From: Ophelia neglecta
Taxonomy: Eukaryota
Assembly: GCA_965285935.1 (NCBI GenBank)
Contig: OZ260663.1
Span: 19,344,001 to 19,408,000 of the forward strand
Direction: 5' to 3'
DNA length: 64,000 nt
In this document: positions 1 through 64,000 of the stretch, in pieces
Layout of the letters: each line of letters begins with the position of its first letter
How positions within the stretch are numbered: position 1 is the first letter of the stretch
Notes under the pieces: generated by a model
Database searches by the model: none
Seen by the model: the letters and a program-made list of their open reading frames with translations, nothing else
What the model was told of the DNA's origin: nothing
Position numbers and translations under genes: made by a program

Positions 1-313
1 AAATGCAATAGTCGTGAAATTAAATTTGTACTGTTATTCCTCTAATATTTCAGACACCTGAAATTATTTAAGTTCCAGCAGTATGAATAATTAGAGGCAG
101 CACCAAAATTATTACAGTTTTAATTACTAGTCAATTCATAGTTTCCATAATAGTGTACAATGTAGGTGTGCTAATAATTAGAGGTTTATAAGACTAAGTT
201 ATGAGAAACTGGAGCAAATGCAGTAATAGAGTGTATGAATACCATAAGAAGAATTATGTTTTTTGTTGTTGACAATGTTAAAGTATCCATATTAATTTAT
301 TATTTTGTTACAG

Positions 314-3300
314 CAATATGAGGATGCAATAAAAGCTCATGATTATGGGAGGCCTGTAAATTATGAGGAGCTGCCCTGTCCCCCAGGCAAGTTAAACTGT
401 GTTAAAAACAAGAATCCATAACTACTGTAATGTCTTCTATTTCATGTTACTTTGTTTACATAAATTTCGCATATTTACCAAAATCTGGAGAATTAAATGC
501 TGTGAAAATATATCTCAATGATTTATTGCGAAAATTAATGTTCACGAAATTAAAGTTCCACAGAAGTAAGATCCGGCAAAAATAAATATATTTTTCACAT
601 GAAAAAAATCAGATTTTTGCAAAATTATAAATATCAGATTGACATATTATTTTGTCCCCCATAAAAGTTTAGCAGTGTTCCCTGCCTCTTCTCCTTAGGG
701 CTCCAATATTGGACCACATTATTTGCAGATGTAAAGTGACCAGATGACCACTTTGGTCAAAGAAAGACATTTTCCACCATCCCTACCTGGCTGTTAATAT
801 TGAACCCTAAATAGACTATAACCAGATAACACAATGCAGATTTATTTGTTCAAAATTTACAAATTCTTGGCGGTCGGCCATATTCAATCTGTATAACAAT
901 GACATGAGAAAGGCTTGGTGTGATTTGCCAATAGGAAGAATTATAACCAATCACAGGGGGTGTTATATTGAATATTTTTCAACCTCCATCTGTCCAGTGA
1001 GAGAGAAAGTTAGCTGATAATGTTGCAAAATTGGGCCCATAAATTTTTTGAAAAGACATAATGGTTATCAATGCATTCTCAATTATATCAAACATTCTGA
1101 AATGATGTTTAACCAAAAGCTTGTTAGTTAATTGCACATTTCTTTGATTCTAGACCTTACAGTACAAATATTACTGTTAAACATAATCCTTATAACTTTC
1201 CCAGTTTGCAGGAAGAAACCACCCAATTTGATAATAAGATCATTTGATTCTGATTTTATTAGGATTTCCACCGTTCCCTACTGGTGGAACTTCAAGACCC
1301 GACCCCTCCCCTAAACCGTCCCCTGCAGGGACGCCGACCAGAGCCCAGGGGCAGGCTGCTCCTGGGTCTGGACCTTCCCCCCAGGCCGGGGGGCTTCCTG
1401 CCCCCAGACAACCCCCTCCCAAGGTCTCCCCCCAGGGAGCTGGCAGGGGAAGGCACTCCATCAACAGACAAAGTGAGTACCCAACATCCCACCTCAAGTT
1501 TATTTGGTAATCATAAATATGACCTACAAATTACATTTAATTATTATCCAGTACTCCTAACTTTAAACATTGCAATTTTTCTGCAAAATTGATGCTCTGA
1601 AATATGTCTATATTATGTGATAGTGTCAACAACCGGCCGAGCGGAACAACAAGCTATATTTCTACAAGAGAGGCAACTACAGTTCAAGAAAGCTGCTTTA
1701 ATCGCCAAGAAGAACGGAGACATGGAGCTGGCGAAGAAGTATCTTAAACAGGGGAAGGTAAGCCCACGGCGCACTTGATATGACCTGCCTGGCAGTCACC
1801 TTAAACAGGGGAAGGTAAGCCCACGGCGCACTTGATATGACCTGCCAGGCAGTCACCTTAAACAGGGAAAGGTAAGCCCACGGCGCACTTGATATGACCT
1901 GCCAGGCAGTCACCTTAAACAGGGAAAGGTAGGCCCCAGCTTCCCTGATAACTCTGTATATACAGTTCTGGGCCTCCAAAGCGTGGCCGAGTGGTTACGG
2001 TGTCCGCCTCGCAAGTGGTAGATCGGGGTTCGAAGCTCGATCGCGTCAAACCCAAGACGTAAAAATAGGTACTGATAGCTCCCCTGCCAGGCGCCCGGTA
2101 TTTCGGGGGTAGTATCAGGACTGGTCAACCCAGTGTCAGTATAATGTGACTGGGTGGGGTTCCCTGTCTGGTGTCTACGGCAGGTACTCCAGTGAGCACT
2201 CTAAAGAGGGCATTGAGCCCACTGTCACAAGTAGGCACTGTGTCACAAGTAGTCACTGTGGCGATATGACCGATAAGTGTTGAAAGCCACGTAAAACCCC
2301 AAACAACAAAAACAACAACCAGTGTGAGCATTGGTGATATTAAAAGTAATCTATCTCCGTGACCTGACATGACCTGACATGGCCCCAATCATCTGGGTCA
2401 GATTGGTTAGAATCATTTTTTGTAATGCTGCCCACTTCACTGTTTTCACTCTGTCACTTTAGAGTAGATCACTCATAACTCCTTGAAGTGGACCCTCCAT
2501 GGCTCACCCTCTTTGTCAAGTGGCAATCGAAGCCAGTCTATGAAGGGAAGGGTCGACTTCTAGGGATTTGAAAGTCAGATTACAATGAATAAGTTTGTTT
2601 GAAAGCGATAGATCACATCAGATTGAGTCTTAAGTGGGCAGCGGCAGTGAGAACGATTCTATCAGGTCATGCCATGGCTGTAACTCCAAAAAGTGGGGGA
2701 GCCACTATAGATGGCAATGATGACATTTGTACAACCATGATACAAAAGTTTTCTTTAATTTTGAAAACCTATTGCCAGACGTATGCCATGATTTCCAGCT
2801 GTTTCAATTTGGTACAAAAATTGGTTAATTACAACCAGATACTGACACTAGGATACTATGATCATTTTGAACAAATTTAAGAGTTAATACGCATGGCTGC
2901 ATTATTATGAGCGATAACACTTGACTGTACAGCCTCTCCATGTTAAGTGCCTGGGGACCCTGGTACTGTTGTGGCATGCTGGGCAAAGTATTGGAAATTG
3001 CTGGAAAAAAGAATACCATGGGTTCCAATAGCAGAAATGATTGTGCACTCTGCACCAATTTTCGTTTTTTCTTACCTATGAGGACTAAGTTTGAAAACTG
3101 GTAATTTTTTTACCAGAAATATTGAATCAATTGCATTTCAAATTTCAAAAACAATTAACATTGGTGCGATGTTTGCACATATTTCTACTGTATTTCCTGT
3201 AATTTTCATGTCAATTTGCTCTGCCTGTCATCAGGGGCTAAATCTGCCACATTGACGTGCGGGTTTAACCCATGGCTATAATAACTGTGTCAACAGCTGT

Positions 3301-6300
3301 AGCATATTGTGACTCAGAATTTAGATGACCAGTGTATAATCATGATATGAACAGTGTATAATCATGATATGAACAGTGTACATGTATAATCATGATATGA
3401 ACAGTGTATAATCATGATATGAACAGTGTATAATCATGATAACAATAAGAAATTGCCATTGTCTTATTGCAGGGGTTTGATCAAATGATATTGGCATCGC
3501 AATCGGGACTTCCTGTGGATCTCTCACAGGTGAGTAGTATGCATAAACACTCCTGTTTTTTTTCATTGCACCCAAGTAGTATGGATAACCGAAAATTTTG
3601 GTTGGCAGATCCTTGCATGCCAGTTGGAATGTGGCAGCCATCTTGGTTTGTGGGGTGGCTATCGTTGTCAAATATGGTTTTAAAATCTAAATTCATGATA
3701 CATTCATTGTCATTTAAGGAGATTTTTACATTTGTTTATAGCTGGCCTATCTAGGGTCAAGAATGTCCATTTTCACTCAGGCCAGTGTTTTCTGATCTGC
3801 TGTTGTCCCCCAAACCAAAATGGCAGCCATGTTCGGACTTATTGAATGTTAGAAAAAAGAAACATTTGATTCACTGTTTTGTTTCTCCCTAGATTCCTCC
3901 TCCTCCTGGCAGTAAGAGATCTGATGAGAGTTACGCGTTTGTTGCTACTCCAGAAGAGGGAGCCCCAGTAGGAGACCGAGATGAGACGTACAAACGCCTG
4001 GAACAAGAGATGATCGCCCAGATACAGGCAAGCTCATGACTTTTAGCCTCAATCCTCTAAAGTGCCTTAAATGACCGTATTTTACAGAAAGTTTGGCAAT
4101 GAAAAAATACAAAGGCCAACTAAAATGTGTATGACTGTCCCGGGGGGGGAGGCACTCCCATACATGGTGGAGCTGGGAGGGTTCTGCGGTAAAGCCCCCC
4201 CTTTTCAACATAAATGTATGCCTTATTTGGGTATACTTTCAGCATGGGCCCGCTCTCTATGGTAGCTCTGTAAACCACTGTCTTTTTGAGGCCAAACTCG
4301 CTCTATACTGAAATTATTTTCCGGCGAAACTCGTTTCCTCCTAACAGACTTAAAATGTCAAATTTGATTGGCTTAGAATATGCATACAAGAAAAAGTCAG
4401 CTACATTTGGTGTTCTTTTCAGGGAAAATACATGAGGTATCATGTTTATCACACAAAAATTCGGTGGTACCCTCCACCGAAGGCTCTGCAGATCCTTTCT
4501 CACGGTCTTTCAGGAATCCCCCCCCCCCTCGAGTGACTGTAAGGCCTGACATTTCCATACACTGGAATATTTTCGCATGTAAATGTAACATTTCACGCTG
4601 TTATTAGGCCATGAAATGTCTTCCCTGAGTAGGGGTAGAGAAGGATTTTCTATGGTTAGTGGGGCTGCATGGGGAAAGGGCACAAAGACAATCTTCCCAA
4701 TTTCTATGAAAATTTGGGCTTTGTAGGGAAATCACACAAAGGCAATTTTTAAATTTAACTATTATCTTGAAAGTTTTTAAAATTCCCAGTTTGCCAAAGT
4801 TTCCGGGTTTAGATGTGTTCTTATTTACAATAACTTATCTGCTACAACAAATGTTATGTCAATTATTTCAGATGTGTACTAACAACATGGACCATTTTAC
4901 CAGACTGGGAGATGTCGGTTCAGCTACCAAGTCAGTTCTGTTTATTTTTATGTCCCTATGCTTTCATGTAGTATCAGAGATGTATATACCTAGAGATTGG
5001 AATCGAGGCCCTCGGCCACAAGGAGTTAACCCCAATCTGGCAAGCCGTGGTAAAATAATGTAACATTTACCTTCTGGGGTGGTGTAAAACCCAGACTACA
5101 CCAATTTATTTCTGTCTGCGTTTGACCGCTATTCGCTCGGCTTCCTTCATGTGAACACAGTGGGGGCTCCCGTGCACAATTCATGCACAAAATCCCGCAT
5201 ACAGCGTCATCTCATATGCGAAAAACCTATTACCATTTGCACAATCTATAAGGAGGGTCACATTCCAATCTCTGGGTATATACATCTCTGGTTGTATAGC
5301 CTTTATTAATATTTATGAATGAATGCATGGTGATTCTTGGCTGGGTTAATACATTGAATTATCAGAGTTATTCCATTTTAGAATTTCCCTGCGAATGTTC
5401 AAGTGTTCCTTTACATGAATGTTAATGTCCTAGTGTTCTCTTACATGAATGTTCTAGTGTTCTTTTACATTAATGTTAATGTTCCAGTGTTCTCTTACAT
5501 GAATGTTAATGATCTAGTGTTCCCTTGTATGAATGTTAATATTTTGTTCTCTTAGATCATTGTTAATGATCTATTGATCTCTTACATGAATGTTGATATT
5601 CTAGTGTTCTCTTACATGAGTGTTAATGTTCTAGTGTTCCCTTATATGAATGTTCATATTATACTCTTCCCTTATATAAATGTTGATATTATATTGTTCT
5701 CTTAGATCATTGTTAATGCCTTATTGGTCTCTTACTTGAATGTTAATGTTTTATTGTTATCTTACTTGAATGTTAATGTTCTATTGTTCTTTCACATGGG
5801 TGTTAATGTTCTAGTGTTCTCTAATATGAATGTTTATATTCTATTGTTCTCTTATATCAATGTTAATGTTCTATTGTTCTCTTACATGAATGTTCTATAA
5901 TTGTTCTATTTCAGGCATGTTCATTTGTTTTCTTAAACAAGTTACATAACTGTTCTACATGATTGTTCTATTACACGAATGTTATATTTTTCTATTACAT
6001 GAATGTTCTTATGTTCTCTTACATGAATGCTCTAGTTTTCTCTTACATTTATATTCTAGTGTTTTTGTACATTAATGGTGCAGTTTTCTTTTACCCGAAA
6101 TTTCCTTTTTTTCCCTTAATTGATTTTCTTTATTTTTAGATTAATTATTACTATCTCATGTTTATTCTAAAGGCCACATTTACTTTAAAACCTAAAAAAA
6201 AATAACAGAATTTATATGTGTATTTATTCTAGGTTTGAGAAGATGGTGGCTAACTGCAGAAAAGACCTGAATGCCATTAAGAATGCTTACAAACACGGAG

Positions 6301-9300
6301 ACCCCGTGCCCAGGTTTCATTACGAAACCAGACAGTTCTCTCTTGTACGGTAGGTTTGGCTCTAGGCAATTTCTTCTTCAAATCTAGTCATGTCAGCTAC
6401 ATTTGTTCATTAAACATGAAAATAGTTGTTTTAAGGTGCACTGATGTCTAACATGAATGCAGGCAATTCATGATATAAGTATGTATTGATATAAGTATAT
6501 AAGTGCATATTAAGTACCACGAGTGTTTATTTTATTAAATTTAATAACACTTTTGTTCTTTAGTTGTAATCCTGAACTTGGAGAAAACACCATTGAGTTA
6601 AATATCATGAGAGGACTAAACTTATATCTGCCTTCTGGTAGGTAGTATAGATTTCATTGTCATCCATAGGCTGGAGGCTTTGTTATTTATTTCTGTATTT
6701 ATGTAATAATAAATACTGATGAAATAACATAAGCTTTATGCCTTGGACCTTTACAATATTAAAAACTCTTTCAACACCACAGCCCTCTGCAGAAGGCAGA
6801 TACCCCTTTAGTCTAGGCTTTAGATACAGATATGCAGAGTTGAAAGGGTTTATTAAAGACTAGGCTGATAGAAGTAAGTTTTGTTAACAGGGCTTTGGTG
6901 AACATTAACTCAATCACAGTCCCCAGTATTCATCAGAGAACTAAAATGGCCTTTGTACTAGATCTGTGTATCCTTTGTCACTATCCTGTATGGTATTTCA
7001 TTTTTCTGTAAATTTAGCAGGATTTGAAAACCAATCACAGTTCATTTGCAAAAAAACCCTCATTTTCACACATTTTGTGTCCAAAATTATGTGTTTTATC
7101 TTATCGACTGTATTATTTGCCTATGTTTGATATTGATATTGCATCGGATGCATGCACCCGTATATCGTAGCATACAGATGTGTTGGTTCACCTCTTATCT
7201 TCTGTGACAAAGAGCAAATACGGACAAAGAGGCTTCTTTAAAAAGTATTCCAATTAAAGCAGGAAGACATGGAGTAGCTGCCTTGATATGAAGGCTTATT
7301 AGAAAGATAAGAGTTTGGTGTTTAAAAATGGCTTTTACGTAACATTTATTCGCCAATTTGGTCTCATTTGAGTGTCTTCAGAACTTCATTTATATCATTA
7401 ATAACAAAAGGGGGGGGATTCAAATTGAAATCCTGCACTGGAAAAAGGGCTTTAAATGTAGCAATAATGAAAGAAGAGTGAAAAGAAAGGCCAATTTGAA
7501 GGGTAATCATTCATACTACTGCCCCTTCTCATCCCATATGCCAGCATGAAATAGGTTGTACAGGCTTATGTTTATTTGTTTATTTTTCCACGTTACTAAA
7601 TAACAACATAACTTGCATGTATGTTTATTCTTCAGGATACTCTGAAAAAGACATGGACACCTATGTCAAATATGAATTTCCGTTTCCAAATGTAAGAGTC
7701 TTTATATGTTTTTGTGTTATTAATATATATTTCAAAGTTTGATTCAGCAAAAGGAGTTTGTAGCTTTATGTGTTATGAAGAAACTTTTAATCTATTTCTA
7801 TACACTATAAGAAAAGGGAAAAGGGAGACAGGGTTACGATTAAAAATTGTTTTCCCTAAGTATCGTCTAGAAATCAGGATTATTTACTTTACCAGTACTC
7901 CTATTTATTAGTTAACACATATCCCAGACAAATTTAGAGTGTATTATAAGTTCAGTCTAAGAGCAAAATTAACTCTTAGTCATTTCAGATTAAATAATTC
8001 TGTTAAATTCTTTACTCGTGGTTCATGTTGCAAACCAGGATAGTTTCTGAAATTGGATTTAATTAAATGTTTACTGCCTCTTTAATGGCTAAGGCTTTCT
8101 TAAAAATGTTATAAACCTCATTGATAAATAATGTTTTGAAATATTAGGCTTTACAGTGCTTATTTAGGGTCCTTTGTTTAGTGATAAATGCTTATTATTT
8201 TTTGTTAAAATTTATGTAACTGATTAACATTTTCAGGATGAGCCACAGAAAGGAGATTCAAACACAGTGAAGCACACAAGAAGTCCAGGTAGTTATCTTA
8301 TATAAAAGTCATTAAAATTGGAATATTTTTGCACCTATTATCAAGCAATACCTGAATTGAATTAATAACACATCAACATACATCAACAATATACCTAGTG
8401 AATTCCCTTAGTTTGGCCAAGGTTTTCGTAAGTCTGTGATGTTTTAACTTTGAGATGCGTTTTATGAGTAACTTTTGTTTTCATCATAAAAATCCACTTA
8501 ATTTGGAATATGCGCATGTTGTACGTGACTATGCAGTATACATCTAATAGTATTCAGTCACTGTGATTCAGATGCACTTCTAACTTATGGGTGTCCCATA
8601 TCCAATGTCATATGTTATAAATAAAAGATATGACTTTAACATGTGGAACTAAGAGACAGTAGTATATACAGCTGAGAGTGCTACTGGTGGCTCCACCTGC
8701 CACGCAGGTGATGGGAATAGCGCCTCTGGTGGGGGTCCTCCCCAACAAGTTTGAATATGCCCGCAGCAAATGGGTTTCCACTGACATATATAGTGCTGCT
8801 GAGGCCATTCCTGGACACAAATTTTACCGTTTACAAATAAAGTTTTGTTGGTTGGAGTATTTAAATGGAAAGTAAAAGCTTCCCTGGCTTAATTGATTCT
8901 GTGAAGTGTAAGAATTAATGAAGAATGATTAAGTTGGTTTTATAACATAGTTCTTTTCATCTTACAGAGTATGAGTCAGTGTGCAAACTAGATGTCAACA
9001 GGAAGTCGCGTTCATTCCTCCGTCTGCTGAAAAGTAGCAAAACACTCAAGTTAGATGTGTACTATAAAAGGTAAATACTGGACAAGCACAAGGAAAGGAA
9101 AGCTTTCTAGTAGTTTTAAAAGTTAACTAGAAAATGTCTGATTCATTTACAATTAAGTGATGATAGATCATTATATACATGTACGATGTATGAAAAAATG
9201 CATTTATTTTAATTATATACACAGACACTGCATGTTCAAAAAAAATATTTTCAAACATTGAACTGCAATGTCTCAATGATTGATAATAACTTGCCAGTGC

Positions 9301-12300
9301 GCATACTTACAGGTTTAATTAAACAGCCAAAATTGTTTAATTGGTCGTTTGTATAGCTCCCATTACTGGTTACAGTGGAATCCCTCCTTGCGGGCATCTC
9401 GGAAATACGGGCATTTCCAAATTGCGGGCAAAAAATCTTAGTCCCGTCAATTTTAACATGTGAAATATAGGGGCGGGCATCTCGGAAATGCGGGCATCCC
9501 CGAACTCCGAATTCCGGGCACTGATTTTGGTCCCATGGGCCAATTTTATCTCCATATTACGGTCATTGCCCGGAGTGTGGACGCCCATGTGCCTGTTTGT
9601 TTGTTTATCGCGCGGGCAGACCTGGCGGCGGGACGCATTACACAACGTTAACTAGCTGGTACACAACATACAATAACATCCTTTTGTTCATTTTCACACC
9701 TTGCTTGATATTTTGCCGGCATATTAGCGATTAAAGGCCGAGATCTGTTTGTTTATATCATTAAATACCCAGCGTCCCCAAGTTTGGTTCTCGATTGCGA
9801 TATTCCGAGTCCCTTTGCTGAGGTAACCTACGCAAAATACAATCAGATTAACCGAGTTGAACATGGGAGGAGTTACACCTCTTTGGTTATTGCTTTGTTG
9901 TTTTCTTTGAGCAGGCATAAATAAGATGGAGTTTCATTCTGGGTGGCTTTAATTTCAGGCACAAACAGACCAGGCGTTTAGATATTGCTGTATACGTGTA
10001 GTTCACGCCATTCACTGATAGATTCAACTCGCTACTGTTAATGCATTACTCAGCATTCACTCAGTCACGGAGACCGCCAGATGGCATCAAAGTTTACTCG
10101 CACAGAACTTCCGCTAGTGAAGAAAGTCGAGCTGATAAATAGAACCGATAAGACGAAAATCAGTCAGAGAAAGTTGGCAGAACAAGAGTTTGGCGTAGAA
10201 AAGAGCATGCTGCCAACATCCTCAAACGAAAACCGGACATTCTCGATGCCTAAAGAATAAAATGAGTTGCGTCAATTTACTTCAGTCCCATGCCCCCCCC
10301 ATTCACCCCGAACCCGCCAAACTCTATTTTATTGCCCATCCCGGAATTAAGGGCATCCCCAAATTAAGGCCAAAAATGTTCAGTCCGCCGGGTGCCCTTA
10401 ATTGAGGGATTCCACTGTATATAGTTTAAGTACCAGTAATAGTTAAGTCTGGTGTGAAGACCATTGTGTCCAGTGTTTGATGTGTTTTAAAGTTGACTTT
10501 AAAATGTACTTTCTTTCATTTCAGAGGTATATTTAAAAGTGACAAAGTACTGGGATCTGTCAACATAAAGCTAGCTCCCCTGGAGAACCAGTGTGTGGTC
10601 CATGAGAGTTATGATGTAAGTAGTAAGAGGGTTATCATGTAAGTAGTATGACAGTTATGATACACTATAAGTGACATTATGATGTAGGAGTATGTGATGA
10701 TCATGATGTCATTCCCTAGTTGTTCACCACTTACCCCACAGTTTAAAGGGTTGTCTGACAGTGTTTATGTGTGGTATAATGCCATGATGTACTTATTATA
10801 TAGAAATTGCTTAAAACACAAGATATTAGGAGAGGGTAACCATAGTAACATTTACTATTTACGTAACAAGAAGTTGAGGACCTCACTTGGATGGTACATT
10901 TAAACACTAAAGAAATTACTTATTTTATAATATTTTGTAATAATTGCATATTTGAGAAAGGAATATACCTTTTCATAATGGTTCCTTCATTCCTGTTTTA
11001 ATTATTTTCATCCTAAAGTTAATGGACGGCCGCAAGTCTATCGGAGGTAAACTGGAGGTCAAACTACGAGTCCGAGACCCGTTTGTGACAAAGCAGGTGG
11101 AGGAGGTGAAGGAGAAATGGCTGTCCATCGATGTGATAGAGAGAAAAGTGCCTATACCTACAAGGTAAGCAGCAATTAAGTACATTATAGGCGCATGATT
11201 GGTACCAGTACTAACTACAATGAGCAGAAATGGAAAGCCAAAAGCAGTAGTAGTGTAATGAATATAAAAAGAGTTAATTCAGTACAGAAGTAGTACTCCA
11301 AATTTTATGAATAAGATTAGAAATAAACCTGATGTGCAAAAATGTCACGACAGGTCATGTTGTTTTATTGTTAATGCTGTCATTCGCATATTCAACAATT
11401 AGACTAATATGTTTGTCTGAAACACAATCCTGAAATGGGCACCACAGCTTATCATGAACTGGCCAATTTTTGACAAATACAGTGGTCCCTGCAATGTAGG
11501 GTCACTTTTCCTGGGATTGAGGGGTGTCCCTACATCGCAGGGACCTCTGTATAATCCTTTCATGATTATGGATCTGTTAATGAATGAGCAATAGAGTGGC
11601 AATACATTTCAGAAGTAGGCTCGGAGCATGCTCTCACCATTACTGGTATGAGTTGTGTGCCTGTTTACTTGGAAAATGGCCCCATAATATAAACTAGTAC
11701 AGTGGTCCCTGCGATGAAGGGCCACCCCTATATCCTAGAAAAAGTGGCCCTACGTTGCAGACGGCCCTTCATCAGAGGTACTTTAACATGGTAAAGATAG
11801 GACATGGGAATTCAAAAACTGTCCTGCCATCGCAGGTGGCCCTACATCGGAGGAGCCCTATATCGCAGGGACCACTGTACATCCAGTGCTGGGCCCCATG
11901 TCTGGTATTAAAAGCATTTGTCAGACAGTATAAGTTCATACTTGAAGAATTTTTACATGGCATTCATACTTTAAAATCATTCGTTGATGTGGCTATTAAA
12001 TTTGGCAGCAATTGGCCTAAACTTGTTGGTACAAGTAGTACCTTTAAATTTTATATTCAAAGTTTACTGTCAGCCCAAAGTGATTCAAGATAATTATGGG
12101 ATTTACATTTCTCAGTTACAGTAAATATGCAAACTTCATGAAAAGTAATTTGTGAGTGAACTTTTGGTTTAAGTAATGTGGCCTTTACTAGCTGTGGAAA
12201 ACATCATGGTTGTTGCATTGAACATTACCACAGATAACCGAGTAGAGATACGAAATGAACAAGCTGCTAACAAAATATGTAATTTATGTTTAGAACAGCA

Positions 12301-14602
12301 GCTACGGCAGCAGTGGCCGGCCGGTTGCCCTCCTCAGAGCCCCCTAGTGAGAGTTTTACCAGCGTCAAAGTTCTTGAGTATGAAAAACAGCTGCTGCAAC
12401 AACAGGTGAGCCTATCTTCACTATTTAGCAACACTTAGAACAAATTTATTGTTGGGTGTTGTTTGGTCTAATACTACTTGTCATTGCTGTCCAGGCAAAT
12501 GACAAACTTGTCAGGGCCTTGGGGTAACTATTTCCATTAGCCTACACAATGTAATTTTGTATTTCTTAATGATATTTAGTGTTCTTTACTTTGTCAGTAA
12601 AAGTCACCTCGACTAGAATACCGGTACTTTAATGGTAAAATTGTTCGCGAGGGTTTAAATATGAGAATTTCATGAAAAATCTATCAGTTACAACTTGTGA
12701 AAATCATTTTGGGATGTTTATACAAGGCCTACATATCTCCAGCCTGGAATTCAAAAAGATGCAGAATGGCTTTTGCAAAAACGCAAATTTAATCCTGCAC
12801 AAACATTTTTAAAATGTTGGCCTGGGTTTAAAATTTGGGAATTTCATGAAAGAGCACTCTTGTCTCAAAAATAAAACTCATAAATATTGTTTTTGCATGT
12901 ACATCAAGTGCTAACATATCTTTTGGTGCAAAATTAAAAACCAACGAAGTTTCAATTTCTGCAAAAATGCAAATTTAAACCTGGGGGAACAATTTTACTT
13001 TTACATTAAGGGTGCACTGTTTTTCTTCCAACATTTGTTTCAAATATGACAATATTGGTCACAAATGTTTTTTAAAATATTGTCATTATGATTGATTCTG
13101 TTTAAGCTGAGCCGATATCAAGGAAAGTTGAATAGAAGTGAGATGGACGCTTTGGATCACAAGTCACAACTACTCACTAAGAAAATAGATAAAACTAAAA
13201 ACTTCCTAAAGACGTCGGGGGTAGCCGGTCTCAAAGGTGTGTGGATTTTAATTAAGAAGAAAATGATTGATTTGATTGAGGATTTTGTATTCAATATAAA
13301 TATATGATAAAGGCTGTCCCATTTGAAAATGTAGCAAGGGGGAGGGGGGAGATCTACTAAACTGTTCGTCCTATAGCCTGTTTGCCAAAATACTGTTCAC
13401 CCAGACCGGGGACTGTTTACCACAGAACTGTGCAATTTATTTTCTCGTATTTATATGTGGCTCAACGTCTTTGGATTATTCATCAGACTGTCTTATTAAT
13501 TACTGTCGGTGTGGCTAACATTCTCGTGATAAGTTATGGAATTGATAAGCCTTTAATCTATGCCCAAAACTTTAGTGTGGTATTCCACAGATGCTTAGCA
13601 TCCATATGTCCTGTTTGACTTTTTCATTTTAAATTGACTGTTATTTGTACCATTAAGATAAGGTACCATTAATAGTTGAGCTAACTCATTTTGAATGCAC
13701 CAATCACTATTATCAGTACTATTACATATGGTGTACCACAACCACTGAATGTTTTGTAAGCTCTATGAATCCAGAAAATAAGAAGGTACGAAAAGAAATC
13801 AGCTATAAAAGACAAAAAAAATAAAATTTACTTTTAGACCTTTTTTTCACTAATATTTGCAATGTGGGTGGGACTGAAATTTTTTAGACCCGTACCAAAG
13901 CTCCAACCCTTCAATTGAATATGCTCGACCCCGCTTTGTCTCCCTCTGTTGGTATTTTTATGAACTAGTCATGGCACAGATGCTGCTTGTAGTCAAATCC
14001 AGCGATGTGTTATTTAGAGATTAACAATGCAGCCCTGTTTCAGCGTATGCCGACGGTCTAGAGAAGTGCCAGAAAGGCTATGTGGAGGAGGCCAAGGCCC
14101 TGGTACAGAAAGGGAACCGAGATAAGGCACAGGTCCTCATGACCAAAAAAAAATTGGCACAGAACGAGGTGAAACACACTTACATGATCTTAGACAAATT
14201 TATTAATGCTGCTCAAAATACATTTGAGATTAGATGACAAGCGTTATAATGTAATATTAAGGATCTACAGTGAAACCTGACAATTAGAGACAGCCAAGGG
14301 ACTGAGAAATGTGTTCTCTTTTCTCAGTTGTCCTTATTTCACAGGTTACTTTACATGTAAAGTATTACAACTGTACTAAAAGCAATGTCCTCAATAGTCA
14401 GTGTGTCCCTAATTGTCAGGTGTCCTTTAGGCCAGGTTTTACTGTATGTCACAATCATCTTTGATAATCATAGTTTTCCTATATAAATTATTTTCTGTAT
14501 TTTTAATTGTTCAAAGAAATCAATGCACTTTAATTTTTACAAGTAGAATAATTTAAATTGTTAATTTTACAGATTGATGCGATTCGAGCAAAATTAGGAT
14601 GA
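314..14602 (+). CDS. CC2D1: Coiled-coil and C2 domain-containing protein 1 (CC2D1A/B, Lgd homolog), 5'-partial, 17 exons, 567 aa in window
   Basis: Exons 314-386, 1263-1472, 1624-1757, 3473-3529, 3893-4027, 4872-4930, 6233-6349, 6564-6637, 7636-7691, 8237-8288, 8968-9070, 10525-10615, 11019-11164, 12294-12405, 13107-13236, 14044-14168, 14573-14602 join in phase to TGA. DM14-like repeats (QYEDAIKAHDYGRPVNYEELPCPPG; LQERQLQFKKAALIAKKNGDMELAKKYLKQGKGFDQMI), C2 domain (DTYVKYEFPFPNDEPQKG...GIFKSDKVLG...LMDGRKSIGGKLEVKLRVRDP) and a CC2D1A-like C-terminal tail. Confidence 0.93.
1743..1933 (+). repeat. 57-bp tandem repeat (about 3.3 copies) spanning a CC2D1 splice donor
   Basis: Unit CTTAAACAGGGGAAG|GTAAGCCCACGGCGCACTTGATATGACCTGCCTGGCAGTCAC starts at 1743, 1800, 1857, 1914. 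Confidence 0.95.
1969..2320 (+). mobile_element. tRNA-derived SINE, MetaSINE-like
   Basis: Pol III A box TGGCCGAGTGG (about 1984) and B box GGTTCGAAGC (about 2027). Central GGACTGGTCAACCCAGTGTCAGTATAATGTGACTGGGTGGGG resembles the Meta core as I remember it. 3' tail TGTTGAAAGCCACGTAAAACCC followed by (CAA)n. Confidence 0.85.
2426..2642. mobile_element. Short TIR element; related copy at about 53928-54148
   Basis: TIR GCTGCCCACTT...AAGTGGGCAG; both copies share internal CTTGAAGTGGACCCTCC. Confidence 0.55.
3330..3440. repeat. Minisatellite, about 23-bp unit
   Basis: ACAGTGTATAATCATGATATGA repeated about 4-5 times. Confidence 0.9.
4975..5290. mobile_element. Non-autonomous element with about 29-bp terminal inverted repeats (superfamily unresolved)
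   Basis: CAGAGATGTATATACCTAGAGATTGGAAT at left and ATTCCAATCTCTGGGTATATACATCTCTG at right. Confidence 0.7.
5393..6070. repeat. Degenerate minisatellite, about 31-bp unit
   Basis: Variants of TTACATGAATGTTAATGTTCTAGTGTTCTC repeated roughly 20 times in a CC2D1 intron. Confidence 0.9.
9373..10417 (+). mobile_element. pogo/Tigger (Tc1/mariner) internal-deletion derivative
   Basis: TA-flanked TIRs CAGTGGAATCCCTC...GAGGGATTCCACTG. Decayed CENP-B/psq-type HTH at 10081-10253 (MASKFTRTELPLVKKVELINRTDKTKISQRKLAEQEFGVEKS, frameshift, ANILKRKPDILDA*). No DDD domain. Confidence 0.88.
10608..10694 (+). repeat. 23-bp degenerate tandem repeat spanning a CC2D1 splice donor
   Basis: GTTATGAT|GTAAGTAGTA-type units at 10608, 10631, 10654, 10677. 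Confidence 0.75.
11480..11549. mobile_element. Short CAGT-ended MITE (pogo-type)
   Basis: TA-CAGTGGTCCCTGC...GCAGGGACCTCTG-TA. Confidence 0.75.
11700..11877. mobile_element. CAGT-ended MITE (pogo-type)
   Basis: TA-CAGTGGTCCCTGCGAT...ATCGCAGGGACCACTG-TA; same family as 16652-16810. Confidence 0.85.
14268..14444. mobile_element. CAGT-ended MITE (pogo-type)
   Basis: TA-CAGTGAAACCTG...CAGGTTTTACTG-TA. Confidence 0.8.
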
Positions 14603-16651
14603 AAGTCCACCATTAGTAGCAATGTTGCAGAACTGACATCTCAACGGATATGTAGCTTTTAATACATAGAATAAACTAATAGTTATTTCTACGATGGTAT
14701 TTATTCTAGTGGTTTAAGACATTTTGTCTGACTTGCTGCATGCGTTATATATTGGTACATACCGGATAATTAATTTAGTAGCCCAGTTGTTAGCAGTTTA
14801 TTGGATGAATTAATTGTAATAAGTTACTTCTCCATGCAAACACCCTCCCCAAAACAAATGTTCATTTCTGTCTAATATTCTCAAGGTGTACTTCGTTATG
14901 ATCATTCATCTACAACTGTGACTAAACAGTGTTTTTGAAATACTTGGCAGGTGATCGTTAGCAGTGTCAGAATGGAGCGGGATGTTTAATAGAATTACAT
15001 TTTTCTCAATTTACTTTTGACCTGATCATTTAGTAATTAATAGAAATCTCCTGCTATGAAAAGAAACCCCATGACATTTCTTACATTGCAAGTAGTATTC
15101 TTGTGCCATATGATTGGTTTTACTTGCATTTCTACCTTTTTTGCTTTGTGTGGCGCCCATGAATAAGGGAAATGTTGACATGTATTGCAATCAGGTGGCT
15201 AGGAGTGGTTTTGCTCCTCGGGTATGAGAACATCAGGTTCGGGACAGGAGGCTTGGGGGGGGGGGTGTCAACTTTAAAGATAGTAGAGGTAGTAATTGCA
15301 ACATGGCCAACAACGGTGCATATTGCCTTTTAGTGCTTAATTGCGGGGGTGGAATGCTGCTCACTGTAAAATTATAGGAAAGAAAACTAAATGCCAGTGG
15401 CTATGCATCAACCTCACACAGCAGTAGTAGTATGTGCATATAATAGGAGTAGCCCTACTGTAAAAATATAACCTACCAATTAATGTACCGGAGACATGTC
15501 AACAATTTAATTTATTTATTCCCTAAAAGCAAAATCAAGTCACATTTACTCAACAAATAATAAACTTATTCCTCTGTGTAACCTATCAATCAATTAAATA
15601 ATGTGTACCTGTAAGTACACGTTGAGAAAAAGCTACATGTTTGACCCAGTATACATGTATGTGCTTGCGTCGGGGGCTTGGCAGTATTGTGACACTTTTT
15701 GATATTTTTTTTCTTTAAAAAATGCTGGTCATTTTATTCAATAATAAAATGTTGTATTTTTTCCACAAAACAGTTTTAAGTGTCTAAACATATGTCATTG
15801 GAATTTCTTGTCTCAATGTGTTGTTAGTGATGTTTATTTTAAGTCTTCAAATTGGATACATGTTATAGGTCTAGTGTCTAATTTATCAACTAACTCCTGT
15901 GGTCACATTAAGCGTGTATCTACGTCCAATAAGGCCATTAGTGTTGTACATAAGAATTCTGTCAATGTAAATATTATGAATTTACCATGGAAAGTAATGA
16001 AATAAATAAAATTATATATTAACCTTCCATCACTTGTGTTTTTTTGATGAGAAATGGTATGCCTTACATTTGATTACTTCATGTATACATTATCAAAGAT
16101 AAAAAGGATTTTTTTTTTACCAAATTATGATATACTCTAACCAATAAATTTAATCAATTACAACCAATAAGACCTAACACACATGTTTGAAATCCACTGA
16201 CAAGAACATGCATGACACTACATCCAATGTACCAGAGTATAACATTACAACCTGCAATGCACGTGTAGACATACAAAGAGATAACGCATATTTACTGTGG
16301 GTTTAAACTAACATTTTTGGCAAAAAATGATACTTTGTGGGTTCTTAATTACCCATCAAAAGATGTAGGCACTATGTACACCACAAATAATATTTGCAAG
16401 TTTTAATTTTGTGGCTGAGTGAATTTTCCCAAAATTCATGAATGTAAAGCCATGCTGACATTTTTACGGTTTAGAGTCATCATAAAGTGTTAAAAAGATT
16501 AATATGACAGCCACTGTAATTAACATTACCAGTACCTCAACTTAAATGTGAAGGTAGCTTGATCCAGGTAAACCTTTTCTCTTGACTACAATCCCTTCTG
16601 GTCAATGGACTGTCCATCTGACCAGAGCATTCTCAGCTCCCACAGGGTATA

Positions 16652-16810
16652 CAGTGTTCCTGCGATGTAGGGTCACCCCTACATCCAAGCAAAAGTGTCC
16701 CTACCTAGCAGATGTCCCTTCATCAGAGGGACATTAATAAAGGAAAGATAGGACAAGGGAATTGAAAAATGTCCTGTGGTTGGAGGGTCCCTTCATCGCA
16801 GGGACCACTG
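16652..16810. mobile_element. CAGT-ended MITE (pogo-type)
   Basis: TA-CAGTGTTCCTGCGATG...CATCGCAGGGACCACTG-TA. Confidence 0.82.
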
Positions 16811-19064
16811 TATAGCCCGAGCTGCCGCATGCAGGAATAACGACTAGGCTAGCATTAGGGGCGATCTCAGTCCTACTGGGCTCATTAGAGTCATGATATA
16901 GAGGGAGAATCCCTGCAGAGTATACACCAAAACACACAGGTATGCGCGATGCCAGTCTACTGCTACATATGGTTTACATAGGCTGAAATGTCAGGTGATG
17001 TTGTGCATGGAATTACTATCATAAGTGTCTAAATAACTAGGAATTGCAAAAAAAAAGTGCTTTGAAAATCAGATGACTTTCAGTAGCCCACATACCAAGC
17101 ATGCCTACTGGTTTGGGGGGGGGGGGGGGAGGACCTAAGTTACAACTAATGCATGCTTCTGGGATGGGCACACATCAATGCATCAATTTTAAGTTGACAT
17201 TGAGAAGGTTGACTGCTTTTCAGAGTGTTTTGTCTTCTATAAACCACAAACAACTTTTTGCTCCATGTATGCATGTACGGGGTGTCCTAATTTCAAATTC
17301 CTAGATAGTGGTCAGGCAGACTATCGTGATAGAAATTCAACATTGTAGACCACATTCCACCAATTAAATTATCATCATCATCAACATCATCATCATTATT
17401 AAGAACCTGGCCATGTGCCTGCCAGTCAATCTTTATGACCAATAGATATAAAGGCTTGGTCAGTGTTGTTCCCTTGCTTTTTCATTGCTCATGCTGATAT
17501 TTTATAATTCATATTTTTTCGGCAGATCTGAATCAAAATCAATAAGCTTGGGAAACAGTGATATTTACATGGATTGTTCTCAAATCTGGTTTTAATGTTG
17601 CATCATTTTCTGAAGTATTTTTGTTCTTTGATTTTTTTTTTTTTTTATTTACTTATTGATTTTATTTTTTTTTTAATCATATGCACCACTTCCTAAGTGC
17701 TGAATGAAATCTGCTGGACTGCAGATATAATGATAACACTGTAATTTGCTTAACTTATCCGTTTTTATTTTCTATTAGAGTTCGTCACATTTATTGGCTG
17801 ATTTGTTGAAACGCTGTAGGCATAAACTTACAAAATTGTTAATTGGGCACACAACATGTTGTCTGTTTTCACAATGACATCAATCCCAACATCCCCAAAC
17901 TTTTCCCCCATCTGCAATTTTCATGAGCCCTTTGTTTGGTGAATTATATGAGCGAGGTCAAAAGTTTGGCATTAAAGGGCTTGTGAAAATTAAAGTTAAG
18001 GACCTGAGAGGAGCTAATGACGTATGCTCTAAAGTGCTAAATTAAGGGCAGCAAATAAGTTTACCATCAAAACCGCAACTATTAAGAATACGAAAGTCAA
18101 GGGTTTTACACTAAATCAGGTCTTTTTTAAACAACTAAAAAACCACAAGGATAATTTCAATATCATATTTATTTCTGCCAAAGACTAAGCAAAGTGGTTT
18201 ACATAACTTGATAGGACTTTGTAACTTCAATAACCCACGATAATTTTTTTAACTCTTTCCAAGTCTTGGGAGGATGTTATAGTTTATTTGGTCCGGGTAT
18301 TTTTATTTTAGTTGTTGACAAGCTGGTCAGGAGCTGTTGACAGAGTGTTGTCTGTCATTTCAGCTTCCACAATGTCAATCCATGGCTGTTATAAAATTAT
18401 ATCTGGAAAAAGATCAAAGAGAAAGTATTTAATTAAGATAAAATACTGGCATAATTTTCAGACATTTCACTGTAAATTAATAGGTTAATTTATAAAAGTT
18501 TGATTGACATGAATATTTGGAAAAATGGCCGTGCTTATAGCAACATTTTAAACTGTAGGTTTCCTGTTAACAGTCAACAATAACATTGCCTAGTAGAGAA
18601 ATCTCCAGGATGAGCTGTCCTGATATCAGCATAGTCAATTGTATCAGAAATATTATGCTGATGAACATTTAGCACTTAAAGCTGGGGCACTGATCTTCAG
18701 TTGTTGCCATTGTTGTGAATTATTACAAGGCCAAAAAAAAAATTGTTTGCCATAACCCTACCTAGCCAAGATTTTTTTTCTTTTTTTTATTTCACTAAAA
18801 CAGCTTTACTAAGACATGCTTATTGCACTGCGGGTCTTATGACAAAGGTTTATCTGATACACATGGCTGACCGCATGCTAGATAGATGCTAGACAGATTA
18901 TATCAAGCTAGGCATCTATATATCATTGATGATAGTTTCATTCTAAAGAAAGGTGAAAATTTGCTTCCAGTAGGGAAGTTCTGAACATTGTGTTAAGAAT
19001 CTATATTAACAAAGCAATTATTACTCACACATAGGAATAATAATTTTTTTATTGGTCACATAAT

Positions 19065-19756
19065 TTAGTCCTTCAATATTTGATGCCTGACCAATAAGAA
19101 AGGGGCGGTGAGCCCAGTGCCGAAAAACACCACAAACAAGGCAGCCAGCTTGTATCTGTTATGGATGTCGAATGGCAAATTCTGAAAAAGAAGATCATAT
19201 CACATTAAAGCCTTCACTTTTTACTGTCACATGAAAGCACTGCCATGTGCACTAAAATCTGTATATGTAGCAAAAAAATTATAATTGAGTCCCATCTTAA
19301 CATGTTGAATTTTTGCTGTCCTTCAAAAAGATCTGTTGAATTAATCTTGCTCTTAATTGAAATTATCATCCAGTCAACTCATGTCTATATATTTTACTGG
19401 AAATGTAATTTCATCTTATGCTTTCGTTGACCTTTCCCTCCGAGGGTTTTTGAATATCATAAAAAATGTACATAGCCCGCAAAAAACGTTCAAATTACCA
19501 TCTGCCCAGTGACCACAACTGTCACGTACAGTCATGCTGCATGCTGAATGCAACTTGCTGGATGTGACCTTGGCGTAAAAGGTTCAAAAACTGGCTATTT
19601 TTCTGGCTTGATCGTTATAAGTCACATATATATAATCTCTAACGTGTAGGAAAAACTTACGGAGCCAGGAATACCCTCCTGTTGGATATCTCTTCTGATA
19701 GCAGTAGTGGAAAACCTCCTAGTCAAATTCAGGGCCAACCTTCCCATCGACGCCAT
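19065..19756 (-). CDS. COX7C: Cytochrome c oxidase subunit 7C, mitochondrial precursor (70 aa)
   Basis: Exons 19756-19661 (MASMGRLALNLTRRFSTTAIRRDIQQEGIPGS) and 19181-19065 (NLPFDIHNRYKLAALFVVFFGTGLTAPFLLVRHQILKD*), joined by a phase-0 GT-AG intron. Diagnostic PGxNLPF and PFxxVRHQ motifs. Confidence 0.95.
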
Positions 19757-19925
19757 TTTCACTTCTGTGAGGGACAGCCTCGGTTTCTGACCGGAATCCG
19801 TTTGAGGGAATCTCCGCCATATGACGTATGCAACTGGGGAATCCCATCGTGGCCGGAGGGCTTCACTTTCGCAGGAGGGCTGCACTGACCGATTTAATTT
19901 TGTTATTTAAGGTTCTTTATTAGTA
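19751..19925. promoter_or_regulatory. Putative bidirectional promoter between COX7C and NAXE
   Basis: CpG-richer stretch with YY1-like CGCCAT (19751 and about 19815), ETS-like CCGGAA (19791) and a CRE half-site TGACGT (about 19822). A + strand donor-like GTAAGC at 19923 could close a non-coding NAXE exon. Confidence 0.5.
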
Positions 19926-20615
19926 AGCTACTGGTTTGCAATTAATTTAGTTACTTGAAAGTGTATGTGTCTCTTCATTGTTACCACGATGAAAGTGTGT
20001 CAGCCGATGGAATCGGACAGAATTGAATGATCTCAGACAAACTTGCAAGTGTCAGTGGTGTGGTATTGACACTTGCACATGCACCAGGCACTTTCCCTTG
20101 TGCCCAGACCTGCTTGCGAGCCCAAGCGGCGGCTCCTGGGAATAGGCTACATGGTCAATAGTAGCATACCCACGGGGGCGGGGGGGGGGTTAACTCAGCC
20201 CAGGGTAGGGATGTGCCGATTTTTTAGTTCTTTTGCTATCTGTATATATGTGGGTCGTTATTTTTGAAGTTCAGTATCAGTTATATTCAGCTTATTGCCA
20301 GTTTTGATCCGAACTGATTGTTTGCCTTAAAAAATTGAATGGATTAGTTGAATGATGCGACCGGCTGATTAACAAAGTCTGAGTGTAATTTTTCAGAGGT
20401 CCCATGTAAAGGCATTGCATGCATGTGGTCATTATTTATGGAAAGGCAATAATGGTGCCGGGCAATAAGGAAAGTTATATCACCTATTAGGGCTGCATAC
20501 CAGTATCAGACACTACTGGTATCTTACCATCTTCGAGGTATTGGTATTGCTTTGAACCGACTTTTTCGATACTTGGATACAATACTTTTTAGCAGCAAAG
20601 GATTGAAATTAGAAT

Positions 20616-20865
20616 CAGGGGTCTACACTAACTTTTCTCAGCACTTGCCCAAGGGCAAGTAGCACCAGGAAACTACTTGCCCGCACCATAGGCTTACTGT
20701 CCCAAAATTATTTGTACATATAGAATATACAAGATATCCAACAATCGGCAATTTGGGGAATTTTAGCAGGTTTCCCCGGCGGGAAGTTAGTAACTAAAAC
20801 CATTGTGCCCGCAAGCAGATTTGAGGTGCCCCGGGACTTCGGGCAATAGTTAGTGTAAACCCCTG
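20616..20865. mobile_element. CAGGG-ended MITE (hAT-like), 250 bp
   Basis: TIR CAGGGGTCTACACTAAC...GTTAGTGTAAACCCCTG, flanked by direct TAGAAT; near-identical inverted copy at 32066-32315. Confidence 0.88.
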
Positions 20866-21018
20866 TAGAATATAGGACATAGAAAGTTGTGTACATTTAC
20901 AAAATTTGTCATTGTATTCAGTATATTTAGTTTTAGCTCAAGTGTTGCATTTTTTATGGTTTGAAAAAAGAGATATAATGTAAGCACACAGCTCAATTCC
21001 CTTGAAACACTGCCCTGT

Positions 21019-21128
21019 GTAACCAAAGATCTTTAGGACGTATCGGTAACCAAAGATCTTTAGGACGTATCGGTAACCAAAGATCTTTAGGAAGTATCGG
21101 TAACCAAAGATCTTTAGGAAGTATCGGT
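21019..21128. repeat. 27-bp tandem repeat x4
   Basis: GTAACCAAAGATCTTTAGGA(C/A)GTATCG. Confidence 0.92.
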
Positions 21129-21420
21129 ATCGTTTGGGTATTGGTTCCGGTTCACAAGTACCGGTATCAAATTGTTTCAAACCAAACAGTATTCAGCCCT
21201 ACCTCCTAATGTCTAGTTAGAAAGTCAGCACTTTTCTGAAAAAAGGGTCCCTTTTGAAGCAAAATTCAGTGGAAAAGGAGATATATATTAATTTCATGAT
21301 CGAGCATGTCCCCCTTTTGCATGAGAGTGCAGTGACCAGGACATACCTGGTTTCCTGTACACATCCTTTTTTCCAAACAGGAGCAGTGCATTATTTGCAC
21401 ATCAGGCCAACAGCAGTTAA

Positions 21421-24400
21421 ATGTATAGACTTGCTAGACAGCTGCTGAAGTTTTCGTTTTACCAACCAGTGAATCTTTCTGTTTCAAAGTTCTGCCAACC
21501 AGTTATCAACATGTCCACTATTAAATATCTGGGGTAAGTAGTAAACACACGTATTTTTTAGTTATAAACTTAGTAACTTCCAAGTCTTTTATCCTTGGTG
21601 TAAAAAATATCCTCAAGGTGTAAAAAGTAAAAATCAGTTTTTAAAATTTTTAAAAATGAGATGGTATTAAAAGAGTTTTTGGTTTGTACTTGGTGTTCTG
21701 TTGAACCTGATGCAGACATTCTTAGAGTAGGTGGGGAGAGGAGTTTATAGTAAAGAAAACAACCACCGGTTCTAGTAATTTTTAAGCTATAAGGGACTTT
21801 AGCTGCCATGAATATGCACTATGATAGATGGCTAAATCCCCATTAGCTGGCTAAGAAGAAGAGTTGGCATGTACTCTCAACATCTGTATTTAGTAGTGTT
21901 ATGATTAATCAATTTAATGATAGGATGCTTTTTATTATGACCTACTGATCACAGATGATTCTGCAATTATCGGTATTATTTATCACATATGAATATGCAA
22001 AGTACACCATGTATATTCCTTGATTTTTAAAACAGAAGATTTCCACTGATTTCCACTAATTCGCATACAAAAGTTTGTTTCATATACATAATGCCAGCTT
22101 AATCGCTTAAAAATTATTTTAGTGATATCAGCTATCTAAAGCTCTAGGAAATGAAGGCATTAGTCATTTTTTTATCAATCATTTAATAGAAAGATTACTC
22201 TTGCAGTCAGAGTGAGGCTCAGAACATTGACCAGGAGCTGTTTACGGAGTACAGGTTCAGTGTCGACCAGCTGATGGAACTAGCAGGACTCAGCTGTGCT
22301 GTGGCCGTTACCAAGGTAACCTGCTAGGGATCACCATGCAGGGTTCGCATTTGTGCCATCTCTGTATCTTTTTGAAGCATAAAAATGGATTAGGATGCAA
22401 AATATTTGCCCCCCCCCCCCCCCTCCCTGTATGTACTGGGATGCTAATTTGTCAAGGAATATAACTGATTTACCCATGTTTAAAAAGACAGCGGGAGCAC
22501 TGCCAGGGTTAAAAATGATATCAAATAATATTCAGGCAAACCAACACGATTTTGCTAGGTAATCATAGGTACACAAACACCAGTGATCATAGTAAGGCTG
22601 TGACCATTTTGCGGGGGGGGGGGGGGGGGGGGGGGGGCAAGAATTTTACGACAAATTCTTTTCAACGAATCCAAAGCAAATCTTTTTAGAGTCAGATTTT
22701 TTTTGTCAACAGAACTCAGAGTTACATTCTTTCCAACAGAATTGAGATTTAAATTTTTTTTTCTTCGAAAATATGCATGAAGGATATCAAATGGTTGCTG
22801 CCTAACTGCAGATATTGTATCCTTCATGGCGGGTCACAATATTGTAGCATAATTAGATTGCCAAACTTTGCCCAGCTATGGACATAAATTTTCAGTGCAA
22901 CTGGGTGTGTCTCTTTTTTAAGCCATGCATTAGATCTATTGATCTTGTTTAAAGAATTACAACGTCCACCCGTTGCTGTATGCCAAATTCAAAACCAAGA
23001 AAGTAACTGTAACAAAAAGGGTGGTTATGGCTAAGATGGGATACCAATCCCAAGTTCAAATCTGACATATTGTTTTGCCTCTTCTTGTGACTCGACCAGT
23101 TAGGAACAAGATACCAACGCATGATTAATCTAGAAAGAACAAATTAACAAGGCGACTACTTGTCATAGTTAGCACGTTTCTGTGGAGTCACTGTGCTCAC
23201 AGGTGGAGGTGTGAGCTGCATGTCTACAAATATACCAAGTGTTTGTAATAGTATGCATGTACGTATATAGTTGAAATATACACAGCATATGATGACGAAT
23301 GTAATGCAAATTGTAACACAATTAAACCAGTTTTATTTTAAGTGTAACTTGAGTCAGCTGTGAGCTGGGCCTTTGACATACTATGAGTAAGTTGAGATAA
23401 TTTGTTGATGACATTGTACAGGTATACCCTGCTGAGGAGATGACCAAACCAGGTGGGGTGCTAGTGTGTTGTGGGCCAGGAAACAATGGAGGGGATGGTC
23501 TGGTCGCAGCCAGACACCTCAAACTGTTTGTAAGTGGATTATGAAAACATTAAAAATAAAAACATGTATAAAGTTAGTATTATCTAGTTATGATGGACTT
23601 AGCTTGGTAAGTCTTTGGCTATAATTATGCATTTATATTTTATTAAGACAATTAATTGATTAGAAAAGATTTATAATATGCTACTCTGCATGGATTAGGA
23701 CCCATAATAACTTTCAGGGCTTGATACCTCCTAGCAGAAGGCAGTGAATGTAGCTATATTTACTATTTTCTGATGTCTCTGTTTTTCATTGTTTTAACAT
23801 GATGATTAGGCTAGGCACATATGTTTAAAAATACCAATGGATTGTATTTCATTGATAGGCTTCGTATGTTATACACCTTATCAAAGAATGTTTGTTAGCA
23901 AAATGACCAGAAGATCAATTTAACATGGGATAAGTAAATTTAATATTTATACCAGGGCTACAATCCATGCGTATTCTACCCCAAACGTACTGAGAAGACA
24001 CTTTACGAGTCCTTGACGATCCAGTGTGAACGTATGGAGATTCCCTTCATCAATGACCTGCCTGACCCGACCCAAATCGGGGAGCAGTTCAATCTGATCA
24101 TCGATGCTCTATTTGGGTTTAGTTTCCGAGGTCCACCTCGACCGCAGTTTGCCATAATTTTGGAAAAGCTTAACCAATCACAGGTGCCGATTGCCAGTGT
24201 TGATGTACCCTCAGGTGAGTAGATTTTTTTCTTCCTTTTTTGATTACTAATAGTCAAAATATAGATTAGTAGTTTGATGAATTGGATGGAAATCAAATTG
24301 GAATCTGATCAGTTCATAGTTTGTTCACCATGTAATTCTGTTCATATCAGTGGATGAAAAAGTAGATTTTTATGCCTATGGCTATAATTTGCCTATTTGC

Positions 24401-24662
24401 CTTACAGTTGTCAAACTGTAGATGATAAACTATGGCTTGCTCCTTGTTTGTAGGTTGGGATGTGGAGCAGGGTAACCCAGAGGGATTACAGCCACAGATG
24501 TTGATATCACTCACCGCCCCTAAACTCTGTGCTAAACTGTTCAAGGGCCGTCACTTTCTGGGCGGAAGGTTTGTGCCTCCTGACCTCGCAAGGAAATATG
24601 ACCTCAATCTTCCTCTGTATCCTGGTGTAGAGTGTTGTGTAGAGCTGCCTTCGTTTGATTGA
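21421..24662 (+). CDS. NAXE: NAD(P)HX epimerase (YjeF_N, APOA1BP), 265 aa or 235 aa from the second ATG
   Basis: Exons 21421-21533, 22207-22315, 23422-23529, 23956-24214, 24454-24662 join in phase. Motifs IDQELF...[70 protein letters not shown]. Confidence 0.95.
22596..22802. mobile_element. PIF/Harbinger-like MITE
   Basis: TAA-GGCTGTGACCATTT...AAATGGTTGCTGCC-TAA. Confidence 0.55.
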
Positions 24663-26548
24663 CTTACAGCGAAATATTGACCATTGACTATCGTTCGTTA
24701 CTGTAACTTAGAAACTGTAGGCGGCAGGGAATTTTCCGATTTTAGTGATTGCTGTATTTTCTGCGGAGCTAAGATCAACGATTTAGAAGATCCACTCCTT
24801 GACTTTATAAAGTGATGCTGATCTGTGTACAATAAGTGTGTCAATGAAGGCCCAATTCCAAACTTGCAAACTTATTCTGTTGCGAAAAATATTCTGGTTT
24901 ACAATATATATACCTTGTATGTGTAAAGTGCTGAGTCAGCCTGATCAAACTTTTAAAAATGGATATTTCGTATCATGATGGTGATCAGTAGGCCTATTGT
25001 GGATATGTTTAGGGAAACATACAAGGGCAATATATCGTGAATGTTGTAAATATGTAATTCCTCTGATAGTTCATATGAACTCCTTCTTTGAAAAAGTGGG
25101 GGGATATGTATTGGGTCATGATCTACGAAACACCGCTGCCACCATTTGTTTTGGCTTTAGCTTAGCAGCTGTTAGGCTGTCAGTTACCATATTCCAAAGC
25201 AGACTATATAGGTTTGGGAATTTGTTTGAGACAGCTGGCGCCACTGTAGTGCCCGTACTACCTCCTTTTGCAGCAATATAGTGACAAAGGCTCGTCAACA
25301 AACTGGCCAAAAAGTATTGGAGCGGAAACTCACAGGGAGGAAGCATTAACATGAACTGCTTAACATTGACTGAATCTGAATATATTGAGTTGCCACAGAA
25401 ATAGGCAATAAAAAAAAGCTCAGCAAAAAAGTTCAAACATTTTATTGCCTTTTCTTGCTATTTCAGGCAAATCAAGTGTTTTTTTGCAAAACAAAATTTT
25501 TGGTGGGGGGGAGGGGGGAGAGGGTGGGTTTTTAAACTGCATATCCTATAAACAGTATAAGTATATTTTGACTGGAATTATTCTTATTGCTGGAATTTGA
25601 AATAGGTATCTGAAATATCATAGGAATTACAGGAAATACTTGAACTAAAACAACCAAATAGGTTTCAACATTTAGCTATTTCATATATTCATTGGCCCTT
25701 TTGTTGTGTCAGATATTATGATTGCTTGGCTTTAGTTCCCTATTTTAACACTAGGGTCATGACAAGAATAATTTGATAAAGTCATGACCTCTTAATTGTG
25801 TATACACCATGCACAAGATACGGACTGTATGACTTTCTATTGAAAACTCAAAGAGCATTTCAAAAGTTGCCTACCCTAATCTATTAAGAAAATTGGTACT
25901 GGTGATTTCAAACATCTCCTGTTGCAGATTTTAATACAGACTTGTTTATATCTTTAGTTTTCCATAGATGTTTTAAGAATTCAAAACCAAAAGTAAGGAC
26001 TGTCAATGGGGACATTTTTATTTGTACTCTTTATTAAGCTATGTAGAAAAAAACTGACAGATAAGGTTGACAGTATCTAAGATTGGGGAGTTTAACAAAA
26101 CCTGCTCATATTCACCCTCAATTTTTTTGTTAATAATTGGTATTATTAAGATTTATTAAACTAACTAATAAACAAAGTCTACTCTTAGCTATAGTTGTAG
26201 AGAATCTTATAATAAAGATTTTGTTGATTTCTTGCTGTGTCTTGTCTTGGTTCTGTACTACGACAGGCATATATGTGTTCCAATAGGGAGGAGTACGGAC
26301 TGTAATAGGGTCCAATACGGGAGGTGTAGCAACAGATATTTTAGGAGGAGTAATGACTGTAATGGGGTTGAATATGAAGCCATAATATTTCATATACCCT
26401 GAGTTACCCCACAAAGATAATATTTGCAAATTCATGGAGTCACATTCCTTTATTGCCTCTATACAGAATTAAAGTACCTATCTCCTTTTTCTTAAGCCTT
26501 CCTTTTTACTAGCATAATACCGGTAGAACCTAAACCCCGGAGGTAATT

Positions 26549-26652
26549 CGGCGGAGCTATGCACTTATATGTATAAGCTCCGCCGGCCGCGGAGCTATGC
26601 ACTTACATGTATAAGCACGATCTCGCGGAGCTATGCACTTACATGTATAAGG
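26549..26652. repeat. Three copies of GCGGAGCTATGCACTTA(C/T)ATGTATAAG
   Basis: Direct repeats about 36-38 bp apart upstream of ACOT13; probably the subterminal array of an unclassified element. Confidence 0.75.
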
Positions 26653-27274
26653 ATTTTGAAAGCGCAGAGGTCGCGGAGGTAGACTTGAAAACACATATGA
26701 TATGCCGGGATTTTAAGCAAATTTTCACTTCTTTGCGGGTTCAGCTTTTGGATTCTTTTTGCATGCCTGATAAATTTATAATTAACATATAACATTTCAG
26801 AATAAAAACTGCTCCCTAGTAAACTTTAAGCAGCCAATGAGGTGTTATATTACAAAGGTCGAAAAACGTCAGAGACACCATATTATTGACAGCCGGCTGA
26901 CGTAGTGTTTTTATGGTTTCTTGTGTCTATTCGTTTATAATTTTCATTATGTATGCCATTGAAATGGACGTAATGGTATACTATTTAATTATGCATAATA
27001 GTATGCCATTGAATTGTGCTTAAATAAATTAGGAAACAAAACAGTTAATTGACCCTTTGTGGTTAAAAGACATTTACCATTTTTATTTTTAACAAAATGA
27101 AAATAAAAGGTAAAAATACTAGACAAAAAAAAAATTCAGAAAATCAAATCCTTCATCATTTTTCATTGTTTGTAGGATGTTTTGAGTAGTGCGATTTTTC
27201 ACATATACTACACTACTCACATTGACCACTACTTAGGAAACTCCAATAACGATCTTCTTGTGGTTGATTCAAAA

Positions 27275-30200
27275 ATGGCATCAAAAAGCACACAGATTAT
27301 CCGACAGGTTTTCCAGATGCTTGCTAAAGGAGCAGGGTATGACAGGGTCATGTCACAGGTAGGAAAGAACGGCGGCTACACATGTCAACGTGGCTTTCCT
27401 TTTCTGATTTTTTTTGCAAATGTAAAACACGTTGATTTATCTTGCAAAGTTTGATGGGCGATAAATCAGTTGTGTCCTTGGAAATGTTTGCTTTTCCAAG
27501 AAGTAGTATGGTTGAATGTCAAAGGTTACTAGTATTCCTATAGAATCATATTATACTAGCTGCAAACGCGTGCAAACGGGGTTATCCTTCAAACAAATGA
27601 ATGACACCACTGTCCCCACTCTTTCTCCCCCTCCCTCCCTCTCCAACTCCCTTCCCTTCCACTCTTGCCGCCCCCCCCCCGCTCCTGCCCCCCTTCCTTC
27701 CACTCCTGTTGCCCCTCCTTTCCCTACCACTCCTGCCCCCTGGGACCACTCCCTCCCAATCTTACAACCTCTCCACTCCCTCCAGCTACAGGATTTAAGC
27801 AAAATTGGGCAGAAAATAGTAAACTTTGTGCATGGGTTCACAGCTGCAATTCCAACCCATACATTTCCTTCATTGTATGCCAAATAAGCCAAATTGATGC
27901 ACACCCCAGATAGCATACTGCTGGTGGCCCACCGTCGGCCCACCGTCGGCTGCGTCGGTGGCCCACCGTCGGTTGCCGATGGTGGGCCGACGGTGGTATG
28001 ACCAGCTGACCACCGTCGGGCCAGCGTCGGCATGCCGCCGGTGGTGGGCCGACAGTGGGCCATCGGCGGCCAATATAGATTCTATTTATTTCATATTTGA
28101 TATACTTTAATTGGCTTGGAACATAAAAAATGCGGCTACAACATATTTTAGTTTACATTCTTTTTATTCATGGTATGTCTATATTACAAGCCCAAGCCTG
28201 TGACGTTTTAACTTTTAAGCATCACTATCCAGATCACTGGAGGAGACAAATACACTGGACCACCTGTCAGCAGTTGGGGGCTCCTGGATGTCCTGGGCTG
28301 AAATTAAACATAAATAATTAGACATAATATCATGCAGGCCAATAGATCTAATTATAGTAGCCTACATTCACATACAGGGGCAAGGGCGGGGGGGGGGGGG
28401 GGCCTAAAATTCACAATTTGGTCAGACTTGTATTTATCAATATGAAAACTAAAATGGGGTAGAACCTTTACTGTAAAACCATGCAAGATTAATTTCGGGA
28501 GCCCTATAGTCTATTTCAGGGTTAAACCGAAAAATTAAAGGGCTTGTGGAAATTAAGTTACTGGGAGAAACTAGACTAGTATTGTCGGAAACTCTACAGC
28601 ATGAAATTAAAAGGTAGCCACTTAAGCATAGCATTGGTATCAATTTCTATTCTACTACATTTTGCAAATTTAAGTCTACTTTTGTTTTTACCCTGATCGC
28701 GATATTCGCGAAATAAAGGGCTCGCGAAAATTAAGGGTTTTACAGTAGCAGAAAATGAAAATGATATAAATTCATAAGTCACAATGCAAGATTATTTTTT
28801 GCAGTCTGTTGTAGGACTGCCTCTGTTTACTTCTGATTCCCACACTACTACATTTTTGCACATCAGAGATAATTTTGTGAGTCAAAGGACTCGGGACTCA
28901 GGGGGAAATGACATGCCACTTTTTCCATCAGATGGTGCTATATTTTTATAAGAAAACACATGCTATGTTTAAGCTGTAAATCAATGGCCTTCGATGGAAT
29001 GTTATCAAAAATAGTCAAATTTAATGAATAGCATAGAGGACGTTTTTTCTTTAAAATCTGTCATGAATGTGAGTCAGGCCTTTTCTCATGTAAATGTTTC
29101 AAATCCTACGCATAACGTAGAAACTGTTTACCTTTCTTTTTATCTGCACGCTTCTTCCGCCCACCCTCACGGTCACACGAATTTTTCAGCCACAGCCTAA
29201 TCCCCACCTCCATCTCGGACTCTGATACTTTGCTCGCTTTCCCAGCATCTATATAAATATAATAGGTAAACATTGATTATTTTAGCGATCAATAACAAAA
29301 TTCATGTTACATTTATGATGGCCATATCACTTGTACATATTACAATTAATAATAATAATAATAGTAATAATAATAATCAGGATAATATAATAATAATCAG
29401 GCTAATATACAATATATAATAATATACAATAATAATATTGATGATAGTTACACATGATGATACCAGTTCAGCAAATTACCATATAAAGATTCCAATTGAA
29501 GATTTATCTTTAGGCCTATAAGAAGTCGCAGTATTGATTTTAACAAAAATATTGACTTATATTAGGAGTAGAAATGTCACCAGGAAAACCCCCATTAAAG
29601 ATGCATCACTAAAAGTTGTAATCGTGATACACTTTCAAGCAACACTCTTGTTTGATTGGCCTTTTAAACTGTTAAAATAAACATGTAATAAAATTATTGT
29701 CATTTAGTACGTCAATTGTCAAGTACGGAGTTGTTATAGCTTGATTGAATTTACAAACACAACGACGCCGGCAGCGCGGGATCACAGTCTCTCGTCTGCC
29801 GGAAAGTGCATTTAAAATGTGTATTGGGAACTCCCCTTCAATACGCCACCATGACGTTTCCAAAGGCCACGTATTAATTTGCAAGCTAATTAAGTCAGCA
29901 CCATAGAAAGAGGGAGGTGAGATAAGATGTAGAGGAGAGTGTTAAGATACAAACAAGACAGTGCCAGAGTACAGACCATAGTCATAATGGGATTGTCCTA
30001 CCTTTAATCGCTGTTGCCAGCAGTAAGTTTCCCAGCCCCCTCTTAGGTGGCTTTCCTGCCCAGTTAAACTGACTGGCTAGGTTATTCGTCAGGACTACAC
30101 TCATAATCCTCGCCACCACCTCCTTGGTGGAAAATCCGCCGAGACTGGAGAGGTGTCTGACCTGACAAAATATATGTATTTAAAAAAAGTGAATACCCCT

Positions 30201-33200
30201 GTAGCTTTTATATTAGAGCCCTAAAATAAATTGGCCATACATTGAAAATATCTCTCTTATTTGATAAATTTTATTTTTCAGCATTCAGAAAATGGAAAAA
30301 CTGTATCCAATTAATATAAGCATGTAGATCAACATATATCAGAGATGAAATCTTTTCATGTTGACTGAATATTAATTGTAGTACATGCTATAGTCTCATT
30401 TTCAATGTATCAGAAACATGTACCTTGACACTAGGAACAGAAGTAAACCGATACTAATCTTACATATTTCTGTGTGGAGGTGGATTATTATTAATATACT
30501 AAGTCTTAACTTACAAGAGTCCTTGCTTTGGCCTTCTCCTTCAGCATGACTTCGACTTCATCCACATCTTTCATCTTCTTTAGTGGCATGTTAAAGTCTT
30601 CCACATTAGCTTCCTCACTTAAGTTTAGGTTCTGTTTTTCAGCAATTTTTTTTAACATTGTTGAATTGTTCCTCAACATGCCCCTTAGCTGTTCCAACAA
30701 GGTGAACAGCTTTCGGTCTCTGAAAATATACATTCATGTATAAAAGACAAGAAAAGAGAAGCCTCAACTCTGAATTTGGCAGGTCTTGCTTTTGTCCCTT
30801 ATAGAGAAAAGAAACCTAGACCTAACTATATTGCAAAATAATGATGTTTCACTCTATTTGACCAATCCTGTTCTCTTACCTTCACAGGTTGTTTAATAAT
30901 GTACCACTATTTAGAAGTAGTGTGGAATAAATCATAATAATAATGATATAACTTTTGATGGGACATATCATACTGTATTCAATGCCCTTAATATTCATGG
31001 TTTTGACACTCAACTTATTTTGCAGCCCTTCAATTTAGCATTTTAGAGTTTCTGAAGATAGTTTCTGAAAGGCCTCAAATTTTCCCGAGCCATGTTGTGC
31101 GGTTTTTACCCTTCTCGCAAAATTCATGAAATAAAGGTATTTTACAGTAATTGGCACCATATATTCAATTAATTAAAACTGAAAATGAATATATTAAAAA
31201 ATAAAATTTGAAAGATAAGAGACAAAAATTACACATGGTGCTTTTCTTCCAAATTTAAAACCATTGCTACAATATATATACAAAAATAAAATAATTATTA
31301 ATACAAAAATTTCATTTATAGTGTACAAGCACCTTTCAGCAGCAGCCAGTGGACTTTGTAATGTAGGTGTGTCTGTGTCATCCAGTTGCTGGTGGAAGCT
31401 GTCACTGCAATATAATTGGGTCTACATGTATTATTCTTTATTAAAGAATATTTGGGTAAGGGAGGTGTACAAGATGAGAGTTGTCCATACCACAATATTT
31501 TGCTTTACTATTATTAATAAGTATTTAAAAAATTATATCCATGTATGTCCAGTGTACATGTAATGAAATGATATTCACCTTGTTCGGACTGGCAATGGCA
31601 TGATAGCAGGGGCATCGGGCACATTGCGGATCGTGGTTTTTTTCTTTTTCTTGGGTTCATTTTCTTCATCAGCATCGCTGTAATGTGAAGGTGATTCAAT
31701 ATGAAAAAACCTGTCTGGTGTTAGTACACAATTTAGCATCAACACATTTTAGTATAAAAATATGTCTATTGGCAGCATGTACATGTAGGCCCCCTATGTC
31801 ATATTAAAATATATAAGCCACTGATGATATCATTAATTAGCCCAGGCGGTGCTTACCTGTGGTTGAACCTGAGAAATCCAAGAAAAGGAAAACTAGGAAC
31901 TTTGGTTAGCATCTGTACAAGCCTAACTACATGAATTTCCAAAATTTGCTCTTAACAATTAAGCACACAATGTGTCTGCTGGCAGCCTGAATTTTTGACA
32001 ACAATGTGTTGAAACTAGTCTAGCGTGTTTTACGGGGTATGCACATTTTACATTTTTGCTGTTTTCAGAGATTTACACTAACTATTGCCCGACGTCCCCG
32101 GGCTCCTCAAATCTGCTTGAGGGCACAAAGGTTTTAGTTACTAACTTCCCGCCGGGCAACCTGCTAAAATTCCCCAAATCGCCGATTGTTGGATATCTTG
32201 TATGTTTTATATGTACAAATATTTTTGGGACACTAAGCCTATGATGCGGGCAAGTAGTTTCCTGGTGCTACTTGCCCTCAGGGCAAGTGCTGAGAAAAAT
32301 TAGTGTAGACCCCTGGGGGGTCCTTCTTGACAGGTCATTCTTAGGAGTGCTGTAATTAGTGGTTATGTTGGATAAGCCCTATAGCTTACTGACAGGTATT
32401 GTGCAGGCTAGCTTAATTAGGAAACCAGTGTTAGGCTCTTTGGATAACACTATCTGACATACTTAATCTTTTACTCCTCCAATGTACAAGATTTTATTTG
32501 CTCGAATGTAAATATTAATAAGTATTTAAAAAATTATATCCATGTATGTCCAGTGTACATGTAATGAAATGATATTCACCTTGTTCGGACTGGCAATGGC
32601 ATGATAGCAGGGGCATCGGGCACATTGCGGATCGTGGTTTTTTTCTTTTTCTTGGGTTCATTTTCTTCATCAGCATCGCTGTAATGTGAAGGTGATTCAA
32701 TATGAAAAAACCTGTCTGGTGTTAGTACACAATTTAGCATCAACACATTTTAGTATAAAAATATGTCTATTTGCAGCATGTACATGTATGCCATATTAAA
32801 ATATATAAGCCACTGATGATATCACTGAATCCAAATGGGGAAATAGTTCCCCTAAATATTCAATTAAGTAGTGAAATAGTTCACTTAACAATTTCGGAAA
32901 CTTTTGAAGTCAATGATAAAGGACGACTAGTAGCCAAATTATGTAGCAATTATTACTCAGTACTGACTTGTCAGACTCTCCTCTTTCAGGCAAACTATAT
33001 GCTTCACTGGTGTATTTCTTGTTAGGATGCCTGACTCTGTGAAAAATCAAGATTAATATCACGAGTTTAATGTATGTACAGAGACTCAGAAAGAGATGTA
33101 AGCTATGTAATACTAATGTATATAAAACTTTGAGTGCAAAGAGAAAAGTGTCGCTCACCTCTTTTTACAACAATCCACATCTGTGGTGTCTAAATCCGTG

Positions 33201-36200
33201 GACAAGTGTTCTAATGCCTTGTTACACTTTCTCCTGGCTTTGGCATAATCCTCTGAACAACATGAAATTATAACACTTACAATGACAGTGCAAGGAAAAG
33301 TATCTAGCATTATTGGAAGACAACGACTAACAACTGTAAAATATTGTATCCAATACAATTTGCACTGGGATTGAAAATCTTCAGTAGCAGCTAAGAGAAA
33401 GACAATACTGCAGGTCTTGCAGTATACAGTACAGCTGACCAAATTACCACTGAATTTGAATTGGAAACGTTTGAAAGTCATTATAATTCCTATTAAATTA
33501 TAGAATTAGGTGAAATGGCTAGGGCTTGACTTCAGACTATGTTTGTAAGGTTTCAACTCCTTTATCTGTCAACTGTACCCAAATCATTCGCATTTGAAGG
33601 CAGGTAATCAGCTGGGGGGCAAGCCAGTCACATAAATACATGTATATATACTATATGTCAGACTAACAAAATGCTATTCCTCAAAATCTATGTCTGTGGC
33701 AGGCTTTTATATCTAGGGAAGTTTATAAATGAGGATTCACTTTGGTGTGACCCCCAAGACTTGACGGCCTAAAGGCCAGTCTCTAAAATCAAGCCCTGCA
33801 TGACTCTGTGTTATATATTTGACAATGTTGTAAAAATTAAATTCTTAACAAGGAACTTCTTTAATATGCAGAATTTTCAGGAGTTCCGGCAAAAAATAAA
33901 AATTTCACAATTATCAGACTGGTCTCCTACAAAACAAATTCTCCAAACATACAAACTGGCTTCAAAATGAAAATGCGAATAATGTGTTCAGGAAAAATCT
34001 TCCACCCTTAACATATTTTATAGATATACAGCATTTAGAATTATTTTTTAGTAAGTCCACAATATTATCAATAACATCATGCCACTTACCTAATTCTCTC
34101 ACAATCTGAACTGGACTGAACACAGGCCAATTTCTTTCTGGTGGAAACTTATTTTCTATGGCCTTCGAAAGTGAGGCACCCTTGAGATGGGCCGGCCAAC
34201 TGCACTCTGACTCAGTGCCTCTCACGGATATCCATGAGGTTGGCACAACCTCCAACTCATCGGTTGATATGAACAGTACTATAGCATACATACATATGCT
34301 GGTAGTATTTCACCTGTAACAGATCCATAGACATCAGTGAGATACAGTAAGGTATACAAATCAACCATGCATACACAATTGAGGTGCAAGTTCTTATAAA
34401 GATTATATATATGCCGATAATTGATCAGGGTTTTCCCCATATAAGATAGTTTGGAGGGGAAGAAAAACTAATAGATGAATAACGCAAGTGGTAGAAGTTG
34501 TGCAAGGACACTGTGGCACGCCTTGCAGCTGGGGGTTTGGGGGGGGGTGCTGTAAGCCCCCAAGAGAAAATTTTGTATTTTAGTGCTGTATGAGACCCTT
34601 GTTATGGATAAGTTGAGCACCATTTCAATTATTTTAGTAAGGGGTTTGAAGAGGACATGAATTGCTTGTGTGACGTCCTTTATGAATAGGCCCTTAGACC
34701 TACAAGGGATGCTAATTATATAGTAGTATATTACTTGGCATCTAATTCAACTAAGCACTTTTGGTTATCAGGATTCAATTTTCAAGATATCTGAAACTAT
34801 TGTCGGGAAAAACACCTGCCGCAAATCAATTTTGTACTCTAGTAATAGACCTTCTCAACCTGTACACATCATCAATAACTACTAGTTATATACATGTAAT
34901 AACACTTTTTAGTGCAAATATAGCTGCCCTAGAGTTCCGCAATAACCTTCAGGTATTCTCCATAATACATGTTGCAGTTTTGAGTTTTCGTACAATGTAT
35001 GTACATGTATGTATAAGGAACAGCTGTGGCATCTGTAAGCTACCACAGGTGAAAGCTATAGCTAAAATATACTCTTGTCTCTTTGAGTGATATTGAAGCA
35101 GTGTATACTATATTTTTCTCACATCAGAGACTGTCTATATACATACATGTACATGTATATTAGTCATTTGACCCTTCGTTTTTAAACACTAACTTCCATC
35201 ATACCGTTATGTGTTGGTAAATATTAGCGTTTCATGTAAAAAATTTAATAGGGCCAGTCGGAGATGTTTCATACTGCTGCCCAACAACCGGTCAAAGCTG
35301 AAGCTCACTTCCAAAGCTGATTGCAGAGAAGGCAGTTGTCAGACTTGGGTTAGTGCATGGGGCTACTTCAGCTGTGCATATATGAATTTAACATTAGAAT
35401 AATGTTTTAAAAGCCCTTCCTTAGCGCATGTTAAAATAATTCAAACCAACTTATCAGGATTTTAGAGGGCTTTCCGTTCAGGTAAATTTCATATTTGTAT
35501 CAGTGTGATAGCTACAACTTTCACCATGAACATGGAACCGCTGCAAATCTATACATTCAACTGCAGACTATTGGTATGCAGCCACCAGTGCTGACACCTC
35601 CGTGCTAGCAGGCTGAACTAGGATTAGGACATAATTTATCATCTCCGACTGCCTCTTGCTTGAATGTAAATATTATTGAGTTCGAATCCCAGCTGAGGCA
35701 TAAAACTTTAATAAAAGTAGGTTGGTATAACATACAGTACTACACAAACTTCTGTAATTAAAGTGAAAAAACAATGCCGCTTGCTATCAATATATCTCTG
35801 CAGATGACGATCTAGTAGGTTAAACATGCAATACAACATCTTGCCGGAATGTACAATTACTAGTAGTACATCAATTAGAGCATTGGAATAGATACATACT
35901 TCTCATTAAATGGAAGTAAAACAACCTTTGTTACTATCTCACACACATCTATAGTTTCCAGGTGTTCAGAGAGATCACTGACCATAGATACATTTATCTT
36001 CAAAGAGTCAAATGGATAAGTAAAGTATGATTCTCTCCTGCGGAATTTCTTACAGACACATTGCCTTGAAGTACCAAGACACAAGATATTTTTTATGATG
36101 TATGTTTTGTCACCAATAAGAATTGCATTATCAGGCTTTTTTACTGATAAAAAGAAATGTGGGGTGTGAATTTGTTCATACTGTGTGCATAATCCAACAT

Positions 36201-39200
36201 TGAGCGGAAGGGGGCCATAATGGTGCTTCTTCTTGCAGTATGTTACACTTTCTTTGGCAGGAGGAGTCAGTTGCATTCTTTCTGCCAGTCGTCGTATGAC
36301 TTGTGGAAGTGGGTGTTTAGGTTTTCTGACCATCTTTTTTATTATCTGAAGATAATTTTCAAATGGAAATGCAGAGAAATTGTGCAGTGGTCCAAATCTG
36401 CTTGCCTGTTCTGCAATGTGAGTCAAAGCATGTACATTATATACAATCATCTCTGGGCCATATACAGCTCCAAAATGCTCAACAAAGGAGCAAAGCAGCC
36501 CTTCAACATAGTCACAATATTCCCCACACAAACTGACACTACAGAGTATGGTTACACTAACATATAACATCATGAAATTCTTATATAAAACATCTGTGAG
36601 TTTCCCCCTAAGAACAACGGGTCCAGTATACAGTAGAAATGTTCTGAACTCGGTTGCTTTCCATCGTTCAAGTTCATCCAATCTGCGTCCTTTCCGTCCA
36701 AATTCCCTTGGCAGATAAGACTGGAGGATCATGATAGAATCTGATATGGATCTAATGACATTACTACCCATACGCACAGGTAGAGGTCCTACTCCCATCC
36801 AAAGGCCTATCATTTTTTTCATAACACCAAGACAAATAAGGTGCATATAGTCTAATGGAAATTTAGAGACCATGCCAATGTTCAGTTGCCTCAAATTACT
36901 CTCTCCACGATGATGTTCTTCACATGTCATTTCATCAAAGGCTACATCCGTCCTCAGGGTAGCGTCCGTCTCCGGGAATGTCATTCTGTGCATATAGTAA
37001 ACACCACGTTGTTCACAGAAATCACATCCTTGAAATCCAGTATGTCCTTTAGTGATTTTCACAAATGAACGTGCAGGCGTATCACAAATAAAATTCTCAA
37101 TTGTGATCAAATATGCCTTGTCATTGAATGTTATGCCATCAGCAAATACACTATCCATTTCTTCAATAAAGTTTTTTAGATAGGCATTTGCATCGGTTGG
37201 TTTTGAAGTTCCAACCCACAAGCCAATCACAAAAGGTTCAGGATCATGTTCCTCACAAATCATGCCTAAGATTGGCCAGAAGCAGCGGGTGCTGCTTTTG
37301 AAAAGTGGAAGTCCATCAATATTGGTTTGTAGTGACAGGTTCTCATGTCCGCAAAGGTAAGCACATTTTGTAAGTCGGACCTTGATTCCTTCTTCAATGC
37401 CAAAGTGATGATACTGCCCACCTGCCACATCTTCAATAATATAATTACACTGTGTGTGCAACAGTGTACGGCCATCCTTGGGTAATGAAGGGAAATGCGG
37501 CCTGAGTAGGGCTAGCAAACTGTTGGTGTGAGCTAGTGGTGTACCACTATGGAGGACCCAATCCCTTAGCTGGTCTCTAAATTTCAATTGCCCATTATCA
37601 TCATCAGAATCATCAGAATCACTAGAACTGTCTCTGTCGGAGTCCTCAGCCCCATCACTCAGAAAAATAAAATCATCAGACTGATAATCCATATCGTCAG
37701 TAGAAGAATCCTCAGTTGCTGCTTCGCGAGAACTTGTTTCAGGTACAGTTGGTGTATCACTATCATACTGAATGGAGTCAGTGTCCTCCCCTGTATCATG
37801 TACATGTATATCCTCATTCAACTGAAGCCTACTGGTAACATCAGAAAGTATCTCTCCAGCTCTTGTTGCAGCGTGCCTGCGAATAGTTCTGTCAGAGAGG
37901 ATCTCATTATCTCCACCTGTGGCAAACATTTTGGAGCACTGTAAAAAACGTGAGTGGATTCAGGTACAGGACAATTTCTGGCCAAGCAGCATCTGACAAT
38001 TTAGGATGATTTTTTTTTTCTGAGTGATGGGGATAAGGTCTTCAAAGGTGCGAGTGACTCTGATGATCCTTAAGATGATAGTCATTGGTGCCAGGTGGTC
38101 AATCAGAATTTAGAGACCAGCTAAGGGATTTTATAAAGGAAAGAAAGCCCCAAGATACTATGATGGGAGCTGAAATAGTTTCCAAAAAAATTATAATACA
38201 TCATCCTGGAGAAAGTAATTTGAGGCAACTGAACACTGAAAGGGAAATTTAAATAGTCCTACTATGATCTATAGTCATATATATATTAGAATCCTTTTCA
38301 CATATCAACAGCTGTCAACCTGTTGAGAACTTTATTAAAGTATCATGAAATGAAAAGAATGCACCTTGTACTTGGTTGATGTGGAAAGTATTAGCCCTGA
38401 CAACATTGTATTAGCCAATAATTGAAGACTGTTTTTGCCATTGTATTAGCCAATAATTGAAGACTGTTTTTGCCATGTTCACATACATGTATACATTTGT
38501 TTTAATTGGCCCTTTACATTGAGCATTGTGTAACTGTAAAGGGCCTGAATTGTTGCTTTATTTGTGGCAAAATGCATCCACTTTAATTTTTACCACTAAT
38601 ATTGAGGACATTTTATTGGTAATAATCTGTCAAATGTTGTTAGCCATCAGGGCTGCCTGTGTCTGGCATCATTTACTCACCTTTGTAATTTCTCCAGTAC
38701 AAAAATCATAGAGGTTAGGGGCGAGTCTGGGTTTTTACAAGGGGGGGGGGGATTAACAGGTGTCTGTGTGACCATGGCAGGGGCGTCCTCGAGCCAATGT
38801 ACATGTACATGTAGGTGGCCGAGGGGGGGGGGATTAAACCCCTGATATTTACCATTTCATTCTGACATGTATGTGTACTGCTTTAAATAACGTTGATTCC
38901 AAATTAAAAGAAAGCCCGGTAATACAACATTTTTGTTAATGTAAGCACATCAGGCTCCCATTCTGGAAGTTTTTAATTTAAATGTATACTTTAATTCTTT
39001 CACCGTGGATATTTCCACGGGCTGTTGCTAGTATTAAGGAGACTATTTGAAGCCAGTATTCAAACCCCGTGCGGCAGGTCGCCAACAAACGCCAAACATT
39101 CAACAGGCCAATCCTACCTATAAAACCTGCTATTAAACTCAGCTAACTGAAGGAAAATGTGCTTTGTTTTCAAGTTAAAATTTGCTATATTGCTGACTGA

Positions 39201-41931
39201 CTATTTGTCATCTAAATATGATGATGATCTGGGAGAAAAGCTTCGGAAAGTCCCACAGCACAGGTGCTTGACACTACTATCAACAGATCTATCGAGCTAT
39301 CAACTAGGCCTATACTTTCTAGGGCCTGCGAAGCCCCTGTCTCTCTATTACTGCTAAGTAGTTTGATCACATAGTAGTGTCAAGCACGTGGAAAGGTTCA
39401 GAGTAAACGATAACTTACCTCGAGATTCCGTATGCCACAGACAGCTCCACAGTTTATACAGTTTGTACAGCCGAATAATACTTCTCCTGAGCGTCTCCTT
39501 GAATTCGAACGGACGCGGGGCAATGTGTTACAAAGGTTAGCCAGAAGACGGCGATGTGACGTGAAACACTTGGTCTGGCGCGTGCACAGTGACATCACGC
39601 GGACGAGAGATCCCGGGAGAGATACAAATGTGTGTACGTAGCGGGTGGGCCGTCAGCGGATCGCTGGCGGCTAATTTGCCGTTTATCGCCGACGTCGGCC
39701 CGATGTAGGGTTGCTATCTGGGACTGAATGAAATTGCAAATTGTTTCCCACTTTAAGCTTTGACTGCAGCTTTTAGTGAGGATAGGGTGGGGGCAGGTGC
39801 TCTCCCCCCTCTGGCCCTCTCCCTTCCACCACTGGCCCCCCCTCGTTTCCACTACTGTCCCCCCCCCCCTATACCACTCCTACCTCCCCCCCCCCTCTGG
39901 TCCCCTCCCTTTCTATACTGTCCCCCCTCCCTTTCACTTTTGTCTCCCCATCCCACTCCTACCTCCCCCCTCTGGCCCCTCCAACTACTGCCACCCCCAC
40001 CCCCCCATCCCAATCCTTCCTCTCCCTCTCAACTTAAAAACCAGTTTTAGGCGAATGGGAATAGGAATTCTTCGTTTTTATACTAGAAAGACCTGATTGA
40101 TTCACTCAATTCAACAGCAGGAAATTTAAATTGGGATAGGATAATTAAAATGAGGGTCTTAAGTAAAGCATTTCAAATGGAATAACAGTTTATGTTTAAA
40201 AGGGCGGATGAAAATTGATTCACACAAATGTTACCACCAGGGGCAAGGCAAAGTATGGGGGCTATTTTATTTCAACCCATCAAGAAGGAGGGCTATCCTA
40301 TTGCATCCCATTGAAAAAAGGCAGGCTATATTTTAGCTTTGAAGTCGTGAAAAAGCTACTCTATCCAGCGGTGCATTCAAATACAGTGAAATCTGTAAAT
40401 TAAGACCACCTAATGGACTGGAAAATACTGGTCTGATTATAAAGATGGTTTGTTTAGGCAGGGTATTCTACATTGAAGTCTAGCAAGCTACACTATGACA
40501 TTTATATAAGTGGTCTGAATTTCAGGTCGTCTAAATATAGAGGTGGTCTCTAAGGCTGGTTTCACTGTATACTGGTTCCAGATGCACTGTCACAGGCGCT
40601 TGTGATTGGTCATGCAGCATGAACCCCGACCACCACTCCATTAGAATGTTAAATACTTCATGCATAAGCATCAGCCAAAATAGCTCAGTTGGCTAAGCAT
40701 TTTACAGAAAAATTTTCTGATGCCATGATGTCGGGACGAAGTTACCACATTCCACTTGAAAGATGGCTGAGAAAAAAATATCTGTATTTCTGGTAATCAA
40801 CACCCTATTATGCCAACCCTATACCTTTTTTCCTCTGACAAAAAAAAGATAGTCATGAAAATTTGGCCAACAACGTGTCAGGGAAGTACCGTAAAGTCAG
40901 AAATGTTCACTGGGAATTTATTTAGCGAAATTTTGCGTACATCGCAAAATTAATTGCCGCAAACATTTCCAACCTGACAGTAGTCTATGCTTAGATACTG
41001 GCGGACCAGGTAATTTAATTCCCAGGAACATGCTTTCCTAGATTCCTGGAATATAATTCCCGCGAATATATCCAACTTTAAAAGTATCAACACAGCCCAT
41101 GTATATTTACTTTTTACAAAAAATATCCTTGCCCCCATAATTTGTGGTTGCCATGAATGACGAAAATGAGTATTACTGATTTCTTGCATTGCTTGTTCAG
41201 GCCAAGATCGTAGAAGCTGGTGCCGGACGGTGTGTGGCCGAGATGACTGTCGCAGAGGAGCACACCAACAAGAATGGCACTCTGCATGGCGGGCTGACTG
41301 CAACCTTAGTCGACACAATCTCCACCTGTGCCCTTATGACATCGTCTGAGGGAAAGGCCGGAGTTAGTGTAGACATGAACATCACGTGAGTGCTACCAAC
41401 CTATCTTAAAACTCAAAACTTATTGGTTGATTGATTTAATTGATTGCTTTATTATGTTTATATATTTTCTAGATTTCTTAATATTTTTATTTTATTCTAT
41501 TCGTATTTTAACTATCCCAAATCTGCCCACCGCTGCTCTCATCAGGGCAGTAGCTTTTTCCATTTCCTCTGATGTATTCTCTGTGGAGGAGAAAATCTAA
41601 ATTTGGAGAAAAGTGCCGTTAAATTCTACGCCGGTACTCAAACAATAAAATTGCTCAATATACACCATATTCTTGCCATATTTTTGTTAAATATGGTGGA
41701 GAAAATTTCACATTCCCATATGGCTTATGGGCTTGAAAATATATTGGCTAAAACACATAAATATGTATTTGTAGGTACATGCGAGCCGCTAAGATGGGGG
41801 AGACTATTGTTGTGGATGCTAGTACTCTTAAAATGGGTAAAGCACTAGCATTTCTGTCAGTGGATATCACCAACAAAGAAAACGGGAAACTACTTGCACA
41901 GGGACGTCACACCAAACATATTGGCTCATGA
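27275..41931 (+). CDS. ACOT13: Acyl-CoA thioesterase 13 (THEM2, hotdog fold), 141 aa
   Basis: Exons 27275-27358, 41201-41385, 41775-41931 join in phase. Motifs EEHTNKNGTLHGGLTATLVD, GVSVDMNITYM, KMGKALAFLSVDI, AQGRHTKHI. Confidence 0.93.
27924..28072. repeat. Subterminal repeat array of the EnSpm element
   Basis: About 10 direct and inverted copies of GGCCCACCGTCGG / CCGACGGTGGGCC; degenerate copies at 39641-39705. Confidence 0.88.
28215..34291 (-). CDS. Transposon accessory protein (TnpA-like role, DUF4806-like C-terminus), 377-425 aa depending on optional exons
   Basis: Exons 34291-34090, 33252-33159, 33036-32968, 32711-32580, 31868-31857, 31710-31579, 31404-31333, 30719-30515, 30161-30002, 29248-29132, 28297-28215 are all GT-AG and phase-consistent to TAA. 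N-terminus MYAIVLF..LEVVPTSW..CSWP; C-terminus LSSLGG..VARIMSVVLTNNLASQFNWAGK..IRLWLKNSCDREGGRKKR; AATAAA near 28165. Confidence 0.82.
28471..28745. mobile_element. TA-flanked CTGTA-ended MITE nested in the EnSpm element
   Basis: TA-CTGTAAAACC...GGTTTTACAG-TA; related decayed copies near 30972-31148, 16292-16470 and 52490-52670. Confidence 0.7.
31512..32824. repeat. Direct duplication of about 315 bp (31512-31832 and 32513-32824) containing a coding exon
   Basis: Copies are 1001 bp apart; the ORF track shows identical 61-aa translations at 31514-31699 and 32515-32700. Confidence 0.95.
32066..32315. mobile_element. Copy of the CAGGG-ended MITE, nested in the EnSpm element
   Basis: Reverse complement of 20616-20865 with few substitutions; left TIR decayed; no TSD visible. 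Confidence 0.85.
35875..37929 (-). CDS. EnSpm/CACTA (CMC) DDE transposase, 684 aa, single exon, uninterrupted
   Basis: LPKDGRTLL, NIDGLPLFKSS..FWPIL (first D), FICDTPARSFVK..KGHTG..GCDFC (second D, CxxC), PLDYMHLICLGV, WKATEFRTFLLY, YNVHALTH, FGPL..FSAFPFEN (E). Confidence 0.92.
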   Translation of the reverse strand: MFATGGDNEILSDRTIRRHAATRAGEILSDVTSRLQLNEDIHVHDTGEDTDSIQYDSDTPTVPETSSREAATEDSSTDDMDYQSDDFIFLSDGAEDSDRDSSSDSDDSDDDNGQLKFRDQLRDWVLHSGTPLAHTNSLLALLRPHFPSLPKDGRTLLHTQCNYIIEDVAGGQYHHFGIEEGIKVRLTKCAYLCGHENLSLQTNIDGLPLFKSSTRCFWPILGMICEEHDPEPFVIGLWVGTSKPTDANAYLKNFIEEMDSVFADGITFNDKAYLITIENFICDTPARSFVKITKGHTGFQGCDFCEQRGVYYMHRMTFPETDATLRTDVAFDEMTCEEHHRGESNLRQLNIGMVSKFPLDYMHLICLGVMKKMIGLWMGVGPLPVRMGSNVIRSISDSIMILQSYLPREFGRKGRRLDELERWKATEFRTFLLYTGPVVLRGKLTDVLYKNFMMLYVSVTILCSVSLCGEYCDYVEGLLCSFVEHFGAVYGPEMIVYNVHALTHIAEQASRFGPLHNFSAFPFENYLQIIKKMVRKPKHPLPQVIRRLAERMQLTPPAKESVTYCKKKHHYGPLPLNVGLCTQYEQIHTPHFFLSVKKPDNAILIGDKTYIIKNILCLGTSRQCVCKKFRRRESYFTYPFDSLKINVSMVSDLSEHLETIDVCEIVTKVVLLPFNEKYVSIPML
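40384..40567. mobile_element. CAGT-ended MITE (pogo-type)
   Basis: TA-CAGTGAAATCTG...GGTTTCACTG-TA; related to 52314-52489 and 58616-58793. Confidence 0.8.
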
Positions 41932-42398
41932 AAATAGGCAATTGTGTATTAGTGAATGTTGACAAACAAGCAGTTTGATAATTTCTAATTCTGCTAAGAA
42001 TGTGACTAAGATTATTAAACATTGAAGTGTATTTAGGTAATAGGAGTTTTCCAGACTATTATGACAGACTTATTAATTGCTTTGGGTGCTGCTAATGATT
42101 CATATTACTAGTTAGGTTTTACCTTTAAAGATTCAGAACCTAAGCATACATCAAATCAAATACATGTTAATATACATTTTTGATTTTAATTCCATTAGTC
42201 AGTCATCGCTCATTAATAAAAGAGAAAACAGGATTTTACTTCATCCCATCACATGACATCTGCATAGACTAAAATATCAGTTATGGATTACATATACATT
42301 GACTCACTGTTCATTTTGGAGCCAATTAAGAATATTTTTAGAAGTTACACATGTACATGCGCATATGACATGACCTTGGAGCACCTTGACCTTCAGGA

Positions 42399-42808
42399 CC
42401 CTATGCCAGCCCCTGACCTTGGGACCCATAGGCTAACCCCCTGACATCTGAACCCCTATGCCAGCCCCTGACCTTGGGACCCATAGGCTAACCCCCTGAC
42501 ATCTGGACCCCTATGTCAGCCCCTGACCTTGGGACCCATAGGCTAACCCCCTGACATCTGAACCCCTATGTCAGCCCCTGACCTTGGGACCCATAGGCTA
42601 ACCCCCTGACATCTGAACCCCTATGTCAGCCCCTGACCTTGGGACCCATAGGCTAACCCCCTGACATCTGAACCCCTATGTCAGCCCCTGACCTTGGGAC
42701 CCATAGGCTAACCCCCTGACATCTGAACCCCTATATCAGCCCCTGACCTTGGGACCCATAGGCTAACCCCCTGATATCTGAACCCCTATGTCAGCCCCTG
42801 ACCTTGGG
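42399..42808. repeat. 55-bp minisatellite, about 7.5 copies
   Basis: CCCTATGTCAGCCCCTGACCTTGGGACCCATAGGCTAACCCCCTGACATCTGAAC with period 55 (42401, 42456, 42511...). Confidence 0.95.
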
Positions 42809-43007
42809 GCAGCTATACCTACCAGCTTTATAAGCCAGGCTGTGATGAAGGGTCTTTTAGTATATTAAAATTCAGTTATACACATTAATGTATGACTTTT
42901 TTTCAGTAGGGCGCATACCAGTAACATTAAGCTTGATATATATTATTTGCTTCCCCCTTGTGTGTATTCTCGGAGGCCAAGGAGGGCTCAGTGAATTGAA
43001 TTGTATA

Positions 43008-43292
43008 CTACACCTCACTCAACCATACAAAAGGTCACACAACATTACAAAAAGGTCACACAACCTTACAAAAGGTCACACAACCTTACAAAAGGTCACA
43101 CAACCTTACAAAAAGGTCACACAACCTTACAAAACATCACACAACATTACAAAAAGCCACACATCTTACAAACATCACACAACCTTTCAAAACCGCACAC
43201 AACCTTTCAAAAACTCACACAACATTGCAAAACCTTACACAACCTTACAAAAAGTCACAAAACCTTACAAAACCTCACACAGCATTACAAAA
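43008..43292. repeat. 20-21-bp minisatellite
   Basis: CACACAACCTTACAAAAGGT variants, about 13 copies; explains ORFs 42888-43322 and 43001-43354. Confidence 0.92.
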
Positions 43293-43614
43293 CGGGCATT
43301 AGTAGGGCCGCATACCCTTTGAAATATATTTTTACTGTACGTGTATATGTATAGGCAGTTGAACAATTCTAATTAATTGTTATAGAAAATAAACGTTCAT
43401 TAACCAGGCCTATTAAGGTTGATTCATCTGTGTTTAGTTAACAACAAAATAAGTTTTTGTGTTCTAAATGTACCTGTGTGTAAAGGCAAATCTTGTTAAG
43501 AAGCTCTGCTCCCAACATTTGTAGTAATTCACCTATATGATTATCCGTTGTGCAGACAATGAAAATCTAATAATAATTATTTCTATTTTGCCTGTAATAA
43601 TTCATACAGTTATA

Positions 43615-44409
43615 CAGTGATTTTGCTGACCGTCGGCCATCGGCCATTTGCCGACAAAAATGGTAAATGTCCTAAACTTTTAAAAAGCTTCCGGACATTT
43701 GTCCGATGTCTTTTGCCGCCTGGTTACCTGTCAGAATCACTACAGCTCGGTTATAACGCAAGTAGAAATAGATAACTATAGTTTATTTTATGTAGTTTGT
43801 CCTGGCTAAATCCAGCGGATGTTATTTATACATGCCCTATATTTACATATTTATTTTCTCTGGTTGAGTGATGTTCAGTATCGCGAATCAGACAGTCTGT
43901 TGCTTGCTAGCAGCTGTTCGCCCTCTACCATCGATGTATACGATGCCCCCTACTTTCCATCTGCCGGGGAAATCTCCCATGCTCCGCGCAACATTAAAGT
44001 TAATCTTAAAGGAACCAAATTGCTGAGCCAAACTACCAAGTTATGGTGGTTGGACAGGTGTAGTGTCACTAGTGTGTGTCACCAGTGTGTGTGTGTACCA
44101 GTATTGTGACAGTGTGTGGGGGAGCTGGCAGAAGTTTTTGCTTGCGGCCAGGCATATAGCTGTATATATACACTTTACCCATCTTCACCTCAAGCTCCAT
44201 TTTTACTGCCACATATGCATGTATTGTATATCTACATATCCATATGAAAAATTCATTGAATTTCATTAAATTTAAATCAGTTGTGAGGTGTTTTTTTTTA
44301 TCTTTTTTGTGTGCCATAAAATTGTCCTGAAAATATGCAGACTGTCCTGAATTTTTCGGACAATTCAGGACAAATGTCCTGACAAATTCTGAACCCAGCA
44401 AAATCACTG
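43615..44409. mobile_element. hAT non-autonomous element, 795 bp
   Basis: 14-bp TIR CAGTGATTTTGCTG...CAGCAAAATCACTG with a perfect 8-bp TSD CAGTTATA (43607-43614, 44410-44417). Confidence 0.88.
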
Positions 44410-45359
44410 CAGTTATATATTTTCTTTACATTAGGTGGTGGTGACCTCCTATAGGAGGGTGTTGGAATATCTTGACCCCCACCCCCCCTCCCATCAGAAG
44501 GTGTGACAATTCTTTGACCCCCCTCCCCTCCATAGTAAATGAACATACCCTTTTCGGGGAAGAATTGCAGAATTCTTATGTTATAGATGAACAGAAAGCT
44601 TGCATGAAAACAGACACCTAATAATATTTGTTTTATGGAGATTTTATTAGGAATCTACTAGTAGTACATGTACAGTCAGCAGAACGTGTATTATACACTC
44701 GACTGGGGAGACCAAAAGTTCTGGATTCATCGTGTAATATACATGTTAAAATGAAACTTACTGACTTTAGGCATTTATGCATCTATTTGAATTTTGCTCA
44801 CATTAGAAATAAATACATGATACATAGACTGTCACTATTTTCTACGAGGTATTGTGTGTACCATCAATAGCTATAAGTAGCACACAGGATACCCCGTACC
44901 ATATGACAGCCCATGGTCTGATGTGCAGTTATAGAAAAAGTAAGGTCTACTGAATTCAAGTCATAAAATCTGCTCCCACAAGAAATACAATAAAACTGTT
45001 CTAATGGAGGTCTCTGCCGAGATAGTTTGTACATCAGTAAGCCAACATTTGTACTAATACTATATTTTAATAATTAAATATTAATATTAATTATCCATAA
45101 CTAGTTGGGTTATTGATTAGGAGTTTAAATGTTGCTTGTTTGTATCATTATCTACATTTGAACAATATGGGGGTAAAATAGCATTTTTACTATTGGCTAC
45201 TTTAGCAGGTGGTTTCAATGCTAAGCCATCTAATTATATTTAATTAACACTATTAATTAAAAGGGATCCTATGAGTATCTTACAATTTGTACAATTCATA
45301 GCTTTAAGCAAAACAACACATTTAACTTACAGTAGTCTATAGCATAGCTAGCTATTTTA

Positions 45360-45610
45360 GGACTATTCCAGAAATTGTCCTCCAGGGGGGGGGGGCATTG
45401 ACTGCCCTGTCGAGGATATGGGGGTAATATCAAACAGCCTGTCGGACAGATGGGGTGTATTTCAAATAGTGTGTCTGGGGTAGGGAGCAGTATTTTCCAA
45501 ACTCATATCCAGGGGAAAGGGTTGTCTGCCGGAAATTGTGGAAGGGAAGGGGGGGGGGGGTCTAAAAAATGTTGCCTCCCACCCCTGGAGCACAATTTCT
45601 GAAACAGTCC
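45360..45610. mobile_element. PIF/Harbinger MITE
   Basis: TTA-GGACTATTCCAGAAATTGT...ACAATTTCTGAAACAGTCC-TTA. Confidence 0.82.
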
Positions 45611-47675
45611 TTATGTGTACATCCAAATGATATTGAAATTTTGTTCACTGGCCAATTGCTACGGAGAGTAATAACAAAACTGAACATGTATATTAGTGTA
45701 CATAGTAGTATATAAATAGTCACCCTTTTCCACCAAGGTACTGGAACATATTAAAAATCAGTAACACAGATTTCCAGCATACAAAGGATTAAATTAGGCC
45801 TTGAAAGAAAATATTCTGCTAATATAAAATATGGTTTGTACCTGATACATTGTTCAAACTGAAAACAAATATCATGGTTAAAAACTTTAAAACTGATAAA
45901 TAATGGACAGCGTAGAATAAATGATGAAGACATTCAGTGAAAAAAAGATGCTACACACATTGATGTATAGTGAACATAGGAAAGTTAGCACTAGATAGAT
46001 GAATTTGACCTCCCAAATTCTGAACAGCCACGCCCCTAACGGACATATACATGTACATATCTCAATCAGTAATAACAATAATACATTGTACATGGTAATC
46101 AACATAAAAATGAAAAATTAATGAACAAATTGAATACTGTTTGAATCTAAACAACTCAAACAACTTAGATGTTTAAACCTGACTAATTCAGCTGACTTTG
46201 ACAGTAACATATGAGGTACATGGTAATTAACACAGAAAACACCCAACATAGCATACTACTAGCTTTAAAACCTTATCAAGTAATGCAGGCAGCATTGATT
46301 TCTCAAACGGATTGCATTAAAGCCTAGCATACTACTTGTACTGCAGACTTGGAAAGACACGATAAACAATGAGGGAAGTATAAAACAAATCTGGACAAGG
46401 TCTGACTAGCGTCGCACACTGCAGAGTAGTGTAATATAAATACGTATAATTCATAAGAATGCCGCTTCACAAAAAATGCAAGAAGCAGGCAAGTTGCAAA
46501 TAAATATATCACCATAACAAACTCTAAAAGACATCCATGTAGAAGGGAGTACATTCAATGTACATGACAGCATTGTATTGGAGATTCATTTCTTCAAAAT
46601 TGAATATGCTTTTTCTTTTTTGACCAAAGTGGTCTGTTTCTTTAGCTCTATTAGTTTAAAATCAATTAAAAAAAAATACATTGATTAACAATATATATAA
46701 GCACTTGCAACAGACATGAGAACCCAAAACAAGATGAAAACAAGTACCATACTGTTTCACGTTCCATGTAAACTTTCGTCACAATTTTGATCTTTTTATC
46801 AAATAGGCCAGATTAAAGTGCTATAATAAAGTTATGTACAGCTATTAAAATCATTGACCTAGCAAGCATTTTTGTTTCTGGCATTTGATTTTTTAAGATT
46901 ATGCAAGTACTATGAAAACCATTTTCAGACAGTTCATGAACCACAGGAAATACTTTTTTTAGCCCATCCGAACTTTCGGGCCAACAGAACATCTCTTTCA
47001 GATCATTTATATCCAGGATTTAAGGCATTTTTTTTTTCAATAAAAATAGTTCTACTATTTCAAGAAAATAGTTCCACCAGTCTAGGCTCAAACCCTGACG
47101 GATGTGACATCACTACGCTGTAGTACATCCTACGCTTTTTGACACAGAATCTGATGCAGGCAATGATGAACAAAGCCACTGACTAGATTAAAATACAAAT
47201 TAGAGCATAGAACTGTATTTGTCTCATGTTTTGTACACAATCTTTTACTTGGTATAAATAACCTGGATTGTTTATAAATACACACAAAGGCCTAGGCCTA
47301 TACATTGCAATTAAAGTGCATTTACCCAATTTACAAAACTTCTCTCCACATTGTCATTTTTTATAACTTCTTGCATATTCCCTACCTTTAATATTTGCCT
47401 GTGTTCAATAACATCTCAATTTTACCGTCTTATTTTCATCACTAGTTAGATAAATAATTCTTGACATTCATGTGTAGAACACACTTGCCATATAAACAGG
47501 CCAGCGTCAAGTTTTAATTAAATACACACAGAAATGTGCCAGATATTAATTAGAAAGGATTTGTGCTTTGTACTCATCTCTGACTTTCCACAAGTTGATG
47601 TTTTTCTAGTAATACTTAAATATCATGCATTTCATGTCTCGTCGCCATGGAAAGCTCCTCTGCCATGGTTAAGTG

Positions 47676-50600
47676 CTACGTTTTCTCATTTTTCTCTTGT
47701 GCCTTGGCCACGTTTTTTACACAAGCCCTGTGAACGAGGCCTTTCTCGTTGCCATGTCGACAAACCAGCCAATCCTGGTCGACTTCCTTCATCAGGTCGA
47801 GAACTGAACCTTTCTCAAAACTCAGCTGGTTGTCTTCCGTGCCCACGTAGTGACAAAGCGTCTGTACTGACCTGAAAGTAGTAGCTTTATATCTATAAGA
47901 TGGACAAATTTTCAACATTTTGGCCAGCAAAATATGTCAAGTGTTGAATTGATTTTCATGTTGTGGATTGAAGTTCTGCCACCATGAAACATGGTATTTA
48001 ATTCAGCCTTCAAATAATACCATTTAAATAACTTGTGGTTAGATTGGGATTGAATACGACCTCCAGAAGTGTGGTTAGATTGAGTTTGTATATGACCTCA
48101 AGGAGTGTGGTTAGCTTGGGAGTGTAAGGTAATTGTCGTAATCTACAACAAGCCACTGGCCCTTCGGCAAAAATATCCTTATTATTATAGCTTTGATTAA
48201 TATGTTGTTAGTTACTATAAATAGAAATACAATTTGTTGTAAAACCAGATCATCCCTCAAGTGTAGTAAGACCAGAAGTAACTTGACCCCAAGCCATGTA
48301 GTTTAAGGAGGACTTATGATAGAGTCATCTATCTAGTGAAGTTCCAATATAATCTATACATTTGAGTGAGCCAGTAGATACTGCTATGTAAACACTGATG
48401 GTTACAAGATAGTGTTTCTACTCACCCGATAGGGGTCAGTGGAGGAGAGGGAAGAGGTCTTCTCTGTCCCAGAGCTCTCTCATCTAAACTCCTGACTCGC
48501 ATCAGCTCAGCCCGCTTCCCTGCTGTGTTCATACTTCCTGTACTACTCAGCGAGGGAACAGGTGGTGCCACCTTGTTGCAGTACATGGAAACACTTCTTA
48601 CCACTCCACTTGATGTCCCTGACTTTGACCCCTTGGTTGACCTTGATTTTGAAGGGTCAAGTAGAAGCTTGTCAAATACATTTATCAGCTTGGGTCCCAG
48701 GCTGCTCCAGCGCCTAGGTGGAGTTGGAGCACTACTACTACTAGTAGTGGTAGTAGTAGTAGTGGAAGCAGTAGCAGTAGGAGTTGGTAGTGAACTATCA
48801 CTGAGACGTTTGCTCAGATCCGAAGCAGGCTGGCTGCGTTTAGGGATTTGGAACAATGGAGCATTGGTTACATCCCTTGAGGGCATGCCCTGGGCATCAA
48901 ACAGGCCTTGTGGCTTGGCAGCCTGGTTTCCAAGGCTACCTTCCTCACTCTGGGCTGTGCCTGAGACTTTTGTTTCCATGGAAGTCTTGGTTTGCTGTGC
49001 CTGATTCTCCAGGTCAAACCTGTACTCGGTGACCCCCTTCTTGTAGACATCCTTGTCGACTGATGACAGGCCGGAGCTGGTCATACCCTTCAGCCGTCTG
49101 CTCACCTTGGCCAATATACCCTCTGGCTTTACAAGGTCAGAGCTGGCAAGGTCACCCATCATCTCATTGTCTTTTATAATCTGTTCTGAAGGCTTTGATT
49201 GGTCCACAACTGATTGGACTGACTCTCCTGATTGGCTCTCATCTGAAGCACTGTTTTGGAACATTTTTGGAGGGCCATCGCTACCATCAGAACTGGCGGT
49301 ACTGGCACTACTGATGTTAGAGTCGTTAATCCCTTTCAGTTTTGGAACTTGCTGCGGACCTTTGGAGCCAATCGGAAGATAATCATTGACATTGGCGAGC
49401 AGCTCTTTCTGGCTTAGCTTGTCGAAAAATTTCTTGCCCCTGTCCTGAAGATAGTCCTTGGTTTGTTTGCTCAAAAGGAGCGCCTGCTTGCTGACTTCCC
49501 TGACCCTGAGGTCAGGGGTCAAGCTTTTGAAGTCAGACGTCATGCCAAGGACTGCCCTCTGGTGGAGGAACTGGTGACCTTCAATCAGGGCATCCGCAGA
49601 GCGTGAAACATGCTTCTCCAGCATGTAATCGGCCATCTGTTTCTGGTGTCTCTCTTTCAGCATGCGAAACTCGAAATTATACTCCAACCGAAACTGAATC
49701 TGTGCCAGCGGCTGAAGACTGGTGGTCATATCAAGAAAGAGGGACTTGGTAGCCGTAGTGGACAAGGCCACGAAGCCAGTGGAGGAGTAATGACGACTGA
49801 TTAGTCCCTGGTGGGACTGAATGTGGCTCAGCCAGAAATCTAAGGCCTTGTGGCTGTAATAGAAAACATAAATATAAATCACTAATACTACTAGTTTTAA
49901 TATAAATCCCTAGTACTACTAAAACTTCCTGTATGTAAGCCCATGTCAATTATTTTCCCATATGTGGCCAATACAACATTTCTTGCCATGATAAATATTA
50001 AAAACATTCGTTGGGAAATGAGACTGACATGAATTTGTTATTAATTATTAGTGTATTTAACCGAGAAACTAGTGACCCTTATTGAGGAAGCTAAAAGATT
50101 TCTAGATTTGAAATATGAAAAAAGGTGTCTTCTATTAGATGTAATATGGTAATTATTATGAAACTTCATAATGTCATTGATAAAGACACTGCAAGGTGGA
50201 AACAAGATGTGGCTTTAACTATGTTGTCACCATGTTTGAGAATTATGCCTTGTTTGAGTTTTGAACTTGAAACAAGTTTGTAACTTACTTGAGAAGGCCG
50301 AAGATGAAGGCATTGACCTTGAGCCAAGTGGTGTCCAAGAAACTGAGAGCCTTCAAATCTTTAATCAACTCTGCCAGAATAGGGGACGAGGGACCTATTG
50401 AAAATATACCATGTAAATGAGAACAAGAGAATTAATACATAATGAAATGGTTGTAATATGTGTTATTCACAAATTCTATCCTGCATTTAATTTCTGCATC
50501 TTTTAAGAAGCTGCTATCATCTGTAGTAGCTATAAAGATTTTAATTTTATACATGCATTTTGGCACTCCATTCTATTGTTAATCTCTTTACTGCTTTCTT

Positions 50601-53600
50601 GTCAATGACAACACTGATGTTACTGTGTGCTATTATTCTAGTGGACAAAAATTTTGTCAATATAATATTTAATTTCACCAAGAGTAGGCTAAGTCACATG
50701 GTTTTACACTACAGGAAAAATGAGTATGATTTTTGACCATGTCTTGCAGTTTAAATGCACAAGACTTGATTCATGACACTTTCAAATTACTTCAGGACAG
50801 TGTTCAGATGCTAGCACTGAATCGGTCAACTGCCTGGAGAATAGTGGGCTACGTTTGGAAACTTTGAAACCGAGAATAGGTGTAACAAGCGGTAGTGATG
50901 ATGAGTGTTACAATAATAATTATTTAGCCAAGGATAATCATTTTTAAGCTTACTGGGATAACTTGTTGTTACTAGCAGACGAGAAAACAGTTGAGAGCAA
51001 ACTGATCTTCCTGGCCGAGAATATTTACATCCGATCAGCAAAATCTTCTTCCGAGTAATTAATTTGCGTTTAAAAGCAAGCTTTTGACATTCAAACAACA
51101 GCTGCAACCATGATGGCGGACAATTTCCAACTGCAAGGATGATGCTCCATGCATAAAATAAAATCTGACTACTGTTATCTCCCAGAGTTTTTTGGGGTGA
51201 ATGAAAATTTAGCAAATTCCTATTTAACAAACAGTTAATTATCCTGAGTTGGAAAATTCCAAATTTACATGAATAATACTACTCACCCAGATTTATATGA
51301 ATACTACTACTCACCCAGATTTACATGAATAATACTACTCACCCATATCTGCCGAATCCTCCACTACTTTCCAGGTGGAGTTTCTCACTTTGCCAAACAA
51401 ACTTCGTACATGGGGGTTAAGGCCGTCCAGTAGTATGGCATGCACTGCCGGGCAGAGATGAGTTAATAACAGCTCCCCAATCTCTAAATGGTGAGCTGTG
51501 GATCCAAGGTATTCCTACAAAAGAAATAATTTTAAAATATGTATAACATACAATTATTATCAAACTTAACTTTGTGGTTTGTTTAGTAGATCTATATATG
51601 TACTATGGAGAGGGGGGGGGGGAGGGGGTAGCATAGGTATTTTTGTATTCCATAGAAATTATCCTTGTGAAGCATGAAATTGTGATTTTATTCCCTGTGT
51701 ATCATGAAACATTGATTGTCCGCAAAAAAAAAATGGAAAAAGGATTAATAATTTCTGACGATTTGATTTGCCACAAACTGAGCTCACATCATTCCAGCAA
51801 CTGTCCTTTTAGCTTTTCTTTTTATAACTAGTATACATAGGTAGTGGCTCTTAAACCTTGGTTTACCAATTGAGATAAAACAAGACAAACAAACCTTTTC
51901 TTCTGGGTCTCTGGTTTTACCAAAATACTGTAAGACGACCTCGGCTGCTCGCATCACATCTAACATCAAATCTGCCGGGGAAAAAAGTTATGTCAAAAAC
52001 ATATAAAATACTGTAATCTCAGCGGCTCATATCACATCTAACATCAAATCTGCCGGGGAAAAATAGCAATGTGAAAAACATGGAAAATACTGTAAGACTA
52101 CCGCAGAGGCTCGCATCACATCTCCCATCAAATCTGTGGGTACAAAAAAAACTAAATCAAAAACACCGAAAAGTCTGTCAATCATTGCTCAACTCCTCAA
52201 GTAGTATAATATATATCTAGTATCAAGGTCCTAGCTGGCTCTAGGAAATTTAATCTGAGTATAAAAATGGCTCATCAACAGCCACTTCCATTCTGAGGAT
52301 TTAAAATATACTACATTGAACCTGCCTTGAGACCACCTCTATATTCAGGCCACCTGTCAATTCAGGCCACCTATATGAAGACCATGTTGTACACTTTCAA
52401 TGTAAAATACCGTGTCTAAACCAACCATCTCCATAGTCAGACCACCATTTTCCATTTTCTTGGGTGGTCCCTATTCACAGGTTTCACTGTTGTTAAACCC
52501 TTATATTTCACGAGCCCTTTATTTGGCAAAAAATTAAAAGGTTCACCAAAGTTAGAGCCCAGTGAGAACCTATTGAGGAAGCCCTTAAACACTCAATTAA
52601 AGAGCAGCAAATTATTTGAGTGCCAAAACCGTGACATCAACGGCAGCAAAATAAAACGATTTTACGGTATAATGTGAACACAAATTTGGTAATGTTTCTA
52701 AGAAATTGACAGAAATGTTAATACTTTGACAGAAAAATAGGGAGTGGGTGCTAATACAAGCATGTATAAGGATCTTTACACCGAACAAGAAAATAGCAAA
52801 ATATGAAAAATTTGCTATTAAATTTAACGAGATGTATTAGGAGGGGCCATTTTACAGGATAAACAGTCTTTTTAGCTTATATTTGCATCCCCCAGAATAA
52901 ACAAAAAAGTGAACAAAAAGAATGCATGGTTTTATGTTATTTTCATAATGCAATAGATTTTTGCACCAGTGGAAATCTTCTAAAACTTTACATGATGTAA
53001 TGATATAAACAATAATTAAGTTGACATGAGACTTACCTTTCTTGTGTGCGAGATCCACCATGCTGTCGCTGTGAGGGAAGCTGGGAGCATCTGTACGAGT
53101 GGGGGAGACCAGGAAGTCTCTGGGGGCTGTCTCCGGTACCGAGTCTATCGCAAACAGGCCTAGATCTGAAAAACCAATGTAATCAACTTCAAAACACCAT
53201 CATAAAATCATCAAAGTTTAGCAGCACCATGCACCTTGGGATAATTAGTATGGTCACATAAGTAAATATGTTTTTGTGAACCAGAAGTTAGCAAATAACT
53301 TTATCAATACTGTGGGTGTAGAAGGGTCCACTGAAATTAGATAACCTCATTGTCTTGCTGGATAAAATATAAATGACCTTGCCAACGTCGGGCGTTACGA
53401 GGTGACCTTGATTTTAGACAATTTTTGAAAGCCCAACCTCGGAAATGAAAAAAACTTCTCACAGCTTAGAGTGCCTCGATTTTTAATGCTTGTACACCCA
53501 CAATACTATTTCAGAACTTTTTGATAGGGATTTTTGGGTACAGTTGACCTAAAGCTATGTGGTTGCAATGTCTATTGTAGAGGCTTTGTGTGCAAACACT

Positions 53601-56600
53601 GGTCCGAGGTAAAAACGTTAAAAAGAACTATTCAGGAATGAAGTCCTAGTAGTATATAAACAGCGTCTTACCCATGGGCAGGGATCTGGGACGAGGTTTA
53701 AGTAGCTCCCTGGAGAGTGGGTGTCTAGCAACCACGCTGTGCTGGTCACAGTATCCTAGGAACTGATTACGTTTCCTAGGGGACTGGTGTGGGCTGGCAT
53801 GGGGTGAGTGGAAGCGAACTTCCTCCGAGAAACTGACACTCTTCTTAGGTCCTCGGGGCTCGCCGTCTGCTGGAACAAGGAAAACATTATTAATGGTTCA
53901 CACAAGTGAAGCTACAATTTCCAGTGATGCCGCCCACTTCCTGATTTCACGTCGTCTCCTCGGATGAAATCACGAACCATAATCTGTCCCCGAGTCCCTT
54001 GAAGTGGACCCTCCTCTCCATGGGTTGGCTACTGGCCAAGGAGGACAAACTATGGAGAAAAGAGGCTCACTTCAAGGGACTCAGAGTCCCAAATATGATG
54101 CGTGGGTTCTTTTTATCTGGAAGATCACTTCAGTGAAAGTGGGCAGCATGCACTAAAGTCACTACTTTCAGGGAGTTTATATTTATAAGAATAATCTTAA
54201 TGAACACCACAATTTATTGTAAACAGTAACAAAAGTAGGGAGACCAAATATAAGCTTTACAAGGTTTATCTCTCTCCGTAATCTATATAATGCCTGGACT
54301 GACCATCAGCTGGCGCCTCTGGTGGGTCACGATTTTCCCCCGAGTCAGAAGAGGAGCTGTGAAGCACGGCGTGAGTAGTATGACAGGCACACGCAGGCAG
54401 TGGAATCTGCTCCGGAGAGGTGGGAACTGCGGCGGGCATTTCTACAATGGGAGTCTTGTCACCGTCGTCTGCTTCGGGATCGTCATGGCAACAGTGGGAC
54501 TGCTGGCAGCCACACTGTGATTGGGTTGGAATCTACAGGAAAAAAAGAACAAATAAATTTTAAGGAAAAATGTAGGTTTATTTTGTTGTATTCAGTCAAA
54601 GAGTTTTGGTTTTTGCCAAGTCTCTAACAGATGAAATCTAAGTTTAAATGATTTAGCTGACATTAGTCATTGATGTACTATAACATTTGCATATACAGTT
54701 CAGATGGAGATTCCAAAACCTTTCTCTAGCTTTCAAGGCTAGGGCAAAAACATACCCTTTGAAAGGGAAATCTGACATAAAATGTAGCTTGGTTAGGAAA
54801 ATCTGCCCAAAAATAGCTCTGTACAAGGTGTTTGAAACAAATCATTATCCGTACTGTCTTAGCTAAAATAACATGTATATTTACAAAAGAGGAACAGTGC
54901 TTCTACATGCATCATTATACTGAGAACAATGCTCTGAGACAACTTGTAGAGTGACTTGTCAGAAAAACAGACCCTTGGCTAGGAAAACATTAAATCCTAG
55001 ACCAAAAGAGAATTGGTAAACAATTGATAGCTTGATAGGGACCATTGCCTTCAAAAACGACTCGCTCTTGAGGCACACCAGTACCATGTCCCTGGGGAGT
55101 ATCTGTACGTACCGGAGGTGGATCCTGTTTGTCCTGGCCCCGCTCCTCTGCCTCCTGGCAGACGACAGCCATCTGGAGCTCTCCGGTGCTGTGTCTCCAC
55201 GTACACTGACCCTCGTGGGTCACCAGCTGGTACTTGATCTCCCCGTTCTGACTATACTTGAGAACCATACCGTCGTAGGGATCTGACCAGGAGCGATGCT
55301 TCAGGGCGTTCGGCTTACGATCGCCTCGGCGTCTTTTGACTAGACAGGACTTTAACGGTTTTTTCTGAGGGTCTGAGTTGTCGGAGTCCACAGGTTTGGC
55401 TTGTTCTCCGGGTACTACTGGGCGACTGCGTGGTGGTTTTGGCGGGGGTCGCCGAGGTTCTGTGCCTGTCACAGTACTACTTGGGTCACGTGACTGAGGC
55501 CGGCGGGTTGGCGAAACAAGTAAATATTCTACTGTGCGACAAGGTTCTTTATCATATGGCTCCATCAGTCGAGCATAGGTGGGGTGCGATTTGGTCATTG
55601 GCTTTGTATTTTCATCATCTAACTGTTCTCGGCATTTCTGACACAGTGTTGCCCCCTTGTGGTGGCTAATGCCGAGTCCGCTGTCCTTTCGAGAGATTCC
55701 TCCTCGAGTTTCACAGTCCTCATTGTCTCCCCAGTACTCTCGTTCCTGTGCTGCCACTCGGTGGCCACCATCAGAACTAGAGTCTGACACTGTCTCTTCT
55801 GGGGCGTAGCTGTAGAGTTTTGGGTTAGAGGTCGGGGCAGGTGGTAGATCCCTAGGAGGTTCTCTCTCCGCTGGTTTAAGTACCCGATGACCTTGCCCTT
55901 CATAAGACCCTGGATCAATGCCAGAACTACTACTGCTGCAGAAGCTGTTATTGGTGGAAGCTGAATCTGTGCTCCTGGACCTGCGTGACGAGGACAGTCC
56001 CGGTGAGGATTCCCGAGACTCTGAGGATTCAGCCCGGCGTATACGGCTCCTGGGTTTGTCTGGTAGCTTGGGTTTATCCTGGGCCGATTGGCAGCCTCGT
56101 AACATGGGGATCTGGCTGCCCTTGGCCAATAATCGGGGCTTGGCAGCCACTAAGGGTTTGGCTGGACTTGATGGTTTACTTAATGCAGGTTTTGGTGGCA
56201 CAGGTGGCGCTGATGGCTTGGAGGCCACTTGTGGTTTGGCTGGGACTTGGGGTTTTCTGGTGGTGGCAGTAGACCTACTGGGAATACCTGACATTTTACC
56301 AGGCAGTCGAGAAGGCTTACGGGGTATCTGAGAGGACTTGGAGCCACTCTGACTTTGAACTGGACCTTGTCCTTGACTTAGACCTTGTGCTTGACCTGAA
56401 GCGAGGGTTGTGGCTGGGACAGACATAGGCTTCTCAGCCGATGTGGCTAACTCAGGAGGTAGGCTCCCTGCCCTTACATTTCTTAAATCACCGACTCCAG
56501 TGGTCGTGCCCCCTTCTTGGCCTTTGACCTCACAATGACCTTTAACCTCTTCACTGGAGCTCATAGAAACACCCAGCTTCCCATGATCCTCTATTATTTT

Positions 56601-59600
56601 GACCCTTTGCATCTGATGCAAGACTTGCTGGTGGTGTTTTAGCAGCTTCAGCTGTTCTTTTGTGAATGGTGGGATCTTAGTCTTTTTCACTTTGCCGTCT
56701 GCTGCCTTCGCCGCCTTTGGTTTAGCCTTGTCTGGGATTAAGTCTGGGATGTGAGTGCTGTTCCTGGGACTTCCTGTAGGGATGTGAAGACTCTCCTTGG
56801 GACTCGGCGTGGAGACCACGCTTTGGGACATGGCTCTGTTTAGGAAGCTAAGATCAGGCAAGGCCTTGGATACGAAGAAAGCGCTGCGAGACATGCGCTC
56901 CTTGGCCCTGGCTGATAGCTGTACTACTAGCTCGGGGCTGTCTCTGCCCGGCTCCATGCAGCCTTGAGGTCGAGGCTGGGAGTGGGAGCGTTTTACCACC
57001 CTGACGGCAGGAATAGGGGAAATCTCTCCCATACTGAATGACGTCTGTAATGACTGTGTGGTCGTCGGCCGAGAAGAATTCTCTAAAATGGAGGTCTGAA
57101 TACCTTTCTCCTTTACGAGTGGGGGACACTGAATGCTCGGGTCTTGTTGTAATTGTTTATAAATAGACATTTGTGTGCCTGCCTCATTAAAGGAGACATA
57201 TATAGGGCTAGTGGCACACTCTACCAGGGTTTTAGCTGGTACGGTTTTCCAGCTCACCAGTTTAGCAGGAGGGTCCAGGCCATTCAGGGAATCTGTTGTA
57301 CAAACGTCTGCACCCAGCGGTGGGGTTGTATAGGAGCGATCACTATTTGTCTGTGGGGCAGTCGCAAAGGAGCCATCACTAGGGGGCGGGCTGACACTCC
57401 AAGTCCCCGTGAGCTGGTGTAGGGAGCCCGGGGATATCATGGCCTCGCGACCAGCCTCGGTGCTGACCGACGGAGGGGTGTACGGGTCCTCCTCTCTGCT
57501 ACGGCTACGATGAAACAGGTCAAGCAGAGTCCTGGTCGCATGTTGGGTGATCTGCTCTGCTCCACAGTCGGTAACCACACTGCGACTGTCTACCACTTCG
57601 GGAGAAGTGGGTTGTAGATTTGGCAAACTCGTACTACGGGGACCATGGATTTCCACCGGGGTTGACGGTGGCGTGCGCGCTTCTTGTAACCTTTTCCACG
57701 TAGTCATACCAGATCCTGGACTACTTTTTGAAAAATCCGGACTACTTTTATCGACCACTTGCTGCCATGTGGTCATCATTGTTGTGGTTGTGCCACCACT
57801 GGAACTACTTTTTCTAGAGTTGCACAAACCAGAGTTATAAACATCTACAGACTTGTTGCCAGATCCAGCTCCTTGATGCGAACCCCAAGATGTCTGGCTC
57901 GTGGAGACACTTTTCTGTGCCCAGCTTGTCATGCTTGATCGCCCATCAGAAGGGGTAGGGGTGCGTCCCTGTGACAGTTCATCTGACTGTTTACTCGGAC
58001 TCCTGTCGAAGGAGAGCATGTACTGGTTTTTGTTGGCACTCCAGTCATAGTTGTAGCGGGGAGCATCTCTCAGGGAGAAGCTTCCGGAGAGCTCCCCTTG
58101 ACCGGCGCTGTCCGATAAACCACCGTCTAACTCTACAGAGCCAGGGGGCGGCGAGAACAAAGGCTCGCTCTTAAAGTCGGAAAGTTCTGACGAGCTGACT
58201 ATGTCGCGTTCTCCGCTAGTGTCCATCTCTTTGTCACTGTCTGAGATTTCCCCTTCTGGTTGGTAGAGGGCGCCATCAGACTTGGAGCATGTCATTTTGG
58301 GTCCATGCCATTTGATATTGTCGTCGTCACAGTTTTTGCTGAGATGCAGAATGGCATTAAGATCGACCGAGTCCAGCATCTGTATTTCTGCATCGGTGAG
58401 ATTGGCATCAAACGGCACGGAAAACTCGTCATCGTAGAAGAAATCATTGTTCAAGGTGTCTTCTGGGGAGTACAACAGTCCTGAAAATATAAGGCAAGCT
58501 ATATAGAAACTTACCAATGTGTAATTCATAAACATGTACATACAGGGAAACATATGACATAATTTGTTATAAATATATATACATACCATGCACAGGGAAC
58601 AAGGTACAATATATACAGTGAAACCTGCTTTAAAGACCACCTCTATATTAAGAACACCTCTATATTCAGACCACTTATGTGAGGACCATACTCTACTCTT
58701 TCAATGTAAAATATCCTGTCCAAACAGACAATATCTATGATAAGACCAGTATTTTCCAGTCACTTGGGTGGTCTCAATTCATACGTTTCACTGTACATGT
58801 ATACATGTACATATGACATATGCTAGTAGCTCTAATGTATATATACTATATACAGGATGAGACAATTCATATTACAGCAGTTAATGCAGAGCCATATTAT
58901 ATTCAGCCCACCACTTTCAGATTTACTTCACCACAGTATGTGAGTGAACACTATACGAGGTAATAACGAAAGTAACTGGTAAATGATTGAAACCAATTAC
59001 GTGTACGGGTAATTTTCAGTCACCTGACTTGGTTATTGCTGGGTTATTGCTTAAAATGTGTTTGGGCCTACTGTAAGTAATTGTGCTGTACACCACTGAG
59101 CTCCTGCTCTCAAACTGTGCTGATCATTTATTACTTTAACAGCTGAACAGAATTTACATATTTAGCCTAATTTTAGAGTCAAAAGAGAAAATGGGTATTC
59201 AACAACTGAAGACAAAATTCAACAAAACGATTAATTCCTAACATCTTTCCTCGAGGATTGGCCTGGTAAAACATAAAAGTTTTTTTCTTACACTGACTTT
59301 TAGCTGACAATGTCACCTGGTCAAGGTCAAAGTCTGTCTGTTTTATAATATGTACGCGTGCCTGTACTGTGTTTTAGTCCACACTCAGAATTGCTCCCTG
59401 ACATAATATTTTGCTGCTTGAGCACCATAGCTACGTCAATGTCATTGACGGCTAAGTAGTAATTACTGAACTGGTTTTGGTCTAACAATTTTTAATACAT
59501 GTACAGTGAAACCTGTCTAATCAGGTCAGTCAAGGGACTGGAAAAAACTGACCATGTTATGCATGTGACCTTAATAGGCAGGGCAGTTAACAAGGGGGTT

Positions 59601-60850
59601 AAGGGGGATCGGGCTATTATTTAGTGACCTTAGTGGGCAGGTTACCTTATTACACAGGTGACCATAAACACAGGTTTCATTGTATTATGCCTTTTTTTAT
59701 CCTGAGCATACCCACAAACCCACACCTTATCCCAGACATACCTGTAAAAGGCAAGTGGTAATATTTATACAGAAAACAGATACATCTGGGCATTTGGTAT
59801 TAATATGGATGAAATGGTAAATATCTTTCTTACATTTTCATTATGAAAGAACACATATAGGTTATCCTAATGGCCTACAGAAGGGGATTTAACCCTTTCA
59901 ACTCTGGATATCTGTATTTAATGGGATATCTACCCTCTGTTGAAAGCTGTAGTGTTGAAAGAGTTAAATTGAGACAAAACCAAACACTTAATTGAGTCAT
60001 ATCTTGCAGAAAATATGCTTTAAAAAATACTGCCTATGGAATCAATACATTGAAATATTACAACCTGAGGCTTGGTACTTACTGATTCATACCTTTCATA
60101 AGAATATGTATATTTAAATTTAGCGTCTGCTTAAATGATATCAATTAACCAATAACAATGTGTGTTACAAACCTGGTATGGCCGCCTGGCCAGTTGCTGC
60201 TGTGGGTGGGTCTGACATATTTGAGGATCTACTTGAGGATCTGATTGGTGAACTGATTATTGGAGATTTGGTAGGAGACATCTCATTGGCTGAGTTCTGA
60301 AAGAGATAAACATATATTAAAAAGCTGACTTTTCAAGGAAAAGAGTGTAGTTATTTTTTTTTTTTTATTAGAGATATGAGAGTATACCAGTAATAGAGCT
60401 GGGAGCCTGGGGGCAGGGTACTAACATTGGTGGGTATGCTCCACCTAAGGGCCAGATATGGGACCCAAAACGAGCTGAACCCGTAGGCAAAAACCCGACC
60501 CATATAGAGCTGAAAATACCGGTAAAAAGGAGCTGTTTTCTGAAACTAAGATTAAAAAAATGTTGCTCCGAAACAAAGGTCAAAAAGGGCAGAACTAGCT
60601 TCCAAACGGGGGTCATAACCGGGGAGCATACCCCCCTGTGGGTGGGAGGGGTGGGGAGATGTAGGGGGGATGGGAAGGAGGAAGGGAGGGAGGAGGCTCT
60701 TGCTCTCCTTACCAAGTAAATTAAAAACTTTAAAAAAAATACTCAATGGCATTCAGATAATAGAATGCTGTTAAATTATGATATAAACTTGCTCACATCA
60801 AGCACATATAACTTCCTCTTCCGGAAAAAGTGGTTCAGAAGATTCCTCAT
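47676..60850 (-). CDS. RUSC2: RUN and SH3 domain-containing protein (RUSC1/RUSC2-iporin homolog), about 2026 aa
   Basis: Exons 60850-60797 (tentative first), 60296-60173, 58480-55113 (donor tentative), 54532-54304, 53869-53672, 53165-53037, 51971-51895, 51514-51343, 50394-50289, 49853-48426, 47871-47676 join in phase. RUN domain (YFGKTRDPEEK..LCPAVHAILLDGL..WKVVEDS..NAFIFGLLNHKALDFWL..LQPLAQIQFRL) and terminal SH3 (TLCHYVGTEDNQLSFEKGSVL..DQDWLVCRHGNEKGLVH). Confidence 0.85.
51263..51345 (-). repeat. 28-bp tandem repeat x3 spanning a RUSC splice donor
   Basis: ATTTACATGAATAATACTACTCACCCAG at 51263, 51291, 51319 (minus strand GG|GTGAGTAG). Confidence 0.92.
51922..52170 (-). repeat. About 80-bp tandem repeat x3 spanning a RUSC splice acceptor
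   Basis: AAAATACTGTAA...CATCACATCTAACATCAAATCTG copies starting near 51922, 52006, 52084. Confidence 0.88.
52314..52489. mobile_element. CAGT-ended MITE (pogo-type), decayed
   Basis: CATTGAACCTG...CAGGTTTCACTG; internal similarity to 58616-58793. Confidence 0.7.
58616..58793. mobile_element. CAGT-ended MITE (pogo-type)
   Basis: TA-CAGTGAAACCTG...GTTTCACTG-TA. Confidence 0.8.
59504..59682. mobile_element. CAGT-ended MITE (pogo-type)
   Basis: TA-CAGTGAAACCTGT...ACAGGTTTCATTG-TA. Confidence 0.78.
59893..59963. mobile_element. Very short piggyBac-like MITE; inverted relative at about 6765-6848
   Basis: TTAA-CCCTTTCAAC...GTTGAAAGAG-TTAA. Confidence 0.6.
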
Positions 60851-63800
60851 GATTGATTCGATGTATTGACGTAATCTCTACTCAAAATGAATGAAATATC
60901 ACAATGTATAATCCAACACTGTTCACAGGACCATTAAATCAGCTCATATATAGCTTTATGTCATTATTCAAATTGAAAAGTAGGTTCATCCTTAGTGAAA
61001 GAAATCTCCCATCTAGTCCAGAGTGATCACCATTCCTATGAGATGACTGCAAGGCAGGAATATTTTAAAACTACGTATATTCTGTGGGCTGAACTCACTA
61101 TTCGTCAAACTACGATGTAAACTTTGGTTAAAAACACAATGGTGTACTGTGTTTTTTCAAAATCAACCCTTGTGTTAATCTACCGCTGTGGTGGCAAGTT
61201 ATTGTTGTCGGTCCTCAATACATCTATATCTGAATTGGGTGTGAAATCAAACAGGAAATATCTGACAGCAGCACTGTACAGATCTGGTAGGATGTGTCAT
61301 ACAGGAAGAGTCATATTTACAGGCAATATATGATATACCAAGTTCTATATATATATATATATGTACACATAGAGTATGCTAGTGGCTTTGATGTAGGCAC
61401 TGTATGATGGGTACGACTGTTCAAGTTACATCAATCATGTGTATTTTGGACAATTTGGCCAGACGTGATGGTCCTGGCCGAGTATTATGGGTATTATCCG
61501 ATTTAGCCTGGCTGTGTTATGTGCTTGTAGCCAATCCTGATGTTTATATTGGCTGTCTTGGTTATACACACAGCTCCCTTGTCCATACTAACAAACCTGG
61601 TATAAGAGACAGAGCCATCCATGTGTCTGTTTCTCCCCAATCCTATTTATATCCAAATCTTAACAGCCATTCAATAAATACAAGATGTGGCAAAAAGACA
61701 CAGAATTAATCCAATGGTGTCGTAAAAATAATAATTTCTTCTCGGTTGTGGCAAATGTTTATTAACCGAATCAAATATATCTTGTATTATTAAATCAAGA
61801 CAACTTCCTACACCAGACTGAGTAGTAAATCTTGATCAAAACATCCTAGAAGGAATCGACACACTATTAATGCCTTATTTTCCTGACATTTGAAGCACAT
61901 AAATGAGAATATATATATATCAATAATATCATCTATAGTGTATTGTTCAACTCCTTTGATCAATCAATACTTGATGTGTTGTTTAAATCATAATCCAATG
62001 GATATATTGTTCCAGAGATATTGATATCCTCCTCTTATGGATAGCCAGCACTTTTTCAAGTGTAAGATGCTTCAAACAGCAGTCCATTATAACATTCAAT
62101 AGCTGTACTCCATAATAATATCCAGTATTGTACAAACATTGAAACAATCACAACACACTATGAGCCGAATCGTCAAAATGTAAACTTTACCAGCTAAATC
62201 AGCTGGGTGTTATATATTGTCAGAAATTAAGTTTTGGTTTAAAATGAGAGCCTGCCTGGTTGATAGGACTGAAGCAGACTCGGATGTGACTCAGTGCCAA
62301 TCTTGTGATAGCTCTGAAATGTGGTGCAGTGTGCTGTTAGCTACAGTGTGCACCTTAACCTATGGTGTGCTCAGTGGCTGAATTATATAGGCCCTAACAC
62401 ATGTAGACAGAGTGTGGGTGGGCATTCATTGGTAAAACAATAAACAGCATTGTATAGCTCAATATGATAGAAAGGTGTTGTCATAAACCAGGACGCTGCC
62501 ATGGCCCCAAATACAAAAAGAATGATAAATAATGCCACAATTCCTTGAATGTTGGTTGTGGTTTACACTTTGTTAAAGCACTAATTGTCATTATTAGTGC
62601 AACAGAGAATGACAATGTAAATATCATTTGTTCCCGGAGCTGCTGTGAATATATACAATTTCTTGCCAATTTGAACTTTTAAAATATGCCATAAGAATTA
62701 TTTGTTCCCAGAGTAACTTATAAATATATATAGTATAATTGTTACATGTAAAAACAGCATTTCAATTTTCAGTTTAATTTCTTAACATTTACCAGTTAGT
62801 TTCAAAGAGTTAAATTATGGTTCATGGATCTTTTAAACTGATAATATATACAGTGAAAGCGGGCATCACCACCGAGAATGGTTCTACTTCCACCATGTGA
62901 TCTGCGGTGGCAGTCAGTGGCAGTGTGCCTGCGGGGATCTGGTGTGTTCTACAACCCACCATAAGGTTAAAGCTACGTGTACAAGCAGCTGTCTGAGCTG
63001 ATAATTGACGGTGTGGCCAACAATCCTGCATTCATACCCAAACAAAAAGTTAAAGCAACACAACAGGTTACCATGGTTACTGCAGTAAAACCCTTCAACT
63101 TTATAGCAGGTCTTTTTTATCAGCCTACAGACTGGCGATATTTTGTTTATGTTGACAAACAAGTTATTTATCCACATGCAGGAAGTGTTCTTGCATAAAT
63201 ATCATGACATTAATATGTAATTGCCATATTGTATATTGAAAGGCCGATGAACAATTGTACTATGAGTAACTGTGACAAAAAACATGTATATATACACAGT
63301 GTGTGTCTAAAAGACATTACTGTGTTCTATGTAATAAGCACCCAAGGTGCTGAAATATTTATGTGGTATTTCAAAGCATAAAATCCCAAAAACCTATTGA
63401 AAAAAATGTCAAAATGGAAATATTTTGACAGAAAAAAGAAGGGTGGGTGCTTATTTATGCATGGGCACTTATGAGAAAGAAGACAGTAATAAAATGAGTT
63501 TGATATTATCATAATAGCTTTACTCCCAGGAATTTCATTCATTTGTTGTTTTCTTTGGTAGCAGTCAGGTGATGTACATTCCTAAGTCTAATGACACTTG
63601 TGTACATTCCACTGTCACATACTGGTACATGTGTATATGTGACAAATAACACTCTGACATCTCACACCACAGTCCAGACTTCATACATAATGTGGCATCT
63701 TGACTTTATTTTACCAAAGCAGAAAGAAAGCTTGACATAAAGACAGCTGATATCGGTTTCATGGCTGTCACCGTGTCATCTTGGTTAGAAGATAACAGAA

Positions 63801-64000
63801 AACCCATAACTGAGTGAGAATTAACAATGGTAGATCTATTGGACCAAAAAAAAACAACCAGATGGTATGGTGTACAGATGTTTGACAACTATCTAAAGAG
63901 CAGGGAATCATGGAAGGAATGCCCATGACTTGTATATATATATATTTACTATCTTAGGACCAGAGAGTAGTCTGGGATTCAATGTCCATGTTATAACTAA

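Follow-up and report, generated by a model that had tools for sequence, protein, structure and literature searches.

A transposon-borne accessory gene of Ophelia neglecta predicted to encode a Tudor-like barrel and a BEN domain

A DNA transposon that carries a second, many-exon gene behind its transposase raises the question of what that gene does for the element. Such a gene occurs in a window of 64,000 nt from Ophelia neglecta (GCA_965285935.1, contig OZ260663.1, positions 19,344,001-19,408,000, forward strand), the window being the whole stretch of DNA that was analysed. It stands second, behind the transposase, in an intact EnSpm/CMC element, and its product is predicted to consist of a Tudor-like barrel, a linker, a coiled coil and a BEN domain. 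Most likely, with a probability of roughly 0.6, this protein binds the subterminal repeats of its own element, in the manner of maize TnpA.

The element is a complete animal EnSpm/CMC (TRC-type) DNA transposon of 11,818 bp on the minus strand (27905..39722), flanked by a 2-bp target site duplication (TSD). Both of its ends carry a perfect 11-bp terminal inverted repeat (TIR) starting with CCC, the 5′ repeat (CCCAGATAGCA) at 39712..39722 on the minus strand and the 3′ repeat at 27905..27915 on the plus strand. Seven more copies were mapped, with main segments 89-99.6% identical, and among the 8 copies examined a 2-bp TSD is present in all 5 that have both ends perfect, with four different dinucleotides. 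The element is dispersed and multi-copy, and the genome holds at least 15 candidate left ends. The CCC-type TIR, the 2-bp TSD and this dispersal place it in the animal EnSpm/CACTA (TRC, CMC) class.

The transposase is intact and encoded by a single exon (35875..37929, minus strand; 684 aa) with a splice acceptor before 37938. Its residues D205, D283 and E524, which we take to be catalytic, are conserved across 18 relatives. A Pfam scan of the window transposase gave DUF4218 at 23.5 bits, below the cut-off of that family, and no match to Transposase_21. At the 5′ end of the element, 39419..39722 (minus strand) holds a predicted non-coding leader exon, with a donor motif after 39419, and a CpG-rich promoter end (CpG observed/expected 1.06). 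The leader donor and acceptors for both genes are present in the sequence, and in families C, F and I an acceptor likewise stands ahead of the start codon; from these splice signals we infer that the leader would serve both genes, splicing either to the transposase or past it to the accessory gene. There is a precedent for such skipping in the Schistosoma element SmTRC1, where transcripts skip the transposase ORF (PMC1636069).

The accessory gene lies inside the transposon, behind the transposase, with all 11 exons on the minus strand and all 10 introns bounded by GT-AG. The initial annotation had proposed that 9-11 exons splice into one open frame, and the 11-, 10- and 9-exon assemblies (403, 370 and 366 aa) are indeed each open to the stop at 28215. 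Exon 1 (34090..34313; ATG at 34291, coding part 34291-34090) encodes the predicted HTD-2-like Tudor barrel (residues 1-67), exon 2 (33159..33252) a helix after the barrel with a conserved D(L/I)x(S/T) motif, exon 3 (32968..33036) a basic/acidic linker, and exon 4 (32580..32678) an acidic linker with an NLS-like PKKKKK and a proline-rich motif. Exon 5 (31857..31868) is a putative, frame-preserving micro-exon of 12 nt, identical and with AG/GT ends in all 7 other copies. Exon 6 (31579..31677) is a derived duplicate of exon 4, within a 321-bp copy that replaces ~270 bp of intron; 5 of the 7 other copies carry it and 2 lack it. The remainder comprises exon 7 (31333..31404; linker), exon 8 (30515..30719; coiled-coil helix and start of DUF4806/BEN), exon 9 (30002..30161; BEN core and middle loop), exon 10 (29132..29248; last BEN helix and a basic DRxGGRKKR tail) and exon 11 (28215..28297; acidic tail and stop). 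Judged from the sequence, the older form of the gene has 10 exons, and the form with 11 follows an internal duplication, which narrows the range first given. Both motifs quoted at the outset, IVLF..VVPTSW..CSWP and PKKKKK, are present in the product.

The 10-exon product aligns over residues 1-365 with the RefSeq model P0091 of the abalone Haliotis rufescens (36% identity, E 5e-84), and this alignment is unbroken across the domain-coding junctions. In 6/6 other loci examined, a phase-0 intron sits at the same site, two codons ahead of the core of BEN; a phase-1 intron ahead of the last BEN helix is likewise shared by 4/5. The alignment and the shared intron positions thus back the predicted junctions independently, with weaker backing for those of the linker (exons 3-7) because the linker is not conserved.

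At the C-terminus, the DUF4806 profile (PF16064, cut-off 25 bits) is split co-linearly between two exons which, scanned separately, each fall below the cut-off: exon 8 matches profile positions 2-29 (14.7 bits) and exon 9 positions 35-75 (12.4 bits). A PF16064 search of the genome returned zero matches because introns split the domain. P0091 itself reaches 31.3 bits, and 8 of 32 long homologs score above the cut-off. Folds were modelled for the whole of P0091 and for exon 1 alone. The four best rows of the structure comparison for P0091 are all BEN domains, namely BEND6 (Z 9.1, rmsd 2.1, 80 aligned residues), Bsg25A (Z 7.2), BANP (Z 6.2) and NACC1 (Z 5.9), and the best Foldseek match is the BEN domain of Bsg25A (probability 0.98, E 0.12). 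The BEN region of the window protein aligns to P0091 without gaps save one residue. The C-terminus is therefore predicted to be a DUF4806 domain with a five-helix BEN fold and a middle loop, much as the initial annotation had proposed; the coiled coil named there has its counterpart in a long, coiled-coil-like helix upstream of BEN in the P0091 model. DUF4806 has been in print as a BEN subtype since 2023 (Pan et al. 2023, as cited in PMC10789644, PMC11075544), and BEN domains are reported to recognise short motifs via a basic last helix (PMC10080584, PMC8887127). Basic residues are found within and behind the last BEN helix of the window protein, which resembles BEND6, Bsg25A, Insv, BANP and NACC1 in predicted fold, basic last helix and long upstream helix. 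It differs from these factors in being transposon-borne, in having a Tudor-like barrel in front, and in its identity to solved BEN domains (9-20%).

For the N-terminus, a Tudor- or PWWP-like barrel had been suggested, and the structural matches favour the first half of that suggestion. The three best matches of the exon-1 model among 48,161 chains are all HTD-2 lobes, from ARID4B, ARID4A and KDM4C (Z 5.9, 5.1 and 4.2, all <8; next match 2.8), with rmsd 1.6-2.5 over 45 aligned residues. The aligned ranges are exactly HTD-2 (ARID4B 36-84; KDM4C 906-961), i.e. the permuted strand order beta3-beta4-beta1'-beta2'. Among the matches listed, no row is a PWWP or canonical Tudor domain, although either may still apply; the lobe that did match is the permuted HTD-2. 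We describe the N-terminus as a predicted HTD-2-like, Tudor-type barrel, not a PWWP-like one, on a structural match below Z 8 and without sequence backing. Homology between barrel and Tudor sequences is undetectable at the level of sequence: no Tudor Pfam family matched any of 11 family members, the exon-1 profile found no Tudor in a PDB sequence search, the full-length profile had no PDB match at all, and a profile comparison with a host KDM4-like HTD-2 gave a probability of 0.17, with 5 of 100 shuffles as high. The only PDB match of the exon-1 profile, the RAP1 Myb domain (E 0.039), was rejected, as it covers a helix only. Foldseek gave no match for the barrel at E <=0.001, and no named look-alike was found in the Atlas, where unnamed, mostly arthropod clusters match at 0.95-0.96. 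At 50% identity and with E up to 0.001, the domain family itself forms 3,362 clusters.

Whether this barrel reads histones is a separate matter. By end register and motif, F7, W32 and F58 map to the KDM4 cage residues F932, W967 and Y973, F58 of the window protein being one residue off; the barrel resembles HTD-2 of KDM4A-C and ARID4A/B both in aligned range and in aromatics near these positions (PMC5114558, PMC8038949). It is unlike them in being a lone lobe, since the HTD-1 partner is missing (nothing precedes the first HTD-2 strand in the protein, and behind the barrel come a helix and then a disordered stretch). We consider it probable that the domain is not a histone reader but binds DNA or a protein partner, with the aromatics forming a small core under an inserted helix. 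The insert of ~20 residues between W32 and F58 (helix 38-46, with conserved P51 and W55) stands where KDM4 has a five-residue turn, and it may bury the cage aromatics. The window protein has Ser in place of the acid two residues past F7, only 73 of 150 domains combine the three aromatics with the acid, and in the copies that are fused to GTPases in fish the first cage position is Leu. The low profile probability against the host HTD-2 points the same way, as does the nature of the best matches: ARID4B and ARID4A have DNA-binding Tudors, and that of ARID4A is without an aromatic box and is reported not to bind methylated tails (PMC8038949). However, ARID4 binds DNA mainly via HTD-1, not via the matched lobe, and the three cage positions are the most conserved aromatics of the family (89%, 99% and 80%), all three being kept in 119/150 domains. 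Methyl-lysine or histone reading by the barrel is possible but less likely than not, and we propose it tentatively. A co-fold of transposase residues 115-684 with exon 1, run without alignments, scored 0.00 and is no evidence either way.

The ends of the element supply candidate sites for the BEN domain. A CpG-rich subterminal array at 27929..28058 contains nine CCGACGGTGG-type repeats in both orientations, out of 12 matches in the window (0.49 expected), and its CpG observed/expected ratio is 1.07 vs 0.44 window-wide. The repeats are unevenly distributed, dense at the 3′ end of the element and sparse at the 5′ end. In the families examined, end repeats are specific to each family, those of the window family being clustered 9-fold and those of families D and E being AT-rich and without CpG. 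With its predicted BEN domain and Tudor-like barrel, the accessory protein probably binds the ends of its own transposon, and it may in addition read histone marks. Oligomerisation through the coiled coil would let BEN domains hold repeat arrays at both ends, which would assist the transposase by bringing the ends together; BEN binding would also control the promoter in the 5′ end, and the barrel would be a contact module toward chromatin or toward another protein. Alternatively, it could be the transposase that binds the repeats. Less likely than not is that a whole clade of animal EnSpm transposons encodes its own chromatin tether, in which a stand-alone KDM4-type lobe with a working cage, joined to an end-gripping BEN domain, would guide the element to chromatin bearing a given histone mark or protect it there.

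It is unlikely that the protein acts mainly against silencing, as an activator in the manner of VANC or Arabidopsis TnpA, by binding the CpG-rich ends so that the promoter stays open, and takes no structural part in cutting. Such a role would fit the CpG kept at both ends (observed/expected ~1.06) in a CpG-depleted window, the precedents of BANP, a methylation-sensitive BEN activator, and of the CG within the BEND3 motif (PMC8887127), and the demethylation and activation of Spm ends by Arabidopsis TnpA (10.64898/2026.08.24.746577). However, the TnpA effect depends on plant DNA glycosylases, young elements are CpG-rich without special cause, and the repeats of families D and E are free of CpG. 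It is improbable, more so than the activator role, that the protein is an auto-repressor which occupies the ends and so limits the element's activity. BEND3 represses via its motif, TnpA represses an active promoter (PMC1636069), and a possible second brake is seen in antisense pieces of the transposase ORF within the upstream intron (38005..38238, minus strand), whose predicted pairing encloses the transposase acceptor. Nine loci from other families showed no such mosaic ahead of the transposase, and it is therefore not clade-wide. Against repression, pure repressors are, as a general argument, rarely retained by all autonomous families of a clade, and here the gene is kept beside the transposase in eight families.

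Those eight are among nine families of the O. neglecta genome with related accessory genes, and in each of them the transposase is just upstream. Among 13 distant homologs of exon 1 across the genome, 9 lie downstream of a transposase in the same orientation, at a distance of 1 nt to ~3 kb; three of the remaining four are deleted relatives of linked families, and the other, C86, has none in the 20 kb ahead of it. The original proposal of a transposon-borne gene tied to a CMC/EnSpm transposase is supported both by its place in the element and by this linkage. Accessory exons also occur at 6 of 20 further transposase loci. They are absent at 12 transposase loci of a sister clade, and therefore EnSpm-type elements do not all need the gene. 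In the transposase tree, gene-carrying transposases all fall to the same side of a branch with 100/100 support, with 2 of the 9 rows so labelled (L074, L078) having no match in their own 10 kb. A word-based protein search returned nothing for exon 1, only its own isoform for P0091, and 12 proteins for the family alignment. Capture of a host gene as cargo, without a role in transposition, is largely refuted already: the many introns, the annotation of database homologs as ordinary uncharacterised genes and the occurrence of the barrel in what seem to be host proteins (SLIP-GC-like GTPases of fish, a protein of Anopheles) would suit it, but the gene keeps its position and strand, its order of domains and its intron phases next to transposases that share only 33-47% identity; in ticks and fish the homologs occupy several loci, and one gene model from a beetle has two such units running on into a transposase fragment.

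Helper proteins of this kind have precedents. SmTRC1 shares with the window element its CCC termini, 2-bp TSD and one long transposase ORF, and its ORF-skipping transcripts yield a separate spliced accessory protein, SmTRC-PrA, which its authors compared with TnpA (PMC1636069). No domain is assigned to SmTRC-PrA in the consulted text of that paper, whereas the window protein, likened to it by description, resolves into Tudor-like, coiled-coil and BEN parts. TnpA of Spm in maize and Arabidopsis is likewise the second product of a CACTA-type element and binds clustered end motifs specific to its family, as the window protein would (10.64898/2026.08.24.746577; PMC1636069). It differs in its tandem tri-helical HTH, its reported restriction to flowering plants and its derivation from transposase (10.64898/2026.08.24.746577); the single ordered helical domain predicted for the window protein matches BEN. 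In animals the HTH domain is usually fused to the transposase, and the searched text of the same source does not name BEN domains (10.64898/2026.08.24.746577); in the window element, unlike such fusions, a separate gene supplies the BEN domain. VANC of VANDAL follows the same logic by description, as a second protein binding element DNA or chromatin for the transposase, in another superfamily and with another fold. Second-protein logic is also seen, again with other superfamilies and folds, in the Myb/SANT partner of Harbinger and the LEDGF PWWP tether of lentiviral integrase.

Spliced accessory proteins of TRC elements have been in print since 2006 (PMC1636069). No published link of BEN/DUF4806 or hybrid Tudor domains to EnSpm elements was found in the literature, although Repbase and preprint supplements (962 Spm proteins) may hold some; as far as the literature was searched, the combination of a Tudor-like barrel and BEN in an EnSpm accessory protein appears to be new. 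It gives animal CACTA-type elements a proposed functional counterpart of TnpA made from unrelated parts, in a helper role for which only unrelated proteins from plants have been tested to date, and it places an unnamed domain family on the structural map as putatively HTD-2-like. If the cage works, this would be a histone reader encoded by a DNA transposon, with a bearing on target choice and silencing escape of animal transposons. If the tether reading is true, the thousands of orphan Tudor-like/DUF4806 animal proteins would mostly be such helpers, and a source from which host BEN factors could arise. A direct test is to set the BEN domain of each family against its own end repeat. Reconstitution is feasible because the copy is young and intact, a second copy being identical to it in all 11 accessory exons. 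Variants common to at least two copies number 4 non-synonymous and 7 synonymous (pN/pS 0.16, on very small counts), and overall variant density is not lower in exons, private variants occurring at 0.044 in exons vs 0.040 in introns.

The accessory gene lies within an intact element (27905-39722) with an 11-bp CCC-type terminal inverted repeat (TIR) and a 2-bp target duplication, the latter found in all five copies with both perfect ends among the eight examined. An intact 684-aa transposase is encoded upstream of the gene on the same strand. TIR, target duplication and transposase are described as hallmarks of animal CACTA-related 'TRC' elements in excerpts of PMC1636069. The 11 proposed exons run from 34291 to 28215 on the minus strand; all ten introns are GT-AG, and a single open frame results from each assembly (403 aa from 11 exons, 370 aa from ten, 366 aa from nine), as the initial annotation had proposed. 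The model was assessed by homology. The ten-exon product aligns over residues 1-365 (36% identity) with P0091, an annotated RefSeq protein of Haliotis rufescens; the alignment crosses junctions 1-2, 2-3, 8-9 and 9-10, and also enters exon 8. In other transposon families of the same genome, the intron before the BEN core recurs in position at six of six loci, and that before the last BEN helix at four of five. Judged from sequence, the gene is real, linker exons 3-7 being the least certain part of the predicted model. A 4-nt duplication (34295-34291), also seen in three of seven other copies, creates an out-of-frame ATG just ahead of the start codon, which could reduce translation.

Exon 6 is a derived duplicate, in which a 321-bp copy containing the acidic-linker exon 4 took the place of ~270 bp of intron. 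Five of seven other copies carry exon 6 and two lack it, so the older form of the gene had ten exons. All 11 exons are identical in one other copy, one copy has a stop codon in exon 1, and four of seven carry frame-breaking indels. Variants common to at least two copies of the window's family (A) give a pN/pS of 0.16, from 11 changes, against 0.54 for private variants, with exons overall no less variable than introns, a pattern that weakly supports selection on the gene. An insertion of ~245 bp in intron 4 (32074-32315), missing from copy C9b, has further copies at 20616-20865 and beside copy C1, and is likely a small mobile element. Nearby host genes comprise a YjeF_N exon (23944-24219, plus strand), RUN and SH3 exons (47679-49909, minus strand) and a 1,236-codon low-complexity frame listed as a host gene, without a Pfam match (54990-58700, minus strand).

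Linkage to transposases extends across families and bears out the earlier view of the gene as transposon-borne. Nine of 13 distant exon-1 homologs have a same-strand transposase upstream; among the other four, two have family-D ends, one is a close family-C relative, and the last has no transposase within 20 kb. In the reverse direction, accessory exons were found at six of 20 further transposase loci. None were found at two near-relative loci, which have other long ORFs in their 10 kb, or at any of the 12 loci belonging to a more distant group. A 100/100 branch separates gene carriers from the distant group in a tree of 18 transposases, from which loci lacking a 400-aa ORF were left out; two of its carrier-side rows are labelled carriers without a hit of their own. 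This sister group (L079-L088, L092, L093) has a cysteine-rich insertion near the transposase N-terminus, which carriers lack. Within this genome, the insertion and a detected Tudor-BEN gene are mutually exclusive.

The C-terminus had been recognised as DUF4806/BEN-like, and this was upheld. DUF4806 matches are divided between exons 8 and 9, each below the cut-off, which is passed by eight of 32 long homologs. The predicted structure of P0091 shows an ordered barrel and, beyond a disordered linker, a long helix (232-266) plus a helical domain matching BEND6 (Z 9.1, rmsd 2.1, 80 aligned) and also Bsg25A, BANP and NACC1; Foldseek on this domain agrees (E 0.12). That animal TRC elements encode spliced accessory proteins is already known, and DUF4806 is published as a BEN subtype (excerpts of PMC10789644, PMC11075544).

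At E 0.001 or better, a profile built from 11 exon-1 homologs of the O. neglecta genome matched 3,362 clusters, P0091 being among them. Exon 1 of the window itself has a predicted fold (pLDDT 96.6) for which Foldseek returned nothing clear. In a wide structural search the top three were ARID4B (Z 5.9, rmsd 1.6, 45 aligned), ARID4A (5.1) and KDM4C (4.2), the next scoring 2.8. The aligned ranges are exactly HTD-2, the middle lobe of interdigitated double Tudors (excerpts of PMC8038949, PMC5114558). Of the Tudor/PWWP-like N-terminus first suggested, the Tudor part is thus retained, as a predicted hybrid Tudor barrel with permuted strand order (Z < 8).

Trimethyl-lysine is bound by KDM4A through HTD-2 residues F932, W967 and Y973 (PMC5114558, in the part available). 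When counted from the aligned ends with KDM4 sequences, F7 coincides with the first of these residues; the motif puts W32 at the second, and the family's Tyr/Phe takes the third, window F58 being one residue off. The three positions are aromatic in 89%, 99% and 80% of the family. Of 162 domains 150 are complete, and 119 of these keep all three aromatics, though the hits were picked by a profile that favours such residues. True methyl-lysine reading nonetheless seems doubtful from these models, and the barrel may have no such role: the HTD-2 match is below Z 8, the family has no sequence similarity to the host KDM4-like lobe (probability 0.17), a helical insert of 20 residues, which has a conserved Trp of its own, lies along the rim of the putative cage, and the window protein lacks the acid two residues past the Phe, an acid that has a role in KDM4. 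ARID4A, the second-ranked structure, is reported to show no binding to methylated tails (excerpts of PMC8038949). This barrel is also found as tandem copies that open SLIP-GC-like nuclear GTPases of fish at their N-terminus (P0009, P0012), and a mosquito protein (Anopheles P0002) has five of them, with the first cage position changed; these are possible domestications.

At the 3' end of the element, a 10-bp repeat that contains CpG is present nine times inside 130 bp (12 in the window versus 0.49 expected); in families B, D, E and F the end repeats are different, each family having its own. Motifs of such a length are bound by BEN domains (excerpts of PMC8887127), and the end motifs to which plant TnpA binds are clustered and specific to each family (10.64898/2026.08.24.746577, in the text available). 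A splice donor occurs 304 nt inside the element, and both start codons are preceded by acceptors, a predicted layout consistent with a single promoter that serves two products, the arrangement described for SmTRC1 (excerpts of PMC1636069). Together, these features suggest that a single element promoter would yield either transposase or accessory protein, the latter probably (about 0.6) serving by analogy as a TnpA-like cofactor that binds the element ends and regulates the promoter. Pure anti-silencing (the initial annotation had suggested a targeting or anti-silencing factor), pure repression and inert cargo are lesser alternatives to this end-binding role. In the available text of 10.64898/2026.08.24.746577, TnpA-like proteins are reported from flowering plants only, the animal HTH domain being fused; further accessory domains are mentioned there but left unnamed. 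Our literature searches, which covered neither Repbase nor that preprint's figures and supplements, listed no paper tying BEN or hybrid Tudor to EnSpm/TRC elements.

Several arrangements around the transposase ORF were also observed. The intron before its acceptor contains antisense pieces of the ORF (38005-38238, matching 36876-36916 and 37560-37677 at 93% and 72%), and in the predicted fold of the pre-mRNA the acceptor is enclosed, which could favour transposase skipping or yield double-stranded RNA. The antisense pieces are present in all five other family-A copies with the acceptor located, and were not found upstream of the transposase at nine loci of other families. The accessory ATG (L054/L055, L060/L061, L067) lies ~20 nt past the transposase stop in family D and 1 nt past it in family E, which suggests coupled translation or an acceptor within the transposase end. 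At the family-B locus L048, the arms of a 61-bp inverted repeat (77%) flank the transposase ORF, one before and one after, and could loop it out.
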